Below are positions 1 to 64,000 of a stretch of DNA of 64,000 bases, piece by piece; positions within the stretch are counted from its first letter, which is position 1, and every line of letters starts with the position of its first letter. Below the pieces are notes generated by a model that saw only the letters and a program-made list of their open reading frames with translations, made no database searches and was not told where the DNA came from. The stretch is from an uncultured Desulfurococcales archaeon. GTDB lineage: Archaea; Thermoproteota; Thermoprotei_A; Sulfolobales; WANQ01. The DNA lies in contig CAYXRT010000004.1 in assembly GCA_964467535.1 (NCBI GenBank), forward strand, positions 20,956 to 84,955. The letters are read 5' to 3'. A program made the position numbers and the translations under genes.

Positions 1-551
1 CTGTTTAAATCTAAATGAAGGGAGGACCTTGAATTAGCTAAGAAGAGATTGAATTTAGCAAAAAATCAACGATGCCTTCCATGGTTTAAAGTTATGATCA
101 ATGAAATCTTGAGGTAAATTGTTTAGAGTTATGAGACTTAAATCAGCTGGACTTAGCACAAGAGAATTTATTAATAAGTTCACTATTGATACTACTGTAA
201 AAGCTATTCGTGTTATCGATAAAATACGGTTATTGCAGTACTATAAAATCGTAAGGCTTAAGGTTAATGAATCTCGATGAAGACGTATATCATTATATGA
301 ATTTATCAGTATAATAAATCAGATATCGTAAATGTAGGTAGCCCACTAGTAATTGCTATAGAGCTTATGAGATGCGTTAATACATTTAGAAATGTCTTGA
401 TGCGGGACGGTGGATATCATAAATAGTAGAAATGTAGGTGAATATGTTAAAAGAATACATAGGAGTTAATGATAGAGGTGAAGAGGGAAATCATGCAAAA
501 AGCTTATGGTGATTTTCCATGTGGAGTAATTAAAGGAGCCAGAAACCATGG

Positions 552-810
552 TAGAGAGACGGGTTCACCTCTTTATATGAACTTATATGTTTTATATGTG
601 TGGTCATTGGCTCATGTTTGAGCAGCCCACCCTTCGCTCGGGTTTCATCGGTCATTGGGTGGGTGCTCCACGACCCTGGGCGTGGGGCTTGGGTTTTCTG
701 GGGCTACTTACTGTTTTTCCTCGGGGAACCACCTTAATTAGGGTGGTGCACCTCCTCATCGGTTTACTCCACCCAATAACTTCCTCTACACAAACCCATA
801 AGCCTTACGG
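552..810 (-). ncRNA. GC-rich structured RNA candidate. Class unresolved, with RNase P RNA-like short motifs.
   Basis: Line 661-720 is 36/60 G+C versus 15/60 at 1321-1380. Read on the minus strand, three helices form: 791-804 with 609-620, 769-780 with 651-662, and 701-708 with 621-628. Each contains one U-G pair that would be a C-A mismatch on the plus strand. GAGGAAG lies at 780-786 (minus) and GUGAACCCGUCU at 557-568 (minus). The 95-aa plus-strand ORF here looks like a by-product of the GC-rich RNA. Confidence 0.5.
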
Positions 811-1884
811 AAGCAACACACAATCAAAACATATATTAAGCATATACAATCATATATGCTTTGCTACGGCTTAAACAAGTTAACTACGAAGTTATTAAGT
901 GAAGGAATTTGCTAAATGTTTTTAGACAATGATTATGCAAATTCCCAATAAGTTATTCAAGTTAAGTACTAAACGGATTGGATTAAGTAACTGTAGTAAA
1001 GGTTGCTAAAGACTTTTTGCGTGATTAATTATTCTTTGAGCATAATGCTAGAGGGCACACACGTTTATTTTCATCCTCTAAGTAATAAATTAGCTATAAC
1101 ATGGCATTTAATGGATTCGACCGTTTTTAATGACAAGCTAGGTAAATATCTGAATACGGACTTAATTCAATCGCTTTAGCTTTACCGTTCCTCAGGTAAA
1201 TTCGTGAGAACTTGAAAAATATACAACTTATTGTAAATCTAAGACCTCATGTACCTAAATTTCTAGTACAAAGTTCATACCCATACTTAAGGTTATCTAT
1301 GATAAAGATGTCTAATTTATATGCATTAAGAAAATATTTTATCACAAGGAAAATCATTAAAGAACTGGTGTCTTCAATATTATAACAAAAAAATTGATAG
1401 TGAAATAGCAAGTCATTACTGAGTTAGTAAACTTGATGCATATGCCCTCCAAAGAGAAAATTAAAGAGTTATGAATAGTCTGGATTGACATTAAAATTAC
1501 TTAAGCAACACTAATAAGTTTTAAGAAATTTTAAAATCTAAGATTCTGTCATCCAGTATGTGGCAGTCTTTACTTTACTGCCACTTTAATTTAACTAAAG
1601 AAAGAATAAGTATACATTAGACATTATTACATATTGTTAAATTAACTAAGGTCAGAGGACACATGGACCTTAGTAAATAGTTTCTTCTATCAAGTAAAAA
1701 TAAGTATAAAGATCCTTGATTGTAGATCTTAAAACATCTTCTATAAGTTCAAAACTATATTTATTACATTTTCCTTAAGCATTCATAGTTAATGTGTTAT
1801 AATTACAGATTTTCCAGTTTAATAACAAGTTTTATTTGTATTATATTGAATATGGATGTAAGTAGAGAAGCCTGGTGATCATAA

Positions 1885-3444
1885 TTGAGTGTATGGAAAC
1901 CATACAAGGAACATGATACAATTGTCATAATAAACTTTGGAGGCCAGTATACGCACTTGATATCTCGTAGAATTAGGGAGCTTAATGTATATACTGAGGT
2001 AATACACCATTTTCAATTCAATGAAGATATAATCAATGAAGTTAAACCTAAAGCAATAATACTATCTGGTGGACCGAAGAGCGTCTATGAAGAAAATGCT
2101 CCTAAGATCCCCTATTGGGTTTTAGATCTTAATCTTCCTATTCTTGGAATATGCTATGGACATCAGCTACTTGCGCAAATGCTTGGTGGTATTGTTAAAC
2201 GTGGTCTAGGAGAATATGGAAGGATTAAGATAAAGATCATTAGAAGGGATATAATATTCGATGGCTGGAATGATGAAGAAGATGTCTGGATGAGTCATGG
2301 GGATTACGTAGCTCAAGCTCCTAAAAATAGTGAGGTTCTTGCGATATCTAAAGCGACGGGATATATAGCCGCATTTAAGGTCATGGACAAGCCAATTTAT
2401 GGTGTTCAATTTCATCCGGAAGTAGTTCATACTACTAAAGGTCGTCTATTACTTGAAAAATTTGTTAAGCATGTAGCTGCTTGTAAGCCTACATGGAATA
2501 TAGCAGACATAGCTAGTAAAATTATTAAAAAGGTTAAAGAAACCATACCCGAGAACGAGAAAGTTCTTTGTGCTGTAAGTGGCGGTGTTGATTCTACTGT
2601 CACAGCTCTTGTACTTAAGAAAGCTATTGGTGATAGACTTGTAACGGTATTTGTCGACCATGGTCTTCTTAGAGAAGGAGAAGTCGATGAAGTTTTAAGG
2701 AATCTGAAATCTCTTGGGATAAACCCCATCTTTATTGATGCTCGTGAGAGATTTTTATCTAGGTTAAGGAATGTTGTTGATTGTGAAGAGAAGCGAAGGA
2801 TTATTGGTGAAGAATTTGCAAAAATATTCTGTGAAGTAACTAGGAATGATCCTAGTATAAAGTGGCTTGCCCAGGGAACTACATATCCTGATGTTATTGA
2901 AAGTGGTGCTGTACCTGGTGCTGATAGAATAAAGAGTCATCATAATGTAGCTGGTTTACCCAAATGGCTTAATCTCAAAGTTATTGAGCCCTTAAAGTAC
3001 CTTTACAAAGATGAAGTCAGAGCTTTAGCGCTTTCACTAGGCGTTCCATGGGAGATTGCTTATAGACATCCATTTCCAGGTCCAGGTTTAGCTGTTAGAA
3101 TTATTGGTGAAATTACTGAAGAAAAATTGGAGATAGCTAGAAAAGCAGCTAAAATAGTTGAAGAAGAGTTAAGGAAGGCAGGACTTTACTACAAGGTCTG
3201 GCAAGCATTTACAGTTGTAGGAGATGATAAATGGGTTGGAGTAAAAGGAGATAGACGAGCAGTAGGATACATAGTAATCGTCAGGATAGTTGAAAGCGAA
3301 GACGGTATGACAGCAGATTGGAGTAGAATACCTTATGATGTACTTGAAAAAATTTCAAATAGGATTACAAGTGAGATAGAAAAGGTGACAATGGTAACGT
3401 ATGCGATAACAACAAAACCCCCATCAACCATAGAACCATGCTAA
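1885..3444 (+). CDS. guaA: GMP synthase (glutamine-hydrolysing), fused GATase and ATP-pyrophosphatase domains
   Basis: GATase motif GICYGHQ and HPE. PP-loop SGGVDS. C-terminal dimerisation region typical of GuaA. TTG start in the ORF track. Confidence 0.9.
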   Translation: MSVWKPYKEHDTIVIINFGGQYTHLISRRIRELNVYTEVIHHFQFNEDIINEVKPKAIILSGGPKSVYEENAPKIPYWVLDLNLPILGICYGHQLLAQMLGGIVKRGLGEYGRIKIKIIRRDIIFDGWNDEEDVWMSHGDYVAQAPKNSEVLAISKATGYIAAFKVMDKPIYGVQFHPEVVHTTKGRLLLEKFVKHVAACKPTWNIADIASKIIKKVKETIPENEKVLCAVSGGVDSTVTALVLKKAIGDRLVTVFVDHGLLREGEVDEVLRNLKSLGINPIFIDARERFLSRLRNVVDCEEKRRIIGEEFAKIFCEVTRNDPSIKWLAQGTTYPDVIESGAVPGADRIKSHHNVAGLPKWLNLKVIEPLKYLYKDEVRALALSLGVPWEIAYRHPFPGPGLAVRIIGEITEEKLEIARKAAKIVEEELRKAGLYYKVWQAFTVVGDDKWVGVKGDRRAVGYIVIVRIVESEDGMTADWSRIPYDVLEKISNRITSEIEKVTMVTYAITTKPPSTIEPC

Positions 3445-3851
3445 TATGGCTTTGAAGTCTTTTCACTACTCTAATGCGGGTTAGAAGATCTGAGACTAAG
3501 TTAATAATTGCATGATGTATTCATTACTTGTAATTGGGAAATTAGTTATAGTCTTGCACAGAGGCTTATGAACGCTATTTTAATCGCTTTTCGTAGGTTT
3601 TAATGCGAGATATTACTAAACACTGTTCCCGAGATGATGTATAATACATAAGATTGGCATCCTCACAATTACTTTAACATATAGAGGTTTGCATTTTAAT
3701 ACTTCAAACATACATTCATACCTAATACCTTTAGAGTTACTTATATTAGTTAATGTGTTATATGTACTTTCGTATTATGTTTAATTCCAGGATTTGGATA
3801 TTTTCATGACGAGATTTTATTAATTAGTATTAGGTTTTTAATAGTGCTATA

Positions 3852-4661
3852 ATGAATAATAATACAATAGTGTACTTCAAGCACGAATCTCTCGGGATGA
3901 GGAATATGATACACTCATTAAACGAAGTGACTGGAATAATACTAGATCACTCAAAGCATGTACTTCAAGAAGCTACTGTACTAAGGAGGAAGGGCATTGA
4001 GCCTTATGAATTATCTAAGGTCTATAAAAAGAAGTGGGAACTAGAACTCTACAACCTACTCATAGATTATTTTAGTGGTGAGCTATTACTCCTCGGTAAG
4101 GACTCCGGCATTGTAGGTAACCCAGATGCCAAATGGGTCTTGATAGCTGATCTTCTTGATGGTTCTAAAAATTTTCTATCCTTTTACGTACCCTTCTATA
4201 GCTATAATGTGGCAATAGCCTGTGGAAACGAACTAGTATTTGGTATATGCATTGATTTAGCTAGATCTGAAGTCCATAAAGCAATGAAGGGTAAAGGAGC
4301 TTATGTAAATGACGTTGATATAAGAGAGATCAGGAAAAACACTTATGCAAGAATAAGCTTGATATCAAATACCTTAATTAAAGGTTATAAATACTTACAC
4401 CTAGGATGTTCCTCTTTAGAGATATGTTTAGTAGCCAAGGGAGCAGCAAAACTTGCCATCATGAGTTCTTGGAACATAGATATTGCAGCTAGTATATTAA
4501 TAGCTAAAGAATCAGGTTTAAAAGTACTTAACTGGAATTTAACTAAATTATCTTTTCCTGTTAGAGAAATTAAAAGACTAAACTACATTGTTGGTAATGA
4601 GGAATTTATTACAGAGAACATAGATTTAGTAAGGAACATGGTTAAGAATATTATAAACTAA
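3852..4661 (+). CDS. Inositol monophosphatase / FBPase-family phosphatase
   Basis: DLLDGSKNF matches the IMPase DPxDGTxNF-type motif. WNIDIAASILIAKESG matches the WDxAAGxxIxxEAG-type motif. Confidence 0.65.
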   Translation: MNNNTIVYFKHESLGMRNMIHSLNEVTGIILDHSKHVLQEATVLRRKGIEPYELSKVYKKKWELELYNLLIDYFSGELLLLGKDSGIVGNPDAKWVLIADLLDGSKNFLSFYVPFYSYNVAIACGNELVFGICIDLARSEVHKAMKGKGAYVNDVDIREIRKNTYARISLISNTLIKGYKYLHLGCSSLEICLVAKGAAKLAIMSSWNIDIAASILIAKESGLKVLNWNLTKLSFPVREIKRLNYIVGNEEFITENIDLVRNMVKNIIN

Positions 4662-4705
4662 ATGCCGTCTTTCCTAGTTATGTTATTTAAATATTTTTAG
4701 AAAAC

Positions 4706-5803
4706 TTAGACTAATAGCTTACCAGTCTTTTTATCATATATACGAATTCTTTTAGGATCAAAGCCTATCCAAACCTTACTACCCACATCTATGTCAAATG
4801 TGGGATGAGTAACTACAGTTATTTGAATGCCTTCTTTCTCAAGTATCACAATATTTCTATAACCATATTTCTCCATGGCGTAGACTCTAAATTCTATATA
4901 CTCATTACCTTCTCTAGGTTCCTTAGAAACTATGATGTGTTCAGGTCTAATACCAAAAATTACCTCCTTGTAGTCTTTTAGAGCTTCTACATAAACTCTA
5001 GGTAGCTTAAATTTAAAGGCTCCAAAGTCAAGGATTCCATTAGCGCTATCGAATGTGCATTCAATTAAATTCATAGATGGATTGCCTATAAAGTCGGCTA
5101 CAAATGTATTAATAGGCTTATGGTAAAGTTCTTCTGGACTACCAACTTGTTGGATTTTTCCATCTTTCATTACAGCTATTCTATCAGAAATCGCCATTGC
5201 TTCACTCTGGTCATGTGTTACATAGATAGTTGTGCACTTGAATTGTCTCTGAATTTTCTTGATCATGATCCTAGCTGAAACCCTTAATTTTGCATCAAGG
5301 TTAGCTAATGGTTCATCAAGTAAGAGTATTTTAGGTTCAGATATTAAAGCTCTTGCTAATGCTACTCTTTGTTGTTGTCCTCCAGATAACTGCCTAGGTT
5401 TTCTATTGAGTAACTCCTTGATTCCAAGCATTTCAGCTAATTCGTATACCCTTTTCCTAATAACATTCTTAGGTACTTTTGCAATTACTAAAGGAAATGC
5501 TATGTTATCAAATACTGAAAGGTGTGGAAATAGAGCATAACTTTGAAACACCATCGATACGCCTCTATACCTCGGTGGTACAAATGTTGATGAGGCATCA
5601 TCAACTACTTCATCATCAATGTATATTTTCCCTCTCGTTAATCTTTCAAGTCCTGCAACTAATCTAAGTGTAGTTGTTTTCCCACAACCACTGGGCCCTA
5701 AAAGCACCATTAATTCTCCGCTCTTAACTTCAAGGGTTAAATCTTCAACAGCCCTTACACGTCCGAAGTATTTAGTAGCTTTTTCAAAGAATACTCTGAC
5801 CAT
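4706..5803 (-). CDS. Sugar ABC transporter ATP-binding protein (MalK/UgpC-like)
   Basis: Walker A GPSGCGKTT, signature LSGGQQQR, Walker B LLLDEP. C-terminal regulatory/TOBE-like extension. Last gene of a four-gene minus-strand operon. Confidence 0.9.
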   Translation of the reverse strand: MVRVFFEKATKYFGRVRAVEDLTLEVKSGELMVLLGPSGCGKTTTLRLVAGLERLTRGKIYIDDEVVDDASSTFVPPRYRGVSMVFQSYALFPHLSVFDNIAFPLVIAKVPKNVIRKRVYELAEMLGIKELLNRKPRQLSGGQQQRVALARALISEPKILLLDEPLANLDAKLRVSARIMIKKIQRQFKCTTIYVTHDQSEAMAISDRIAVMKDGKIQQVGSPEELYHKPINTFVADFIGNPSMNLIECTFDSANGILDFGAFKFKLPRVYVEALKDYKEVIFGIRPEHIIVSKEPREGNEYIEFRVYAMEKYGYRNIVILEKEGIQITVVTHPTFDIDVGSKVWIGFDPKRIRIYDKKTGKLLV

Positions 5804-5805
5804 GT

Positions 5806-6696
5806 TTATACCTCCATTTTTGCTAATTTAATCTGCATGAGGTATTTACGAGCTATGAAATATAGGGTCATTGACGGGATTACATATATTAGTGATAACG
5901 CACATAAAGGACCATAAGGTACTGCTAAGCCTATTTCACCTGGATGATGAATAAATGATGCTGCTATACCTAGTGATATAGGATATAATGGCTCCGTTCT
6001 TATGAGGATTAAAGGTATTATGAAATTACCCCATCCAGCAAGGAAGCTTAAGAATGCTACAACTGATAAACCTGGTCCTGCACAAGGTAATACTACCCTA
6101 AATAATGCCTCTAATTTTGAACATCCAAAGATCCAGGCCTGCTCTTCAAGTTCTCTTGGTATATGGTCAAAGAAGCCTTTCATTATCCAAATTTGTACGG
6201 GTATTATACCAGAAGCCACTACTATACCGGCTCCTACCAGGTTATTGATGAATCCAAACATGATACATAGTTTATATAATGGTAGCAACTTAGCGATGGT
6301 AGGCATCATACCTAGTACTAATAAGCCTACCATAAAGATGCTCTTACCTCTAAATCTTAACCTAGATAATGCGTATCCTGCCATAGAAGCTGTAACGACA
6401 GTTACTACCATTGTTGTTATAGCTATTATAAGGCTGTTAACTATCCACCTATGCATATATAATGACAGAGCTGCTGCTCCAGCTCTTATTTTCTTCAATC
6501 CGAAGACAATAGCAAAATTCTCTAAGGTAAAACTTTTAGGTATCTCTAAAAATGGACCACCTTTTGGAGAGAAGGCTGTTAAGAAGAGCCATATCATAGG
6601 AGCATATATATAAGCTATCATGAAGAATAATACTACATAACCTATTACTTCAATGCTTGGTTCGCTTAGTGATCTGATCAACCTCCTGGTATTCAT
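5806..6696 (-). CDS. Sugar ABC transporter permease (MalG-like)
   Basis: Polytopic membrane protein. 3-nt gap to the ATPase gene. Position is typical of a CUT1 permease pair. Confidence 0.85.
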   Translation of the reverse strand: MNTRRLIRSLSEPSIEVIGYVVLFFMIAYIYAPMIWLFLTAFSPKGGPFLEIPKSFTLENFAIVFGLKKIRAGAAALSLYMHRWIVNSLIIAITTMVVTVVTASMAGYALSRLRFRGKSIFMVGLLVLGMMPTIAKLLPLYKLCIMFGFINNLVGAGIVVASGIIPVQIWIMKGFFDHIPRELEEQAWIFGCSKLEALFRVVLPCAGPGLSVVAFLSFLAGWGNFIIPLILIRTEPLYPISLGIAASFIHHPGEIGLAVPYGPLCALSLIYVIPSMTLYFIARKYLMQIKLAKMEV

Positions 6697-6708
6697 GGCT
6701 TACACCTT

Positions 6709-7629
6709 CTACATGATTCTTGATATCTTTATTTGAGCTAGTGTAAGTAGGAAGACTATGATCATTATTATGAGTCCGACGGCACAGCCAGCACCTAGTT
6801 CATAAAAAGCGAAAGCCTTATGGTAAGCATATAGTGATAGAAGTTCCGTTCTGTAGTTTGGTCCTCCTTCAGTTAATATAAAAACGTAAGTAAAATCATC
6901 TATATCCTCCTTAAATATCAAAATTAGTGATAATACTAAAGGCCATTTAATTAAGGGGAGAGTTATTTTAGTAAATTTAAATAGTCTTGAGGCACCATAA
7001 ATTTCACAAACCTCATAATATTCATCAGGTATGCTCTTTATAGCTGAAGCTAATATTAACATTGCCAATACATAGCCACTCCAACAATTAACCATAACTA
7101 CACTCTGCATGGCTCTTTCATAAAGCCAGCTTTGTGGAGGTAATCCTAATAACATGAGAACCTTATTTAATGTACCATAACGCGAGTCTAGCATGCTTAT
7201 CCACATATACGGTATAACAGCTCCAGGTAGTGTGTATGGTATTATTAAAAGACCTGCTATAATCGCCTTTCCTTTAAATAGTCTAGAGGTTATATATAAA
7301 GCTGCTATGAAGCCTAAAGTGAATCTTAAGAGTAGGGAAAAAGTACAATATTCAAAAGTTACTGAGAAAGACTTCCAAAATATTTCATCAGAAAATAATT
7401 TCTCATAATTGTTAAGTCCTATAAATTTATATTCAAATAATTTTTTACCGTATAAAGCTATATCTGTAAAGCTAAAATATATAGCCCATAATGTTGGTAT
7501 CACCTGAAATGTTATGAAGAGAGCTAATGCGGGAAATAGAAAAAATATTATGATTATTTCCTCTAACTTGTACTTAAGCTTAGTTGAGTTTGTTCTCACG
7601 ATACGAAGTCTTTTTATTTTCGTTATCAT
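6709..7629 (-). CDS. Sugar ABC transporter permease (MalF-like)
   Basis: Polytopic membrane protein located between the binding-protein gene and the second permease gene. Confidence 0.85.
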   Translation of the reverse strand: MITKIKRLRIVRTNSTKLKYKLEEIIIIFFLFPALALFITFQVIPTLWAIYFSFTDIALYGKKLFEYKFIGLNNYEKLFSDEIFWKSFSVTFEYCTFSLLLRFTLGFIAALYITSRLFKGKAIIAGLLIIPYTLPGAVIPYMWISMLDSRYGTLNKVLMLLGLPPQSWLYERAMQSVVMVNCWSGYVLAMLILASAIKSIPDEYYEVCEIYGASRLFKFTKITLPLIKWPLVLSLILIFKEDIDDFTYVFILTEGGPNYRTELLSLYAYHKAFAFYELGAGCAVGLIIMIIVFLLTLAQIKISRIM

Positions 7630-7640
7630 ATCTCTGTACC

Positions 7641-8963
7641 TTAGCTACCTAAGGTATATGGTGGAAGTGCCTTGACTTTATCTTTTCCAATCTCTTTAAC
7701 CGCTAATTCAGCAAATAATTCCATGCACTCTTCCGGAGATAAAGCTTTTGGTAGTAAGTAGTCGTAGACTACCGTATTTAATATTGTTAGATATTTCTTT
7801 ACTTCGGGTATTAGTGGTTTTGGCACAGAATATTCCATAACCTTAGCTGCCCACTTAAGGAAGGGATCTTCAGCGTATTTACCAATTATTGCATCTTCAG
7901 CTGGTACTAGATGCGATGTCCTGTATCCCCATTCAGCCATGTACTCCGGTTTAACTAATTCTTTAACTAGCTCCCAAGCTAAATCAGGATACTTGGTTTT
8001 AGCATATATGGCATAAGCGTAGGTTCCGGTCATACTTAAGAAGCCTCCTTCCATCTTTGGGAACATGGCGAATCCTACAACTTCATCTCTATTAGGTATC
8101 TCGTGGGGCATTCCAGGGCCCCATTTCTCTGCCCAACACCATACTCCATCAATGGTTATAGCTAGTTCGCCTTTCTGGAAGAGTGTTCTTGTGTCCCATT
8201 TCTCTAGCCACATCTTAACTGGTGCCACTTTATACTTATGGAACATGTTATAGTAGTATCTAAAGAGATTCAGTATGGCATCGCTTTTAACTATGAGCTT
8301 ACCATCCTTTGGATCATATAAAGTTCCGCCTGCCGCATATATAGGTAATTCAATACCATACATTGGATTTATGGGTATTTTGTCTGGGAGCTTCTCTTTT
8401 ATAATCATTGCCGTTTTGTATAGGTTCTCCCAGTTCTTTGGCTGCCAAGGGATAGGTATACCAGCTTCTTTAAATAAATCCTTTCTATAGAAGATTACTA
8501 GTGGTGCCGTTTCAAAAGGTATGGCATATACTTTACCATTGACAGTCACTAGTTTCTTAGCAACGGGATAGAACTTTGCCCATCTATCCCACTTCTCAAC
8601 GTACGGTGTTAAGTCTAATAGTAATCCAGCTTCTGCCAGTCCGGGGATTTCTGTATCACCTATCCATACTACATCGCCTACAGTACCTGCTGCAAAATCA
8701 GCTACTAATGTATCTCTATATCCCTTATGTGGTTTAGTTATAAGTTCCACTTCAACTACTATGTTTCGTTCACGTAACATCCTCTCTTTAAATGATTCTA
8801 ATATACCCATTTCTCTGATAAACTCAGCCCAAAGACCTGCTTTAGTATATAATGATAATTTTACTACCTTGGGCTTGGTGGCCTCCATATACCAGTAAAC
8901 GGCTCCTGCTATTATAATTATAGCTATTATTATAGCTATTATGAGAAGTTTTCCACCAGACAA
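7641..8963 (-). CDS. Extracellular solute-binding protein, membrane-anchored (ABC family 1)
   Basis: N-terminal hydrophobic anchor LLIIAIIIAIIIIAGAVYWY followed by ~400 aa of soluble domain. First gene of the ABC operon. Confidence 0.8.
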   Translation of the reverse strand: MSGGKLLIIAIIIAIIIIAGAVYWYMEATKPKVVKLSLYTKAGLWAEFIREMGILESFKERMLRERNIVVEVELITKPHKGYRDTLVADFAAGTVGDVVWIGDTEIPGLAEAGLLLDLTPYVEKWDRWAKFYPVAKKLVTVNGKVYAIPFETAPLVIFYRKDLFKEAGIPIPWQPKNWENLYKTAMIIKEKLPDKIPINPMYGIELPIYAAGGTLYDPKDGKLIVKSDAILNLFRYYYNMFHKYKVAPVKMWLEKWDTRTLFQKGELAITIDGVWCWAEKWGPGMPHEIPNRDEVVGFAMFPKMEGGFLSMTGTYAYAIYAKTKYPDLAWELVKELVKPEYMAEWGYRTSHLVPAEDAIIGKYAEDPFLKWAAKVMEYSVPKPLIPEVKKYLTILNTVVYDYLLPKALSPEECMELFAELAVKEIGKDKVKALPPYTLGS

Positions 8964-9349
8964 GATACCGTCCCATTTAATAGATGTTCGTAACCCAAAT
9001 AAAAAACATGTTGAAGCAATAAACTTAACAAACTATTATATAATTAGTAAAATATTAAGAACCAGAAAAATGATAATCGCATCTGAGAGTTCTATATTCT
9101 TTTTTACAAGCAGTAAGGGCTATTGCAATCATTTAGCTTGGAAACTCAATCACAACTTTAGATGGTGTCTATGAGTTTATTTTTCATCGACTAAAATTAG
9201 TTTTACCTCACATTTGGGTTTCCAGATGCTATCGTATGCTCTTTTCAAGACTATATTATGTGGTACTAGTAAACTAGGAAGGTTTACTTTCAAGGATTTT
9301 TCCCTGTTCTATTTATTCCATGTGCCTAAACGAAAGTCATATTCTCCCA

Positions 9350-10477
9350 TTAATCTTTTAAACTGCTTAATATATCGCTAATCAGCTTCCTATCACCGCC
9401 ATTAATTAGCATACTACCATATATTTCGTGTACTTTACCATATTCATCTTCTACTTCAATTTTAACTAAAGGCATGGGGTATTCAATAACTAATATAGTT
9501 ATGTTATCGTTTATTCTAAAGGTCCTTCCATAATGCTCCGGTACTTCATATATGAGTGAATACCTAAATATAATTGAGTTAAATGAGTTACCAAAATTAC
9601 GAAGTATATTAGATGAATCAAGTATATAGAATATAGTGTTTTCCATTTCCTTGTAGTATAGAGCATACCTGTCTAATTTGAGTAGCATGCTTGGAATCCA
9701 CTTATAGTAATTATAGCTAAAGAGGTAAATGGCATTATTCATTTTTACTCCTATGTTAATGAACGTATTCTTGTACGATGTTTTGATAATGAATGATAAT
9801 GCTCTAAAGCATTTATTCTCGTAGTCAATAATACTATAGGTGTTGTTCAAGTCTATGGTCACATATCTGATATGACTAAGAGGATCCATAAATACAGGGG
9901 TAATATTAAATCTTAAGTTTATGGTTCTATTTAGTACAATCCTATATTTTTGCTTGACATAGGAAATCAAATTAAGGAAACTACCTTCAAGAACATTTTT
10001 ATACATTATACCATATTCTATGGGTATTGACCTAAACCAATCGGCGAAAATATAGACGTATACGCTATTAAGTGATAAGTCTACAACCTGCTTAAATGTA
10101 ATGTTCAGCTTCTTATGATACTCTTTATATATACTTTCTACAATTTCCCTAGCATAATTTACATCTAAGTATTCTTTAAATAACAATTGTACATACATAT
10201 TATGGGGTAAGATCATCTTAGGTTTAAATTCAACAACTACCCTATGTTTATTAGGTACCTCAATAATTAATTTCTTTAACGTATAATTAAAGTCAAATGT
10301 ATTTGGAGGAATTATTAAGTGTATAAACATTAATTTCAAATACTTGGAAAAATCAGTTCTATTATCAATTACTAGTAATGGAGTACTAATAACATCCTTT
10401 TCAACTAATACCATTGTTTTTAGTTTTTCCCACAACCGTAATAGTGAGCTGTAATAGCTAGAATAACCACGACGCAT
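9350..10477 (-). CDS. Hypothetical protein (orphan, Asn/Tyr/Ile-rich)
   Basis: 375-aa uninterrupted ORF with no motif I recognise. Lines 9901 and 10141 are 13/60 and 14/60 G+C. Flanked by 386 bp and 608 bp of ORF-free DNA. Confidence 0.5.
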   Translation of the reverse strand: MRRGYSSYYSSLLRLWEKLKTMVLVEKDVISTPLLVIDNRTDFSKYLKLMFIHLIIPPNTFDFNYTLKKLIIEVPNKHRVVVEFKPKMILPHNMYVQLLFKEYLDVNYAREIVESIYKEYHKKLNITFKQVVDLSLNSVYVYIFADWFRSIPIEYGIMYKNVLEGSFLNLISYVKQKYRIVLNRTINLRFNITPVFMDPLSHIRYVTIDLNNTYSIIDYENKCFRALSFIIKTSYKNTFINIGVKMNNAIYLFSYNYYKWIPSMLLKLDRYALYYKEMENTIFYILDSSNILRNFGNSFNSIIFRYSLIYEVPEHYGRTFRINDNITILVIEYPMPLVKIEVEDEYGKVHEIYGSMLINGGDRKLISDILSSLKD

Positions 10478-11085
10478 ATTATTACTAAGATAGTGAGAGA
10501 TATTAATCGTTCAGGCTTATTAATTGTTGATCACCTATATACCATATTATGTCCAGAGAAATTTATGAAATAGTCTCATAAAGCTTTAACTTTCGAGAAC
10601 ATTAACAGTATCTTTCGAATTTATTAGTATTGATGTTAAGTGCTAGATTTACTCTATATGTCTTCTCTAATGCTATTCCAACTTATGTTATGAAATATAC
10701 TTTATTTTATAAGTGTTCTCTCTTCAGTTCGTTTATTACTTTGTATTTAAACTTAAGTATTTCCTTACTTAAATCTTGACGTATTTAAAGGGTTCATAAT
10801 AGCTTAAGTGTAGTGTATCTACTGTTTAACTCTAATATCGTAGCTTACATGATTTTAAATTAATGGCTATTTTACGCTCAATGCCATTAAGTTTTATGGT
10901 AGTTTCACCATTAGAGAATAATTGCCACAATCCTCTGAAGCATGTTTATGGTTTCAAATGTGTGGTTAATATGTGCGATCTAAATAGCATGAAATGTGGT
11001 GAGAAGTAGGATTAATATTATAACATGTTTTTTAACTAGTTCTCTTAAAGCGAATTATATGTTTCTCTTGAGTATGTTTTAGCGA

Positions 11086-11589
11086 CTATACTAAGGTTTT
11101 TATTTTTTCTTTGGCATACTTTACTATCCATTCTATGTGGGCTATATCATCTTTTACTTCATTAATTTCATATTTTGCTTCATGAAATCCCCATACATGT
11201 AAATCATATGCTATAGCCCATGTAGATTCTATTCTAGGTTCATTAAGTATCTTCGTAAGCCTCCTAGCTGTTTTTCCGAGGAGCTGAATCCACCATCTAC
11301 CTTCTTTTAATGCCTTCTTGTATTCTGGCATTTTATATATTATTGCAAGTACCTTTAATGCTTCTTCAACAGCTTTATACATCTTCTCCGATGCTTGTAC
11401 AGGATCTCTTCTGTCTATGTATTTCTTTGCCTCATTAAGGTATTTTTCTGCTAGTTCTAAGTGGATTTCAGCTTCATCTCTAGGATTAAAGGATAATTCC
11501 CTTAACAAGAAATCTATTACCACAGATTCAATGTCTAAACCTAGTTCCTTGGCTTTATTAATCAACTTTTTAGGGATCGGTATTTGCAT
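11086..11589 (-). CDS. PaREP1-family protein (HEPN/KNTase_C-like helical domain)
   Basis: IHLELAEKYLNEAKKYIDRRDPVQASEKMYKAVEEALKVLA plus LHVWGFHEAKY follow the PaREP1 pattern known from Thermoprotei. Confidence 0.6.
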   Translation of the reverse strand: MQIPIPKKLINKAKELGLDIESVVIDFLLRELSFNPRDEAEIHLELAEKYLNEAKKYIDRRDPVQASEKMYKAVEEALKVLAIIYKMPEYKKALKEGRWWIQLLGKTARRLTKILNEPRIESTWAIAYDLHVWGFHEAKYEINEVKDDIAHIEWIVKYAKEKIKTLV

Positions 11590-11700
11590 ATTATTTCACT
11601 TTTAATGTTTGTTCTATACTTAACTATAAAGAAATGGAATAAAAATTATTTCACTTTAAACATGTTTTAATGGAAGAGAATGTAAGCTTCGTTTTAGTGC

Positions 11701-12975
11701 TTATTGTTTTCCTCTTTTTAGTTGTCTTAGTATTTCTGCTGCTCTTGCATAGCTTATTTTTCCTTCCTTTATCATTATTTGTGCTACTTTATTAACAAGA
11801 TCACCTGTTGCTCCAGCCATTATTGCTAGGTTCCTTGCATGTAATTTCATATGCCCCTTCTGTATACCTTCAGTTGCTAACGCCCTTAATGCTGCAAAGT
11901 TTTGTGCTAATCCAACAGCCGCCATAATTTCTGCAAGCTCCTTTGCAGTTTTTACACCAAGAATCTTTAATGCTATTTTTGCTATTGGGTGTGTTTTCGT
12001 TGCACCACCAACGGTTCCAACAGCAAGAGGCATTTCAAGTACTCCTACAAGATTTCCATCTTCATCTTTCTCCCAAACTGATAGTGGTCGATACCTTCCA
12101 TCTCTTGCCGCATAAGCATGGGCTCCTGCTTCTATAGCTCTATGATCTTGAGCTGTTGCTAATGCTACAGCTATTATACCATTCATAATACCTTTATTAT
12201 GAGTTGTAGCGCGATAAGGATCTGCTTCTGCAAATGCTGATGCAGCCACAATACCATCAACTACTTCCTCCCCACCAATATCTTCCTTATATACCTTAAC
12301 CCATGCCCTCACCATTCTCCTTACAGCAAGGTTTGATATAATTCTTAATAATACCTTACCTCCAGTTATCTTCTCTATGAGTGGAGCTACAGCTTCACAC
12401 ATAGTATTTACAGCATTTGCTCCCATAGCATCTCTTACATCAACAAGTAAATGTACTATTAACATAGGACCTATCCTAGTATTTATAACTCGAGCTTCAA
12501 TATCCTTAGCTCCGCCACCAAGCTTTACTAAGATAGGATCCTGCTGATTAGCTAAATCTAGTATTTCTTGCTTATGTTCTAAGACTTTCATGCGAGCATA
12601 GTATGGATTTAGAAGGTTTATTACCTGTATTTGACCGATCATTATAGGCTCGCTAGCCTTTGCTTTAATACCCCCATCTCTCCTCATAACTCTCGCAGCA
12701 TTACTGGCAGCAGCTACAACTGATGGTTCTTCAAGGACCATTGGAACTAGATACTCCTTATTATTTATAAGGAAGTTCACTGCAACGGCAAATGGATAAG
12801 TCATTCCTCCGATAACGTTTTCTATCATTATATCGGCTATCCTTTCACTTAAATTGCCGAAATTTCTTAATAGTTTAACTTCATCGTCTGTTAGATTCGC
12901 AAATTCCTTGACTATTTTTAGTCTCTCATCAATACTTAGTTTATAGAAGCCTGGAAGACGCGATGTCTTAGACAT
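11701..12975 (-). CDS. hmgA: HMG-CoA reductase, class II-type
   Basis: ENVIGGMTYPFAVAVNF, EEPSVVAAASNAA, DAMGANAVNTMCE, THNKGIMNG, GTVGGATKTHP and GHMKLHARN are collinear with Pseudomonas mevalonii-type class II enzymes. Confidence 0.9.
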   Translation of the reverse strand: MSKTSRLPGFYKLSIDERLKIVKEFANLTDDEVKLLRNFGNLSERIADIMIENVIGGMTYPFAVAVNFLINNKEYLVPMVLEEPSVVAAASNAARVMRRDGGIKAKASEPIMIGQIQVINLLNPYYARMKVLEHKQEILDLANQQDPILVKLGGGAKDIEARVINTRIGPMLIVHLLVDVRDAMGANAVNTMCEAVAPLIEKITGGKVLLRIISNLAVRRMVRAWVKVYKEDIGGEEVVDGIVAASAFAEADPYRATTHNKGIMNGIIAVALATAQDHRAIEAGAHAYAARDGRYRPLSVWEKDEDGNLVGVLEMPLAVGTVGGATKTHPIAKIALKILGVKTAKELAEIMAAVGLAQNFAALRALATEGIQKGHMKLHARNLAIMAGATGDLVNKVAQIMIKEGKISYARAAEILRQLKRGKQ

Positions 12976-13063
12976 TGTGTTCTCCTCACAAAATATTTAT
13001 CAATAGCAGAAGTATATTTATTTACACATAAACGATTGACCAGTTAATTCATACTAAAATTTG

Positions 13064-13282
13064 TTAGTTTGAATAGTTATGATGCGTTGCGTTATTAATT
13101 AACTTGTTCATTATTTTTGCTTCTAGTATTGCCTTAACCTTTTCACTATTTAAATAATTCTTTATTGCTTCCCTTATGAGATCAGATCTTGATACTCCTA
13201 GAGCTTCTGCTATTTGCTGAAGCTTATCTATTATATCTTCTTCTAGTTTTATTGATATAGTTCTAAGCTTCTTATATGACAT
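13064..13282 (-). CDS. Ribbon-helix-helix (CopG-family) transcriptional regulator
   Basis: N-terminal beta-strand region ISIKLEEDIIDKL followed by SRSDLIREAIKNYL, typical of RHH. Divergent from the NifX-like cluster. Confidence 0.75.
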   Translation of the reverse strand: MSYKKLRTISIKLEEDIIDKLQQIAEALGVSRSDLIREAIKNYLNSEKVKAILEAKIMNKLINNATHHNYSN

Positions 13283-13457
13283 TATCTTACCCTATGGTAG
13301 AATCACTTCCTCTAAATGGTATGGTGTAGTTGATAACTATTATGTGGTTAATTCTGGTAGTATTAAAGTTTATACTTTAAACGTTTCATGACAAGTCATC
13401 ACTTCTTTGAGGGAAAGAGTTATATACTTTGTGTGCTATTGCGCGAATTGTGATAAT

Positions 13458-13934
13458 ATGAGTTATGAATGGTATGGTTATGGTAAGGGATGGGGGAGAG
13501 GTAGAGGAGGACCTCCTGAATGGGCCGGTAGAGGTATGGGGTGGGGCGGAAGAATTCCCGCTCTTAATTTTAAACCTATTAATCCGCCGCCTCCTGGAGC
13601 TTTGAGGGTTGCTTGTGGAGTACTAGAGAATAGAGGTATTGATTCTATGATCTCTCCAAGATTTGCTCGTGCACCATTCATGTCCTTTACTGATATTACT
13701 AGTGGAAGAATAATATCTTGTATTATTGAACCTAATCCTGCTGCAGAAGCTTCACATGGTGCTGGTATTGCAGTAGCTCAGTGGCTTATATCAAGTGGTG
13801 TAAGGGCTGTTCTTGCCGCTAGGCTTGGACCTAATATTTCAAGTGTACTTCAAAGTGCTGGTGTTCATATATACTACGTTAATCCCGGATTAAGGCTCAT
13901 AGATGCTCTAAGGTATGTTGGTCTTGTTAGATGA
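13458..13934 (+). CDS. NifX/NifB-C-terminal-like (dinitrogenase FeMo-cofactor-binding fold) protein with an RG/WG-rich N-terminus
   Basis: SPRFARAPFMSF...HGAGIAVAQWLISSGVRAVLAARLGPN...GVHIYYV matches the NifX-like domain. The N-terminus is YGYGKGWGRGRGGPPEWAGRGMGWGG. I prefer the ATG at 13458 over the track start at 13407. Confidence 0.7.
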   Translation: MSYEWYGYGKGWGRGRGGPPEWAGRGMGWGGRIPALNFKPINPPPPGALRVACGVLENRGIDSMISPRFARAPFMSFTDITSGRIISCIIEPNPAAEASHGAGIAVAQWLISSGVRAVLAARLGPNISSVLQSAGVHIYYVNPGLRLIDALRYVGLVR

Positions 13935-13940
13935 TGTATC

Positions 13941-14825
13941 TTGGAGATAGTGATTGCTAGTGGTAAGGGCGGTACGGGAAAGACATTCATAGCCTCAAAT
14001 TTAGCCTACTACTTGAATGCAAATGTAAATGTAACGGTAGCTGCAGATGCCGATGTTGAAGCACCTGACCTTATTTTAGCTTTAGGCGGTGAAGAAAGAG
14101 TACATGAGGTAGTTAAGGTTGGTGGTGCTAGAAAGACACGTATTATGCTAGATAAATGTATTAAGTGCTTTAAATGTAAAGATAGTTGTAGATTTAATGC
14201 AGTAACCATCGTTAATGATAAGCCTTTTATAAATGAAGAGCTTTGTGAAGGATGTCTTCTATGTAAACTTCTATGTCCAGCTAATGCTATAGAGGTTTAT
14301 GATAAAGATATTGGGAAAATATATGTAGTTAAACCTAGATATACGAGTTTACCTGTTGTTTATGGTGATTTAGAGCTTGGTGAAAGAGCTAGCGGCAAAT
14401 TAGTTTATGAAGTTAAAGAAAAAGCTAAGGAGGTTATGGTAAAGACTAAAGCTAAATATTTGATTGTTGACTCAGCGGCTGGTATAGGCTGTCCTGTTAT
14501 ATCAAGTATAACTGGAAGTGATATAACGCTGATAATAGTTGAACCTTCAATTGCCTCTATTAGTGGCGCTAAAAGAGTACTTAAAATAGCCAGAGAATTA
14601 AGGTCCAAACCTTTCGTAATTGTTAATAAATATGATCTTAACTATGATCTTACTAAGAAAATTAATAATGAACTTGATACTGAGATTATAGGTTATATAC
14701 CATATGATGTAAGCATAGTTGAGGCATATACATCGATGAAACCATACTTAATTTATGAAGGTAAAGGTAAAGCTTATGGTGCATTAATTAAACTTTTAGA
14801 AGACCTAATTTCAGTAGTGATATAA
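13941..14825 (+). CDS. MinD/ParA-family P-loop ATPase with inserted 2x[4Fe-4S] ferredoxin domain
   Basis: Deviant Walker A GKGGTGKT. CIKCFKCKDSC and CEGCLLCKLLCP cluster motifs. TTG start. Confidence 0.8.
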   Translation: MEIVIASGKGGTGKTFIASNLAYYLNANVNVTVAADADVEAPDLILALGGEERVHEVVKVGGARKTRIMLDKCIKCFKCKDSCRFNAVTIVNDKPFINEELCEGCLLCKLLCPANAIEVYDKDIGKIYVVKPRYTSLPVVYGDLELGERASGKLVYEVKEKAKEVMVKTKAKYLIVDSAAGIGCPVISSITGSDITLIIVEPSIASISGAKRVLKIARELRSKPFVIVNKYDLNYDLTKKINNELDTEIIGYIPYDVSIVEAYTSMKPYLIYEGKGKAYGALIKLLEDLISVVI

Positions 14826-15703
14826 TGAAAATTATTGGTGTTCTTGGAGGAAAAGGTGGTACAGGTAAAACATTCGTATCTGTAAACTTAGCATTACTTT
14901 CTTCGAATAGGGGATATAGGGTTCTCCTAGTTGATGCAGATGTTGATAATCCTTCTACAAAATACTACTTAAGATTCAATATAGAGAAAATTGAAGAAGC
15001 TACAATGTTTAAGCCTTTGATAGACAAGAATAAGTGTAAGCTATGTCTTACATGTATAAGCTCATGTCCGGAACACGCATTAATATATATACCTTCCAAA
15101 GGTATTAGGTTATTTGAGGAAATATGTAATGGCTGTTCATTATGTATGTATATTTGTCCTGAGAAAGCTATATCTGAAGGAGCAAAAGTTTATGGATATA
15201 TAACCTATGCTAGGACTAATGAAAATCTAGGCATCCTTATTGGTGAAATTAAACCTAGTGAAAGATTTACTATTAATTTAATAGTTAGAGTACTTGATAC
15301 TACTCTCAAGATGTGTAAAGCATACGATTTGATAATAATTGATTCTCCTCCAGGAATTAATGCTGGTATTTATGAGATTATTAAGACTTCGAATATTCTA
15401 TTAGCTGTTACTGAACCTACAAGATTAGGACTTAGTGATCTAAAGAAGCTAGTTAATTTAATTCTAAAATACAATAAGAGACCTCTAGTAATACTTAATA
15501 AAGCTAATGTAAGGGGAGGCATTAATGAGGAAGTAAAGGATTATGTAAAGAGTTTAGGATTAGATTTTATAGAAATACCATATAGTACTAAGATAGCATT
15601 AAAAATAATGAAAGGTGAAACTATAATTGGCAGTAGAGGCTTTGAACTCGTGGAAAAAATATTTGATAAAATACTTGACTTCATTATCAGTGCTAGAAGT
15701 TGA
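14825..15703 (+). CDS. MinD/ParA-family P-loop ATPase with inserted 2x[4Fe-4S] ferredoxin domain (paralog)
   Basis: GGKGGTGKT. CKLCLTCISSCP and CNGCSLCMYICP. 1-nt TAATG overlap with the upstream paralog. Confidence 0.8.
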   Translation: MKIIGVLGGKGGTGKTFVSVNLALLSSNRGYRVLLVDADVDNPSTKYYLRFNIEKIEEATMFKPLIDKNKCKLCLTCISSCPEHALIYIPSKGIRLFEEICNGCSLCMYICPEKAISEGAKVYGYITYARTNENLGILIGEIKPSERFTINLIVRVLDTTLKMCKAYDLIIIDSPPGINAGIYEIIKTSNILLAVTEPTRLGLSDLKKLVNLILKYNKRPLVILNKANVRGGINEEVKDYVKSLGLDFIEIPYSTKIALKIMKGETIIGSRGFELVEKIFDKILDFIISARS

Positions 15704-15705
15704 GC

Positions 15706-16869
15706 TTAATATTCTATGGCATTTAATTGTTTTAGCCAATTAATTAAGTTATTGAATGCTAGTATTCTCGATATGGATTTTGAGCCTGGAGGTCCAGGTT
15801 TCTTCATGTAGAATGCATTTATTTCGTAGACTGTGCCTGTAAATCCATTATCTAATGCTATTTTACCTAATCTCGCTAAATCTACAAGAAGACCAGCTAA
15901 GGCTGGGCTGTCGTTTATTCTTGCTGATATGAATATTTCATCGGACATATTATTGAAGGTATAATATTCTATATGCATTGCCACATACTTTTTATCTCCT
16001 ATCGGCTCGAGATAGCCTGTTGGTTTTATGAAGTGTGGTGCTTCATACCCTAGTATGTCCCTTACTATGGTGCTCTTTGTTTCTTCCTTCATTAAATTCC
16101 TCTCTGGTACGGTTAAGGCTAAGAAGTCAGTATTTCCTCCTATATTGAACTGTACTATGTATTTAACTTTCCTATTTCTTTCAGCTAGATGCTCTAGTAA
16201 ATCTGCTGTTAGTGGTGTAGCGCCTGTAGCTCCATCATCGCCTAAGACTAAGCCGTGGCATTCTTTAAATAGCTCTATTACTGCTTTATCATTTGCTAAG
16301 GGCGTTGGTATTACATTAATGAATGCTACAGGTTTTACCTCTTTTGAATACATTGCTGCTGCATAAGCATATGCATGAGATGCTGTTAATAATGATTTAT
16401 CATTAGCTTCTATGGCTTCATGTAGAGCATTTGTATCTTCGAATGCTCTACCATATTCTGTAGTTATTACATTTACTATGATGTCCGGTTTAAGTGTTTT
16501 CCATTCATCTACTAACATCTCAATTGCTTCTTTTACTGAAACTTCGTCTTCAATTCCTTTAGCTGAAAAAGGTAATCCTATTAGACTACCTAAATGTATT
16601 CCTCTTCTAACAACAATGTCCTTAAGTGTTGTGGGTATGGTTAGTTGGTCTCCAATGAGCTTTAATGCTACCTCATATACTGTTTTATTAACCTTAGATT
16701 TATCAACATCATATACTCCTACTATATTTACATCTTCAATTCTATAGGGTAGTTTGAATCTAGCTAATGGAACACCATAGGGTTTTACTTCATTTCTTCT
16801 TATTTTCTCAAGGCCTACTACATAGTGGGATGCAACCATACCCATACCTAATACAATTACACGTATCAT
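15706..16869 (-). CDS. myo-Inositol-1-phosphate synthase (short prokaryotic type)
   Basis: N-terminal Rossmann VIVLGMGMVASHYVVG. GDDGATGATP...FNIGGNTDFLAL...ERNLMKEETKS parallels the LNVGGNMDFLNML..ER..SK.SKT region of prokaryotic Ino1. Confidence 0.75.
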   Translation of the reverse strand: MIRVIVLGMGMVASHYVVGLEKIRRNEVKPYGVPLARFKLPYRIEDVNIVGVYDVDKSKVNKTVYEVALKLIGDQLTIPTTLKDIVVRRGIHLGSLIGLPFSAKGIEDEVSVKEAIEMLVDEWKTLKPDIIVNVITTEYGRAFEDTNALHEAIEANDKSLLTASHAYAYAAAMYSKEVKPVAFINVIPTPLANDKAVIELFKECHGLVLGDDGATGATPLTADLLEHLAERNRKVKYIVQFNIGGNTDFLALTVPERNLMKEETKSTIVRDILGYEAPHFIKPTGYLEPIGDKKYVAMHIEYYTFNNMSDEIFISARINDSPALAGLLVDLARLGKIALDNGFTGTVYEINAFYMKKPGPPGSKSISRILAFNNLINWLKQLNAIEY

Positions 16870-17039
16870 GGTCTATACCTCATAATAGCGGAATTTATAT
16901 GGTATTTTATGATATAGTCTTGAAGTTTTGGGTGTATGGTTAGATATGCATATAGGACTTGGAGTATATTTACATATTTATGATATGTTTAGTATATGTG
17001 AAACTATTTCAGTCCACATAAGGGACTAATTTAACTAAA

Positions 17040-18140
17040 TTAGCTTTTCTCTTTTAAACTTTTTCTTCTAATCTCAACATCTAGAGGATATCTTAGTATT
17101 GCAGCTATTTCTCCAAGATTTTTAAGTCTTATCTTTGTGTCATGGACAGTGCTGAATATCTTTATTTCAGCTCCTTGTGCTTCAGCTCTTTTTAATAATT
17201 CTTCTACTCTTCTACGTATATGTTCATCTGGGTGCCTTAACATGTCATTTGTTATCATTAACTTCTTCACTGCATTAGCATTTAATGCAAGCTCTACATC
17301 CTCCAGACCATAAGCTACATATCTTGGATCTTTAGCTATATAATACATAAATTCTTCAAGCAGAGTTTCTTCAACTACCAGGTCATGGTCTCTTAGAACT
17401 TCAATTAACTTGCCTCTCTTTAATACTTCATGAATACCCTTAACACCACCCCAAGATGTGTGTTCCATAATTATCTTTATATTAACCAATCTGGAATCTT
17501 GCTTTAACGTATTATATAGATATTCCTTCATGTAGCCAGGACCTGCTACAATAACTACCTTTAATTTATATCTTGAAGTAATGCCAACTATCTGGTTACA
17601 TATTTTCTTCAATGTTGTTTCAATAGCTTTGCTTCTCGATTCTATATCAAGTTTTCCAGGTAATCTAATATACTCTTCAACAATTACTTGAATCCCATAA
17701 CCCTTTACCAATCCGATACCGTATTCTTCGTCATCGAGCGACACTATTAGCACTGGAATCGATATTTTCCTACAGGCTTCCTCTAATCTTTCTAGATCTG
17801 CGCCCTCCCATCCATCCTCTCTAATAATTGTTATCGTTGACCCTATATCTATTCCGAGAGTGTGTCTCTGTCCTTCAAGATCTAATTCCTTTGGACCATA
17901 GACTATTATTCCGTGGATTCTAAGTCTGGTTGTAAATGGTTGAAAATCACACCATTCAACTCTTATGCCTAGAACCATTCCCTTTCTCTTACTACCACTT
18001 CTAGTCTTAAGCTCTCTACTAGTTCTTGCATAAACTATATCTCCTTTTTTGACTACATTGTAGAGTACCCACAAGTCCTCTTCACTTTCCACCTTTATCT
18101 TCAAGGTCTTCAGTTTTTCATCTCTTGCAAGTATTTTCAT
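17040..18140 (-). CDS. pelA: Pelota (Dom34) ribosome-rescue factor
   Basis: N-terminus MKIL...LKIKVESEEDLWVLYNVVKKGDIVYA is typical of archaeal Pelota. Size 366 aa. eRF1-like C-terminal domains. Confidence 0.9.
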   Translation of the reverse strand: MKILARDEKLKTLKIKVESEEDLWVLYNVVKKGDIVYARTSRELKTRSGSKRKGMVLGIRVEWCDFQPFTTRLRIHGIIVYGPKELDLEGQRHTLGIDIGSTITIIREDGWEGADLERLEEACRKISIPVLIVSLDDEEYGIGLVKGYGIQVIVEEYIRLPGKLDIESRSKAIETTLKKICNQIVGITSRYKLKVVIVAGPGYMKEYLYNTLKQDSRLVNIKIIMEHTSWGGVKGIHEVLKRGKLIEVLRDHDLVVEETLLEEFMYYIAKDPRYVAYGLEDVELALNANAVKKLMITNDMLRHPDEHIRRRVEELLKRAEAQGAEIKIFSTVHDTKIRLKNLGEIAAILRYPLDVEIRRKSLKEKS

Positions 18141-18418
18141 TCCCTACTCCTCTACACATGTTCTTGTGAATGGTATAGAAACCACAACCTTTTATATTAT
18201 AACATTTCGCTTATTCTTATTTAATCTTTAGCTATTATTATTGCATATACTTTCTTTCGTAGAGCTTCTTTATTTTTCTCTAACAGAAGAAATGAAGGTA
18301 TTATAGTTTACTACAAAACTCGAACCCCCCTATTCTTTTATTGGTAGGCAATTTACAGTATGTTTATAAGTACTGTGCTCTAGTGTCTAGAATGAATCAT
18401 AGGCATAGTGAATAGGAC

Positions 18419-19420
18419 ATGAAGGCTCTAAACAAAGATATGGTGAAAAGAATATACGTAGATATACTCCATGGTAATTTAAGAGGATTATCTAAAGATT
18501 TAGCCAAGTATCTTAAGGAAGATCGTCTATCACCTGGTCTAAGAGAACTACTGGCCGAAGCTGCTTGTAAAGTGCTTAGTGAAGAACTTAAGAAGTATAA
18601 GAGCCTCGAAGAAACGGTTAAGAAGGTTGCTGAGTTCATCGACCATGAGTGGTTCAAGTTTTTAAAAAGTGTAGAACCTTTAGTTAATTCTCTAAAACCA
18701 TATTACATACCTCCATTACTAATTGAGTTAAGAGGTTTAAAATTACTATTAACCAATAACATATTATTTCCTGAAGAAATAGGCTGTTGGATCGTTCAAC
18801 GGGGTAAGTATGTTTTCGTAACCTTTTGGTTCAAGTTCCCCTACGATCTATACCCAGGAGATGGTGAAGAATATGAACCATGGACAGCAATTTTAGAAGA
18901 TAATAAGGTTATTGAATATCAAGCTAGAAGCCACTGGAGACTTGTTCATATAAATCCTAAAATAGTCTTACACTTAGATGGAAGACCTGTAATAGCCTTT
19001 GCCGATTTTGCACATACTCCAGTTCCCGTACTAGATCTCAATGCCTTATCAAAAATATTCAATGCTTCTCCTGATAAGATATTACAAAATATAAACAAAT
19101 ACTGTACTAGACTCATAGGATTCACAGGCGAAGATAAACCTATCTTAATTGAGAAAATAGCTGGTAGGGAAATGGGGGATCTATTGCCATTAAGAACATA
19201 TATTGAAGGGATCGCTAATGCTCAGTTAAAGTACTACATTGCTGGAAACATACCTTTAGTATCTAATTATAGCGTATTAGTACATGTAGGTCCAAGTAGA
19301 TGTAATCCTCCGCCCCATAATCCATTAAAAGGAAAATGGTATGATAGACCCATATTTGTTGGTACCAAATCGGAGAAAACAAGCATTATATCTCGATATA
19401 AACCGCTTTCGCCAAAATGA
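18419..19420 (+). CDS. Hypothetical protein
   Basis: 333-aa ORF with normal composition, divergent from pelA. No motif recognised. Confidence 0.5.
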   Translation: MKALNKDMVKRIYVDILHGNLRGLSKDLAKYLKEDRLSPGLRELLAEAACKVLSEELKKYKSLEETVKKVAEFIDHEWFKFLKSVEPLVNSLKPYYIPPLLIELRGLKLLLTNNILFPEEIGCWIVQRGKYVFVTFWFKFPYDLYPGDGEEYEPWTAILEDNKVIEYQARSHWRLVHINPKIVLHLDGRPVIAFADFAHTPVPVLDLNALSKIFNASPDKILQNINKYCTRLIGFTGEDKPILIEKIAGREMGDLLPLRTYIEGIANAQLKYYIAGNIPLVSNYSVLVHVGPSRCNPPPHNPLKGKWYDRPIFVGTKSEKTSIISRYKPLSPK

Positions 19421-20284
19421 TGAAATGTTTAGCATTAATCCATTTTAATCCTTTGAGTCCTACTAAATGGACGTTAGGGTAGAATGGTTTAAGCCTTTAT
19501 CTTCATATTACTCCCTTTACTTTTAATATATGTAGTATTCTTGGAGCTTGATAAGTGCAGGCATTAATTTATGCCAGGTTAAATGATCTTCTAGCAGGTT
19601 CTACTTTCCTTTATCATGAGATCATTTTTTAGCTGCATCCTTTCGTTTCTTTCCTTAGCAGGAGGTATTTCTAAGAAGAATATTTAAAAACAACTCCTAT
19701 TCTCTTCGTAGGCGTTGGTAACTTTTTAAGTAATTTATGTTCTTAGATTTGACTATAGTGCCTGTCTTGTATCTTTTCTTTATTTATCACTAATGCTTAT
19801 TCCATCAACGCCGAGCGAGACATATTACAAGATCATAGATATCGAGTTTATACTTCGATAGCGTGGTCATAACATGGGCTTTGTCCTATTCTCTGTAAAT
19901 GCAATTTTTAATGTTGCAGCTTTTATTCCTCTGCTAAACGCACTCTTCGTTGAGTGAATCCCGGGCAAGTATACTTTTTCCGAGAAGTTAACTAGAAAGA
20001 GAGCATTAAAGTTTAGGCATTAATCTATTACACTCATATTCCAAACTCGTTATTTCATAAAATTATTGAAGGGATCCACCTGACGGAACCCTCCTTCATC
20101 CCTATCCGTGACTCCGGGGTAAGGTTAGGAGGGTGAGGGCCTTTCATTATATTATAATTCATGGTAGTAATAAGCTTTAACTTCAATTATATATTGAGTA
20201 TAGAGCTTTGAGTTAATTCTCTGTTCAGGAGTTTATGTTAAATTTTAACTTATCTATCAAATTACTTATTAGAGGTGGCACTGT

Positions 20285-21526
20285 GTGATTGAAAATGTGA
20301 TATTTTTTGCCTTCTCGTTTATATTTATGAAAAGCATCCTATACACTTTATTATCCATAATTAGTATTTCTAAAAAATACTCTAAGCAAGTGTGGATTAA
20401 GGATGTTAAAATTAAGAACTACCCTTACGTCACGCTTATTATTCCATTATTTAAAGAGGGTATTAATGACATTGCTAGAACCTTTAATAGTATTATTAAA
20501 CAAAAATATCCTCGTAGTAAATTACAAGTATTAATTGTTGTTGAAGAATACGATGAGGAGACATACTCTAACGTTAATTTGTTAAAGCACCTACTAGAGA
20601 GGAATAACATTAGACATCACATTATTATTAATAAGGGTCCTCGAAAGTGCAAGGCTAAGGCTATAAATTATGCATTAAAATATGTAGATAAACGCTCTAA
20701 TGTTATAGGAATCTATGATGGCGGAGATGATATTCCAGACGATCTCCAAGTTGCTAAAGCTGTAAACTTAATAAATAAAGGTTTTGATGTTGTTGGTGTA
20801 AAAGTTTTAAGGAATGGGAGAAGCTTACTTGGTTTCCTTTCACTTATAGACTCAACTCTATGGTGTCATGTAATGTTGCCTGCTCTCGTAAAGTTAACTT
20901 CTTATCCATTATTTAGTGGTGAGGGATTATTTATCTCTAGGAGGTTTATTGAACAGATAGGCGGGTTACCTGAAAAACTTACTGAAGACTCATATTTAGC
21001 AATCTACCTCGCCATGTACAGGAGAAAAGCAGCATTACTAGACAGCATTGTGCTTGAGGGCGCACCTGCAAATCTTAGAAGTCTCATAAAGCAGCGTTTA
21101 AGATGGTTTAAAGGATATGTAGAATGTATGGTAGAGGTTATCATGTGTAATAACTTAACTTTACCTACTAAACTAAAGTTGTTAATGGCTTATTTAAGTC
21201 CATATACGTTAACAGCTATGCCTACATCATGTATAGTTTTTACTTTGAGCATTTTCGTGTCTATGCCTATACCTATAATTGTCATGTCATTGGCGGTCAT
21301 AGTATTCACACTCATAGCGCCATTATATGTAGTGTTTATAGGGGTCAGGGATCAAAGAATATTCGTTGCTCCTCTATATTGGATATTTCTAGGTCTTATT
21401 GCCTTCATTAGCATCCTCATCCCACGTATTTCATGGTATAAAACCATTAGAACTCCATTAAGCAAAGTTAGTAGAGAGTACTTAGAATTCATTGAAGTTC
21501 CCGAGATGCAAAAATTGAAATCATAA
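20285..21526 (+). CDS. Membrane-embedded family-2 glycosyltransferase, processive synthase type (PgaC/IcaA-like architecture)
   Basis: VTLIIPLFKE start of the GT-A fold, DGGDD (DxD-like), QRLRWFKG (QxxRW). N-terminal and several C-terminal TM helices. Confidence 0.8.
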   Translation: MIENVIFFAFSFIFMKSILYTLLSIISISKKYSKQVWIKDVKIKNYPYVTLIIPLFKEGINDIARTFNSIIKQKYPRSKLQVLIVVEEYDEETYSNVNLLKHLLERNNIRHHIIINKGPRKCKAKAINYALKYVDKRSNVIGIYDGGDDIPDDLQVAKAVNLINKGFDVVGVKVLRNGRSLLGFLSLIDSTLWCHVMLPALVKLTSYPLFSGEGLFISRRFIEQIGGLPEKLTEDSYLAIYLAMYRRKAALLDSIVLEGAPANLRSLIKQRLRWFKGYVECMVEVIMCNNLTLPTKLKLLMAYLSPYTLTAMPTSCIVFTLSIFVSMPIPIIVMSLAVIVFTLIAPLYVVFIGVRDQRIFVAPLYWIFLGLIAFISILIPRISWYKTIRTPLSKVSREYLEFIEVPEMQKLKS

Positions 21527-22631
21527 TTGATGACGTTATGATGATAACTGGAATGAGCATTACTTTTCCAAAGCCGATTATCAATACTAGTATTTCTAGT
21601 GGTGCTACAAAGGCAAGTGAAATGTTTACTACTAGATCTATAAGATTTATGCCTAAGCCTCTAATCTCATCAGTAAGTCTCTTCGAAGCTTCAATGTATA
21701 CAGGGTTGAGAGTAAAGCTACTAAATAATCCTATAATAGGGCTTACAGCTATAATCATTAATTTTTCTTTCACAATACATAGAAGTATATATGAGATCAA
21801 CATACCAAGACTCATAGTATAGGTTAGTAATTTTCCATATCTTCTGTACATTGGCTCTGAGATATAACTTCCAATACCAAAAACCATAGCCTCAAGAAAT
21901 AAAAATAATGCATACTCTTGTTCGCTAAACTTCAGATGTAATGTCAGGTATGGCGTGTAATATGTAATTAAGATTGTAAAGCTAAATGCTTCTGCTATAG
22001 CAAGTGGTAATAGCGTAACTACAGCCCTTAATTTCAATAATTTAGCTACATACCTAATCGAAGTCCATGGAGGTGGTATATTCCTTCTCTCTTCTTTACA
22101 CCTTATTAATAATGCCGTTAGAGTCGTAAGTGTGAGTATTGAAGCTGTTATGAATGCAGCAAAATAGCCAATTGATGCTAAAAACCCTGCTACCATCGGG
22201 CCAAGTGATATTCCCATTCCTTGCGATAGCCTTAGGAATCCTATACCTACTCCTCCCCTAGATGTAATCCAGCTAGCTATTGTAAGAGCTGCTGCTAAGG
22301 CTAAGCTCCCTAATAATGAATGTATGAATCTGATGAGCAGGATATTATTTACGTCAGTTACATAAAGATATAAAGGAATTATAGAGGCAATGATTATAGA
22401 CGATATCACTAGTACTCTCCAAGCACCAAAAACATCACAAAGCCAACCTGCTATGGGTGACATGAATGCAAGAACAATGAAGCTAATGTAAAGTACTCTT
22501 GAAACATCTATTTCAGAGCCACCAATATTTGCCGTTATGTATGGTAGAAGTGTTCTAACGATATAAGTCGACATTAGCAGCAACCCTGAAGATAGTAATA
22601 CTATGTATAACAATATTTTATGCCTTACCAT
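21489..22631 (-). CDS. MFS-type transporter
   Basis: 380 aa with about 10-12 hydrophobic helices arranged in two halves. Its 3-prime end overlaps the convergent GT2 gene by 38 nt. Confidence 0.7.
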   Translation of the reverse strand: MVRHKILLYIVLLSSGLLLMSTYIVRTLLPYITANIGGSEIDVSRVLYISFIVLAFMSPIAGWLCDVFGAWRVLVISSIIIASIIPLYLYVTDVNNILLIRFIHSLLGSLALAAALTIASWITSRGGVGIGFLRLSQGMGISLGPMVAGFLASIGYFAAFITASILTLTTLTALLIRCKEERRNIPPPWTSIRYVAKLLKLRAVVTLLPLAIAEAFSFTILITYYTPYLTLHLKFSEQEYALFLFLEAMVFGIGSYISEPMYRRYGKLLTYTMSLGMLISYILLCIVKEKLMIIAVSPIIGLFSSFTLNPVYIEASKRLTDEIRGLGINLIDLVVNISLAFVAPLEILVLIIGFGKVMLIPVIIITSSIMISIFASRELQ

Positions 22632-22834
22632 TATTTAGCCCTATGCATATTCCGTTAGCATTTCTATGTTACCTCCATTAACTTGAAATTTATAATATTT
22701 ATGAATTCTGTAACCTACCATTTAATTTAGGAAGTCATTTCACAGAAATTGAAAGAATTTTCAATAATAATTAATGAGGTGGAAATTTTCTTATACTTAT
22801 AGTGTAACGAACACAATGATAGGAGTGATACATA

Positions 22835-23443
22835 ATGTATATTGGCGTAATGCGGAGAGTATACTACTATCTTAACTCAAATGAATTCATTGCCTTGCTA
22901 ATATCCATTATTGCAGTAGCATTAATATTTACTGGTTTTAAAGATATGATTATATACGGCATAGGTGTGTTGATGATAAACCTAACTATAACTCTTCCTG
23001 CATTCGCTATACATGAGCTTGCTCATAGATTCATTGCTAGAAGATATGGATGTAAAGCTCGCTACTTCATCGACCCCTTTGGATTAACAGTCTCTCTATT
23101 CACATTCTTTTTACCATTTAGATTGATTGCTTTAGGTTACGTTGGAGTTTCATGTCCTCATGCATGGTATTATGGAGCTAGTTTACGGTTCATCGAAGGT
23201 AGAATAGCTGTTGCAGGACCATTATCTAATATAATTTTATCAATTACATTCTATGCATTGTATAACTTCATGCCAGGAGACTTCTCGGCATTCATACTAT
23301 ATAGACTTTATAAGCTAAATGCATGGCTTGCCTTATTTAACTTATTACCATTTCCCCCATTAGATGGTTATAAAGTATTTAGATATAGTCCTCTTCTATC
23401 ATTGATGCTTATTGCAGCATCGTTAGTATTATTTATATTATGA
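22835..23443 (+). CDS. M50-family (site-2 protease-like) membrane zinc metalloprotease
   Basis: HELAHRF (HExxH) in a TM helix, and LNAWLALFNLLPFPPLDG (NxxPxxxLDG motif). Confidence 0.75.
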   Translation: MYIGVMRRVYYYLNSNEFIALLISIIAVALIFTGFKDMIIYGIGVLMINLTITLPAFAIHELAHRFIARRYGCKARYFIDPFGLTVSLFTFFLPFRLIALGYVGVSCPHAWYYGASLRFIEGRIAVAGPLSNIILSITFYALYNFMPGDFSAFILYRLYKLNAWLALFNLLPFPPLDGYKVFRYSPLLSLMLIAASLVLFIL

Positions 23444-23526
23444 GCTTATGCCTTTAATGTGACTTTATGCTTACTTAGTATAGCTAAGAAAATTAAGATA
23501 CATTTATAGATCTGGAATCAACGTTA

Positions 23527-23856
23527 CTATTTCCTACTCGCTAAGAATACTCCTATTAAGCCTCCTATTTCAGCAAGTACTGCAACAGGTAGGAATAGTA
23601 AGCATATTATTCCACCAAATATAAGTCCTATTAAAGCTCCTAACGGGCCAATTAATGATCCTAAAAACATAAAAATTAACGTTAGAAGTATACCACCAAG
23701 TAATCCGCCAACAAATCCTGTTATTAATCCACCTATAGCTCCTTTCTCAACGATATATCCTCTAATTAAGCCTGCAATTATTGGACCTATATATGGCTTC
23801 CACCCCAGGACAATGAGTAATAGGAACGTTGTAATAATTCCAATAATGCAGCCCAT
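23527..23856 (-). CDS. Small glycine-zipper membrane protein
   Basis: Taking the start at MGCIIGIITTF (ATG at 23854-23856) avoids overlap with the upstream gene. Sequence is GGLITGFVGGLLGGILLTLIFMFLGSLIGPLGALIGLIFGG. 28-nt gap to the E1-like gene. Confidence 0.55.
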   Translation of the reverse strand: MGCIIGIITTFLLLIVLGWKPYIGPIIAGLIRGYIVEKGAIGGLITGFVGGLLGGILLTLIFMFLGSLIGPLGALIGLIFGGIICLLFLPVAVLAEIGGLIGVFLASRK

Positions 23857-23884
23857 ACTAATTTCCTCTATTTTAACATAATTA

Positions 23885-24640
23885 TTAGGAGGGTTTATGT
23901 GATATCCTACTGCATACACGACAATCAGGTCTTCTCTTAACAGGAACTTCATTAAATGACATTGAATATCCATCATATATTATCATTTTACCTATAGCTG
24001 GTTTTCCATAACCTGTTATGATTTTTATGGCTTCGGTTACTTCAAGTAAGGCTAAGACTCCAGGTGTAGTTCCTAATATAGGAAAGCCTGGAACTTCAGG
24101 TGGAGGCTTAGGCAGTATACATTGTAAGCAGGGTCCTTTACCTGGCATTACAACAAGTAATTGTCCATAGAGTTCTCGTACACCTGCATGTATAAATGGC
24201 TTGCCTAATTCAACACAGGCTCTATTAACTATAAACCTTGTTCTCCAGTTATCTAATCCATCGATTACCAGGTCTACTTCTTTAACATAATTGTAGACGT
24301 TTTCTTCATTTAGTACATCCATTACTCCCTCAATATTAACCTCTGGATTTAACTCCCTTAGCTTCTCTATAGCTGAGCGTATTTTAGGTACTCCAATATC
24401 TTTCGTCCAATGAAGTATTTGTCTATTTAGATTACTTAATTCCACCTTCTGAGAATCTATTAGTATTATATTGCCAACTCCACTTGCAGTGAGATATAAA
24501 GCAGCACAACATCCTAAACCACCAACACCAACGACAAGAACTCTAGCTTTCTTAAGCTTTATTTGACCATCAACACCGAATATCTTTATTTGCCTTTCAT
24601 ACCTCTCCATTTCACTTCTAGATAAAGTTATATTCTCCAT
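23885..24640 (-). CDS. ThiF/MoeB/UbaA-family E1-like adenylyltransferase
   Basis: Nucleotide loop GVGGLGC, RQI motif, and two CxxC pairs (CLQC, CRVC) typical of the zinc site. Confidence 0.85.
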   Translation of the reverse strand: MENITLSRSEMERYERQIKIFGVDGQIKLKKARVLVVGVGGLGCCAALYLTASGVGNIILIDSQKVELSNLNRQILHWTKDIGVPKIRSAIEKLRELNPEVNIEGVMDVLNEENVYNYVKEVDLVIDGLDNWRTRFIVNRACVELGKPFIHAGVRELYGQLLVVMPGKGPCLQCILPKPPPEVPGFPILGTTPGVLALLEVTEAIKIITGYGKPAIGKMIIYDGYSMSFNEVPVKRRPDCRVCSRISHKPS

Positions 24641-24658
24641 AAGTATCTCCCGTAATTA

Positions 24659-26008
24659 TTATCCTATTATTTGAACTTCTCCTATTAAAATTGATGGAGC
24701 ATATACGTTGTCCATATTGTCTACATCACTTCCTATCATTATTAAATTCTTTTTAAGCATTTCATAGAAGTTGCCACTTATTGCTATCCCTTTTACCGCA
24801 TGCTTCACTTCCCCATTTTCTACATATAGACCATTAGATACCGTTGCATTGAGATACCCATTAACGGGATTTGATAGCCATTCTCCTATAGTTAAATATA
24901 CTACAATTCCCCTCTTCATCTCTCTAATTATCTCATTAAAGCCCGTTTTGCCTGGCTGGACGATTAAGTTTGTTATCCATGGCTGAGGAGCTGATGAAAG
25001 CCTTCTCCTATAGGCATTACCCGTTGATTCCCTATTATCTCTGTAGGCAGTATAGGTATCATATAAGAAAGTTTTTAGAACACCATGATCAAAGACCGTC
25101 TTTCTCTTAGTAGCTACACCCTCATCATCAAATCCTCTAGAAGCTACATATCTTGGTATCGTTCCATCATCTATGATAGTTAATTCTTCATTAAGTAACT
25201 GCTCTCCTATTTTTCCAGCTAGAGGTGACCTAGCCATCTGAACCCATTGAGCAGAGATGGCTGGTGCTAAGAGTGTTACAAGTAGTTGTGAGAATACTTT
25301 GTTCTTAAATAGTATTTCATATTTACCTGTAGGTATTCTTTTTATGTTCAGGAACTGTAGTGCAGTAGAAGCTACTTCCTTAGCTTTACCCTCGATATCT
25401 ATATCATCAATATGTCTTTTAACTACGTATTCATAGTAACTAGATTCATTACCTGCTTCAACAGCTTTTGCACTTATACCATATGCTATAAGTGTTGATT
25501 CTTCATTTACGAGATCCCCATAATTGTTAGTTATAACTCTTCTTCCCTTGCTTATTGATAATGAGGAACCTATAGGTTTTATTCTAGGATCAACGTTTTT
25601 CATTTCATCTATTCCAAATTTCATTCTTTTCGCTAATTCCTCTAGGTTTATATCATCAACTTTTTTATCATATATTTCGGAGGTAGGCGTTAACGATAAC
25701 TTTACTGGTAGGCTCTTCCAGTAAGGATCTTCTGTACTAGCACGTGCAATTTTTATAGCTGATAAAACTACTTCTTCGGCTTCTTTAAGAGATGAGACTG
25801 TTGCTCCTTGAACAGCAATCTTCTTGCCGATAGCAACTCTTATTCCAATTGCTACGCTTCTTCTATATGAAATACTATCTATGTGTTCTTTGATATAGGA
25901 TATGGAATATTGAATAGCATCACTAATATATATTTCTGCTTCCGTAGCACCATGTTTTAATGCTTTACTTAATAGTTTTTCAGCTAAGCTGTTAGGCTCT
26001 TCGATCAT
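24659..26008 (-). CDS. pmbA: PmbA/TldE-family protein
   Basis: 449 aa with TldD/PmbA fold signatures but no HExxxH. 1-nt overlap with tldD upstream. Confidence 0.8.
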   Translation of the reverse strand: MIEEPNSLAEKLLSKALKHGATEAEIYISDAIQYSISYIKEHIDSISYRRSVAIGIRVAIGKKIAVQGATVSSLKEAEEVVLSAIKIARASTEDPYWKSLPVKLSLTPTSEIYDKKVDDINLEELAKRMKFGIDEMKNVDPRIKPIGSSLSISKGRRVITNNYGDLVNEESTLIAYGISAKAVEAGNESSYYEYVVKRHIDDIDIEGKAKEVASTALQFLNIKRIPTGKYEILFKNKVFSQLLVTLLAPAISAQWVQMARSPLAGKIGEQLLNEELTIIDDGTIPRYVASRGFDDEGVATKRKTVFDHGVLKTFLYDTYTAYRDNRESTGNAYRRRLSSAPQPWITNLIVQPGKTGFNEIIREMKRGIVVYLTIGEWLSNPVNGYLNATVSNGLYVENGEVKHAVKGIAISGNFYEMLKKNLIMIGSDVDNMDNVYAPSILIGEVQIIG

Positions 26009-27411
26009 TACTTACCACCTATGATCATTCTCCTTACCCTTATATGAGGTCCTCCATCACCTACTCTAACCATCTGGCCGTTTTTACCGCATCCTCCAAA
26101 AACTGATGTTGTTACTTTTAAATCATTTGCAACAGCATCAACTTCCTTAAGGGTCTCAAGTATCATACCACTAAGCGTTACACCTCTAACTAATTCATGT
26201 ATTTCGCCTTTTCTGATAATATAGGAAGGTCCCATGTTAAATGTAAATGTCCCCATTGATGTATTTACTTCGCCTCCACCAGCCCCTATGCTTCTTGCAT
26301 ATATGCCAAAGTCTATATCTTCGAATAGTTCTTCAACTTTGTAGTCTCCTGGAAGCATGTAGAAGTTTGTTTGCCTAACTAGAGGAATTGATGCATAATC
26401 TTGAGCTCGTGCATTTCCTGTAGGTTTTCCATTAAGTACTTTAGCTGTATGTCTATCGTATAAGTATGACTTTAATACACCTTTCTCAACAATAACGGTT
26501 CTCTTCTTAGGAACACCTTCATCATCATATGGTATGAAATACCCCCCTTCAACAATACCTTCATCTACTATAGTTACTAAAGGACTAGCAACCCTTTCAC
26601 CTAGTTTACCAATTAGGACTGAGGCTCCAGCCTCGATGTGATCTGCTTCAGCTGCATGCCCAAATGCTTCATGAAGAAGTAGCCCAACAACTCTATTATC
26701 TAATACTACAGGGTAAGAGCCCGCTGGTGGAGTTTTTGCTTCAACAGCTTTAGCTGCAAGCTTGTCTATTTCTTCGGCGAATTGTAGCCAATCACCCTTC
26801 TCTATAAATTCATATCCTGCAATAGCTGATTTAGAGTCATGAACTCGCTCCATAACATTACCTATTCTAGCAACGGACATATGACCAAAACCTATGGAGG
26901 TAACCTTGACTTCAACGTAACTACCTTCGCTTGATGCAAAGATTCTTTTATCAACCTGACATCCAAGCCTAGTTATTGTTGATTTAATTCTTTCTCTTTT
27001 TAGACTTTCCTTATTGACTTCACTAACTAACTTAACTTTATTTTCAGGGTCTATATCTATAGGATTAATTCTATAAGTTGATGTAACCTTATCCTTAATT
27101 ATAGGTACTTCAATAAGTGATCTTTTCCTACCAGCAATAGAAGAAGCCCTAGCACATGAAATGGCCTTGTTAATGGCTTCTTCTATTGCTTCCTTACTTA
27201 ATACGTTTGTTGAGGAGAAACCCATGAATCCATTGACTAGTACTCTAATTCCTATTCCAATGATTCTACTGGTACTGTACTCCCTTAAATTACCTGTATC
27301 ATACGTTACTAACTCATAGTATGATTCTTGATATCTGACATCAATATACTCGGCGCCTTTCTTAAGACCAAGGGCGATTATCTCATTTAGATCCAAATGC
27401 GAAATCCCCAT
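26008..27411 (-). CDS. tldD: TldD-family metalloprotease
   Basis: HEAFGHAAEAD (HExxxH) and C-terminal GGCGK motif. 467 aa. Confidence 0.85.
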   Translation of the reverse strand: MGISHLDLNEIIALGLKKGAEYIDVRYQESYYELVTYDTGNLREYSTSRIIGIGIRVLVNGFMGFSSTNVLSKEAIEEAINKAISCARASSIAGRKRSLIEVPIIKDKVTSTYRINPIDIDPENKVKLVSEVNKESLKRERIKSTITRLGCQVDKRIFASSEGSYVEVKVTSIGFGHMSVARIGNVMERVHDSKSAIAGYEFIEKGDWLQFAEEIDKLAAKAVEAKTPPAGSYPVVLDNRVVGLLLHEAFGHAAEADHIEAGASVLIGKLGERVASPLVTIVDEGIVEGGYFIPYDDEGVPKKRTVIVEKGVLKSYLYDRHTAKVLNGKPTGNARAQDYASIPLVRQTNFYMLPGDYKVEELFEDIDFGIYARSIGAGGGEVNTSMGTFTFNMGPSYIIRKGEIHELVRGVTLSGMILETLKEVDAVANDLKVTTSVFGGCGKNGQMVRVGDGGPHIRVRRMIIGGK

Positions 27412-27513
27412 ATCATTCTACTACTCTCCACATAGATGAACCTTACGTAAAATACTCAGGTTTAGTATTTAAATTCTAGTTACTCTGCAATAATTTATGA
27501 TAAGGTGCTTTAA

Positions 27514-28440
27514 TTGAAGATCTTAGTAACGGGTTGCGCAGGATTTATAGGATATCATCTATGTAGAAGACTCCTTAGCGAAGGATATGAAGTACATTGT
27601 ATAGATAATTTATGTAGAGGTATCAAGGAGAGAGTTAATGAGCTAATCTCTATGGGATTAAAATTCTATAAGATTGATGTGAGAGACTACACCTCAATAC
27701 TTAAACTTCCAAACTTTGATGCTATAATACATTTAGCGGCTCTTATAAATGTTGAAGAGAGTTTTAGAGAGCCTATACTATATAATGAAGTTAATGTTAA
27801 CGGAACTTTAAACTTAATAATGACGGCTATTAAGTGGAGGGTTAGTTCATTCATTTATGCTTCATCTGCTGCAGTATACGGAAATCCTAAGTATTTGCCT
27901 ATAGACGAAAATCATCCAACAAATCCTTTATCACCATATGGTGCTAGTAAGCTTGCTAGTGAATACTACATTAAATCAATACTTGGGCATTATAACATTA
28001 GATATGTAATATTAAGGCTATTTAACGTCTATGGACCTGGACAAGTAGCTAACGAATATGCAAGTGTAATAGTTAAGTTCATAGATAGAGTTTCTCGAGG
28101 GCTTCCGCCAATAATTTATGGTGATGGGCATCAAACTAGAGACTTTATATACATAGATGATGTAGTTAGTGCAATTATTAGCTCACTTAGGACTAATGTT
28201 CAAGGAGTATTCAATATAGCTTCAGGTAAAGCCATTAAGATAAAGGATTTAGCAGAAATGATATTAGATCTTTACGGTAAAAGGTATTTAGGGATAATAT
28301 ACACAAAGCCTAGACCTGGAGATATTAAGTATAGTGTTGCTAACATAGATAAAGCTATTAAGAACCTGAAATGGTCGCCAAAGACTAGTTTAAGAAATGG
28401 ATTGAAAAATTGTATTAAGGTTAGAGAAAAAGGAGGTTAA
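27514..28440 (+). CDS. NAD-dependent sugar-nucleotide epimerase/dehydratase (GalE-like SDR)
   Basis: GCAGFIGYHL Rossmann motif, SSAAVYG, catalytic YGASK. TTG start. Confidence 0.85.
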   Translation: MKILVTGCAGFIGYHLCRRLLSEGYEVHCIDNLCRGIKERVNELISMGLKFYKIDVRDYTSILKLPNFDAIIHLAALINVEESFREPILYNEVNVNGTLNLIMTAIKWRVSSFIYASSAAVYGNPKYLPIDENHPTNPLSPYGASKLASEYYIKSILGHYNIRYVILRLFNVYGPGQVANEYASVIVKFIDRVSRGLPPIIYGDGHQTRDFIYIDDVVSAIISSLRTNVQGVFNIASGKAIKIKDLAEMILDLYGKRYLGIIYTKPRPGDIKYSVANIDKAIKNLKWSPKTSLRNGLKNCIKVREKGG

Positions 28441-28454
28441 AGTTGAATTTAATT

Positions 28455-30266
28455 TCACTCTGTTGAAATGAATATATTGTCACTTATTACACTATACCAT
28501 TGTTTCATGGTCGTTAGCGCTAGTGTTCCTCTGGTAAATCTCCATATATATGGTGTAGTACCTGCTGTATATATGAAGCCATGTACTACTTTAAGCGTTG
28601 ATGCATAGACATCGGTAATTCCTGTTATAACACCTGCTGTTGGTGATATGAATATTAATGTACCACTAACAATATTATCTGCATCAACGCTTTCACGGAA
28701 TGATGTTATCTTTGATTCTTTAGGTCCTATGATACGAGTACTTGTATCTAATACTTGAATAACATTCACTATTATTGAAAATGTTGCTGGTACAGGATTT
28801 TGTACTGTTGCTTTACTGATATCACCTTCTGGTACAACTACAAAACCATACTCAACATATAATGGCGCAACCCATTCATTAGTCCATACAAATCTGGAAA
28901 CAGGTTTACCTTCCTCTAATTCTATCTCAATGAGCTTTGATAACCTATATTCATGTAGTGTATTGTTATCCCATACATCATTATATGTCCTCACAAGATT
29001 TAACGTTGACATTAGTATTGAAGTTGCTTTAATTACCTTATTTCCTATAGTTAATGTAGATACTGCTTTGAGGTTAAATGCTGTGCTAACACTATATAAG
29101 GCGTAGGCTTCAAGAGTTTCCTCCTTGGTTTCAGTTGAGATGGTATAGTTGTAATAGTCTAATTTCATTTTTACAGGTTCAGTTGTTGTCCATAATAGTA
29201 ATACTCCTCCAATAACCCATCTAGCTCTCCTGAATATGTTTGTTACTTCTACTGTTACGTTGTGTTCTCCTACAATTAATGGTAATAACCCTGTGACATC
29301 AACTATAACAGGCTCATTGGCATAGGTTCTAACAGCTGGTAAAGGCCTCCATAGGAATGGCATTAATCCTCCAGTATATATGTAGTGATATGGATGTATG
29401 AGAGCTATTAATTTATCATCAAAGTATACTTTTACCTCCCTATAACATGTACCATAGTAGTACCAGAATTCATCATATGACAATCCTTCGGTAAATAATA
29501 ACAGTCTTGCTTTAACAACATTATCTGGCACGGTAACTGGTACTGTTACGTTTGGTTTATCACCTGTAGGTCTAGCAACAGCTAAACCCTCAATCCACGC
29601 ATTAGACCACAGCGGTATGATCGTATCAGGTACATCAGGTTTCTTGCCAGGATAGAATAATAATGTTAAGTTTACGAGGAATCTTCCGGTGACTCCTATT
29701 CTTGGTACAACCCAATTAGGTAGAATCATTGTTACAGTTATCTTGTCTTTAAATAAGCTATAAAATATTGTTAAATCAGCTGTAACTGTCCAGTTAAATC
29801 TTTGAGCAGTACTACCCCAAAGAACGGGCACACCATTAATGAATATCCATAAGGGCCTATCATATTGTACAGGCCTATTGAATACTGGGTCATAGATTCT
29901 AGCATCTATTCTTAATAGGATCTTACACCATTCACCTTCAGGTACTTCGACTTCAGCTGTAAATGGTTTGAAGCTTGAATTAGCGAATTCAAGGTTAGTA
30001 AATACTGGAACTATTATTGGCTCTACATCAGGTACGGGGAATGGATAATCCTGCCAACTCCAATAACCTTCAGTACTTACAATTCCTAGTTCATGTAAGT
30101 TAATGTTATTGCCTTCAGCTAACGCGTATACCATGTCTATTGGTTTTAATTGAAATTTATTTTCTCTAGTGCTATTGGCGATAATTGGGGATGCTAAGCT
30201 AGCTAATACAATTAATAAGACCAATATTGAGAAGTATTTAACCATAACGCTCCCACCTTTAGACAT
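28455..30266 (-). CDS. Secreted PNGase A-like protein (peptide-N4-(N-acetyl-beta-glucosaminyl)asparagine amidase A family)
   Basis: N-terminal signal/anchor. QYDRPLWIFINGVPVLWGSTAQ and REVKVYFDDKLIALIHPYHYIYTGGLMPFLWRPLPAV...VTGLLPLIVGEHNVTVEV resemble the two conserved PNGase A blocks. Confidence 0.55.
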   Translation of the reverse strand: MSKGGSVMVKYFSILVLLIVLASLASPIIANSTRENKFQLKPIDMVYALAEGNNINLHELGIVSTEGYWSWQDYPFPVPDVEPIIVPVFTNLEFANSSFKPFTAEVEVPEGEWCKILLRIDARIYDPVFNRPVQYDRPLWIFINGVPVLWGSTAQRFNWTVTADLTIFYSLFKDKITVTMILPNWVVPRIGVTGRFLVNLTLLFYPGKKPDVPDTIIPLWSNAWIEGLAVARPTGDKPNVTVPVTVPDNVVKARLLLFTEGLSYDEFWYYYGTCYREVKVYFDDKLIALIHPYHYIYTGGLMPFLWRPLPAVRTYANEPVIVDVTGLLPLIVGEHNVTVEVTNIFRRARWVIGGVLLLWTTTEPVKMKLDYYNYTISTETKEETLEAYALYSVSTAFNLKAVSTLTIGNKVIKATSILMSTLNLVRTYNDVWDNNTLHEYRLSKLIEIELEEGKPVSRFVWTNEWVAPLYVEYGFVVVPEGDISKATVQNPVPATFSIIVNVIQVLDTSTRIIGPKESKITSFRESVDADNIVSGTLIFISPTAGVITGITDVYASTLKVVHGFIYTAGTTPYIWRFTRGTLALTTMKQWYSVISDNIFISTE

Positions 30267-30431
30267 ACATATAAACGCAATTGATTAAATATTTTTATCA
30301 TAAATAAAATTAAAGTGTTTAATGGAATGAACCGCCATTATATATTATGAGATCTACGTGCTAACAGCATTAGTAGTGAGAAGTATATAATGAGATGAGC
30401 ATAAAAAAGATTTAACTTTTAAGGAAATCTG

Positions 30432-31523
30432 TTATGCACCACCCGTCTTTTCTACTTGCTTCTCTACTAAGAATATGTTCTTCTCAGTTATTACGAAAGG
30501 CCCTGTTCTTACATGAAGAGGTACATTGCCTACTGGTACTTGAATTCCATATTCTAAATATAGGTATGCGAATACTACTGGTAGGAACCCTTGTGCAAAT
30601 GGCTGCTGGCTTATAGCACATAGCATTATTCCTTTCCTAATTCCTTCAATTATTTTAGCATCTACGTCTACTGTAGCTACATAGACTTTGCCAACTAATC
30701 CTAGATCTTCGACCAGTTTTAGTGCAGGATGTGCTCCTAGAGGACCTAGTGTGAATATTATTTCAGTGTCCGGATGCTTTGTTAGGTATGCCTTTAATAT
30801 TTCGTATGCTTTTGTTATATCTGTTGTTATGTCTAACTTCTCTACTGGAGGTAGTCCTTGTGCTTCACATACCTCCTTAATACCCTTTGCTCTCATTTCT
30901 AAGCCTATGTGTCCTACTTCATGTATGCCGATAACTACTCTCTTTGGTAATCTACCAGTTTTCTCTTTGAAAAATCTTAATGCGTTTTCAGCTAGTACTT
31001 TTCCAGCTTCGTAATCATCTTGTCCTATGTAGCCTAAGTACGGTATTCTCTCTCCTTCAGGTCTTGGATCATATACGTTGACGGCGAATACTGGAATACC
31101 TTCTTTAATAGCTCTTCTTAAGGGCTCGTCTAGTGCTTCATATGATGTTATTGTTACTATTATGGCGTCAGGCTTCTTAGCAATAGCACTTTCAAGTAAG
31201 TCTACTAATGCCTTAATTGAGAACTTCTCTGGACCTAGATATACTACTTTAACTCCAAGAATTTTTCCTGCTAGTTCAGCACCCTTAATTACGGGAGCCC
31301 ACCAAGGATCTCCAGGACCACCATGAGATACGTAATATATTGTATACTTTAGCGGTTTAGGAGTTGGGGTTACGGTTATCGTTACAGGAGATGTAGTTGT
31401 TATAGTTGTTGTCACAGTTTTTACTGGTGCAGGATACGTTGCCATTCCAATAGCATAACCTATTATTATGCCTATTATAATTGCAATAACTATGAATATA
31501 TAGGTTCTTGCAGTTGCAGACAT
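30432..31523 (-). CDS. Sugar ABC transporter substrate-binding protein (ribose/CUT2 type), membrane-anchored
   Basis: N-terminal TM helix, Thr/Pro-rich linker VKTVTTTITTTSPVTITVTPTPKP, then a periplasmic-binding-protein type I fold. Divergent from the permease and ATPase genes. Confidence 0.75.
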   Translation of the reverse strand: MSATARTYIFIVIAIIIGIIIGYAIGMATYPAPVKTVTTTITTTSPVTITVTPTPKPLKYTIYYVSHGGPGDPWWAPVIKGAELAGKILGVKVVYLGPEKFSIKALVDLLESAIAKKPDAIIVTITSYEALDEPLRRAIKEGIPVFAVNVYDPRPEGERIPYLGYIGQDDYEAGKVLAENALRFFKEKTGRLPKRVVIGIHEVGHIGLEMRAKGIKEVCEAQGLPPVEKLDITTDITKAYEILKAYLTKHPDTEIIFTLGPLGAHPALKLVEDLGLVGKVYVATVDVDAKIIEGIRKGIMLCAISQQPFAQGFLPVVFAYLYLEYGIQVPVGNVPLHVRTGPFVITEKNIFLVEKQVEKTGGA

Positions 31524-31647
31524 AGGTATTCTCCTCTAAGAAAAGTTTTCTTATGAAGATTTATAAGGTTTTGAGTGTTACTTGCTCTAGCTAGGTAATT
31601 GGTAAAATTTAAATATTTTATTATTTTCTATGTGATACCCAGGATAT

Positions 31648-32634
31648 ATGGGTATGCCTGCTACATCTAGGATTTTCAATAAGTTAAGCATATTACTTAG
31701 ACTAAAGGAATTTTCCGTCTTTATTAGCTTGCTTAGTGTTACTATAGCGTTTACTTTACTCTCTAAAGAGTTTTTAACTGTACACACGTTTGCCGGTATT
31801 TTAACATTGGCTTCTGAACTTGGGATTGTAGCTATTGGTGAAGCCTTCCTAATAATCTCTGGTGAATTCGATTTATCAGTTGGTTCAGTCTATGCTGTTT
31901 CTGCAATGGCTAGTGCAATATTAGTAAGATTAGGGATTTCTCCTATAATTGCTCTCTTACTGGCACTATTATTATCAGCTAGCATAGGTGCTGCTAATGG
32001 GCTAATAACGCTTAAAGCAAGAATTCCATCATTCATTACTACGCTTGGGATGGCAATGTTCTTGAGAGGTATACTACTAGCAGTAACCGGAGGTTTTCCA
32101 GTAGAACTTGGCGTGAGGCATCCTGTGTTTGAGGTTTTATCAGGAAGAATATTTGGTGACTTTAGAAGTAGTGCCTTATGGTTTATAACATTAACTATAT
32201 TGTTCCACTTTATACTAAACCGCACAAGATATGGAAATTGGGTATATGCTACTGGTAGAAACCCTAATATTGCAAGGGCTTTAGGAGTAAATATCTTCAG
32301 GGTTAAGTTCACGAACTTCATAGTAACATCCACGCTTGCAGGTCTTTCTGGGTGTATCGCATTAGCTAGATTTAGAATCATAGAACCCGTAGCCGGAACA
32401 GGTCTTGAACTTGAAGCTATAGCAGCAACAGTAATTGGCGGCACTTCTTTAGGCGGAGGTATTGGCACTATTATTGGTGCCTCCTTAGGTGCTTTCCTTG
32501 TTGGAATGATTAGAGTAGGGCTTGTACTTGCTGGAGCACCAGCATATTGGTATATTGGATTTGTTGGGTTAATCTTAATAGTGGCAGCAGTGATTTATTC
32601 ATTAACTAGAGGTAGAGGTTTGAGATATGTCTAA
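31648..32634 (+). CDS. Sugar ABC transporter permease (RbsC-like)
   Basis: Polytopic protein of about 10 TM helices. 8-nt overlap with the downstream ATPase gene. Confidence 0.8.
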   Translation: MGMPATSRIFNKLSILLRLKEFSVFISLLSVTIAFTLLSKEFLTVHTFAGILTLASELGIVAIGEAFLIISGEFDLSVGSVYAVSAMASAILVRLGISPIIALLLALLLSASIGAANGLITLKARIPSFITTLGMAMFLRGILLAVTGGFPVELGVRHPVFEVLSGRIFGDFRSSALWFITLTILFHFILNRTRYGNWVYATGRNPNIARALGVNIFRVKFTNFIVTSTLAGLSGCIALARFRIIEPVAGTGLELEAIAATVIGGTSLGGGIGTIIGASLGAFLVGMIRVGLVLAGAPAYWYIGFVGLILIVAAVIYSLTRGRGLRYV

Positions 32635-33373
32635 AGAACCACTAATGAAGTTAGTAAATATAACAAAGAGATTCGGCCATGTCGTAGCATTAAGGAAAGT
32701 GAATTTTGAGGTATACCCAGGAGAATGTGTTGGACTTGTAGGAGATAATGGAGCTGGTAAATCAACGTTAGCTAAGATAATGGTAGGCTACTATAAGCCC
32801 GATGAAGGAGAAATATACTTTGAAGGAAGAAAGGTGTCTTTTAATTCTCCCATGGATGCCCGAAAGTTAGGCATCGAGATAGTATATCAAGAACTGGCCT
32901 TAATTGATACAATGAGCATTTACAGAAACTTCTTCCTTGGCAGGGAGATAGTTAAGAAACTAGGCCCTATTAAGATATTAGACATAGGTACTATGAAACG
33001 TATATCTGAACGTTACTTAAAAGATATAGGTATTCGTGTTAGATCAACAGATGAGCTAGTCGGTATTCTCTCTGGAGGCGAAAGACAATCAATAGCTATT
33101 GCAAGGGCTGTACACTTTGGTGCAAAGCTCCTGATACTAGATGAACCTACAACAGCATTATCATTTAAGGAAGCTAAAAGAGTACTAGCATACATTAATG
33201 AGTTAAAAAAGAAGAACATAGCAATAGTAATGATCTCACATAATATATATCATGTATATGAAGTGGCTGATAGATTCACAATATTGGATAGAGGAGTCAA
33301 GATAGCAGAATTACATAAAAAAGATGTAAGTCCTCAAGATATCATAGACATAATTGTTAGAGGCAGAAAATAA
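32627..33373 (+). CDS. Sugar ABC transporter ATP-binding protein (single-cassette)
   Basis: Walker A GDNGAGKST, signature LSGGERQ, Walker B LILDEPT. Confidence 0.85.
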   Translation: MSKEPLMKLVNITKRFGHVVALRKVNFEVYPGECVGLVGDNGAGKSTLAKIMVGYYKPDEGEIYFEGRKVSFNSPMDARKLGIEIVYQELALIDTMSIYRNFFLGREIVKKLGPIKILDIGTMKRISERYLKDIGIRVRSTDELVGILSGGERQSIAIARAVHFGAKLLILDEPTTALSFKEAKRVLAYINELKKKNIAIVMISHNIYHVYEVADRFTILDRGVKIAELHKKDVSPQDIIDIIVRGRK

Positions 33374-33704
33374 ATGACGGATAAGAAGAGTTCACAATAA
33401 TGTCGTTCTAAAAATATCCTTAACTTAGCCTATTCAGCTTATGAAAATACTGCTTCTAAAAGTGATTGAAATAAATAGTCTTCATGTCATTAGATCCGAT
33501 CAGTTTGAAATTAATCTCTATAATTCTGCTTCCATATATTTCTTAATAATGAGTTAGCTATTTAACTATCATTGATGCTTAATCACTAATTGAAGAAGAA
33601 AGTACATTTAAGTATGGATCAGATATTTTAGATAAAAAACATTCCATAAAATGAGAGGTATCATTTGATAGAGTTCTTCTTTAATGTTACCTAGACTTTA
33701 CTTA

Positions 33705-34091
33705 TTACGCCTTTTCTACTCTTACCTTAACTCCGCTTCGAACATTCTTTAATATATCTATTCCTTCAATTATTTTTCCAAGAACATTTACTGGGCTATA
33801 TGGTCTTATTTCATTTGGACTCCTGCTGACGGGTGTTGGACCAAAGAATAGACATAGCGCACTACCTGGAGGCCAATAGGCTATGACCCCATAGTCTACT
33901 ACCTCAACTGCATTTTCTTCACTAGTACTTACTGGTGTAGAAAAGTATACCTCATCACCCCAGCGATAAGCAGTTGATTCAAAGGGAAGAGATTTAATTA
34001 TTAACTCAAATGTTTTTGGACTTTTATCTGGCTTTAATTCTCCGATAACAATACCAACACCCTCAAAGATGAACTTAACTTTGATGCTCAA
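33705..34091 (-). CDS. Cyclophilin-like superfamily protein (TM1367/DUF369-like)
   Basis: LPFESTAYRWGDEVYFSTP and GVIAYWPPGSALCLFFGPTPVS...SPVNVLGKI follow the cyclophilin-like family pattern. Confidence 0.6.
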   Translation of the reverse strand: MSIKVKFIFEGVGIVIGELKPDKSPKTFELIIKSLPFESTAYRWGDEVYFSTPVSTSEENAVEVVDYGVIAYWPPGSALCLFFGPTPVSRSPNEIRPYSPVNVLGKIIEGIDILKNVRSGVKVRVEKA

Positions 34092-34164
34092 ACCTAGGCA
34101 CCCATAAACTAGTTAGTCATGAAATAATATAAATGTAATCCTTATAGCATTCTGAGGTACTTGA

Positions 34165-34632
34165 TTATAATGTCTCTAGTGCTTCCTCGTATTGTTTTAG
34201 AAGCTTTTGATACCTCTCTTTGAGCTCCTTAGAAAGATAAGGATTGCGAAGATATGCTTTTATATTTCTTATGTATAGTTTTATGAATTTACTCCATTTC
34301 ATGTCCTTGGCTATGGGAAGTTCGATTTCTAATGACTTTATATGTGCTAATTCAGCTTTTTTGGCATATTTAATGAATACATCATATGTTATTTTTATAT
34401 TCATTTTCTTTAATTTACATAATTCTATAATTTCATGCGTCATTATTGCCTCATCTTCAACCATATTCTCTTCAACAAGCTTATCTATAGGTATTTCTGG
34501 ATAAGGTGTTTGCGCACTAAACCATATGTTTAATTCATCAAGTGAGGTTTCACATTCATAATTATATTTTTCTTTCAGCATTTTCAATAGGTTTCTTAAT
34601 GCTATTTTGCATAATAGCTTCTGATAAGCCAT
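34165..34632 (-). CDS. Hypothetical protein
   Basis: 155-aa Lys/Glu-rich helical ORF. No motif recognised. The antisense ORF 34244-34504 is judged spurious. Confidence 0.45.
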   Translation of the reverse strand: MAYQKLLCKIALRNLLKMLKEKYNYECETSLDELNIWFSAQTPYPEIPIDKLVEENMVEDEAIMTHEIIELCKLKKMNIKITYDVFIKYAKKAELAHIKSLEIELPIAKDMKWSKFIKLYIRNIKAYLRNPYLSKELKERYQKLLKQYEEALETL

Positions 34633-34743
34633 TTTTATAAACCATTAACATTTAGTGATTCTCCAGGTTTACACTATATATCATTTATGTATAGTTTACT
34701 AAGCAGTTATGCTAAGATATGCTTATTGTGAGGATAATTTGAA

Positions 34744-36420
34744 CTAGGTATGTGTGAAAACAGTATTATATAGTCTGTTCAAAACCCATATAACGTCAAA
34801 TCCATCAACAATTGTTAAGTCCGGTGGTACTGGGTGTACAAAACCTGAGAACCCTTTTTCATTTATCAATTTATTTATGTAATTTATTAATTCATGTATA
34901 CTCATGGGTCTCTTAAGCTGTGATATTTTCTCTACTATGTGAGCTATAAACTTTACCTGACCTTTTTCAACAATTCTTGGATAATATGATAGGTCTAGTT
35001 CAAATTTAACACCATCGATGTATTCGGCAGCTATTTTGTATCCTTTAGCTCTTATCCTCCTTAAACCCTTTATACCATGAAATATTCTATTTTTTGGAAG
35101 TTTATAATCTAGCTCTATTTTATGAGGTACGTTTTCCTTTACTTTTGGAGTTATATCTCTTGGGATGTAGTCTTCCATTAAGATGATTTTGTCTGCTACA
35201 CCTAAAAATGACGACGAAGCACTTGCTACTATAATTACGCTAGCCTTGGTCTTGCGCACTAAATCTCTTACCTGTAGGCATAAAGGCCTTATTGGTTCTT
35301 TAGTAATAATTTTTGCCATTACATTGTCTTTAAACAATAGATTTGTAGCGCTAGTATCTTCATCTATTAGTATCAATTCAGCACCTGCTTCAATAGCTTC
35401 ATTTATTGATGCAGCCATACTTGTTGAACCACTTGCATCAAGACTACTATACTTAATAGTATCACTATTCATAGGAAGCTGTTCTATAAAGCTTGAAATG
35501 TCGACGCTCGATACTATTCTTCCATCTTCTGCCCTAACCATTATAGTATATTTTCTTGAAACAATATACTCTCTGCCATCACCCTTAATGTGGTTGTATA
35601 TACCTTCTTGGATTGCTTCTAGAAGTGTTGTTTTACCATGGTAGCCACCGCCAGTTATGAGGATGACCCCCATAGGCATAGCCATACCAGTAACGAGTTT
35701 ACCGCTAGGAAGCTTTACTGCTACTTTAAATGATTTAGGAGATTTAAATGGGATAGCATTCGCCATAGGCTTTTCAGATATACTCGACTCTCTAGGTAAT
35801 ATGCTTCTATCTGCAATAAAGAATGCATAATTATTTTCATATAACCATTGTCTAAGGTACTCTTGATCCAGGTAACATTCTATGTGTTTTTCTATTTCCT
35901 CCTCATTATTACGTAACGATATAATCGTGTTGATTATCTTAGGTATGCTTTCTAGCAATAACTTTCTTGCTCTATCACCTAATATTCTCCTTCCCCGTGC
36001 AGGTAATCCTATATAAATTCTCAGTACAATATCTCTATCCTTTATTTCCGCACATGATCTTTTCAGAATCCAGGGTCCTGGTCTAGGGATACCGATGTAA
36101 CAGCTATATCCGGAGCCACATCTTTTACTAAGTTTTTTAGTTATCCTATAGAGGGCTCTGGATATATAATCGGTAAGGGGGATATAGTATTCCTGCTTAA
36201 ATAGTGTTTTTGATAATTTATGAGCTCTGCTAGGTATAACTATTTCTATTACTGAAGGCGGAGCATGCGGGTCTCCTTGGACTTTAGTGAAAACGGCCTC
36301 TGCGTTACCGTAGTCTATGATTAATTCCCTTAACTTCTTATAGACACTATACCTCTTACCATCAGTTCTTCGTAATAGCTCATCTAGCTCATACATTGTA
36401 ATTTTATTCATACCTATCAT
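34744..36420 (-). CDS. Predicted ATPase of the ABC class (COG3044 / ABC_ATPase family)
   Basis: N-terminal LDELLRRTDGKRYSVYKKL and VQGDPHAPPSVIEIVIP resemble the family N-domain. P-loop-like GGGYHGKTT. Walker B-like ILIDEDTSATN. Confidence 0.7.
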   Translation of the reverse strand: MIGMNKITMYELDELLRRTDGKRYSVYKKLRELIIDYGNAEAVFTKVQGDPHAPPSVIEIVIPSRAHKLSKTLFKQEYYIPLTDYISRALYRITKKLSKRCGSGYSCYIGIPRPGPWILKRSCAEIKDRDIVLRIYIGLPARGRRILGDRARKLLLESIPKIINTIISLRNNEEEIEKHIECYLDQEYLRQWLYENNYAFFIADRSILPRESSISEKPMANAIPFKSPKSFKVAVKLPSGKLVTGMAMPMGVILITGGGYHGKTTLLEAIQEGIYNHIKGDGREYIVSRKYTIMVRAEDGRIVSSVDISSFIEQLPMNSDTIKYSSLDASGSTSMAASINEAIEAGAELILIDEDTSATNLLFKDNVMAKIITKEPIRPLCLQVRDLVRKTKASVIIVASASSSFLGVADKIILMEDYIPRDITPKVKENVPHKIELDYKLPKNRIFHGIKGLRRIRAKGYKIAAEYIDGVKFELDLSYYPRIVEKGQVKFIAHIVEKISQLKRPMSIHELINYINKLINEKGFSGFVHPVPPDLTIVDGFDVIWVLNRLYNTVFTHT

Positions 36421-36552
36421 TATAAATAGATATAATTATTCAAAAAGCTTATACACCTATTAAGTTCATTTTATCGCTATAACGATGTACATTCTACGGA
36501 GGCTTAATATATTTTGAGCGATAATGTATTATCAGCGTAGAGGTGAAGATTC

Positions 36553-37356
36553 ATGAATACTAGTACTGAATGGTTTAGGGAATTCTTTGATAGACTATAC
36601 TATGAAACTTATAGACCTGAAGAAACTGAGGAGAGGAATAGATCTGAGGCTGAGTTTATAGCTAAGGCACTAGGTTTATCTAGAGGTTCAAGAGTTCTTG
36701 ATATTGGTTGTGGCTATGCTAGGCATGCTGTTTATTTGGCTAGAATGGGCTGTAGTGTTGTATGTCTTGATATAAGTGATTATTTACTTGAAAAAGCTCG
36801 TGAAAGGATTAAAGAATTTGGTGTAGAAGACATAGTTGAAATAGTTAAGCAAGACATGAGATTCATGGACTTTAAAGAGGAATTTGATGGAGCTTTCCTA
36901 TTCTTTACAACCTTCGGTTATTTCAGTGACGAGGAAAACGAATTAGTCTTGAGGAACATTCATAGAGCATTAAAAAAGAATGGAAAACTATTAATAGATA
37001 TCTTAAACCCCTTCAGAATTCTAGTTGCCTCATATTTCATGAGCGCCTTAAAGGGAAAAGGTCCTTTAACTCGTAAATTCTGGTGGGAATCCGGGAATTA
37101 CTATATTTTGGAAGAAGTTGATGTAAATGTGATGAAGGCTAGGATAATTTCTAAAAGAACATTTATAGATAAAGGATCCATGAAAATTGCTGGTACCAGG
37201 ACTAGTATAATCAGATACTACATGCCCCACGAATTAATTATCATATTAAATAGATACGGATTTAATGTCTTAAAGTTATATGGTAATTATAAAGGTGAGG
37301 AATATACATTGAATAGTCCAAGATTAATAGTTATAGCCAAAAAAGTTAAAGGCTAG
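36553..37356 (+). CDS. Class I SAM-dependent methyltransferase
   Basis: Motif I VLDIGCGYARH, followed by an acidic loop CLDIS. Confidence 0.8.
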   Translation: MNTSTEWFREFFDRLYYETYRPEETEERNRSEAEFIAKALGLSRGSRVLDIGCGYARHAVYLARMGCSVVCLDISDYLLEKARERIKEFGVEDIVEIVKQDMRFMDFKEEFDGAFLFFTTFGYFSDEENELVLRNIHRALKKNGKLLIDILNPFRILVASYFMSALKGKGPLTRKFWWESGNYYILEEVDVNVMKARIISKRTFIDKGSMKIAGTRTSIIRYYMPHELIIILNRYGFNVLKLYGNYKGEEYTLNSPRLIVIAKKVKG

Positions 37357-37432
37357 ATAGAAGTCCTAAGTAAATTAATATATAAATCGCATCAGCTATC
37401 TTCATGAATACTATCAGAAAAGAATAGCTGCC

Positions 37433-38530
37433 TTATCTTAACCATGTTAAACTTTCTAGTGCTTTATCTAAACTCGTAGAGAATATCCCTATTGCATGAT
37501 CACTTATTCCACCAATCCATAGCAGTATGTCCTTGTATGCTATTAGTCCATTGCCAAAAATAACTCCAGGTCTATCACCATATACTTCATCAAGGCCTTT
37601 AGGCGATAGTATATAATGTGGAGTTATAGCTAGTAGTTCTCCTTGATCATCTACTATTGCTAACCCTTCCCTGTAAAATCCATCAATATTTGAGACACCA
37701 TGCCATCCAACTAGATATTCATTACTTGAAAGCTTAACCACATTAGTTGACCATCCTATTTTTATCTCCCATTCCTCATGACACAAATTGGGCTCTAGAG
37801 AGTCTACTTCTATCGCGAGCTCATTCATGTCTAATATTGCTCTCCAACAAATACTGACATCATTTACGGTAGGCCTTGTGAGAATCAACGAACTCTTTGA
37901 ATTTATTCTTACAAATGCTGTATCCCTCCAACTATCAGGTATATGTATTTTATCATATCGTTTTATTTTAAAGAATTGCTTTGACTTAACATTATAGTTT
38001 AAGTCCATTAATGCTAATGCTTGTAGACCAATATATCCCGAGACTCCTGCAAGAGGTCTTCTCCACAGTCTTTCAGGACGATGTGCAACACCAGTATATA
38101 ATACATAAAAAGTATCATCATAGATAGAGACTCTAGCATCTTCGCAACCTAATGCCATCTCCCAAGGCTCTGTAGGATATATGACTATTTTTGTTGGAAC
38201 GGGTTTCCCAATATTACCTTCTATTACTTCATCTATATTTAGCTCCATTACCCCTATACATGATGAGTAATAATAATAGCCAAATATTATCCTAGGGAAT
38301 ATGAGAATTCTTTTGTTCATCAGTACTGCGCCTGGGTTAAATACCGATACTGGTGTCTTACGAATCCAATTAATTACCTTAATATCTTCAGGGCCTATAT
38401 ATGTTAATCGATTAAATATATCCTTTGTTAATGGCCTCCTAGGTATTTTCTTCCTCTTCATGAAGTCTATAGCCTTTCTATATAGCATTTCATCTATTTC
38501 CTTAGACTTAATATGCCAAGGTTTATACAC
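37433..38530 (-). CDS. GH130/DUF377-like beta-propeller glycosidase or phosphorylase
   Basis: VFNPGAVLMNKRILIFPRI and GCEDARVSIYDDTFYVLYTGV resemble the GH130 family signature. Confidence 0.55.
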   Translation of the reverse strand: MYKPWHIKSKEIDEMLYRKAIDFMKRKKIPRRPLTKDIFNRLTYIGPEDIKVINWIRKTPVSVFNPGAVLMNKRILIFPRIIFGYYYYSSCIGVMELNIDEVIEGNIGKPVPTKIVIYPTEPWEMALGCEDARVSIYDDTFYVLYTGVAHRPERLWRRPLAGVSGYIGLQALALMDLNYNVKSKQFFKIKRYDKIHIPDSWRDTAFVRINSKSSLILTRPTVNDVSICWRAILDMNELAIEVDSLEPNLCHEEWEIKIGWSTNVVKLSSNEYLVGWHGVSNIDGFYREGLAIVDDQGELLAITPHYILSPKGLDEVYGDRPGVIFGNGLIAYKDILLWIGGISDHAIGIFSTSLDKALESLTWLR

Positions 38531-38595
38531 AAGCGTACACTCTCCTCGTAATCTCTGAGATTATTGATGTTAAAGGACAAGGATCTAAAGAGTTT

Positions 38596-38970
38596 TCACT
38601 CATCTTCCTCTTCAGGAGTATACAATTCATAACCAGCTACCCTAAAGTAGTAACCTGATTCTTTTCTAGGACCAAAACTTCTAAGACCTTTTTCTTTTAG
38701 TTGTCTTCTTATTTTATCTGCTTCCTCTTTAGATATTTCACCTCTTCGTTCCATGTAGTCAACTACTTCTAATGCTTCCTCTATAGTTTTAGCTCTTCTG
38801 ATGAAATCGTAAATTGATGGATTATAACCTCTCCAAGGATCAGGTCTTCTTCGTCTTATGAACTCTAGTTTAACTGATTTACCCTCACCATTTAATATTT
38901 CTTTAGCTAGGTTTGGAAATAATTTCCTAAATTTCTTAATATCTATTTCAATCATTCTTATTCCTCGCAT
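38596..38970 (-). CDS. Small conserved archaeal protein (resembles DUF2095)
   Basis: FRKLFPNLAKEI...PWRGYNPSIYDFIRR...RRGEISKEEADKIRRQLKEKGLRSFGPRKESGYY. 18-nt gap downstream of padR. Confidence 0.45.
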   Translation of the reverse strand: MRGIRMIEIDIKKFRKLFPNLAKEILNGEGKSVKLEFIRRRRPDPWRGYNPSIYDFIRRAKTIEEALEVVDYMERRGEISKEEADKIRRQLKEKGLRSFGPRKESGYYFRVAGYELYTPEEEDE

Positions 38971-38988
38971 CTGATTTCTTTAGCTTCC

Positions 38989-39495
38989 TTAATAAATGGT
39001 TGACCGGGCTTCTCTCTCCCTTATCTCTACTTCAATTATTTTAATTACTTCATCAAGTATATTCCTCCATTCACTAAGCCTTTTCAATAATTCCTGGAGT
39101 TCGTTAATATCATACCTTCTAAGTATTTCTTTTGATCTTGGGAGCGAGCTTATTATATAGGATCTGATAGCGTGTAATTTATCATCTAACATTTTTAGCA
39201 ATATCATACCCTTATTTGTTATTTTATAATATTTCTTAGTTTTACCCTTTTCTATTATATTATAGCTTTTAATGAACCCTTTACTTTCAAGAGCTTTTAA
39301 TGCGGGATATATGGAACCTGGAACAGGTCTCCATAAGCCTAGAGTTCTTTTCTCTATCTCCTTAATTAATTCATATCCATGAAAATCTTTATCACTTAAA
39401 ATTCTAAGTATCATAAGCTTTAGAGAACCTCTAATAGCACTAAGAATAATCCTATTAACTTCATTCTCTATGTTAGCTATATCCCCATTATCCAT
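38989..39495 (-). CDS. PadR-family transcriptional regulator
   Basis: HGYELIKEIEKRT...WRPVPGSIYPALKALESKGFI is a canonical PadR wHTH. Divergent from the giant MMPL gene. Confidence 0.85.
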   Translation of the reverse strand: MDNGDIANIENEVNRIILSAIRGSLKLMILRILSDKDFHGYELIKEIEKRTLGLWRPVPGSIYPALKALESKGFIKSYNIIEKGKTKKYYKITNKGMILLKMLDDKLHAIRSYIISSLPRSKEILRRYDINELQELLKRLSEWRNILDEVIKIIEVEIREREARSTIY

Positions 39496-39597
39496 ATATT
39501 ACCCTCTACAGCTTCTCCCTCTTATCTTAGTAAACCTTAAATACTATATATCGGTTACCGATATATCCTAGGTAATAGAAGAGTTGGGGGATGACTA

Positions 39598-42500
39598 GTG
39601 ACTTTAGCGGGGATTATTATAAGGCATAGAAAAGCCATTGTGATCTTATGGGTTATAGCTATTGTCTTAAGCATTCCCATCTTTAAGAAACTTGATGAAA
39701 TACTCGTTTATGAAGAAGAAAGCTTCCTTCCGCCAACAGCTGAATCAGCTATAGCTAATAAAATTCTTAAGGAAGAATTCCGTGAAGCACCTCCAACACC
39801 ATATTACTTATTAATAATCACAAAGCTTAACACATCTGATCATCGTTATCAGGAACTCTATAAAGAGTTCAAAAATAAAGTATTCCAAAGAAACCTAGTT
39901 AAGAAATTTACAAGCTACTATGAATTTTTAAATGATACTAAGGAAATAGCTCATAAAATGTTATATAATATAGTCACCAATTTACATAATGCTACATTAA
40001 TGCTTAAAAACATGCTAGAATTAATGAACATGACCTATAACATTCTCTATAATAACATAACTATGTTACCTAAGTTCATGAATCAGCTATATAATTACAC
40101 ATTAACATTCGATAAAATGTATGTTGGCATGTATGAAAACTTTTCACAAATATCAAGAACATATAATAGCTTAGGAGAATATTTAAAACAGATTGATAAC
40201 GCTTTTAATCAAACCCTTTACTTAGTCTTATTCATAAATACGACATCATCCTATATCACATTACTGAATAATACATATTCCGAAATCTATATCAAGGTAG
40301 TTAATTTCTCGAAACCCATAGCTATAATCAGGTACTTGATAAGTGAAGTTGATGATTCATATTCAAGATTATATAATAGTTTATCTCAGTTAAGAGAGTC
40401 ACTAATCAGTTCATATAAAGGTGTACTGGAACTCAATTCCTTCATATATGAATTACCATACTATTACATAGTGACGTATTTCAATATAACGAGAACACAT
40501 TACTATATGTTAAATGCATTCAATTATTCAGCACCATTATTTATACTCGATGAATTAGTGAAATTAACTAATGTCTCTTCAATTGATCCTACCTTAGGAC
40601 CTATTAATAAATCTCTTGCATTATACCTGTACTATGAAGTTAAGGTTAAGAATAGGTTTGGTGATCCTAAAAATGTTGATGAATACGACTTAAATGTTCT
40701 TACGAAAGAATTATTACAGGCTTTAATATCAAAACACGTACCTAAAGAGTATCGTGATATTGTTAAAATATATTTAAGTACAATAGCTAGTGAATGGAGT
40801 AGCTTTATAGATGAGTTTATTAAGAAGGGCGGTATTCTTAAGTGGTATGTTTATGATAAAGAAAACCTAACAAATACATGGATTAGTCAAGTAAATGTTT
40901 ACTATAAATTAAATAGCGTTTATGAAAATCTATTAAAGACTTCATTTAATAACTCTAAAAATGATATAGCTGAAACCCTAGCGGTCAAATTTAATATCCC
41001 ATTAGAACTTGCATTAAATATCGTTAATATTGCTCTAGATATAGGATTTCCAGCTAATGAAACAAGAGCTAAGGAGCTTATTATAGACCTCTTCGCTAAA
41101 ATTCTAAGTGAGAAAATAAAGGAACCTTCAATCAATTATAAGGAGTTAGTAAGACATATATGGAAGCATGGGGTTTCGCCAGAGCTAGCGTTAAATCTAA
41201 CACGTATAATCACGTATAAATACATTGATGAACTGGAAATACCTGAAGAATTTATAAGTAAAGAGGAAATAAAGAACAAATTACTACCTTTAATATTCAG
41301 CGTAATAGCTGAAGCCGATCCCGATGCTAAAGGACTTTTAACGACCGACCCTAATCTCAAAAAGCATACCATTTATGTCGTGGTTACATTAATGGACATA
41401 TTAAACATTAAACTTCCAAGAGAACTAGCAGAAGTCGATATATATGATTTAATGACATCGATTTATGATTACCTAGTTAAGAAAGATGATAAAATTATTA
41501 GATCTATGATTAGAAATCTAATGTTAAATTTTGTTGAAAAAGAAGTGCCTAAGGAGTACATTCCTATAGCATCTAAGCTTGTGGATCTAACGTGTACCTT
41601 ATGGCCTGTTAATGCTAGTAAAGAATTAGAAATCATTGAAACGTGTGTTAACTTCATGGTTAATGTCACTAAAGCTGAGATATCAATAAATATAACTCCT
41701 ATTATGTTGAAGTATTATCCATTAATTAAAGAGGCAGAGGTCATTAAGGAGTTAAGGAATATATCTTGGAACATTTTATTGAATTTAATGGAAGAAGTTA
41801 ATGAAACTGCTCCAACATTATTAGCTATCTTAAAATCACCCAATGTATTTAGCTTTAAAATTAGGGATATATTAGTCGATAGAGGACTATGGCTCCACGA
41901 TGTAGAGGATGAAGTTAAAGAGGCGTTTAAAGAACTTCTTATAGATACTTTAATGAAATACAAGGTTCATGGAATAATCTTAAACAAAGATACTATAGTT
42001 AAAGCTGTAAATTTAATAATAGCTAATGAAACTCTAAACGCATCAAGACTTATATTAAGTGAAGTATTTAGAAAGCTTCCAGTAGAATACAATATTACAT
42101 CCATAATCCGATACTTAATTAACCAAAAGCCAGGTTTTACAAGTAATAAAAGTAGGGTTAAGGAACTCATAATAGATATATTCTTAGATGAATTTAGCAG
42201 CAGGTTTAAGGATGTAGTTAGTAAGAATACAATAGCATTTACGTTGAACGTAGTCTATGGACCGGAGGAATTACCAAGGAGTAGTATAAGTCATGAGTTA
42301 TCATCTAATCTAACTTATATTTTACTAGAAGAAATCATAACTAATACCCTTAAGAAGGCTAATGTAACAAATGAAACTACTATATGTGAATTACTTGCTA
42401 AAATACGTGGCAAGTTACCAATTACTAAGAGCCAGCTTAAACACATAGTTATTCAGGAAATCCTAACTCAAGCTACGGAATTTGTTAAGGGTACGGATGT

Positions 42501-44481
42501 GGAGAAATACATAACTTCATTAGTTAATGATGTATATGGGCTAAAGGAAAATGCCACTAAGCACGATTATGATGCAATAATATTAAAGTACTTGAACTCT
42601 ATAGTAGAGGATATCTTGGAAGAATCAAAGGAGCTTTTAGGAGTACTTGTTAGCGATGATAATGATACAATGTTAATAGCTATAGAAACATATGAGAATC
42701 CAGAAAGTGATGAAGCTTTCAATAAGGTTTTAATGGTTAGGAAAATAGCTAAGGAAATCTTTGAGAAAAAAGCACTATGTAAAGTATACTTAACTGGCCC
42801 TCAACCTTTATTAACTGATGTAGCGGAGCATGCTAGAAAGGATAGGGAACTTGTTGATAGGCTTAGCCCAATACTAGTAACGATAGTGTTATTTGTGGTC
42901 CTTGGCGGTATTCTGGCACTAATAATGCCTATGGTAGGTATAATATCATCAATAATAATATCATCAGCAATAATATATTTAGTAATATCTAAAATAACCG
43001 ATATACACATCTGGTCAAGAATAATAATGATTACGACAGCTTTAGGCCTTGGTGTAGATTATTCAACATACCTTATGTCAAGATTTAAGGAAGAACTAGC
43101 TAAGGGTAAAACTAGGGAAGAAGCAGCTGAAATAGCACTAAGTAAATCTGCACCTGCAATACTAGCAGCTGCAACAACCGATATGGCTGGTTTCGGAATA
43201 CTTGCAGTTGCATGGGACTTTCCATTTCTTAGAAGCCTTGGCGTGACAATACCAATAGCGATATTAATGGTTATGTTAGCGGGATTAACGTTAATACCAT
43301 CAATATTGGCAATGATCGGTAGTAGCAAAGCATTTTGGTGGCCTAGAGGAATAAAACCATTAAGGGAGGTAAAGAAATCATCATTTATACAAAAAGTAGC
43401 TAGGAGAGCAGGAATCGTAATATTGGTCTTCATCGTGATTTCATTAACCTCTGCATATACTTACGTAAAGTTATTTAGACCATCACACGAATATTCTATA
43501 GCATTACCGATGGGAGCTGAATCTTCTCAAGGACTCGAACTACTAAAGAGAGAATTAAAGCCAGGAATACTAGCACCCGTTTATGTAATTTTAGAATTAA
43601 AGGTTAATGCTACTAAAAATGAAACCTTACATTTAATCGAGGAAATTAGTAGATATATTGACTTATTACCTTATACTACAATCGTTTATGGACCTACGAG
43701 ACCTAATGGAACATTACTAGAGTCGGTAAATGTGGAAACCGTAAGAAAAATGGGCGGTTTAAGGTATATTGCAGGAAATAAGGTGTTATTGAAAGTAGCA
43801 TTAAATGCAAGCCCTGATTCAGATTATGCTACTACTGCTCTAAGAGAACTTAGAAGAGATCTAAAGGAGCTAATTAATAAGGAGTATAGTGATATAATTT
43901 CTCATGTATACGTCGGTGGTTTTACAGCAACTTTAGTAGATCTAGATATAACTCTTGAAGAAACCTTCTGGCACAAAATATTGCCAATTGCATTCATAGC
44001 TATGTTCATATTATTAACGTTAACACTGAGAACAGTAATAGGCTCAGCAATAGCTGTCATATTAATAGGCAGTGCTATCTTATGGGGTGTGGCATTAACA
44101 ACAGTAACGTTTAAGGTATTATTAGGTATTCCGATAATATGGTTCCTACCAATAATGGTCTTTAGCATAATACTTGGAGTAGGTATGGACTATCTTTCAT
44201 TCTACATGGTTAGAGCCATGGAAGAATCGAGGAATAGATCAATGGATGAAGCTCTTGCTATCGCTGGTGGTGCTGTAAGTAGAATAATAATAGGATTAGC
44301 ACTCATAGTATGTGGAGCCTACGCTGCTCTACTAGCTGCTGATATGATGCTTTTAAGGGAAATAGGATTCGCATTGACATCAAGTATATTCATAATAAGT
44401 ATATTGACTTCATATACAGTACTACCAGCAATATTATCAAAATTGGGTAAGAAGGCTTGGTGGCCGAGAAAAATTAGCTAA
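39598..44481 (+). CDS. Giant MMPL/RND-superfamily membrane transporter (1627 aa)
   Basis: TM1 at residues ~13-30. About 1050 aa of extracytoplasmic region. TM bundle from ~residue 1089 with GLGVDYSTYLMSRFKEE (MMPL signature). About 170-aa second loop. Second TM bundle with GVGMDYLSFYMVRAMEE. Confidence 0.8.
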   Translation: MTLAGIIIRHRKAIVILWVIAIVLSIPIFKKLDEILVYEEESFLPPTAESAIANKILKEEFREAPPTPYYLLIITKLNTSDHRYQELYKEFKNKVFQRNLVKKFTSYYEFLNDTKEIAHKMLYNIVTNLHNATLMLKNMLELMNMTYNILYNNITMLPKFMNQLYNYTLTFDKMYVGMYENFSQISRTYNSLGEYLKQIDNAFNQTLYLVLFINTTSSYITLLNNTYSEIYIKVVNFSKPIAIIRYLISEVDDSYSRLYNSLSQLRESLISSYKGVLELNSFIYELPYYYIVTYFNITRTHYYMLNAFNYSAPLFILDELVKLTNVSSIDPTLGPINKSLALYLYYEVKVKNRFGDPKNVDEYDLNVLTKELLQALISKHVPKEYRDIVKIYLSTIASEWSSFIDEFIKKGGILKWYVYDKENLTNTWISQVNVYYKLNSVYENLLKTSFNNSKNDIAETLAVKFNIPLELALNIVNIALDIGFPANETRAKELIIDLFAKILSEKIKEPSINYKELVRHIWKHGVSPELALNLTRIITYKYIDELEIPEEFISKEEIKNKLLPLIFSVIAEADPDAKGLLTTDPNLKKHTIYVVVTLMDILNIKLPRELAEVDIYDLMTSIYDYLVKKDDKIIRSMIRNLMLNFVEKEVPKEYIPIASKLVDLTCTLWPVNASKELEIIETCVNFMVNVTKAEISINITPIMLKYYPLIKEAEVIKELRNISWNILLNLMEEVNETAPTLLAILKSPNVFSFKIRDILVDRGLWLHDVEDEVKEAFKELLIDTLMKYKVHGIILNKDTIVKAVNLIIANETLNASRLILSEVFRKLPVEYNITSIIRYLINQKPGFTSNKSRVKELIIDIFLDEFSSRFKDVVSKNTIAFTLNVVYGPEELPRSSISHELSSNLTYILLEEIITNTLKKANVTNETTICELLAKIRGKLPITKSQLKHIVIQEILTQATEFVKGTDVEKYITSLVNDVYGLKENATKHDYDAIILKYLNSIVEDILEESKELLGVLVSDDNDTMLIAIETYENPESDEAFNKVLMVRKIAKEIFEKKALCKVYLTGPQPLLTDVAEHARKDRELVDRLSPILVTIVLFVVLGGILALIMPMVGIISSIIISSAIIYLVISKITDIHIWSRIIMITTALGLGVDYSTYLMSRFKEELAKGKTREEAAEIALSKSAPAILAAATTDMAGFGILAVAWDFPFLRSLGVTIPIAILMVMLAGLTLIPSILAMIGSSKAFWWPRGIKPLREVKKSSFIQKVARRAGIVILVFIVISLTSAYTYVKLFRPSHEYSIALPMGAESSQGLELLKRELKPGILAPVYVILELKVNATKNETLHLIEEISRYIDLLPYTTIVYGPTRPNGTLLESVNVETVRKMGGLRYIAGNKVLLKVALNASPDSDYATTALRELRRDLKELINKEYSDIISHVYVGGFTATLVDLDITLEETFWHKILPIAFIAMFILLTLTLRTVIGSAIAVILIGSAILWGVALTTVTFKVLLGIPIIWFLPIMVFSIILGVGMDYLSFYMVRAMEESRNRSMDEALAIAGGAVSRIIIGLALIVCGAYAALLAADMMLLREIGFALTSSIFIISILTSYTVLPAILSKLGKKAWWPRKIS

Positions 44482-44616
44482 TAAAATGTCATGTTATCCT
44501 AGACAATTAATAAATTGTTAGTGTCATTTAATCCTTGACTTTTGCGTTCTATGGAATAGCATCAAATATTTTTAAGCTCATATTTATTTTGAAGTGATGA
44601 ATAGGAGGTTACATAA

Positions 44617-45798
44617 TTGAAGGTAATACGAGTTATAATTACATTCCTTTTATTATTCATCCTTACTGCTTTTATCCCGCTTAGTACCATAGCTTATACA
44701 TCATCAAAAACGTTCGGATATATAGCTAACGAACCTGTAGATGCTATAGAAGTTGTATTAAATAAGCCTGACATTAAGTATGATTGGAGTAAGTTTAGAT
44801 CTCTTAGTAATATAATCCCTATAAGATATGATATCGCTATTGAAGCATATGCTTATAGAAGCCATTATAATCCAAATATTGCAGTAATAGTCACGCTTCA
44901 AAGCCTCAAAGAACCTAAAGGAAAGGATAAGTACTTTACAATTATGGTAATGGGCTTACGAAGATATGTGAAGATATTAAATACAACTATTAAACCAACT
45001 CCTGTGGTACTAACAGTAATTGATATAAATTTATTAAAGCAAGCAGCTGAAAAGCTTGGTTGGAATGTAACTGTTTATACAATAAAAGATTTAGTTGAAT
45101 TTGAAGTTGAATTCTTTGTAAAGATAAAAGATGGTGTGTCAATCTTAACATCGGAGGATATAGAAGAAGCTCCGCTCTTTATACCTAGTAATGAAAGTAA
45201 AGCAGTAGTATTAGAAAAGAGACTTGATAACGCAACTATCAAGCTATGTTTAATTAACCTACCTATAGCTCCTGGTAAATGGAAGATAAGAATACATCAA
45301 GTAGTTTCTGGAGATTTCCAACAAGTACGTTATAAATATATCTATGAGATTTATAATCTTATTAATTCATTAGGTTTAGTTCTTCCCATGGGCTTACCCC
45401 TTCCTGTGAAAGTAATAACTGTGAGATTTGAAGATCTTGTCAATGCCCTAAGGTTTGAACTTGAGTGGTTTAGAGATATAGGTATCATAAAGAACCTTAC
45501 AGATGACGATATAGAGAAAATAATCTCTACTGCTAGTACTAGCTTTTATGGATGGAATGAGAGATTGGTTTATTATAATAAAACTTGGCTACCTTATCAT
45601 ATTGTTGTTCGTAAATTTAATGGCACGCTATTAGATTACACACCCATTCCTAAAGTCGATGTTGATGAATTACCAGGTTCACCACCATTAGTAATTAAGG
45701 AGAAGGTAGATCCTATGAAGATAATGATGGCATTACTAATATCGTTATTAATAGCGTTTATAGCGCACATATTATTAAAGACAACAATGAGGAAGTAA
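44617..45798 (+). CDS. Hypothetical surface protein (N-terminal signal/anchor, C-terminal TM anchor)
   Basis: VIRVIITFLLLFILTAFIPLSTIA at the N-terminus. IMMALLISLLIAFIAHILL plus a basic tail at the C-terminus. Several NxS/T sequons. Confidence 0.5.
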   Translation: MKVIRVIITFLLLFILTAFIPLSTIAYTSSKTFGYIANEPVDAIEVVLNKPDIKYDWSKFRSLSNIIPIRYDIAIEAYAYRSHYNPNIAVIVTLQSLKEPKGKDKYFTIMVMGLRRYVKILNTTIKPTPVVLTVIDINLLKQAAEKLGWNVTVYTIKDLVEFEVEFFVKIKDGVSILTSEDIEEAPLFIPSNESKAVVLEKRLDNATIKLCLINLPIAPGKWKIRIHQVVSGDFQQVRYKYIYEIYNLINSLGLVLPMGLPLPVKVITVRFEDLVNALRFELEWFRDIGIIKNLTDDDIEKIISTASTSFYGWNERLVYYNKTWLPYHIVVRKFNGTLLDYTPIPKVDVDELPGSPPLVIKEKVDPMKIMMALLISLLIAFIAHILLKTTMRK

Positions 45799-45801
45799 AT
45801 A

Positions 45802-46209
45802 TTGATCGATCGAGAAGTATTGATAGCCTACCTTAAACTATCAAAACATAAGAGCGTCGGCGTTAGAGAATTTCAAAGATTAATGAAGTATAAAAGTCCA
45901 GGTAAAGCTAAATGGATGCTTGAAAAATTGGTAAAGCTAGGCCTTGTGGAAAGATGCGAAGAAAGCATCTATAGGGTAAAGAAGGAGCTTCCATTTCCAT
46001 TATCGACATATATTGTCTTAAGAGGAATGCTTTTACCGAGGATATCACCAATAACCCTATTTGCAACAGTATTCGTATTAACATATGCAGTATTAGTAAC
46101 GGTACCTATAGAGACATTGATAGCATTCATGATAATAATCGCTCCATATTGGATGGAAACTCTAAGAACTATAAAACAGCTAAGAGAGCAGATAAAAAGC
46201 TCTTCATAA
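45802..46209 (+). CDS. Membrane-tethered winged-helix protein
   Basis: N-terminal wHTH-like SVGVREFQRLMKYKSPGKAKWMLEKLVKLGLVE followed by two hydrophobic helices. 3-nt gap after the upstream gene. Confidence 0.5.
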   Translation: MIDREVLIAYLKLSKHKSVGVREFQRLMKYKSPGKAKWMLEKLVKLGLVERCEESIYRVKKELPFPLSTYIVLRGMLLPRISPITLFATVFVLTYAVLVTVPIETLIAFMIIIAPYWMETLRTIKQLREQIKSSS

Positions 46210-46256
46210 AGTATATTATGGAAGGCATTAACTACGTCTGAAGCTAAATCTAATCC

Positions 46257-46583
46257 CTATTTCCTCAAGAACAGATTTTCTAAATTATTGATTATTGACT
46301 TTATCTTACTTACATATCTTTCACCATCAACTTTAGGTGCGACACGCATGGCAACATAGCTTTGCGGTGAAAGCTTTATAACTATGTACTTTTCTGTAGG
46401 ACTTAGTTGAAGTATACAGTACTCGAATGCATGGAGATTTCTTATGAGAATCGAGATTATGTCGTGAAGTATTTTTGAAAACCTAGAACCCTGATATATA
46501 ATCTGTTCACCTTCTGCAAAATTTACCAACAAAGCCTCCTTAACTATATCACCATCCACTAAAAGATCTAATATGTTCCTCAC
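46257..46583 (-). CDS. Hypothetical protein (weak roadblock/LC7-like pattern)
   Basis: 108-aa ORF with alternating hydrophobic pattern. No firm motif. Confidence 0.4.
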   Translation of the reverse strand: MRNILDLLVDGDIVKEALLVNFAEGEQIIYQGSRFSKILHDIISILIRNLHAFEYCILQLSPTEKYIVIKLSPQSYVAMRVAPKVDGERYVSKIKSIINNLENLFLRK

Positions 46584-46629
46584 CCTCCACCCTCATAATG
46601 TCAGTAAAGAACATTAGGATTAAAAATAT

Positions 46630-46690
46630 AAGTTGATGAGGCGACCACCGACCGACATGAGGCGTACGGTATGTAAAGCGCTGAAAAGTA
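46630..46690 (+). ncRNA. Candidate C/D-box sRNA
   Basis: UGAUGA at 46634-46639, 12 nt, CCGA (D-prime-like), AUGAGG (C-prime-like), and CUGA at 46681-46684. The second guide spacing is longer than canonical. Confidence 0.3.
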
Positions 46691-46763
46691 TTTAGTATTA
46701 CTACTAGTAATCAGAAAATTAACAAGTTATTTAGCCTAAGAATACAAGGGAAACCATAGCTCT

Positions 46764-46784
46764 GGCGGCAGGCAGTCGCCTCTG
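46764..46784. promoter_or_regulatory. GC-rich box upstream of the ArnR-like gene
   Basis: GGCGGCAGGCAGTCGCCTCTG shares 16 of 21 positions with 48163-48183. An inverted 8-mer partner GAGGCGAC lies at 46638-46645. Confidence 0.35.
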
Positions 46785-46899
46785 TATATACTATTTATCT
46801 CTGGTTTCGAGCGTATTCCTCCTGGTAAGAACTCCTCTGTAATTAAATTTATTCACGCTTCCTAGATAAAATAACTAGGCTCTCTGGGGTATAGCATGC

Positions 46900-47805
46900 A
46901 TGTTTGAAGACAGGTACATGATTGATGATACATTCTTGGAAAAGCTTAGGAAGATCAAAGAAATAGACAAGGTAGTAGATATTTCTAGATCAACAATACA
47001 ATTGGAAATACTTCTCTATTTAGGAGTTCGTGAGAAAGCTTCTATTGATGACCTGGTAGCAGGTTTAAGTTATAGAAGGAAGGCAATCACAGATGCATTA
47101 AGGAAGCTTATTAAGAAGAATCTAGTAGTAAAAGATCAAAGTTCGGAGGAATTTGAGCTAAGTAATACGGGTAGGAAATATTTTAATGAACTTCTTCGAA
47201 TCCTTGGCTATAAAAACACTATGAAAGGGATACATGAAATAAAGAAATCAATGAATCCTACTTCACGATTAAAGAATATGATTAATGAAATTTCAACAGC
47301 CTACTATCTACATGAAACATTGATTTGCCTAGGCTCATCTCCTAAGCATGAAGCATCTATAGAAACTCTTTCAAGTATAGTTAACTTAAGTCCCCAGAGA
47401 TTAAGGTCATACTTGGACCTTTTTGCAAATAAATCAAATCCTGAACTAAGATTGTTAAAGAAGATTTATAGAAATACGTTATTTACAAATATACTTTCAT
47501 TACTAGGAGTAAAGAGAAGTAAGGTAAAGGTATACTATGGGTTAACAAAGCAAGGCTTAGGAATACTTCGTAAACTGCCTACCTATATTAAATTGAAAAG
47601 AAATGTTTTCTTAAGAATACTGTTTAAACTTACAAGGAGCTGTCATCCAAAAGAAGCTCATAGAAAAATGCTTTTATTGTTATGTGGAGGCACAATTTTA
47701 GCATATGCATTAACGATCCTACGTCCATGGGGTGTATGGATAGCTGCTATATGGCTTTACGCATTTATTGTCTTAACAGCTCTAACTATCCTTGCAACTG
47801 AGTAA
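46900..47805 (+). CDS. ArnR-like membrane-bound archaellum regulator (wHTH plus two C-terminal TM helices)
   Basis: wHTH STIQLEILLYLGVREKASIDDLVAGLSYRRKAITDALRKLIKKNLV. C-terminal LLLLCGGTILAYALTIL and VWIAAIWLYAFIVLTALTIL. Located immediately upstream of flaB, as in Sulfolobus. Confidence 0.55.
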   Translation: MFEDRYMIDDTFLEKLRKIKEIDKVVDISRSTIQLEILLYLGVREKASIDDLVAGLSYRRKAITDALRKLIKKNLVVKDQSSEEFELSNTGRKYFNELLRILGYKNTMKGIHEIKKSMNPTSRLKNMINEISTAYYLHETLICLGSSPKHEASIETLSSIVNLSPQRLRSYLDLFANKSNPELRLLKKIYRNTLFTNILSLLGVKRSKVKVYYGLTKQGLGILRKLPTYIKLKRNVFLRILFKLTRSCHPKEAHRKMLLLLCGGTILAYALTILRPWGVWIAAIWLYAFIVLTALTILATE

Positions 47806-48152
47806 CTAAAGATATTTCATTTATTTCTACTTCTTCACGATTAAATGGACTTTAAAGAAATGCCGCAAACTATCAACTTTACCTTATAATTAATTATGTA
47901 GCTTAATTATCTAGATTAATTGTATTATTAAATTAAGTTATTATTATATAGAATTAACTGAAAATACATAGGAAAATAAGGCTGATTACAAATTTTATTG
48001 TAGTTTAATGACTGTGTAGTTCTTTCGGTCATCCCATGTCCTATTACTTATCCTCTAAGTGCTGAAATCTCTTAAGTTTTAAGAGCTTAATGTGTCGCTC
48101 TATGGAGAACTCTAAGCTTCTTGCTAAATGACCGCCTACCACGGTCAAAGCC

Positions 48153-48183
48153 AAAATTTTATGACGGCTGCTAGTCGCCACTG
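48153..48183 (+). promoter_or_regulatory. Putative flaB promoter: TATA-like AAAATTTTAT followed directly by the GC-rich box
   Basis: AAAATTTTAT at 48153-48162. GACGGCTGCTAGTCGCCACTG at 48163-48183. This is 38-53 nt upstream of the candidate TTG starts at 48221 and 48236. Confidence 0.35.
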
Positions 48184-48220
48184 GAACTCATAATTAAATT
48201 CCTGATAAACCCTCATTTTC

Positions 48221-48880
48221 TTGGGTGATAGATGGTTGAGAGGTAAAGTTAAAGGTATAACAGGTTTAGAAACAGCAATAATCTTAATAGCCTTCGTAAT
48301 AGTGGCCTCGGTATTTGCCTTCGCGGTTATGAACATGGGTCTTTTAACAACGCAGAAGGCAGGGTCAACTGTAGAAAGTGGTATGAAGCAAGCATCATCA
48401 GCACTTCAACTAGCAGGAAGCGTAATAGCATATGACGGCCTATATAATGGTTCTACATTTATTACCAATAGCGGCAATGAAAATAAGGCTGATGCCATTG
48501 AAATCTACGTTAAACTAGCCCCAGGTAATGAACCTATCAGTATAAGCAATATGACAATATCATACACTAACAAGAGAGTACATGTAGGAGACTTAGTGAG
48601 CCTAAATAATACACAAGCTCCAGCCACCTACCCACTTATAGTATTCAAGTGGATTGGTGCTGATAACGATAGCTTATTGGAGTCTAATGAAGTACTAGCT
48701 ATAATAATTAACGTAGGAAACGTCACTGGTATAGACACTGTTGGCCCATCATCAGGTAGCGACGGTGCTTTAGGACCTAATGAGTGGTTTAAGGTGGAGA
48801 TTAAGCCTCCTGTTGGAGCCGTGTTAAGTGTTGAACGTACATTGCCGGCAGCTATTGACTCAGTTATGGATTTAGGTTAA
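48221..48880 (+). CDS. flaB: Archaellin
   Basis: Class III signal peptide and conserved hydrophobic N-terminus KG/ITGLETAIILIAFVIVASVFAFAVMNMGLLTTQKAGS, near-collinear with Sulfolobus FlaB. Candidate TTG starts at 48221 or 48236. Confidence 0.85.
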   Translation: MGDRWLRGKVKGITGLETAIILIAFVIVASVFAFAVMNMGLLTTQKAGSTVESGMKQASSALQLAGSVIAYDGLYNGSTFITNSGNENKADAIEIYVKLAPGNEPISISNMTISYTNKRVHVGDLVSLNNTQAPATYPLIVFKWIGADNDSLLESNEVLAIIINVGNVTGIDTVGPSSGSDGALGPNEWFKVEIKPPVGAVLSVERTLPAAIDSVMDLG

Positions 48881-48962
48881 TGAAGTGTAAAGTAGAAAAT
48901 CAACATCACTTAACTTAAATCTCTCTTTTTCCCTCATAAACAATTCCCTAAGGTTTAACAAT

Positions 48963-49736
48963 ATGTCGAATCAAAGTATGACCGAGAGCTATGAGGAGCT
49001 AGAATTTAAGGTAAAAGCACTCGAAGAACGCATAGCTAAACTTGAGAACGAACTGAACTCGGTAGTAGATGAAGTCAGGACTGTCTTGGTTGATGTGAGG
49101 AGTACAATTTCTGAACTCGATAATCCATTAAACTATATTAAGGAACTAGGTTTAAGCTCGTTAATTGAAAGCGCTATTGAGGAAAAGCTTGAAAAAATCA
49201 TAGATGATAAGCTTAAGGAGATAAGAAAAGAGGTAAAAGAAAAAATTTCACAGGTAAAGACACTTAAACAGCCTGAAGAGAAGAAAGAAGAGAAAAAGCA
49301 TACTAAACCTTCACAGTTAGAGTTAAGCCCTTATGGCATTGATTTGAAATTAAATAAATCTTTAGAACGTCTCGTGAGAGAATCATCAACTTCAATAGAT
49401 AAGATCTTGAGTATGCTTACTTGTGCAGGTTGTCTCGTGTATATTTTCGGTAAGAGGGGTGTTGAGAGAGTATTGGATGAATATGCTAAGAGAGGATGGA
49501 TTACACATGATCTTAAATTAACGTTATTACAGATTTCATCATTATTAGAATTAGATGGCTTACCCGATGAAAAAGAGACTGGTATTGAGGATCACTTAAT
49601 AGTAATGTATTTACTAGATAAACTACATAGAGGGGCACCTTTAACAGACTTTATTGTCTTATTATTACTGCTTAGCAAGTACGCAGGTTTTCCATTTATT
49701 CTAAGAGTTATTGAAAGAGAACAAAAGCCTAGGTGA
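48963..49736 (+). CDS. flaX: FlaX-position protein with coiled coil and FlaC/D/E-like C-terminal domain
   Basis: N-terminal heptad-rich LEFKVKALEERIAKLENELN. C-terminal CLVYIFGKRGVERVLDEYAKRGWITHDL resembles the archaeal FlaD/E domain. Sits between flaB and flaG. Confidence 0.55.
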   Translation: MSNQSMTESYEELEFKVKALEERIAKLENELNSVVDEVRTVLVDVRSTISELDNPLNYIKELGLSSLIESAIEEKLEKIIDDKLKEIRKEVKEKISQVKTLKQPEEKKEEKKHTKPSQLELSPYGIDLKLNKSLERLVRESSTSIDKILSMLTCAGCLVYIFGKRGVERVLDEYAKRGWITHDLKLTLLQISSLLELDGLPDEKETGIEDHLIVMYLLDKLHRGAPLTDFIVLLLLLSKYAGFPFILRVIEREQKPR

Positions 49737-49742
49737 TGAACA

Positions 49743-50234
49743 TTGACACATGTAGTTATGGCTGAAACGATAATAGTTATTGCAACTATCATAGCGGCTT
49801 CATTTGCTACAACAGCCATAGTAATGAATTTAGACGGTCTTGTTAATACATTTAGGGTTAATGAAAGAAATATTAAAGATAAAATTCAAACACAAATAAC
49901 AATAGTATTTGCAACCATCAATACCAATGACACTGTTAAAGTATGGATAAAGAATACAGGTATAAAGGAAATTCACGAAGATCTTATACCTAAGTCTGAC
50001 TTATTCTTCGGACCTAAGGGTAATTTTAAAAGAATACCATATGAAACCTCAACAGCTTCACCACCTAGATGGAACTATACAATCGTTAACGATGTTGATG
50101 GTGATGGGAATTGGGATCCAGGTGAAACAATAGAAGTGACAATAATATGGGATACAGCACTAGATTTAGGAGAATACTACGTAAAGTTTGTACTATACAA
50201 TGGTGTAGATGATGACTACACATTCTCAATCTGA
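49743..50234 (+). CDS. flaG: Archaellum protein FlaG
   Basis: N-terminal hydrophobic AETIIVIATIIAASFATTAIV. Beta-rich soluble domain with WDPGETIEV. Operon position. Confidence 0.7.
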   Translation: MTHVVMAETIIVIATIIAASFATTAIVMNLDGLVNTFRVNERNIKDKIQTQITIVFATINTNDTVKVWIKNTGIKEIHEDLIPKSDLFFGPKGNFKRIPYETSTASPPRWNYTIVNDVDGDGNWDPGETIEVTIIWDTALDLGEYYVKFVLYNGVDDDYTFSI

Positions 50235-50243
50235 GGTGAAATA

Positions 50244-50795
50244 GTGGGATTTGGTAGTGTAATTGCTGCAGTCTTTGCAATCATGGCAATCATAGTGGTT
50301 ATGTGTACGGTAATGGGTGTCACATTTGTAAATATCAAGGAGCTATATAACGCTCTCAATAAACAGCTAGAATTATCTAACGAGAGAATAAAGACAAGAA
50401 TGCAGATCAATAATATCATTATAGATTCCCTAGATCCATCAACAGTTTATGTCAATATTACAAATATTGGATCTACTTCAATAAAGGTTGAAGGTTTCAA
50501 TAAAACAGATGTAATAGTGATTTATACTTCAACTACAGGTACTAAGATAACCGCTAGGTTAATGTATAATGCTTCTGGTGTTGGAGTTAATATATGGTAT
50601 GTGAGAAGAGTTTTTGTCAATGGAAGAGAGGATGAAGTGATTAATCCTATGAATTTTGAGAATAATCAAGGTTTATGGGATCCAGGTGAAACAATAGAAA
50701 TTGTTCTTAAGTTAGAGTACAACGTTGATTCTTCAAAAGGGTTCGCACTTGTAATAACTCTTCCAAATGGTGCAAGAACTTCACATACCACATGA
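50244..50795 (+). CDS. flaF: Archaellum protein FlaF
   Basis: N-terminal TM GSVIAAVFAIMAIIVVMCTV. Soluble domain with WDPGETIEI. Operon position. Confidence 0.7.
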   Translation: MGFGSVIAAVFAIMAIIVVMCTVMGVTFVNIKELYNALNKQLELSNERIKTRMQINNIIIDSLDPSTVYVNITNIGSTSIKVEGFNKTDVIVIYTSTTGTKITARLMYNASGVGVNIWYVRRVFVNGREDEVINPMNFENNQGLWDPGETIEIVLKLEYNVDSSKGFALVITLPNGARTSHTT

Positions 50796-50804
50796 GGTGA
50801 GAAG

Positions 50805-51524
50805 ATGAATCCTCCTAAGGGTATATTAAGAACAGGTAATGCGGAACTTGACAGAGTTACAGGAGGCATTCCTGTTCCATCACTAAACCTCATTGAAGGG
50901 GAAAACGATAGCGGAAAGAGCGTTATTGTTCAACATCTTGCATGGGGAGGTCTTATAGAAGGCTTCACTGTACGCTATATTACAACTGAAACCACGGTTA
51001 AATCATTAATCATGCAAATGAAGAGTCTATCTCTTGATATTCTACCATACTTTATTAAAGGACAGTTTAAAGTTACGGCACTCCATGTTAAGAATATTTC
51101 ATGGGATGAGAGAATAGCAAAATATTATCTCTTGGCAATACTACATTTTATTAAACATAAAGGATTTGCTGATGTAATTATAATAGACTCTTTAACGTAC
51201 ATAGCTACTCACGCTAACACAAATGATCTACTATTATTTCTTTCAGAACTAAGAAATATAGTTGATTCAAGAAACATCATTGCAGCTATAACAATTCATC
51301 CATATGCTTTTAGCAGTGACTTGCTTGTTAGAATTCGATCTATATGTGATGGTCATATGTTATTAAGTATAAAGGTTCTTCCAAATAAGGAAGTTGTAAG
51401 AGCACTTGAAGTAGCTAAACTTAAAGGTGCAAGGAAAACAACTGATAACATTGTCTTCTTTAAAGTTGACCCCGCTTTCGGCATAAAAGTAATCCCCGTA
51501 TCACAGGTCAAGGCCTCAAGGTGA
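50805..51524 (+). CDS. flaH: Archaellum RecA/KaiC-like ATP-binding protein FlaH
   Basis: Walker A GENDSGKS, Walker B-like VIIIDS. 239 aa. Directly precedes flaI. Confidence 0.8.
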   Translation: MNPPKGILRTGNAELDRVTGGIPVPSLNLIEGENDSGKSVIVQHLAWGGLIEGFTVRYITTETTVKSLIMQMKSLSLDILPYFIKGQFKVTALHVKNISWDERIAKYYLLAILHFIKHKGFADVIIIDSLTYIATHANTNDLLLFLSELRNIVDSRNIIAAITIHPYAFSSDLLVRIRSICDGHMLLSIKVLPNKEVVRALEVAKLKGARKTTDNIVFFKVDPAFGIKVIPVSQVKASR

Positions 51525-51530
51525 GAATAC

Positions 51531-54290
51531 ATGGAGGTAATGGATTCAAAGATTCCATGTAGCTTCGATGTTAGCAGGTGTTGGATTTGTGCAAAGATGG
51601 GTGGTGAATTTGAACGCTTTGCTAAGTATAATCCACACCTAGTTCAATACGTACACGAATGGTTTTCTACATCTCGTTTAGGATTTCCTAAATTTGTTGT
51701 AAGACTCTCACGAGAAATGGGTTATTCAAAGAGGTACAATTACATATACCCTGTTGGAGGACCCATATTCATACACGTTTATAGAGATCTAGGATACACG
51801 CATGGAATATACCATCCAATAGAGCCATTATTACCACCAGATAAGAAAATATTATTAAGGCAAGTTGAGGAACTTATTGCGTCTCTCATTGATGATCAAA
51901 TTATTGAAGAACTTAAAGGTAATAAAGCTGAAGTACTTACAAAACTACTCAATGAAGTAGTAGAAATAGTAGATAAGAAGGAATTTAGTAGGATTACCAA
52001 AAATACACGTCATCTATTCAGCTTTAGAAGAAATAAGAAGATAAGTAAAATCTATGTAGATGAAGAAACCTATGCAAGATTAAAGTATGAGTATCTAAGA
52101 GAGAAGGCAGGTTTTGGTGTCTTAGAGCCATTTTTAAAAGATCCTTACATTGAAGATATATCATGTGATGGTGTTGGACCTATCTTTGTCGAACATAAGG
52201 TCTTCCACTCATTAAGGTCAACTGTAGAGTTTAAGACTGATGAAGAATTAAATGCGTTCATAATCAGGTTAACTGAACGTATAGGAAAACCTGTAAGACC
52301 CAAGAGACCAATAGTTGATGCTGCACTACCTGACGGCTCTAGATTAAATGTGGTATTCGGTAGAGATATTAGCCGTAAAGGCTCTAACTTCACTATCAGA
52401 AAGCATTCAAAAATACCATTGAGTATAACAGAGCTCATAAAGTTTGGAACACTAGATGCTAGGATAGCTGCATATCTCTGGATGCTACTAGAGTTTAAGA
52501 TGAGCTTATTTATTTGTGGTGAAACTGCTTCAGGTAAGACTACGACGCTTAATGCAATTACGGTGTTTATTAATCCTTCAGCAAAGATTGTCTCAATTGA
52601 AGATACTCCTGAAGTAGTCTTACCACATCCAAACTGGGTTAGTGAAGTTACGAGACACGGCGAAGACGAGAAAACATCAATAGATCTATATGACCTACTT
52701 AAAGCTGCTCTTAGACAAAGACCAGACTACATAATAGTTGGTGAGATTAGAGGTAAGGAGGGTCACGTGGCATTTCAGGCAATGCAGAGCGTAGCTTGGG
52801 AAACTCCTGTCCTAATAAGAGATGTAATTACAGGAAAAGTAGAATTAATGCCCATAGGCGCCTTTGTTGATAGATTCTATAAGGAATATGAAGAAAAAAT
52901 CCCTAAACCTGTAAGAGGTTATGAAGTGCTGTCCATGGACCATTATGGTAAAGTTAAGTGGTCCAGAATAGAGTACGTCTTGCGCCATAGAGCTGAGGAA
53001 GTATATGAAATAACTTATGAAGGCAAAGGAACGATAAAAGCTACAGGCTCTCATAGTGTTTTCGTATTAGATGAAGATACTCTAGAAATTAGACCTAAAC
53101 TTGTCTCCGAACTTCAAAGGGATGACCTACTAATCTCCTTTGTTAGAAGGAATTATGTTCCAAGCATGTCAACTATAGCGGAGACCCGTAAACTTCCACG
53201 CAAGAGAAGCATTCATGTCGAACTTATAGACGGTGGTCAAGAAGAAGTTGTAACCTATACTACTAGAGATAAAAGATTAGCCGTAGAACTTATTTGGCTA
53301 TTTAAGCTTGCAGGCTTAGAATCAAAACTTTCTAAGGCTTATGATTCAAGGGCTGGCGAGTACTATGATATCCACATAAGGTTATATAATACTGAAAACT
53401 CAACATCATGGTGTGAAAGAGTACCTCTTAAACCAATACTTAAGTTCCTTGAAAGAACAAAATTAATTGATAAGTTACCTACAGGATTAGCCTATACAAT
53501 CAAGAAGCTCTACGAATCAGGTCAAAGATTTATTACGAGGCGTATCGCTAGGAAAATACTGAACTTCATAGAAGAACATATTATAGAGCTCAACAATGAG
53601 AATGTACTATTTATAAATAAGCTGAGAAAATTTCTAGAGAGCGATATAGCCCTTGTCCGAGTGCTAAATGTAAAGAAGATTCCATATAGGGGCTACGTAT
53701 ATGACTTATCCACACCTGAAACAGAGCTCTTCATAGGCGGCGAAATACCAATAGCTCTACATAATACTGGGCACCCAGTCCTATCAACATTTCACGCAGC
53801 TAATATGGAAAAGCTTATACAGAGACTAACCGGCAAACCTATTGAAATTCCACCAGCATATATTGATAATCTAAATGCAGTCGTATTTCAAAACTTAATA
53901 ATAGACCCTAGAACAGGTCGTGCAGAAAGAAGAGTAATAAGTGTTAATGAGGTTATAGGCTATGATGCAGCTGAAGGAACATACAATTTTATTGAAATAT
54001 TCTCATGGGATCCTAAGAGGGACGTCCATACATTCAGAGGTGTAGGTAATAGTTACTTACTTGAATACAAGATTGCACCAAGAAGGGGATATGTGGGTAG
54101 AGAAGTTAGGAAAATCTATGATGAATTAGAGATGAGGGCTCAGATAATACAAAAACTTGTTGAAAATAAAGTATTCAACTACTATGACGTATGGAAGGTT
54201 ATTTCAAAGATCTATGAAATGCCTATTGAAGATGCTTTAAAGAGGATTGATAGAATATGCCAAGAAGTTTTAAGGAAATCTTCTCAATAG
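51531..54290 (+). CDS. flaI: Archaellum motor ATPase FlaI, intein-containing precursor
   Basis: Walker A GETASGKTT, Asp box SIEDTPE, Walker B RQRPDYIIVGEIRG, His box TGHPVLSTFHA. 919 aa because of a 326-aa insertion. Confidence 0.9.
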   Translation: MEVMDSKIPCSFDVSRCWICAKMGGEFERFAKYNPHLVQYVHEWFSTSRLGFPKFVVRLSREMGYSKRYNYIYPVGGPIFIHVYRDLGYTHGIYHPIEPLLPPDKKILLRQVEELIASLIDDQIIEELKGNKAEVLTKLLNEVVEIVDKKEFSRITKNTRHLFSFRRNKKISKIYVDEETYARLKYEYLREKAGFGVLEPFLKDPYIEDISCDGVGPIFVEHKVFHSLRSTVEFKTDEELNAFIIRLTERIGKPVRPKRPIVDAALPDGSRLNVVFGRDISRKGSNFTIRKHSKIPLSITELIKFGTLDARIAAYLWMLLEFKMSLFICGETASGKTTTLNAITVFINPSAKIVSIEDTPEVVLPHPNWVSEVTRHGEDEKTSIDLYDLLKAALRQRPDYIIVGEIRGKEGHVAFQAMQSVAWETPVLIRDVITGKVELMPIGAFVDRFYKEYEEKIPKPVRGYEVLSMDHYGKVKWSRIEYVLRHRAEEVYEITYEGKGTIKATGSHSVFVLDEDTLEIRPKLVSELQRDDLLISFVRRNYVPSMSTIAETRKLPRKRSIHVELIDGGQEEVVTYTTRDKRLAVELIWLFKLAGLESKLSKAYDSRAGEYYDIHIRLYNTENSTSWCERVPLKPILKFLERTKLIDKLPTGLAYTIKKLYESGQRFITRRIARKILNFIEEHIIELNNENVLFINKLRKFLESDIALVRVLNVKKIPYRGYVYDLSTPETELFIGGEIPIALHNTGHPVLSTFHAANMEKLIQRLTGKPIEIPPAYIDNLNAVVFQNLIIDPRTGRAERRVISVNEVIGYDAAEGTYNFIEIFSWDPKRDVHTFRGVGNSYLLEYKIAPRRGYVGREVRKIYDELEMRAQIIQKLVENKVFNYYDVWKVISKIYEMPIEDALKRIDRICQEVLRKSSQ
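52788..53765 (+). mobile_element. Intein in FlaI (residues 420-745)
   Basis: Starts SVAWETPVLIRD (block A-like, Ser1). KATGSHSVFV (block B TxxH). YVYDLSTPETELFIGG (block F-like). Ends IALHN followed by Thr+1. Flanked by FQAMQ and TGHP, which are contiguous in intein-free secretion-type ATPases. Confidence 0.8.
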
Positions 54291-55747
54291 TTTTTACAGG
54301 TAAGAAGCTACGTTATTTAACTCTTCTATTCCTTCTCCACTTACTAGCTTGTTCGTACTCTCGTGTAACTAGACTAGACCTATTCAAGATGACGGCAAGA
54401 CCCGAATATGGATACATTACGCGTTTACTTAAGAGGATTAATGCATTAGTAAGTTTAGGTTTCGGACAAGCTAGAGCATGTGAAATAGTTGCTAATACTT
54501 CACGAGATAAATATTTAAGAGATTTCTTCTTAAGATTTGCTCAATCAATAAAAGTAGGTGAAGATATAACAGAGTTCCTGGAGAGAGAATATAAATCATA
54601 TGTAATAATCTATGGCTCTGATTATGAAAGGTCTATGGTTAGGCTTAAAAGACTTTCAGAAGCATATATCGCCGTGCTTTCTTCAACTATCTTTGTATCA
54701 GTCACATTTGCCCTTATGGGTATGTTATGGGGGGAGGAATTTGTTCAAGCTCTATGGATGCTTATGCTACCGCTTATGGGGATATATGGGCTGCTCGTCT
54801 TCATGTTTTACCAAATAGCTCCATATGAAAAGTTAGTATCAGATTCTCATAGAGCTAGAAACATAGATAGATTATTAACGTTATCTAAAGTTATGGTCAT
54901 AGCTACAATAATTTCGCTCATAATAAGCATATTCCTTAGTCTTCAATATTTAATACCATTAAACCTAATACCATTTATAGCATTAATATTTGGAGTACCT
55001 TCACTAACTATAGGGATCACAGGGATTCGTTTGATTAAGAAAATAAAGGTATTAGATGAAAAATTCCCGCCATTTCTAACAACTTTAGCATCATCAATAT
55101 CATCACTAGGAGCATCAGTAAGAGAAGCCCTTAAGGAAATTATGCGTATAGATTTTGGACCATTAAATAAGCTTATACGTAGCTTAAGGGCTAGACTTGA
55201 AGTCGGAATTGATGAAGAGATTTGTTGGAAATTATTTGAACGAGAAACTTCAAGTGAGATAATTATATTTCATAGTGAAATATTCTATGACTCTTTCAAA
55301 GCTGGTGCACCTGCCGTTGTGGTCGGAAATCTACTAGGAAAATCTGTTCTAAACATTCTAACTCTTAGGAAAAGACGTGAGGAGGTAAGTGCATTTCTTA
55401 GAAGCATTTTATTACCGCTACATCCAGCATTAGCAGCTATATTAGCATTAACTCTAGCCATAATTACAGGATTCACTGAATCCATTGAAACCGTTCAGCA
55501 AGCAGCATTACCTGTTCAAATCATAACACCTATACCAGTACAAGCTGTTGAAATATTCTCATATATTGTTCTATTTACAACCACGATAGCAAACGCCATG
55601 GTAATGTACATTATTGAAGGAGGTCATAGTGTAAATCTTTCATACTACCTAGGATTATTCCTCTTAACAGGATGCTTAATATACTTTGGAATATATAATT
55701 GGATGAGAATATTTCTACAGTCACTTATAGGAGGTGTTGGAGGTTGA
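54257..55747 (+). CDS. flaJ: Archaellum polytopic membrane protein FlaJ
   Basis: 496 aa with multiple TM helices and two cytoplasmic T2SS-F-like segments. Overlaps the flaI 3-prime end by 34 nt. Confidence 0.8.
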   Translation: MPRSFKEIFSIVFTGKKLRYLTLLFLLHLLACSYSRVTRLDLFKMTARPEYGYITRLLKRINALVSLGFGQARACEIVANTSRDKYLRDFFLRFAQSIKVGEDITEFLEREYKSYVIIYGSDYERSMVRLKRLSEAYIAVLSSTIFVSVTFALMGMLWGEEFVQALWMLMLPLMGIYGLLVFMFYQIAPYEKLVSDSHRARNIDRLLTLSKVMVIATIISLIISIFLSLQYLIPLNLIPFIALIFGVPSLTIGITGIRLIKKIKVLDEKFPPFLTTLASSISSLGASVREALKEIMRIDFGPLNKLIRSLRARLEVGIDEEICWKLFERETSSEIIIFHSEIFYDSFKAGAPAVVVGNLLGKSVLNILTLRKRREEVSAFLRSILLPLHPALAAILALTLAIITGFTESIETVQQAALPVQIITPIPVQAVEIFSYIVLFTTTIANAMVMYIIEGGHSVNLSYYLGLFLLTGCLIYFGIYNWMRIFLQSLIGGVGG

Positions 55748-56364
55748 TCTTCGTATGGAGCTTCTTTCTCAATTTAATCAATAAACAAATCAACTCTCTA
55801 CTTCTTGGGATTATTCTGGGTATAGCTATAGGTTTAATTGAATTAGGGGTGATAATATTTCTCAGAAGAACTGGAAGCAGAGGTCTAAGAATATCAAGAA
55901 AAACAATGAAGGAAGAAACAAGAGAGATTACAGGTTCAAAAGAAGCTCAAGAACCTGCGAGGGAGACTGTTAGATTAGATACAGAGCAGCCATCTATTTC
56001 TATATCAGAAAATACAAGCTCCCAAGAGAAAAAAGAGAAAACCCTAGAACCTACGGTTGAAGCTAAGGAAGCTGCTAAAAAGGAGGAGGTAGAGAATATA
56101 CCTAAACGTGTATCATTAGAAGATGTGCCTGAATCAATTAAAGCCCACGTTAAGAAAGTTAAAGTAAGGTCTCAACCAACTATAACTAGGGAGAAAACAC
56201 TTCAAGAAAGTATAGACAAGGCTTCTGAAAACTTGGTTCAAAAAGAGATTAAAGAAAAACCTAGTACAAGTGTAGGGGTTCTAGTGCAAGTCCTAAAGGA
56301 GGTTAATGAAGCTGTTAAAGATCTTCGTCAGAGACTTAAGAGAGGCTTATACGAGGAAGAGTAA
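55699..56364 (+). CDS. Hypothetical single-pass membrane protein with Glu/Lys-rich tail
   Basis: TM LLLGIILGIAIGLIELGVIIFL, then a charged low-complexity tail. The true start is probably an internal TTG near 55744, just at the flaJ stop. Confidence 0.45.
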   Translation: MDENISTVTYRRCWRLIFVWSFFLNLINKQINSLLLGIILGIAIGLIELGVIIFLRRTGSRGLRISRKTMKEETREITGSKEAQEPARETVRLDTEQPSISISENTSSQEKKEKTLEPTVEAKEAAKKEEVENIPKRVSLEDVPESIKAHVKKVKVRSQPTITREKTLQESIDKASENLVQKEIKEKPSTSVGVLVQVLKEVNEAVKDLRQRLKRGLYEEE

Positions 56365-56463
56365 GGTTACCTTAGATTTTTATTTTCATGTTCTAAGACT
56401 CTTTTTAATTAATTAGAATTAGGTTTATTTTTGTGTATGATTTTTGTTTGTAGGGGTTGAGTA

Positions 56464-57237
56464 TTGAGGTTTCTTGGTTTATATAGAGGTTCTGATGGCT
56501 GCTATGAAGTTAATATAGTTAAAGAAAATAATGAGTTTAAAGTTATTGATATAGTAAGGGCAGGTATTGTTCCTGGCGAAGATTTTAATGAACGTGCGCT
56601 AGAAGTTGCTTGGAGGAGTAATTTATATTGGGAGTACATTAATAACATGCTATATTATCCAGTAGTTGCTGCTAAGGGGTTTAAGATTAATGAGGAAATG
56701 TTATATTGGTTCAATCATTATCTCGCAATTGTTGGCGGTCGTGCTCTTAAGGATGCTCTATTGAATCTTTTTGAGTATAATGAGTTGATTAGTAAGGGTG
56801 TTAATCGTGAAGCTAGGAGTAGGTGGAGGAATGCAGTATTATTTCTTGGTATTGCTGAACAGGTGTTTTGGAGGCTTATATTGAACCTTATACCTGGACT
56901 TGCTAAATTTATCAGGGAGTTTAGAATTTATGTTCAAGAAAGTTATGGTAAGAGGATTAGTGAGGATATATTGTATCCTCTTTGTGTGTTTGTTGAAGAA
57001 TTTCCAACAGCTGATGGAGGTGATGCACCAATAACTCGTACTGGCTGGTCGACTGTTTGGGAAGATCTTGTGAGTGAAGCCTATGAAAGGTATGGCTTTA
57101 AGAAGCTATATGTTCATTTCGATGAGGAAGAGTATGAAAAAATAGCAAAGGAGATAGCTATTAAAGTACCATACGTTAACACTCCTAGTAACACCATTGC
57201 ATTCTTTGAATACCTTAGTCCATTATTTAGGACTTAG
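56464..57237 (+). CDS. Hypothetical protein
   Basis: 257-aa ORF with TTG start and Trp/Tyr-rich helical composition. No motif recognised. Confidence 0.45.
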   Translation: MRFLGLYRGSDGCYEVNIVKENNEFKVIDIVRAGIVPGEDFNERALEVAWRSNLYWEYINNMLYYPVVAAKGFKINEEMLYWFNHYLAIVGGRALKDALLNLFEYNELISKGVNREARSRWRNAVLFLGIAEQVFWRLILNLIPGLAKFIREFRIYVQESYGKRISEDILYPLCVFVEEFPTADGGDAPITRTGWSTVWEDLVSEAYERYGFKKLYVHFDEEEYEKIAKEIAIKVPYVNTPSNTIAFFEYLSPLFRT

Positions 57238-58174
57238 CCTTAATGGGAAGAATTTTCGATAATGTATTTTTTACTTCATCTACATTACTAAACCTTATTG
57301 GCGCACCTGCTGAATGCGTATGACCATTACCTCCAAGCTTTTGAGCTAGTGAAGCTACATTCACTACTCGACTTCTAAAACTTGTTCCACCACTATATAT
57401 AAGTACATATATATCAGCATCAAGACCTTGGGAAATTAGTTCAAGATGAACGTCTCCTGGATGAACTTTACCTGGTACATTGAAGACCGTAGCAACCTTG
57501 TATCCATTTACATCTATAATCTTAAGGTTCTTTATAGCTTGTCTTAGCATTGCAACATAAATTGTTTCTATGGTCTTATATGCTTCATCAACCCATTTAG
57601 GCCATAGATCCCCCTTAGCTAATGCTTTTACTGCCTTTCTTCTGAAATTCCAGTCATACCATCTTAATACTCTTCTCCATCTTGTTGATAAGGGATTTTT
57701 ATTTATGAATCTATCATCATCAATAGCTAATTCAACTAGTTTACGGCTGTAATCGTCATCTAAGCGGAAGTATTTAGCTATGATTTCTGCTGCTACCATA
57801 CTTTCATCTATATACATGTTAACGCCAATACCTGTTAGTTCATTAATAAATTTTTCAAGCCATTTATGGTGATCAAACCAATAGACTTCAATACCTATAT
57901 TTACGAGCTTTGATAGTAATTTAGTAATAACTTTAGTTTGATTATCATCAGCTATGTTTAAATCTGATATTATTAAGTGGGATGCTCCATTAACTAAGGC
58001 ATTATTAACTGCTAGGCCAAGAGAACGTATAAGAGCTCTTATTGACGATAAGTAACATCCCAGAACACTTACATCACCTTTAACCCTATAGATTAGTGCC
58101 GCAGAGACTACACCATCAACATCAGAGTGCGACACTATCACGGTTTTCAAGGACCTTTCCCCGCATAATTTCAT
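57227..58174 (-). CDS. DHH-family phosphoesterase (NrnA/RecJ-like)
   Basis: Motif I SHSDVDG, motif II SDLN, motif III DHH (WFDHHKW), and DHHA1-like GGNGHTHSAGA. Confidence 0.8.
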   Translation of the reverse strand: MKLCGERSLKTVIVSHSDVDGVVSAALIYRVKGDVSVLGCYLSSIRALIRSLGLAVNNALVNGASHLIISDLNIADDNQTKVITKLLSKLVNIGIEVYWFDHHKWLEKFINELTGIGVNMYIDESMVAAEIIAKYFRLDDDYSRKLVELAIDDDRFINKNPLSTRWRRVLRWYDWNFRRKAVKALAKGDLWPKWVDEAYKTIETIYVAMLRQAIKNLKIIDVNGYKVATVFNVPGKVHPGDVHLELISQGLDADIYVLIYSGGTSFRSRVVNVASLAQKLGGNGHTHSAGAPIRFSNVDEVKNTLSKILPIKAKS

Positions 58175-58224
58175 ATACTACACTAGACATAAATAAGTAG
58201 TAAACAAATCTTAGGGGAAGCTTT

Positions 58225-59133
58225 ATGAAGCAAAAGTTTATAAGAATCCTAAAGTCAAAGAGGGAAAAAGCTATAAATGTTATTGGCGTCGTAATGATCC
58301 TCCTTATACTCTCATCAATGTCGTGTACATTTAGTGAAGACGTTAAATATGAAGAACTAGTTATTGCCGCTAAGGCATTCCTCGAATTGTGGATTCCCAA
58401 AGCAATAGAAATAGTTAAGGAAATTAAGCCCATTATTGAGGTTAAAGACAATATCTGCTCTATCATATGGTCAAGTAATGAAAGTGGTGTCTCCATGAAA
58501 TTAATTAATACTGATGGTAGATATGTTCCATATCACGTTAAGATACATGGTATTAGAGCTTCATTTAATGAGAGAATGTATGTTAGCTTTCTTTCATCAC
58601 TTGTTAGAACCATCGTAGGCAGGGGAGAAGTCATTAAGGTAAGCGAACTTGGAATCGATGGTGGTGAAGCAGGTAAGACCGTTACATATAGTGTTAAGGA
58701 TGCTAACATAGGTGGTGCACTTGTAATAACAGTAATATACCCTGATATAATAATTCTTCAGGATACAATAACTTTAGAATTAATAAAATATGCTAAGTCT
58801 AAGGGTTTAGAAGTTCATATACCTTCAAAGCCCCTATCACAAATAAGGCTTAATGTAACTCTAAAGTCTATTAAAGGCTTAACCTTGAGGTATGAGAGAA
58901 TAAATTCTCATATTATGCCCATATTAGAATTCATAAGCGGTAATGAAAAAATTAAAGTAAACCTATACAATGGTGAAGTTCTACATACAAAGATCTCAAC
59001 GAAGGGAACAGAAAAGGTGGCAGGATCTTACTTATACATTAGCGTACTAGCAGTTACTATTACATCTATTATGATAGCATTAGTGATTCATAGTAGAAGG
59101 CATAAATACAAGAAAAGAAGAAGAGTAAGATAA
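58225..59133 (+). CDS. Hypothetical membrane-anchored protein
   Basis: N-terminal anchor VIGVVMILLILSS. C-terminal TM ISVLAVTITSIMIALVI followed by the basic tail HSRRHKYKKRRRVR. Confidence 0.5.
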   Translation: MKQKFIRILKSKREKAINVIGVVMILLILSSMSCTFSEDVKYEELVIAAKAFLELWIPKAIEIVKEIKPIIEVKDNICSIIWSSNESGVSMKLINTDGRYVPYHVKIHGIRASFNERMYVSFLSSLVRTIVGRGEVIKVSELGIDGGEAGKTVTYSVKDANIGGALVITVIYPDIIILQDTITLELIKYAKSKGLEVHIPSKPLSQIRLNVTLKSIKGLTLRYERINSHIMPILEFISGNEKIKVNLYNGEVLHTKISTKGTEKVAGSYLYISVLAVTITSIMIALVIHSRRHKYKKRRRVR

Positions 59134-59319
59134 CATGGATACCGTGTCATTAGTAATCTTACTCCATCGTTTAAATTATCTATTTTAGTTCACCATCCTC
59201 ATAGAGATTTTCTAAATAATAGGATATGAGATTTATAATCGAGTAATAGTATACGTGTATAAATGATGATGAGCGTGCCCTTCGGTATGATAGATGATTG
59301 GAGGTCCCATTGCTGATTC

Positions 59320-59589
59320 TTATATAGTATATGTCTTTTCTCCTTTTCTCCATATGATTTTACCATTTACGTGTCTTACTTCTATTATTCTATGGAATGG
59401 AATTATTGTTTCTCCTATACTAAAATACCATGATCCTATCTCAGTTATTTTTGATGCTTTTATATCTAATGTACCATATTCTCCTTCCATACTCCTATGT
59501 ATTATCTTTACAATGTACTTTGATGGATCTTCACTCCACTTTATTCTATTTAGTAATTCTCTAATGACTGATTTACCTTTCTTGCCCAA
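59320..59589 (-). CDS. DUF504/UPF0248 (MJ1316-like RNA cyclic-end recognition domain) protein
   Basis: LLNRIKWSEDPSKYIVKIIHR...IPFHRIIEVRHVNGKIIWRK follows the family pattern. 89 aa. Confidence 0.65.
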   Translation of the reverse strand: MGKKGKSVIRELLNRIKWSEDPSKYIVKIIHRSMEGEYGTLDIKASKITEIGSWYFSIGETIIPFHRIIEVRHVNGKIIWRKGEKTYTI

Positions 59590-59681
59590 GAAGTTTCACT
59601 TCCTCTTTTATTTTAATTGATATTTAGGGCTTGTAGATATTTAAGTGTAATATTAATATGAGGGAACGGTGTTAGATAAAT

Positions 59682-60365
59682 ATGGTTGAACTATATGCTC
59701 TTAAGGAGCCTACGGGAGATCTTGAATGGGACTACTTTCTATTATGGGAGGCTGCAAGGCTTAAGAAGTTCTATGTAGGTACTTTTTATGTACCAAAACT
59801 TCATAGGCTTTTAGCTGTTTTCAAGCCTACTCCTGGTGCTTATATTAGTAATCTTGCGTTTGAAAAGATAGATTCAAGTTTACTTAGGGATGCTTACAGA
59901 ATGATATGCATTCCTGGTTGTGGTAAGTGTTGTGAAGCTGATAGTGGTGCATTTATTCTTGGAAATGAGTTAAGGGATATCCCTAAGAAGCCGAGAGAGA
60001 AACTACCCTCATTTTCCATAGTAATTTATGGTAGGAGTATTAGAGTTTACAAACTTGATATTGGACCTAGAGGTAGATGCATATTCTATGATGAGGTAAG
60101 CGGAGGCTGCAGGCTTGAAGGATTTAGAGGAACCATTAAACCTATAATATGCCTAATACATTATTGTACAGTATTTGCCGAGAAAAAGGATACTAAATAT
60201 GTTAAGGTAGCAGTTAAAAGAATTGATAATAAGTACATACCTATATATAAACCTGTAGATGACGAAGAATGGAAGAATATTCTTAGAAACCTTGAGAAGT
60301 GGAAGCTTAGGAGAATAAAGGGATACAGTTTTAGAGCTTTTAGGGCTAAGAAACAACATTACTAA
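59682..60365 (+). CDS. YkgJ/UPF0153-type Zn- or Fe-chelating CxxCxxCC-domain protein
   Basis: CIPGCGKCCE motif plus downstream Cys cluster GRCIFY...GGCRL...C..HYC. Confidence 0.6.
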   Translation: MVELYALKEPTGDLEWDYFLLWEAARLKKFYVGTFYVPKLHRLLAVFKPTPGAYISNLAFEKIDSSLLRDAYRMICIPGCGKCCEADSGAFILGNELRDIPKKPREKLPSFSIVIYGRSIRVYKLDIGPRGRCIFYDEVSGGCRLEGFRGTIKPIICLIHYCTVFAEKKDTKYVKVAVKRIDNKYIPIYKPVDDEEWKNILRNLEKWKLRRIKGYSFRAFRAKKQHY

Positions 60366-60489
60366 TGTTTTTAGGCTATGTAATTAATTCAAATTAAGTT
60401 AATGGTTAGTTATTACCTTAGTATAAAGTTATTCATTTAAGAGCTTGCATCCTCTATAATCATCGGGTTTAAATTAAGGTTGACATGAC

Positions 60490-63342
60490 ATGGTAGCTGT
60501 TGAGGGAGCATTTAAGTATCTTCATCCTACCTTGAAGAAGGTTTTACCTAGTTATGGTTATCTTAAGCCTACTCCTATTCAAGAGAAGGCTATACCAGTT
60601 GTATTAGGTGGTCATCACGTAGTTGTTATTGGCCCTACAGGTTCAGGTAAGACAGAAGCTGCTTTATTTCCTGTTTATTCTAAGATTCTTGAAAAAGGGC
60701 TTAATGGTTCTGGTCAAATTCTTGTGCTTTATATTACTCCTTTGAGGGCATTAAATAGAGATATTTGGTTTAGAATGAATGATATTGCTAAAGCTATTGG
60801 TTTGAAAATGGCTATTAGACATGGTGATACTCCTCAAAGTGAAAGAGCACGGATTGTACGTAATCCTCCCGATATACTTATTACCACTCCTGAAACTTTT
60901 CAATTCTTACTTGTGGGTAGAAAGTCTAGAGAGATCTTAAGGGGCGTTAGGTGGGTTATTGTTGATGAACTCCATGAGCTTATTGATAATAAGCGTGGTG
61001 TGCAGCTAACCATCGGTTTAGAAAGATTACTTGAAATTACGGGTAGAAGATTTCAGAGAATTGGTTTATCTGCGACCATAGGTGATATCGATCTTGCCAA
61101 GAACTTTCTTGGCGGAGGTTTTCGTTATGTTGAAGTAGTCTACGTTGAGCTTTCTAAAGGTATGAATATGGTTGTCGATTTTCCTACACCTTCTGAAGAA
61201 GACGAGATATTATCTCAAGAAATTGAAACGACACCTCAAACTGCAGCAAGAATTAGAAGGATTATTGAACTTATTAGAAGTAGGAAGGGAAGCCTGGTCT
61301 TCACTAACACTCGTGATATGGCTGAATTTCTTTCATCTAAACTACATAAGTTATTAGGTGATGCTATTAAAGTTCACCATGGTAGTTTATCAGCTAGTGA
61401 AAGAATTACAGCTGAGAAAATGTTTAAGGAGAGTTTAATCAAAGCGCTTGTATGTACATCCTCTCTTGAGTTAGGTATTGATATTGGTCACGTTGATTTA
61501 GTTATTCAGTATATGTCTCCTAGACAAGCCACTAAGCTTTTACAAAGAGTTGGTAGGTCAGGTCATAGATTAGATAAAATTTCTAAAGGCTATATCATAG
61601 CATTTGATAGTTTTGACGATATTATTGAATCAGCAGTACTTGCCCGTAGAGCCATGAGATGTGAACTTGAAAATCCTCATATTCATGAAAATGCGTTTGA
61701 CGTATTAGCTCATCAAATTATCGGTATCGTGCTTGAAAGAGGTATTGTTGACATAGATTACATATACTCTGTTATTAGGAGGGCTTACCCTTATAGAGAT
61801 CTACCCTTTAGTGACTTAATGGAAGTGATTAAACAGCTTTCTTCTCAGGGATTAATTAAGGTCGTTAATGGGAGTCTTAAGCCGGGTTATGGTTCTTGGA
61901 AATATTATTATGAGACTTCTATGATACCTGATGTTAAACATTATAAGGTTAGGGATATAGTTACAAATACCTTTATTGGCGATCTAGATGAAGAATTTGT
62001 AGCATATCATTGTAGTGAAGGATCACTATTTATTCTTAGCGGTAGGGTTTGGAAAGTCGTAAGCATTGATCATGAGAAACATATTGTTAATGTGGAACCT
62101 CTCGAGAAAGCTATGGGTATTTTACCTGCATGGGAAGGAGAACTTATCCCTGTTGATTATAAGGTTGCTAGAGAAGTCGCAGCATTAAGAAGGAGAATTC
62201 GTGATTCATTAAGTAATGTAAATAAGTTGAACGAAATATTATCTCAATACCCTCTAACAAGTAAGGCACGTGAAAGAATTATTAAGGTCATCTCAGAGCA
62301 TGTTAAGAAGAATCTACCAGTTCCAACAGATAAAGACATAGTTTTTGAAGGTTTAGGCAAAATAGTCGTCGTCCATGCAGCATTAGGCTCCAATGGTTGC
62401 CAACTTTTAGGTATAGTGCTTTCATTTATATTAAGTAAAAAGCTTGGATGTAGTGTCGCTTATAGATCTGATCCATATAGAGTCTTACTTGTTTTTCCAT
62501 ATGCTATTGATCCAAAATATATTGCTTCGACTATTAATGAACTTGCAAAATATAATCACGATAAAATAATGGATTTAATAAGAGAGGCCATTCCTAAGAC
62601 CAGGATATATAAGTGGAGGCTTCTTCATGTAGCTATGAGGTTTGGTGTAATCAGAAAAGATGTAGATTCTAGGTATATAAATAAAGTATTAGATACATTA
62701 ACAAACAGCATTATTGGTAAAGAAGCATTAAAGGAAGTGCTGGTCGATAAGCTCGACTTAAATGCTTTAATTAAATTTTTAAGTGACGTGAAGTTAGGTA
62801 AGTTAAAGGTACATATTGTAAGTAATAGAAAAGAACCACTACCTATAACTAAGGAATCGTTAATGAATATGTTATTATACGATATTGTAGCTCCAGCTAT
62901 ACCTTTCACCGTACTTATTCAATTAATTAAGAAGAGGTTACTAAGTAAAAGAGTAAGGCTCTTATGTATCATGTGTGGTAAGTGGAGTATTACAGCTAGA
63001 GTAGGTGAGCTTCCTGATAGAATCAATTGCCCTAAATGTGGATCAGGTCTAGTAACTGTAATAAGACATGATGATGTTGAATCTGAGAAAATAGTTAAGA
63101 AGTACTTAAGAAGAATAAAGTTAAGTGATGAGGAGTCAAGGAAGTTTAAAGAACTTAAGGATAAGGCTTACGTTGTTTTAACATATGGCAAAGTTGGAGT
63201 TATCGCCCTATCAGCACATGGTGTTGGACCAAAGACGGCATTAAGGATTGCGGGTAAGTATTATGAGAGTGAAGAGGCTTTTTACAGAGCTATACTTGAA
63301 GCTGAAAGACAATATATTAGGACTAGGCAATACTGGCATTAA
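60490..63342 (+). CDS. lhr: Lhr-like large superfamily-2 helicase with C-terminal zinc ribbon
   Basis: Motif I GPTGSGKTEAA, motif II DELH, motif III SAT, motif VI QRVGRSGH. Extended C-terminal domain with CIMCGK...CPKCGS. Confidence 0.85.
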   Translation: MVAVEGAFKYLHPTLKKVLPSYGYLKPTPIQEKAIPVVLGGHHVVVIGPTGSGKTEAALFPVYSKILEKGLNGSGQILVLYITPLRALNRDIWFRMNDIAKAIGLKMAIRHGDTPQSERARIVRNPPDILITTPETFQFLLVGRKSREILRGVRWVIVDELHELIDNKRGVQLTIGLERLLEITGRRFQRIGLSATIGDIDLAKNFLGGGFRYVEVVYVELSKGMNMVVDFPTPSEEDEILSQEIETTPQTAARIRRIIELIRSRKGSLVFTNTRDMAEFLSSKLHKLLGDAIKVHHGSLSASERITAEKMFKESLIKALVCTSSLELGIDIGHVDLVIQYMSPRQATKLLQRVGRSGHRLDKISKGYIIAFDSFDDIIESAVLARRAMRCELENPHIHENAFDVLAHQIIGIVLERGIVDIDYIYSVIRRAYPYRDLPFSDLMEVIKQLSSQGLIKVVNGSLKPGYGSWKYYYETSMIPDVKHYKVRDIVTNTFIGDLDEEFVAYHCSEGSLFILSGRVWKVVSIDHEKHIVNVEPLEKAMGILPAWEGELIPVDYKVAREVAALRRRIRDSLSNVNKLNEILSQYPLTSKARERIIKVISEHVKKNLPVPTDKDIVFEGLGKIVVVHAALGSNGCQLLGIVLSFILSKKLGCSVAYRSDPYRVLLVFPYAIDPKYIASTINELAKYNHDKIMDLIREAIPKTRIYKWRLLHVAMRFGVIRKDVDSRYINKVLDTLTNSIIGKEALKEVLVDKLDLNALIKFLSDVKLGKLKVHIVSNRKEPLPITKESLMNMLLYDIVAPAIPFTVLIQLIKKRLLSKRVRLLCIMCGKWSITARVGELPDRINCPKCGSGLVTVIRHDDVESEKIVKKYLRRIKLSDEESRKFKELKDKAYVVLTYGKVGVIALSAHGVGPKTALRIAGKYYESEEAFYRAILEAERQYIRTRQYWH

Positions 63343-63411
63343 GTAAATACTCATACACTTCATTAAAGCAAATAAGATTGTTACTATAAGTTAAGACTTA
63401 GTGGTTAGGAT

Positions 63412-63810
63412 ATGGAAACTTCAAATAATCTATTAAGGCAAGTTTATGGCTTATTAAAGGAAATGGGGTATGATGTGAAGTATATCGATGAACTTACATT
63501 AGTAATCAATATAAAGACGAGTGATTTCAATCAACTTAATATTATAATACAACTTGATCCTACTATTAGGAAGATTAGATTTATGGTACCAACTAATTTT
63601 GAAGTACGTAGTGCAGGGAAGTTATTAAGACTTCTTAGGCATTCTTTTGATAGCTGGAAGTACTTTTATGCAATAGACCCAGAATACTATGTTATTGTAA
63701 TATGTGATACCTATTTTACCGATGTGAGGAAGCTGAGAGTTTTAATTGAAAGAATTATAAATTATGTTATTGAAGGAGTGAGTAAGTTAGAGGATATTTT
63801 AGGTACTTAG
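63412..63810 (+). CDS. Hypothetical protein
   Basis: 132-aa ORF. Weak resemblance to small YbjN-type alpha/beta proteins only. Confidence 0.4.
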   Translation: METSNNLLRQVYGLLKEMGYDVKYIDELTLVINIKTSDFNQLNIIIQLDPTIRKIRFMVPTNFEVRSAGKLLRLLRHSFDSWKYFYAIDPEYYVIVICDTYFTDVRKLRVLIERIINYVIEGVSKLEDILGT

Positions 63811-63819
63811 AATTAGAGT

Positions 63820-64000
63820 TTAATCTTCAAGGTATTCTTTTAAGCTAACCTCCTTACCCTTCTTAACGAATTTAATTCTAATTTCAGGTTTTATAGGTAC
63901 ACCTAGGTTGTTTAATAATAGTAAGAGTGTTTGTGCATCTAATTCTCTTATATAACCTGCTTGTATAAGCCTAGCTATAACTGCGATAGCATATCTTGTT
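63820..64000 (-). CDS. 3-prime end of a CDS that continues beyond the window (unknown product)
   Basis: My minus-strand translation is open to the window edge: ...RYAIAVIARLIQAGYIRELDAQTLLLLLNNLGVPIKPEIRIKFVKKGKEVSLKEYLED, with the stop at 63820-63822. Absent from the ORF track because the start lies outside the window. Confidence 0.5.
   Translation of the reverse strand, partial: TRYAIAVIARLIQAGYIRELDAQTLLLLLNNLGVPIKPEIRIKFVKKGKEVSLKEYLED

Follow-up and report, generated by a model that had tools for sequence, protein, structure and literature searches.

Gene content of the locus

The DNA analysed here is a 64,000-nt stretch (the window) from an uncultured, Desulfurococcales-related archaeon. 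It carries a gene for a giant MMPL transporter, a divergently transcribed PadR gene with a candidate operator in the intervening region and, downstream of the transporter, genes for a membrane-anchored protein of 393 aa and a small protein of 135 aa (Table 1). The spacings given in a preliminary description of the locus were confirmed, with the PadR gene lying across a 102-bp gap from the MMPL gene and the two downstream genes beginning 135 nt, then 3 nt, further on.

Table 1. Genes, regulatory elements and protein domains at the giant MMPL locus (positions in the window)
Feature	Position	Strand	Evidence
PadR-family transcription regulator, 168 aa, divergent from the MMPL gene	38989..39495	-	Pfam PadR, E 5.1e-21, 74.9 bits (cut-off 27)
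TATA-box-like element TTAAATA, presumed promoter element of the MMPL gene	39537..39543	+	Sequence; invariant in alignment with lineages L001 and L003
Perfect 10-1-10 palindrome ATATATCGGT-N-ACCGATATAT, candidate PadR operator	39546..39566	.	Sequence; between TATA-like box and start codon
Giant MMPL gene, 1627 aa	39598..44481	+	ORF, GTG start 39598 to stop 44481; Pfam MMPL; colinear orthologue
TM1 (about residues 10-30) and predicted N-terminal beta-alpha-beta half of PD1 (about 31-106)	39625..39915	+	Hydropathy; model strands 70-75 and 103-105, helix 82-97
Predicted antiparallel coiled-coil hairpin, helices at residues 107-190 and 192-306, 11 sequons	39916..40515	+	AlphaFold model, local pLDDT about 80-94
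Predicted all-alpha domain, about 35 short helices (about residues 307-1010), 18 sequons between 330 and 1000	40516..42627	+	Model secondary structure
Predicted C-terminal beta-alpha-beta half of PD1 (about residues 1011-1085)	42628..42852	+	Model strands and helix; aligns to MmpL5/MmpL4 residues ~132-200
MMPL core: TM2-6 with D1154-Y1155, TM7, periplasmic domain 2 (about residues 1295-1455), TM8-12 with D1531-Y1532	42853..44478	+	Hydropathy; MmpL5 alignment; GxGxDY
393-aa membrane-anchored, sequon-bearing protein, at most a distant Heavy_Cys_CGP relative	44617..45798	+	TIGR04292, E 5.5e-17, below cut-off; PF27854
135-aa protein, N-terminal wHTH-like region and two C-terminal hydrophobic helices	45802..46209	+	Homologues after the 393-aa homologue in lineages L005 and L006

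The preliminary description had left room for a fusion artefact from a sequencing frameshift. Apart from its unusual length, nothing about the open reading frame favours an assembly or frameshift error that fused an ordinary MMPL gene with one for a surface protein, and we attach practically no weight to it. More specifically, an independent contig in ENA yields the same 1627-aa product, and the 1635-aa protein P0002 is a 60%-identical orthologue that aligns colinearly from residue 1 to the end with short, in-frame indels, so that the frame is genuine and not the result of a frameshift. Identity to P0002 reaches 77% in the core and 51% in the ectodomain. The artefact was rejected on two further grounds: the same architecture occurs in about 20 further clusters (see below), and the extra sequence lies inside periplasmic domain 1 (PD1), preceded by TM1 and by one half of that domain, an order that a simple fusion cannot yield.

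A conventional MMPL core

The last ~600 residues of the 1627-aa protein are a complete MMPL core, in agreement with the initial reading of a normal core in the C-terminal part. Pfam MMPL (PF03176) matches in two stretches, covering both protein halves and beginning at residue 966, with an E value of 1.4e-63 and 215.3 bits against a gathering cut-off of 20.5. Hydropathy places TM1 at about residues 10-30, a hydrophobic block at 1084-1250, TM7 at about 1265-1290 and a second block at 1456-1616; from this profile and from colinearity with MmpL5 through all helices, rather than from a dedicated topology predictor, we derive 12 TM helices, the first and the seventh of which are followed by large extracytoplasmic loops. 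The loop after TM7 is of normal size, about 160 aa by hydropathy where ~170 aa had been estimated. Both motifs noticed earlier are present, GLGVDYSTYLMSRFKEE at residue 1150 and GVGMDYLSFYMVRAMEE at residue 1527, and the Asp-Tyr relay pairs D1154-Y1155 (TM4) and D1531-Y1532 (TM10) align with the DY pairs of MmpL5. The GxGxDY signature is at least 90% conserved in a 22-sequence family alignment.

The closest solved structures are those of MmpL5, MmpL4 and MmpL3 (E 1e-19 to 1e-32), and the alignment with MmpL5 spans PD1 to the C-terminus. Ordinary MMPL and HAE2-HAE3 RND transporters (COG2409 YdfJ, TIGR00833, TIGR00921, HpnN, MmpL3) share the core fold and motifs and give the top NCBIfam and Pfam matches, but their best core identity to the giant MMPL is at most 27%. 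The curated NCBIfam cut-offs were not reached for TIGR00833 actII/MMPL (213 vs 875 bits), TIGR00921 HAE3 (129 vs 352), MmpL3 (76 vs 1400), HpnN (67 vs 752) or BstA (36 vs 1400). Since the core falls far under every curated subfamily cut-off, characterised transporters offer no basis for assigning it a function.

A sequon-rich helical insertion in periplasmic domain 1

The first outer loop is about 900 residues longer than usual. Measured by hydropathy from TM1 to the next hydrophobic block at residue 1084, it comprises about 1046 aa, several times the ordinary size as had been noticed earlier, compared with a median of about 137 aa (range to 376) in ordinary MMPLs (n = 60). The architecture of this loop was analysed in an AlphaFold2 model built on the 22-sequence family alignment (mean pLDDT 83, pTM 0.48); an earlier AlphaFold model from a 2-sequence alignment had a pLDDT of 35 and was discarded in its favour. 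In the model the two beta-alpha-beta halves of PD1 flank the helical part, and the expansion is thus predicted to be an insertion within PD1 that opens with a long coiled-coil hairpin. The helical character proposed for the loop is borne out by the model, in which helices of 84 and 115 residues form the hairpin and are followed by many short ones (Table 1). Nowhere in the ectodomain is conservation within the family higher than in the N-terminal half of PD1.

The hairpin has a predicted length of ~12 nm and shows a strong 3.5-residue hydrophobic periodicity, with 67-94% of heptad a/d positions hydrophobic, and its blocks are similar to each other in profile-profile comparison (probability 85-95%). 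About 50% of its residues are hydrophobic, suggesting packing surfaces beyond those of a two-helix coil. Between conserved anchors, hairpin length ranges from roughly 134 to 196 residues across the family. The two hairpin helices differ in length, the descending one exceeding the ascending one by 31 residues, and the large helical domain that follows may therefore lie near the base of the hairpin rather than at its tip. This domain of ~700 aa carries a family-conserved DPxAxGxL motif, and its segment at about residues 650-750 occurs in the closest relatives only, as judged by family occupancy and the identity profile.

Pfam searches with pieces of the ectodomain at E<=5 gave only noise; with NCBIfam the sole matches were weak ones of SMC-type coiled coils in relatives, likewise noise, and the ectodomain profile had no match among PDB sequences at E<=1. 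When the ectodomain model was compared with the PDB by Foldseek, generic long coiled coils alone were retrieved (MukB, SMC, dynein), and a fold assignment through them was rejected given TM scores of at most 0.12. Because it has no Pfam or PDB match, the ~700-aa domain is a clearly defined target for structural and functional work.

Residues 30-1085 contain 33 NxS/T sequons, in line with the more than two dozen counted by eye, whereas 9.7 +/- 2.8 are expected by chance (maximum 21 in 2000 composition-preserving shuffles), an excess of 3.4-fold. Their positions are conserved in P0002 in 24 of the 33 cases, at an ectodomain identity of only 51%. The sequon-rich ectodomain is presumably exposed outside the cell and N-glycosylated.

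About 65% of the protein is an ectodomain as sequon-heavy as archaeal surface proteins, and neither its extended coiled coil nor its large all-helical domain matches a ligand-binding family. On these grounds the ectodomain could be mainly a structural element of the envelope (a glycosylated spacer, an S-layer tether or a surface scaffold), the MMPL core serving mostly as its anchor or energising a change of conformation instead of exporting a small molecule. The variation in hairpin length would be expected if the hairpin were matched to differing envelope dimensions. We consider this explanation rather unlikely, since the core is the most conserved part of the protein and its DY pairs are nearly invariant, features needless in a mere anchor; the regulation of the gene, discussed below, also argues against it.

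The short motifs thought to recur in the loop were found again, VPKEY at residues 381 and 650 and KELIIDxF at residues 492 and 855. The internal duplication that they had been taken to hint at is only weakly borne out: a clean duplication was rejected, as self-BLASTP of the 1627-aa protein returned no off-diagonal match at E<=10, and profile-level comparison still points weakly towards repetition. Profile-profile comparison of blocks gave one fair pair (491-573 vs 587-664, probability 82%), the two motif pairs scored weakly (27% and 34%), and six repeated 5-mers were counted against 1.1 expected, with shuffles reaching 7.

A small archaeal family of giant MMPLs

The giant MMPL is not unique and belongs to a small archaeal family. 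An exhaustive HMM search of 1.84 billion representatives with the ectodomain profile recovered about 20 clusters of archaeal MMPLs of 1230-1620 aa. At E<=1e-3 there were 24 representatives, almost all of them MMPLs of 1229-1616 aa with a first loop of 590-1053 aa, and their annotation reads "MMPL family transporter" and nothing more. Only this search revealed the wider family: a word-indexed protein search with the full protein had yielded a single full-length homologue, and DNA-pattern scans of genomes and metagenomes the same sister lineage only. In the literature on archaeal MMPL and RND proteins, no description of a giant-MMPL family was found.

Across the family the ectodomain evolves fast and differs in length between lineages, as is often the case for receptors and virus-exposed proteins. 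Together with membership of the RND superfamily and a very large, predictedly glycosylated ectodomain, this would suit inward transport or sensing in the manner of NPC1, Patched and Dispatched, be it the capture of lipids or hydrophobic nutrients or a receptor role (viruses, cell-cell contact). Such a function appears very unlikely to us: the nearest sequence relatives are bacterial MMPL exporters, searches of Pfam, NCBIfam and the PDB gave no match to the ectodomains of NPC1 or Patched, nor to YhgE/Pip models, and the conserved sequon positions speak against an arms race and in favour of purifying selection.

The divergent PadR gene and its candidate operator

A PadR gene adjoins the giant MMPL gene in seven of the nine lineages examined and is missing from this position in the other two. 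The PadR proteins flanking giant MMPLs in six other lineages can be aligned and have a GLW(R/K)P motif in common. The palindrome upstream of the MMPL gene is the sole such site in the window; its arms are identical in L001 and L003, where the remaining spacer has diverged. Related half-sites, ATAT(A/G)TCGG(T/G), lie upstream of distant family members in three more lineages; no recognisable version was seen at L012 nor, on the present reading, at L009. With the recurrent adjacency and a conserved operator-like palindrome, the PadR link is, at the sequence level, stronger than the preliminary description knew, and the adjacent repressor probably switches the giant MMPL gene on and off.

PadR-regulated efflux systems include LmrR-LmrCD and LadR-MdrL. 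The present locus resembles them in having a PadR-family repressor gene beside its presumed target transporter and a palindromic operator, here a candidate, in the shared promoter region; it differs in that the giant transporter is an MMPL and not an ABC or MFS protein, and in the archaeal architecture of its promoter. PadR regulators such as LmrR and LadR typically accompany inducible genes for efflux and detoxification and not envelope components that are made constitutively, and a ligand-type PadR repressor conserved beside the gene therefore speaks against a mainly structural role of the ectodomain.

A separable gene pair downstream

The preliminary description had united the PadR, MMPL, 393-aa and 135-aa genes in one module, which did not survive comparison with other lineages. 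The last two form a separable pair, which has a giant MMPL gene as its neighbour in just two cases, the window and a single sister lineage; in the latter, a PaREP1 gene separates the MMPL gene from the pair. The pair is absent from the seven other giant-MMPL loci, and is also found without any MMPL gene, downstream of PadR-MatE-EamA-DUF362. Within the pair the 135-aa gene always comes after the 393-aa gene, and the 135-aa homologues in L005 and L006, directly 3' of the 393-aa homologue, are 60% identical. The window copy of the 135-aa protein has no Pfam or NCBIfam match, and the L005 copy has a faint match to TrmB.

The match of the 393-aa protein to TIGR04292 (61.7 bits vs a cut-off of 200) covers its C-terminal third only; the Pfam library used gave no match, and a precomputed match to PF27854 exists. 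With 1 Cys, 7 sequons and a C-terminus that is a plain TM helix without CGP, it appears to be at most a distant relative of the Heavy_Cys_CGP / CGP-CTERM Cys-rich proteins, and the hydrophobic stretch at its N-terminus could be a signal peptide that is cleaved off, so that the protein may be anchored at one end or, as first described, at both. Two candidates for relatives were rejected: a 399-aa gene upstream of the P0083 MMPL, which shows no similarity, and a 60-aa gene fragment at the end of L001, the MMPL linkage being shown through L005 instead.

A similar gene arrangement is known from haloarchaea, where the gene of the RND permease HVO_A0467 lies next to that of HVO_A0466 ("RND-T-associated protein"), a secreted glycoprotein with a C-terminal anchor; the two proteins are proposed to act together in the pseudoperiplasm (PMC11349517). 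In that study, BLAST matches from extensive coiled-coil regions had to be ignored when both families were collected (PMC11349517). The likeness lies in an archaeal RND/MMPL permease gene beside a gene for a membrane-anchored glycoprotein; in contrast to HVO_A0466, the 393-aa/135-aa pair is not generally linked to giant MMPLs and occurs also without an MMPL. A functional link of the 393-aa protein to the giant MMPL is uncertain.

Comparison with MmpL transporters and a model for export

MmpL4 and MmpL5 (siderophore/drug exporters) and MmpL10 belong to the same Pfam family as the giant MMPL, the first two being its closest structures (E ~1e-32), and MmpL5 shares with it the 12 TM helices and the aligned DY relay pairs of TM4 and TM10. 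As predicted for the giant MMPL, an antiparallel coiled-coil hairpin of about 12-13 nm follows the first beta-alpha-beta unit of a periplasmic subdomain in MmpL4, MmpL5 and MmpL10 (PMC12501195, PMC12183618), and an adjacent gene encodes the transcriptional repressor of MmpL5, Rv0678 (PMC12501195), as an adjacent PadR gene does for the putative repressor here. The insertion of the MmpL proteins is in domain 2 and has about 200 aa, whereas that of the giant MMPL is in domain 1, has about 900 aa with the helical domain included and, unlike theirs, is sequon-rich and presumably N-glycosylated. Consistent with this, the MmpL4 insertion (residues 517-755) has no counterpart and maps into the normal-size second periplasmic domain (PD2) of the giant MMPL, which aligns gap-free to coiled-coil-deleted MmpL5. 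Core identity to MmpL4, MmpL5 and MmpL10 is only about 25%, the host is an archaeon without a mycomembrane, and no gene resembling that of MmpS, the partner of MmpL4/5, adjoins the giant MMPL gene, as eight neighbouring proteins scanned gave no match to MmpS families. The regulators, winged-helix proteins in both cases, also differ in type, PadR here and MarR (Rv0678) at MmpL5. The comparison suggests that MMPLs acquired a coiled-coil stalk on at least two occasions, mycobacteria within domain 2 and archaea within domain 1; the stalk would then be a solution of general use and no peculiarity of mycobacteria.

The coiled coil of MmpL5 is needed for efflux and has been modelled as a 13-nm tube (PMC12501195), and that of MmpL10 drives oligomerisation (PMC12183618). 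By analogy, the hairpins of the giant MMPL may assemble, as a trimer, into a six-helix tube, with which their hydrophobicity is compatible.

As a whole, the observations are best explained, with about even odds in our estimate, by a proton-motive-force-driven MMPL exporter with a projecting ectodomain conduit under PadR control. The substrate would be hydrophobic or amphiphilic, and the gene neighbourhood gives no pointer to it. The transport engine would be conventional, with its 12 TM helices, an Asp-Tyr pair in each of TM4 and TM10 and two periplasmic subdomains of ferredoxin-like fold, and would carry the ~900-residue insertion after the first beta-alpha-beta unit of PD1, at the pseudo-symmetric counterpart of the coiled-coil site in domain 2 of MmpL4/5/10. 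The insertion would form a heavily N-glycosylated hairpin of about 12 nm, then the all-helical domain of ~700 residues, and would project into the space between membrane and S-layer; there, probably oligomerised, it would act as an outward conduit or as a scaffold for substrate hand-off, by analogy with the MmpL5 tube. A PadR dimer would bind the palindrome between TATA box and start site and block transcription, and would leave the DNA once a ligand is bound, for which the substrate itself or a stress compound related to it is the likeliest candidate. In this export model, transport direction, substrate class, oligomeric state, conduit role, glycosylation and repression are elements that we infer.

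More speculatively, and with some doubt on our part, some hyperthermophilic archaea may possess a single-polypeptide, envelope-spanning RND pump, in which a PD1-derived glycosylated coiled-coil tube with a helical cap leads lipids or hydrophobic toxic compounds over the pseudoperiplasm and as far as the S-layer or through it, under a dedicated PadR sensor-repressor. If so, these archaea would have solved independently a problem for which Gram-negative bacteria use an adaptor and TolC, and mycobacteria the domain-2 tube of MmpL5. How lipids and hydrophobic molecules pass the space between archaeal membrane and S-layer is essentially unknown, and archaeal RND/MMPL proteins are almost unstudied. 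The PadR protein and its candidate operator are a directly testable pair that could reveal the inducer and thereby the substrate, and a thermostable, self-contained version might aid structural work on how RND proteins hand substrates to an extracellular conduit.

A separate observation concerns the composition of the hairpin. An MmpL5-like, Met-lined lumen was not used as evidence, the Met positions being mostly unconserved in P0002; in the window protein, Met makes up 10.7% of the ascending helix.

The gene is intact and encodes a putative MMPL transporter

The preliminary description had placed a 1627-aa MMPL protein at this locus, and its reading frame, start, stop and strand (see table) were recovered as claimed, together with all the quoted motifs at the residues it gave. 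By hydropathy, TM1 spans about residues 10-30 and the next hydrophobic block begins at 1084; the first loop is therefore indeed oversized, at about 1046 aa, and the second (about residues 1295-1455) has the usual length. The gene layout also held, with a PadR gene divergent across 102 bp and the 393-aa and 135-aa genes following at 135 nt and 3 nt. We reject the reading of the giant MMPL as an artefact: a frameshift fusion is ruled out by an independent ENA contig, on which the identical product is called, and by a 1635-aa JGI metagenome orthologue that is colinear with it from one end to the other (60% identity), the only gaps being short in-frame indels.

The predicted MMPL core was confirmed by HMM search, in which Pfam MMPL matched two stretches (E 1.4e-63). 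Among solved structures, the mycobacterial proteins MmpL5 and MmpL4 come closest (E about 1e-32 to 1e-27), followed by MmpL3 and HpnN. At the residue level, alignment to coiled-coil-deleted MmpL5 is unbroken from the second half of periplasmic domain 1 (PD1) to the C-terminal WWPR motif, and both Asp-Tyr relay pairs, D1154-Y1155 and D1531-Y1532, are matched. Sequence comparison thus firmly supports a real MMPL transporter with an intact proton relay. None of the curated NCBIfam subfamily cut-offs is reached and the best core-only relatives are at most 27% identical, which makes it a deep, uncharacterised MMPL lineage.

A giant insertion within PD1 is conserved in a small family

A word-indexed protein search returned the single orthologue only, and scanning GTDB genomes and JGI metagenomes for DNA patterns led only to the sister lineage from which the orthologue comes, one contig of which is labelled uncultured Desulfurococcales archaeon. 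We then used a profile of the ectodomain alone (loop 1, between TM1 and TM2) in an exhaustive HMM search of 1.84 billion cluster representatives, which gave 24 matches at E <= 1e-3, nearly all of them MMPLs of 1229-1616 aa. Loop 1 measures 590-1053 aa in family members; in ordinary MMPLs its median is about 137 aa and its maximum 376 (n = 60 homologues). The sole publicly named member is 'MMPL family transporter [Thermococci archaeon]', so that the architecture is already in databases, though we found no description of it in the literature on archaeal MMPL/RND proteins.

An AlphaFold run on a 2-sequence alignment (pLDDT 35) was replaced by one on a 22-sequence family alignment (mean pLDDT 83, pTM 0.48). 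The order of the modelled elements along the chain (see table) indicates that the expansion is an insertion between the two halves of PD1, and its conservation in the family is firmly supported. The two long helices have a strong 3.5-residue hydrophobic periodicity (power 77 and 103; the remaining ectodomain, 17), their heptad a/d positions are hydrophobic at a fraction of 0.67-0.94, and their blocks are alike in profile comparison (85-95% probability). The ascending helix has 84 residues, which at 1.5 A each would give a hairpin of about 12.5 nm. Hydrophobic residues make up roughly half of the hairpin, which exceeds the need of a lone two-helix coil and hints at further packing surfaces. The spacing between the conserved SYYD and RxxYYL anchors is 134-196 residues in the 8 family members with both motifs located, indicating that stalk length varies among lineages.

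The helical region of about 700 aa beyond the hairpin matched no Pfam family, no PDB sequence at E <= 1 and no PDB fold with TM above 0.12. It carries a DPxAxGxL motif conserved across the family, and its segment at about residues 650-750 is found in the closest relatives only. An insertion composed of a coiled-coil hairpin and a helical domain without Pfam or PDB match is firmly supported. Evidence for the internal duplication suggested earlier is modest: one block pair in the helical region (491-573 versus 587-664) is alike at 82% probability in profile comparison, and the VPKEY and KELIID pairs lie in alignments of 27% and 34% only.

The noted abundance of NxS/T sequons is real, with 33 in the ectodomain versus 9.7 +/- 2.8 in composition-preserving shuffles; density across the family is 1.4-5.6 per 100 aa. 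Although ectodomain identity to the orthologue is only 51%, 24 of the 33 are conserved in position there. This positional conservation is firmly supported and far exceeds the expectation from independent drift, so that the sites are under selection. The pattern supports an extracellular, putatively N-glycosylated ectodomain.

Comparison with mycobacterial coiled-coil pumps

The alignment of full-length MmpL4 with the giant MMPL falls into two pieces, on either side of MmpL4 residues 517-755, its coiled-coil insertion in the domain 2 loop after the first beta-alpha-beta unit. We infer that the archaeal insertion, after the first beta-alpha-beta unit of domain 1, occupies the pseudo-symmetric site. 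The 196-aa coiled-coil of MmpL5 is needed for efflux, and in a model of the trimer it forms a six-helix tube of 13 nm (PMC12501195); that of MmpL10 drives oligomerisation, in an arrangement proposed as common to most MmpLs (PMC12183618). The proteins are alike in principle, as coiled-coil extensions of an MMPL, but the giant MMPL hosts its insertion in domain 1 rather than domain 2, at about 900 instead of about 200 aa, and differs in its extra helical domain, its sequon load and the lack of an MmpS-like neighbour gene. Coiled-coil MMPL stalks in mycobacteria and generically named family members were already known; the domain-1 location, size, extra domain and archaeal setting are new.

A PadR partner and a candidate operator

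A PadR gene adjoins the giant MMPL gene in seven of the nine lineages with readable context: divergent and upstream in the window, the sister lineage (L001/L003), L008, L011 and L012, and immediately downstream on the same strand in L009 and L013; L007 and L010 have no adjacent PadR. These PadRs are alignable along their length and have a GLW(R/K)P motif in common. The TTAAATA box and the palindrome in the spacer recur unchanged in the 60%-identity lineage, where the remaining spacer has diverged, and the palindrome is the sole such site in the window. Related half-sites, ATAT(A/G)TCGG(T/G), lie upstream of the MMPL gene in L008, L011 and L013, and none is evident in L012 or L009. The palindrome's location, between TATA box and start point, agrees with how repression usually works in archaea; PadR presumably binds there and would respond to a ligand. 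Overall, sequence comparison firmly supports the conservation of both the PadR partner and its candidate operator.

By analogy with MmpL5, we give about an even chance to the giant MMPL being an inducible exporter, whose ectodomain would span the pseudoperiplasm as an outward conduit or hand-off scaffold. A mainly structural role of the ectodomain in the envelope is unlikely, and an inward-facing transporter or receptor more improbable still.

The downstream gene pair is a separable unit

The 393-aa protein carries 7 sequons, with a hydrophobic segment in its N-terminal part and a TM helix at the C-terminal end. It is a distant Heavy_Cys_CGP relative (TIGR04292 match sub-threshold) with one Cys only and no CGP signal. 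The 135-aa protein combines a wHTH-like N-terminus with two hydrophobic helices. In sister-lineage locus L005, the order is MMPL-PaREP1-394 aa-137 aa, the upstream MMPL fragment being 95% identical to the orthologue; a MazE-PIN toxin-antitoxin pair lies further on. In L006 (GCA_964611985.1), homologues of 379 and 136 aa follow PadR<->MatE-EamA-DUF362 without an MMPL, and the pair is absent from all seven other giant-MMPL loci. The proposed four-gene module is thus not upheld; the pair behaves as a separable unit, and its presence twice beside PadR-associated exporter loci is suggestive. Haloarchaeal RND permeases paired with an anchored glycoprotein (PMC11349517) offer a possible analogue of the MMPL and 393-aa protein.

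Features of the giant MMPL locus, its product and its surroundings (window positions unless stated)
Feature	Position	Strand	Remarks
'ATPase of the ABC class', 558 aa	34744-36420	-	ABC_N, ABC_ATPase P-loop domain (E 4e-108), MRB1590_C
GH130 and DUF2095 genes	37433-38970; L001 217-1840	- (window)	adjoin PadR gene
ORFs of like size and position	L003 3388-5012		suggest same GH130 + DUF2095 arrangement
PadR gene	38989-39495	-	
TTAAATA box	39537-39543		in 102-bp PadR/MMPL spacer
Perfect palindrome ATATATCGGT-N-ACCGATATAT	39546-39566		after TTAAATA box
Giant MMPL ORF	GTG 39598 to stop 44481	+	1627 aa
Beta-alpha-beta unit, first	about residues 70-105		AlphaFold model
Two very long helices	residues 107-190 and 192-306		AlphaFold model
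~35 short helices	about residues 315-1010		AlphaFold model
Beta-alpha-beta unit, second	about residues 1025-1066		AlphaFold model; leads into TM2
393-aa gene	44617-45798	+	
135-aa wHTH gene	45802-46209	+	
108-aa ORF	46257-46583	-	also called on ENA contig
ArnR-like gene, 301 aa	46900-47805	+	directly upstream of archaellum operon
Archaellum operon	48221-~55000	+	starts ~2 kb downstream of giant MMPL locus
Flagellin_arch-type genes (three)	48221, 49743, ~50244		
Arch_fla_DE-domain gene	48963		FlaX-like
FlaI/ArlI gene	51531-54290	+	919 aa
PaREP1-family gene, 162 aa	L001 7489-7977; L005 1270-1758		after MMPL gene in sister lineage
Second exporter locus	L006 437-6010		related PadR with GKWSP motif

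Other genes around the locus

The adjacency of GH130 (beta-1,4-mannooligosaccharide phosphorylase family) and DUF2095 genes may reflect function, for example glycan turnover, or merely retained synteny. The ABC-class ATPase appears unrelated to the giant MMPL. The 108-aa ORF between the wHTH and ArnR-like genes had no match in the family scan. The 301-aa protein combines a wHTH of MarR type with hydrophobic helices at its C-terminus. Its match to NCBIfam ArnR, a model for an HTH-type activator of archaellum genes, has E 3.1e-34 and scores under the equivalog cut-off; the protein is probably the local archaellum regulator, outside the MMPL locus. The archaellum operon is complete and of crenarchaeal type; besides FlaI it includes an ATPase-domain gene and a T2SSF-domain gene that we name FlaH-like and FlaJ-like (FlaX-like is likewise our name). 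The T2SSE ATPase domain of FlaI/ArlI is split by an intein splicing domain at residues ~463-745 (Pfam E 3.2e-15).

Follow-up and report, generated by a model that had tools for sequence, protein, structure and literature searches.

The gene analysed here encodes a protein of 919 aa in which the motifs of a secretion ATPase are interrupted, directly before the His box, by 326 additional residues. This raises the question of whether the motor ATPase of an archaellum carries an intein, and whether such an intein could still splice and still move. A preliminary description of the window (the whole stretch of 64 kb that was analysed) had proposed an intein whose homing endonuclease may be decayed.

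The host gene and its operon

The host protein is a bona fide archaellum ATPase, as judged from an equivalog HMM and from its setting in an arl operon. It scores 653.9 bits against the FlaI equivalog NF058587 of NCBIfam (cutoff 550), and phmmer aligns it to FlaI of S. acidocaldarius (SaFlaI, 4II7) with E=1.3e-135. The ATPase motifs follow one another collinearly, with Walker A at aa 330-337, the Asp box at 353-361, Walker B at 399-408 and the His box at 746-756. The preliminary description had named the host as FlaI, which the NF058587 score and the operon confirm, and had described its motifs as collinear around the insert, in agreement with their positions and with the alignment to 4II7.

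Profile searches of the 64-kb window revealed a complete operon with the gene order arlB-X-G-F-H-I-J. The same order was found in a syntenic relative (L007) and in an uncultured Desulfurococcales MAG (L002).

46900..47805, + strand: ArnR-like HTH regulator upstream of the arl operon (NF041016 118.6 bits, below the cutoff of 400)
48221..48880, + strand: arlB archaellin (Pfam Arch_flagellin 115.5 bits)
48963..49736, + strand: arlX-like gene (Arch_fla_DE, PF04659, 24.3 bits)
49743-50234, + strand: arlG (Pfam Arch_flagellin 37.3 bits, cutoff 29.5)
50244-50795, + strand: arlF (Pfam Arch_flagellin 49.0 bits, cutoff 29.5)
50805..51524, + strand: arlH (NF004723 279.9 bits, cutoff 194)
51531..54290, + strand: arlI/flaI precursor gene from the ORF list, 919 aa plus stop
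54257..55747, + strand: arlJ (NF004705 281 bits, cutoff of 400 not reached; Pfam T2SSF 35.2 bits, cutoff 25.2)

The NCBIfam models ArlG (40.5 bits) and ArlF (31.6 bits) were the best matches for the respective genes, yet both remained below the cutoff of 110, and the assignment of arlG and arlF leans also on gene order. Given an arlJ start at 54257, arlJ and arlI overlap by 34 nt. No rRNA or tRNA was found within the 64-kb window, and scanning all six frames of it revealed no further inteins.

Several contigs of independent origin (25.8-139 kb; NCBI, JGI and ENA) encode the 919-aa protein, with single-residue variants, and an assembly artefact is therefore ruled out. Furthermore, no interruption occurs in the ORF, which is almost unchanged between independent samples.

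Position, splicing motifs and predicted fold of the intein

In the phmmer alignment, residues 185-419 of the query pair with residues 117-350 of the 4II7 chain, and residues 746-908 with 351-512. Because the aligned segments abut, the insert lies exactly between Q350 and T351 of SaFlaI with zero host residues lost, splitting the invariant His-box motif as AFQAMQ/TGH. It starts with SVAWETPV at residue 420 and ends with ...ALHN at residue 745. The earlier placement of a 326-aa insert at 52788-53765 of the 919-aa ORF is correct to the base, and the alignment to 4II7 supports its location directly before the His box.

51531..52787, + strand: N-extein, aa 1-419, with ...VAFQAMQ as its C-terminal end
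52518-52541, + strand: Walker A of the N-extein
52587-52613, + strand: Asp box of the N-extein
52725-52754, + strand: Walker B of the N-extein
52788..53765, + strand: intein, 326 aa, precursor aa 420-745
52788..53141, + strand: N-terminal Hint half, intein aa 1-118, aligned to the TFIIB mini-intein 5O9I
52788-52823, + strand: block A with Ser1
53028-53066, + strand: block B (TGSH; T86 and H89)
53643..53765, + strand: C-terminal Hint half, with Y305, D306, F315, H325 and N326 invariant in 79/79 same-site inteins
53691-53741, + strand: block F (GYVYDLSTPETELFIGG, D306)
53745-53765, + strand: block G (IPIALHN)
53766..54287, + strand: C-extein, aa 746-919, its first residue being Thr+1 of the His box
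53766-53798, + strand: His box TGHPVLSTFHA, query residue 746 aligned with T351 of SaFlaI

The splicing residues are Ser1 (Ser420), T86-G-S-H89, D306, H325-N326 and Thr+1 (Thr746), so that each of the signatures listed in the preliminary description (Ser1, TxxH, block F and a terminal HN followed by Thr+1) is present in the insert. A search with Hint-domain models had also been suggested there, and the Pfam and TIGRFAM intein models all score above their curated cutoffs: Intein_splicing PF14890 with 61 bits (cutoff 35.8, E=1.5e-16), TIGR01445 with 36.1 bits (24.5) and TIGR01443 with 16.9 bits (15.6). The signature set and the HMM scores are far above chance expectation. An AF2 model of the intein (pLDDT 88, pTM 0.85) predicts a Hint fold, and the best Foldseek matches of this model are the solved archaeal inteins 2CW7, 7QSS, 1DQ3 and 5O9I. 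Sequence models, motifs and the predicted fold together identify the insert as a class-1 (standard four-step) intein. Class 2 is ruled out by Ser1/Thr+1, and class 3, with its WCT triplet, by Ser1 together with the Asp at block-F position 4.

PI-PkoII (2CW7; E=5e-14, TMq 0.67), PI-PfuI (1DQ3) and TliVMA (7QSS), the best Foldseek matches with TMq 0.51-0.67, resemble the intein in overall architecture, a LAGLIDADG domain being inserted into a Hint domain. They possess complete two-module endonucleases, whereas the intein described here retains about half a module. The TFIIB inteins of Methanocaldococcus (5O9I and 5O9J) are the best sequence match among solved structures (E=2e-15) and the best mini-intein fold match (TMt 0.87). 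Their VDY[SN]EPIIIKE aligns with our VAWETPVLIRD, and both have the helix that precedes block F; they differ in host protein and insertion site, and the PDB entries are engineered mini-inteins.

KlbA is a secretion-ATPase homolog related to FlaI. The KlbA intein of Mja (2JMZ) likewise adopts a Hint fold (Foldseek E=5.5e-4, TMt 0.69), weak sequence similarity to ours (E=1e-4) and a similar N-terminal motif, ALAYDEPIYL compared with SVAWETPVLI here and SVAYDEPVLL in a relative of our intein (P0153). However, it is a mini-intein of 168 aa, compared with 326 aa in ours, and it belongs to class 2 with Ala1 and Cys+1, whereas ours is a class-1 intein with Ser1 and Thr+1. KlbA follows a three-step class-2 route in which Cys+1 attacks the amide directly (PMC2807308). 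The extein stubs of 2JMZ, a mutated construct, gave no alignment with VAFQAMQ or TGH, and its post-intein residues are A-S-S in contrast to N-xGH, so the KlbA insertion site may be a different one.

Same-site inteins and the truncated endonuclease

Inteins have previously been tabulated for COG0630, which we take to be the FlaI/ArlI/VirB11 secretion-ATPase family, the table itself naming VirB11 only. The allele described here is not confined to this locus. All of the intein-bearing FlaI homologs retrieved (81/81) have Ser1, HN and Thr+1 at the same site, with the insertion pattern AFQA[MI]Q/S...HN/TGH, and 79/79 same-site inteins share S1, T86, H89, Y305, D306, F315, H325 and N326. This invariance points to purifying selection on the splicing chemistry. 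Carriers include the annotated FlaI of Desulfurococcaceae archaeon AG1 (909 aa), Zestosphaera sp. and Fervidicoccaceae, as well as L002, where the intein likewise lies within an arl operon. Thus, the intein is real but ordinary, since dozens of FlaI genes in public databases carry same-site copies, whereas the preliminary description knew of no intein at this position of FlaI. Some FlaI homologs have additional inteins at a Walker A site.

Novikova et al. 2016 (PMC4760082, Table 3) list 21 inteins in archaeal COG0630 'VirB11', with hosts among Crenarchaeota, Euryarchaeota and other Archaea; like ours, these reside in a P-loop ATPase domain. COG0630 is labelled there as a secretion/mobilome component, and the main text is silent on the archaellum and on the His-box site. 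Literature searches that combined intein with FlaI, ArlI or archaellum gave no paper on the His-box allele, and experimental splicing of any FlaI intein was not found in the searchable literature.

The same-site inteins are 229-459 aa long and 35-56% identical to ours over the whole intein, with up to 74% identity in the Hint region. Approximately 19 are full-length, at least 12 of them with an intact LAGLIDADG motif 1, and 59/79 are shorter than 450 aa. The intein described here is an intermediate deletion form, and its central part consists of three segments.

53142..53213, + strand: low-confidence linker, intein aa 119-142, scar of a deletion of ~130 aa in which the LAGLIDADG motif-1 module has gone
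53214..53381, + strand: what remains of the LAGLIDADG endonuclease, one half with a beta-beta-alpha-beta-beta order, intein aa 143-198 (...VVTYTTRDKRLAVELIWLFKLAGLESKL...)
53400..53642, + strand: helical sub-domain, intein aa 205-285 (RVPLKP...KLRKFLESD), pLDDT about 90

Alignments to same-site relatives of ~458 aa (P0008, P0017 and P0022) revealed the absence of one whole module of ~130 aa, namely LAYLLGIYLADG and the module after it. The remnant half-module shares homology with the second of the two modules in the full-length inteins. In the AF2 model, pLDDT falls below 50 at intein aa 124-141 and 146-151. Pfam LAGLIDADG_3 reaches only 13.7 bits on the intein (E=0.075, cutoff 22.5) and matches just profile positions 22-73, compared with 42.6 bits on the full-length relative P0008. 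When the central domain was modelled alone, Foldseek returned no significant match (best E=0.05), with I-OnuI/I-DmoI as weak fold matches (E about 0.2-0.4); the assignment as a LAGLIDADG remnant therefore rests on homology to the full-length relatives. The helical sub-domain has no significant fold match in the PDB. It is kept across the aligned same-site inteins, even in a 260-aa mini version, and its last helix aligns to the TFIIB mini-intein.

The suggestion that the endonuclease is decayed is borne out by the sub-threshold LAGLIDADG_3 score and the deletion of ~130 aa. Of the two traces on which it had been based, LFKLAGLES is instead the conserved helix of the half-module (WLARLAGLESK in relatives) and ELIDGG can be assigned to neither motif 1 nor motif 2. 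By these comparisons the intein lacks the two-module LAGLIDADG pseudo-dimer of an active endonuclease.

Intein-free alleles, for which the preliminary description had advised a survey, also exist. The syntenic relative L007 has a FlaI that is 78% identical and a clean empty site, GCTATGCAA/ACAGGACAC; in this codon-anchored comparison, the flanks of the site are 79% and 74% identical to the host allele at the nucleotide level. AFQA[MI]Q/TGH was found in 81 of 83 intein-free homologs, the other two each with one flanking residue changed.

The intein is absent from 118/120 of the closest extein relatives. The host extein belongs to another lineage than those of the same-site carriers, the nearest being intein-free FlaI of Nezhaarchaeales- or Methanomethylicia-like type; its nearest named relatives are from Nezhaarchaeales and Methanomethylicia MAGs. 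A scan of GTDB representatives gave FlaI genes that are only 42-54% identical, from Desulfurococcales and Woesearchaeota MAGs. Compared with the full-length group, Hint-region identity is 0.67-0.74 where extein identity is 0.48-0.53, an excess of +1.7 to +2.6 SD over the family trend. Near relatives being intein-free and the Hint region being more alike than the exteins suggests horizontal acquisition, followed by decay of the endonuclease. The correlation behind this trend is weak, however (r=0.40), and the pattern would equally follow if near relatives had repeatedly lost the intein in a precise manner. The base composition of the intein (GC 0.372, GC3 0.304) is near that of the exteins (GC 0.368 and 0.354, GC3 0.279 and 0.264), which speaks for a long residence.

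Proposed splicing, alternative readings and significance

The position, motifs and homology of the insert, its predicted fold, the empty-site allele and the truncated endonuclease are shown here, and make it very probable that the gene encodes an ArlI/FlaI precursor with an endonuclease-truncated class-1 intein, fixed, immobile and probably horizontally acquired; we infer that the intein actually splices, that the unspliced precursor is inactive and that the origin was horizontal. Splicing would begin with conversion of the Q419-S420 peptide bond to an ester on Ser1, helped by T86 and H89 of block B. The N-extein would then be moved onto Thr+1 (T746) with the help of D306 of block F, and cyclisation of N326, helped by H325, would free the intein. 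An O-to-N shift would finally give a 593-aa ArlI with the native His box, ...AFQAMQ-TGHPVLSTFHA.... In the unspliced precursor, the His box and the C-terminal sub-domain would be held apart from Walker A, Walker B and the Asp box. The precursor should be an inactive ATPase because its catalytic motifs stay separated until splicing, and assembly and rotation of the archaellum would hinge on the splicing of ArlI. The ancestral intein presumably had a two-motif LAGLIDADG homing endonuclease, as the same-site relatives of ~458 aa still have. With ~130 aa including the motif-1 module lost, the intein would therefore be unable to home now, and would be a fixed resident of its lineage.

It is also conceivable, but unlikely, that the immobile intein is retained as a switch, its splicing responding to temperature, metal or a cofactor and thereby gating ArlI maturation and motility. 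On this view, selection for regulation, and not mere tolerance, would account for the many independently shrunken, catalytically perfect copies. Most same-site inteins are indeed endonuclease-less with perfect splicing residues, the insertion site lies within the catalytic core of the ATPase, and conditional splicing has been described for further inteins of archaeal ATPases, RadA among them. However, no sensor is indicated anywhere in the sequence, Ser and Thr nucleophiles are not redox-sensitive, and nearly all of the closest orthologs manage without the intein. Mini-inteins with intact splicing residues are expected to persist regardless, since selection acts against any intein that fails to splice in an important gene. 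The earlier proposal that Ser1/Thr+1 could make splicing condition-dependent is speculation. If true, such a switch would add a post-translational layer of motility control via the archaellum motor ATPase.

A still-mobile intein, whose central region would form an active homing endonuclease of unusually compact build and could invade empty arlI alleles, is very unlikely. The beta-beta-alpha-beta-beta half-module and the conserved helical sub-domain do survive with high model confidence, and the Hint domain is closer to distant copies than expected. Against this stand the missing LAGLIDADG module, the unassignable ELIDGG, the sub-threshold Pfam score and the lack of a significant meganuclease fold match; furthermore, a lone half-module could cut only as a homodimer, of which the intein scaffold gives no sign. 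Just as improbable is a dead or domesticated insert, where a 919-aa protein works with an extra domain or is the product of a pseudogene, given that all catalytic positions are intact and invariant across same-site inteins, that the insert parts Walker B and the His box in the RecA-like core of the ATPase, and that the uninterrupted ORF is conserved across samples next to an otherwise complete operon.

Annotation should treat the gene as coding for a 593-aa ArlI and a 326-aa intein, and not for an aberrant ATPase of 919 aa. The allele at the ArlI His-box site is well populated but apparently undiscussed in the literature. Its copies span the whole homing cycle, from full-length endonucleases through partial deletions and mini-inteins to empty sites; with all these stages at one site, it makes a convenient natural series for endonuclease decay. 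The thermostable, cysteine-free Ser1/Thr+1 mini-inteins of this site could also serve protein engineering. Current understanding is unchanged by the locus, which adds to a pattern already known, that of inteins interrupting P-loop ATPases in their catalytic motifs. The site would permit testing splicing as a limit on a non-replicative function, motility.

The interrupted archaellum ATPase gene

The interrupted gene lies among the following genes, listed in their order along the window.

39598-45798 (+): MMPL-domain protein of 1627 aa, then Heavy_Cys_CGP-domain protein of 393 aa (Pfam), upstream of the arl region
46900-47805 (+): ArnR-like HTH regulator upstream of the arl operon; ArnR match sub-threshold (118.6 bits, cutoff 400)
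Between the ArnR-like and ArlX-like genes: archaellin gene
Between the archaellin and ArlG genes: ArlX-like gene
Upstream of ArlH: ArlG and ArlF; Pfam archaellin domain above cutoff, NCBIfam ArlG and ArlF models top matches at sub-threshold scores
Directly before ArlI: ArlH (279.9 bits, cutoff 194)
51531-54290 (+): arlI/flaI precursor ORF, 919 aa (ORF list)
After ArlI: ArlJ; Pfam T2SSF above cutoff, NCBIfam model sub-threshold

ArnR is the archaellum activator. The locus is a crenarchaeal-type arl operon, and the interrupted gene encodes a real archaellum ATPase. The full 919-aa protein passed the NCBI FlaI equivalog NF058587 (653.9 bits, cutoff 550) and matched the crystal structures of Sulfolobus acidocaldarius FlaI with E=1e-135. 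Residues 185-419 aligned to chain positions 117-350 and residues 746-908 to 351-512; since these flanking alignments abut, the extra segment lies at the exact Q350/T351 junction of an unbroken, collinear host sequence. The segment runs from residue 420 (SVAWETPV) to residue 745 (IALHN) and therefore occupies nt 52788-53765, or 326 aa, exactly the ORF and insert of the preliminary description. The ATPase motifs of the precursor are distributed as follows.

aa 330-337: Walker A, N-extein
aa 353-361: Asp box, N-extein
aa 399-408: Walker B, N-extein
aa 746-756: His box (TGHPVLSTFHA), start of the C-extein

The N-terminus of ArlI has a Cys-rich stretch (PCSFDVSRCWICA, aa 9-21, 51555-51593) to which nothing in S. 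acidocaldarius FlaI aligns. Taken at its longest, the arlJ ORF shares 34 nt with the 3' end of arlI (54257-54290); a JGI gene call on the same contig starts 132 nt later (54389), giving 452 aa instead of 496 aa. Directly 3' of arlJ is a gene of about 207-221 aa without a family match (55699-56364, +). In the syntenic locus L007 of an intein-free relative, a similarly sized gene stands at that position (5598-6221); judging by size and position, the window gene may be an uncharacterised member of the arl gene set. The 64-kb window yielded no tRNA gene and no Rfam family reaching its gathering score.

Identity of the insert and inteins at the same site

Three intein profiles matched the insert above cutoff: Pfam Intein_splicing (61 bits, cutoff 35.8, E=1.5e-16), TIGR01445 (36.1, cutoff 24.5) and TIGR01443 (16.9, cutoff 15.6). 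The class-1 catalytic set is complete (Ser1, T86xxH89, block-F D306, H325-N326 and Thr+1), so that every splicing signature described earlier is present. Among solved structures the best sequence matches were 5O9I and 5O9J, TFIIB mini-inteins of Methanocaldococcus (E=2e-15); PI-PkoII, the Pho RadA intein and Mja KlbA came next. An AlphaFold2 model built with 20 same-site inteins as input (mean pLDDT 88, pTM 0.85) retrieved PI-PkoII from the PDB with Foldseek (E=5e-14, TMq 0.67), along with TliVMA, PI-PfuI and the TFIIB mini-intein (TMt 0.87); all matches with E < 0.01 were intein, intein-like or Hedgehog domains. Judged by profiles, motifs and predicted fold, the insert is a class-1 intein. 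No further inteins were found in the window.

KlbA inteins belong to class 2, with Ala1 and Cys+1 (PMC2807308). In contrast, the window intein has Ser1 and Thr+1, and is thus mechanistically not of the KlbA type. The extein stubs of 2JMZ, a mutated construct, did not align to VAFQAMQ or to TGH. An exact 71-aa M. jannaschii KlbA intein fragment (PDB 2JMZ) had no match in a 5.8-billion-protein index or the GTDB genome collection; in both, that KlbA locus is apparently missing or masked.

The preliminary description knew of no intein at this FlaI position. When the precursor was searched against about 5.8 billion proteins, numerous FlaI homologs 800-1055 aa long came back with PF14890, some also with PF14528. 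All 81 intein-bearing homologs mapped have the insert at AFQA[MI]Q/S...HN/TGH with Ser1, HN and Thr+1 (4 of the 81 have a second at Walker A). These inserts span 229-459 aa; about 19 are full length, at least 12 of them with an intact motif 1, and the others are shortened. S1, T86, H89, Y305, D306, F315, H325 and N326 are invariant in 79 of 79. Named carriers include 'archaeal flagellar protein FlaI [Desulfurococcaceae archaeon AG1]' (909 aa), Zestosphaera sp. and Fervidicoccaceae; in an uncultured Desulfurococcales MAG (L002) the intein lies in ArlI with the arl operon around it. Scanned without a profile, 1.84 billion representatives yielded 364 intein relatives, and FlaI-family ATPases made up 42 of the best 150. 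Of those among the 42 that span the site, nearly all again have the insert there (FQAxA/SV...HN/TGHGG), and several have more inteins, at Walker A and elsewhere.

Extra inteins were seen in the FlaI-family homologs P0046, P0052, P0054, P0108, P0123-P0141, P0131 (2140 aa) and P0253, at Walker A (query ~332-337), near q270 and near q358, and in P0253 immediately after the Walker B GEVRG. Some of these homologs appear to hold at least three inteins.

We take COG0630 to include FlaI/ArlI. Such inteins are already in the literature at the family level, with 21 in archaeal 'VirB11' COG0630 from Crenarchaeota, Euryarchaeota and other Archaea (Novikova et al. 2016, PMC4760082). Our literature search found no paper dealing specifically with archaellum ATPase inteins. 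The window intein is a further copy of a populous allele, already sequenced and partly catalogued.

Endonuclease decay and history of the insertion

Full-length same-site relatives (~458 aa) score 42.6 bits against Pfam LAGLIDADG_3 and carry a canonical motif 1 (e.g. LAYLLGIYLADG). The central region of the window intein reaches 13.7 bits (E=0.075, cutoff 22.5), over profile positions 22-73. In alignments ~130 aa are absent relative to these relatives, comprising one whole LAGLIDADG module including the canonical motif-1 helix. What remains is listed by intein position.

aa 119-142: linker, low model confidence
aa 143-198: beta-beta-alpha-beta-beta half-module (...VVTYTTRDKRLAVELIWLFKLAGLESKL...)
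aa 205-285 (window 53400-53642): confidently predicted helical sub-domain (RVPLKP...KLRKFLESD)

A model of the central region by itself matched no PDB structure significantly (best E=0.05), I-OnuI and I-DmoI appearing as weak matches (E ~0.2-0.4). By sequence comparison the endonuclease is decayed, as had been proposed, and the equivalog, intein profiles, motifs and this comparison bear out the preliminary description overall. Of its two LAGLIDADG-like traces, ELIDGG is a possible motif relic, set against different LAGLIDADG motifs by two alignments, whereas LFKLAGLES is no LAGLIDADG motif but the conserved helix of the module that survives. Throughout the same-site family the helical sub-domain is conserved, even in a 260-aa mini version. 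No PDB fold matched it significantly, and it may serve in DNA binding or as a scaffold, in a position comparable to the PI-PfuI 'stirrup'.

The intein is absent from 118 of the best 120 matches to the spliced 593-aa extein. The closest relatives (78%, 70% and 69% identity) are all intein-free, as are the nearest named ones, MAGs of Nezhaarchaeales, Baldrarchaeia and Methanomethylicia. The 78% relative has a syntenic arlX-G-F-H-I-J locus (L007) with a clean empty site, ...GCTATGCAA/ACAGGACAC..., flanked by sequence of 79% and 74% nucleotide identity. The GC (0.372) and GC3 (0.304) of the intein match the exteins. In the Hint region it shares 67-74% identity with the full-length-endonuclease group, against 48-53% for the exteins, and this identity lies 1.7-2.6 SD above a weak family trend (r=0.40). 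Together these observations favour a history in which homing brought the intein in horizontally and its endonuclease then decayed; repeated intein loss in the near relatives is a possible alternative. An assembly artefact is ruled out, since independent contigs (25.8-139 kb) from NCBI, JGI (metagenome 3300014911) and ENA carry this 919-aa protein, varying at single residues.

Proposed splicing of ArlI

Motif conservation, read with what is established of intein chemistry, leads us to infer a standard four-step class-1 route. An N-O acyl shift at Ser1 would be followed by trans-esterification onto Thr+1, cyclisation of Asn326 and an O-N shift, yielding the 593-aa ArlI with its His box restored and the free 326-aa intein. 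Conditional splicing is possible but unlikely. With the insert lodged between Walker B and the His box, the precursor should have no catalytic activity, and motility would hinge on splicing.
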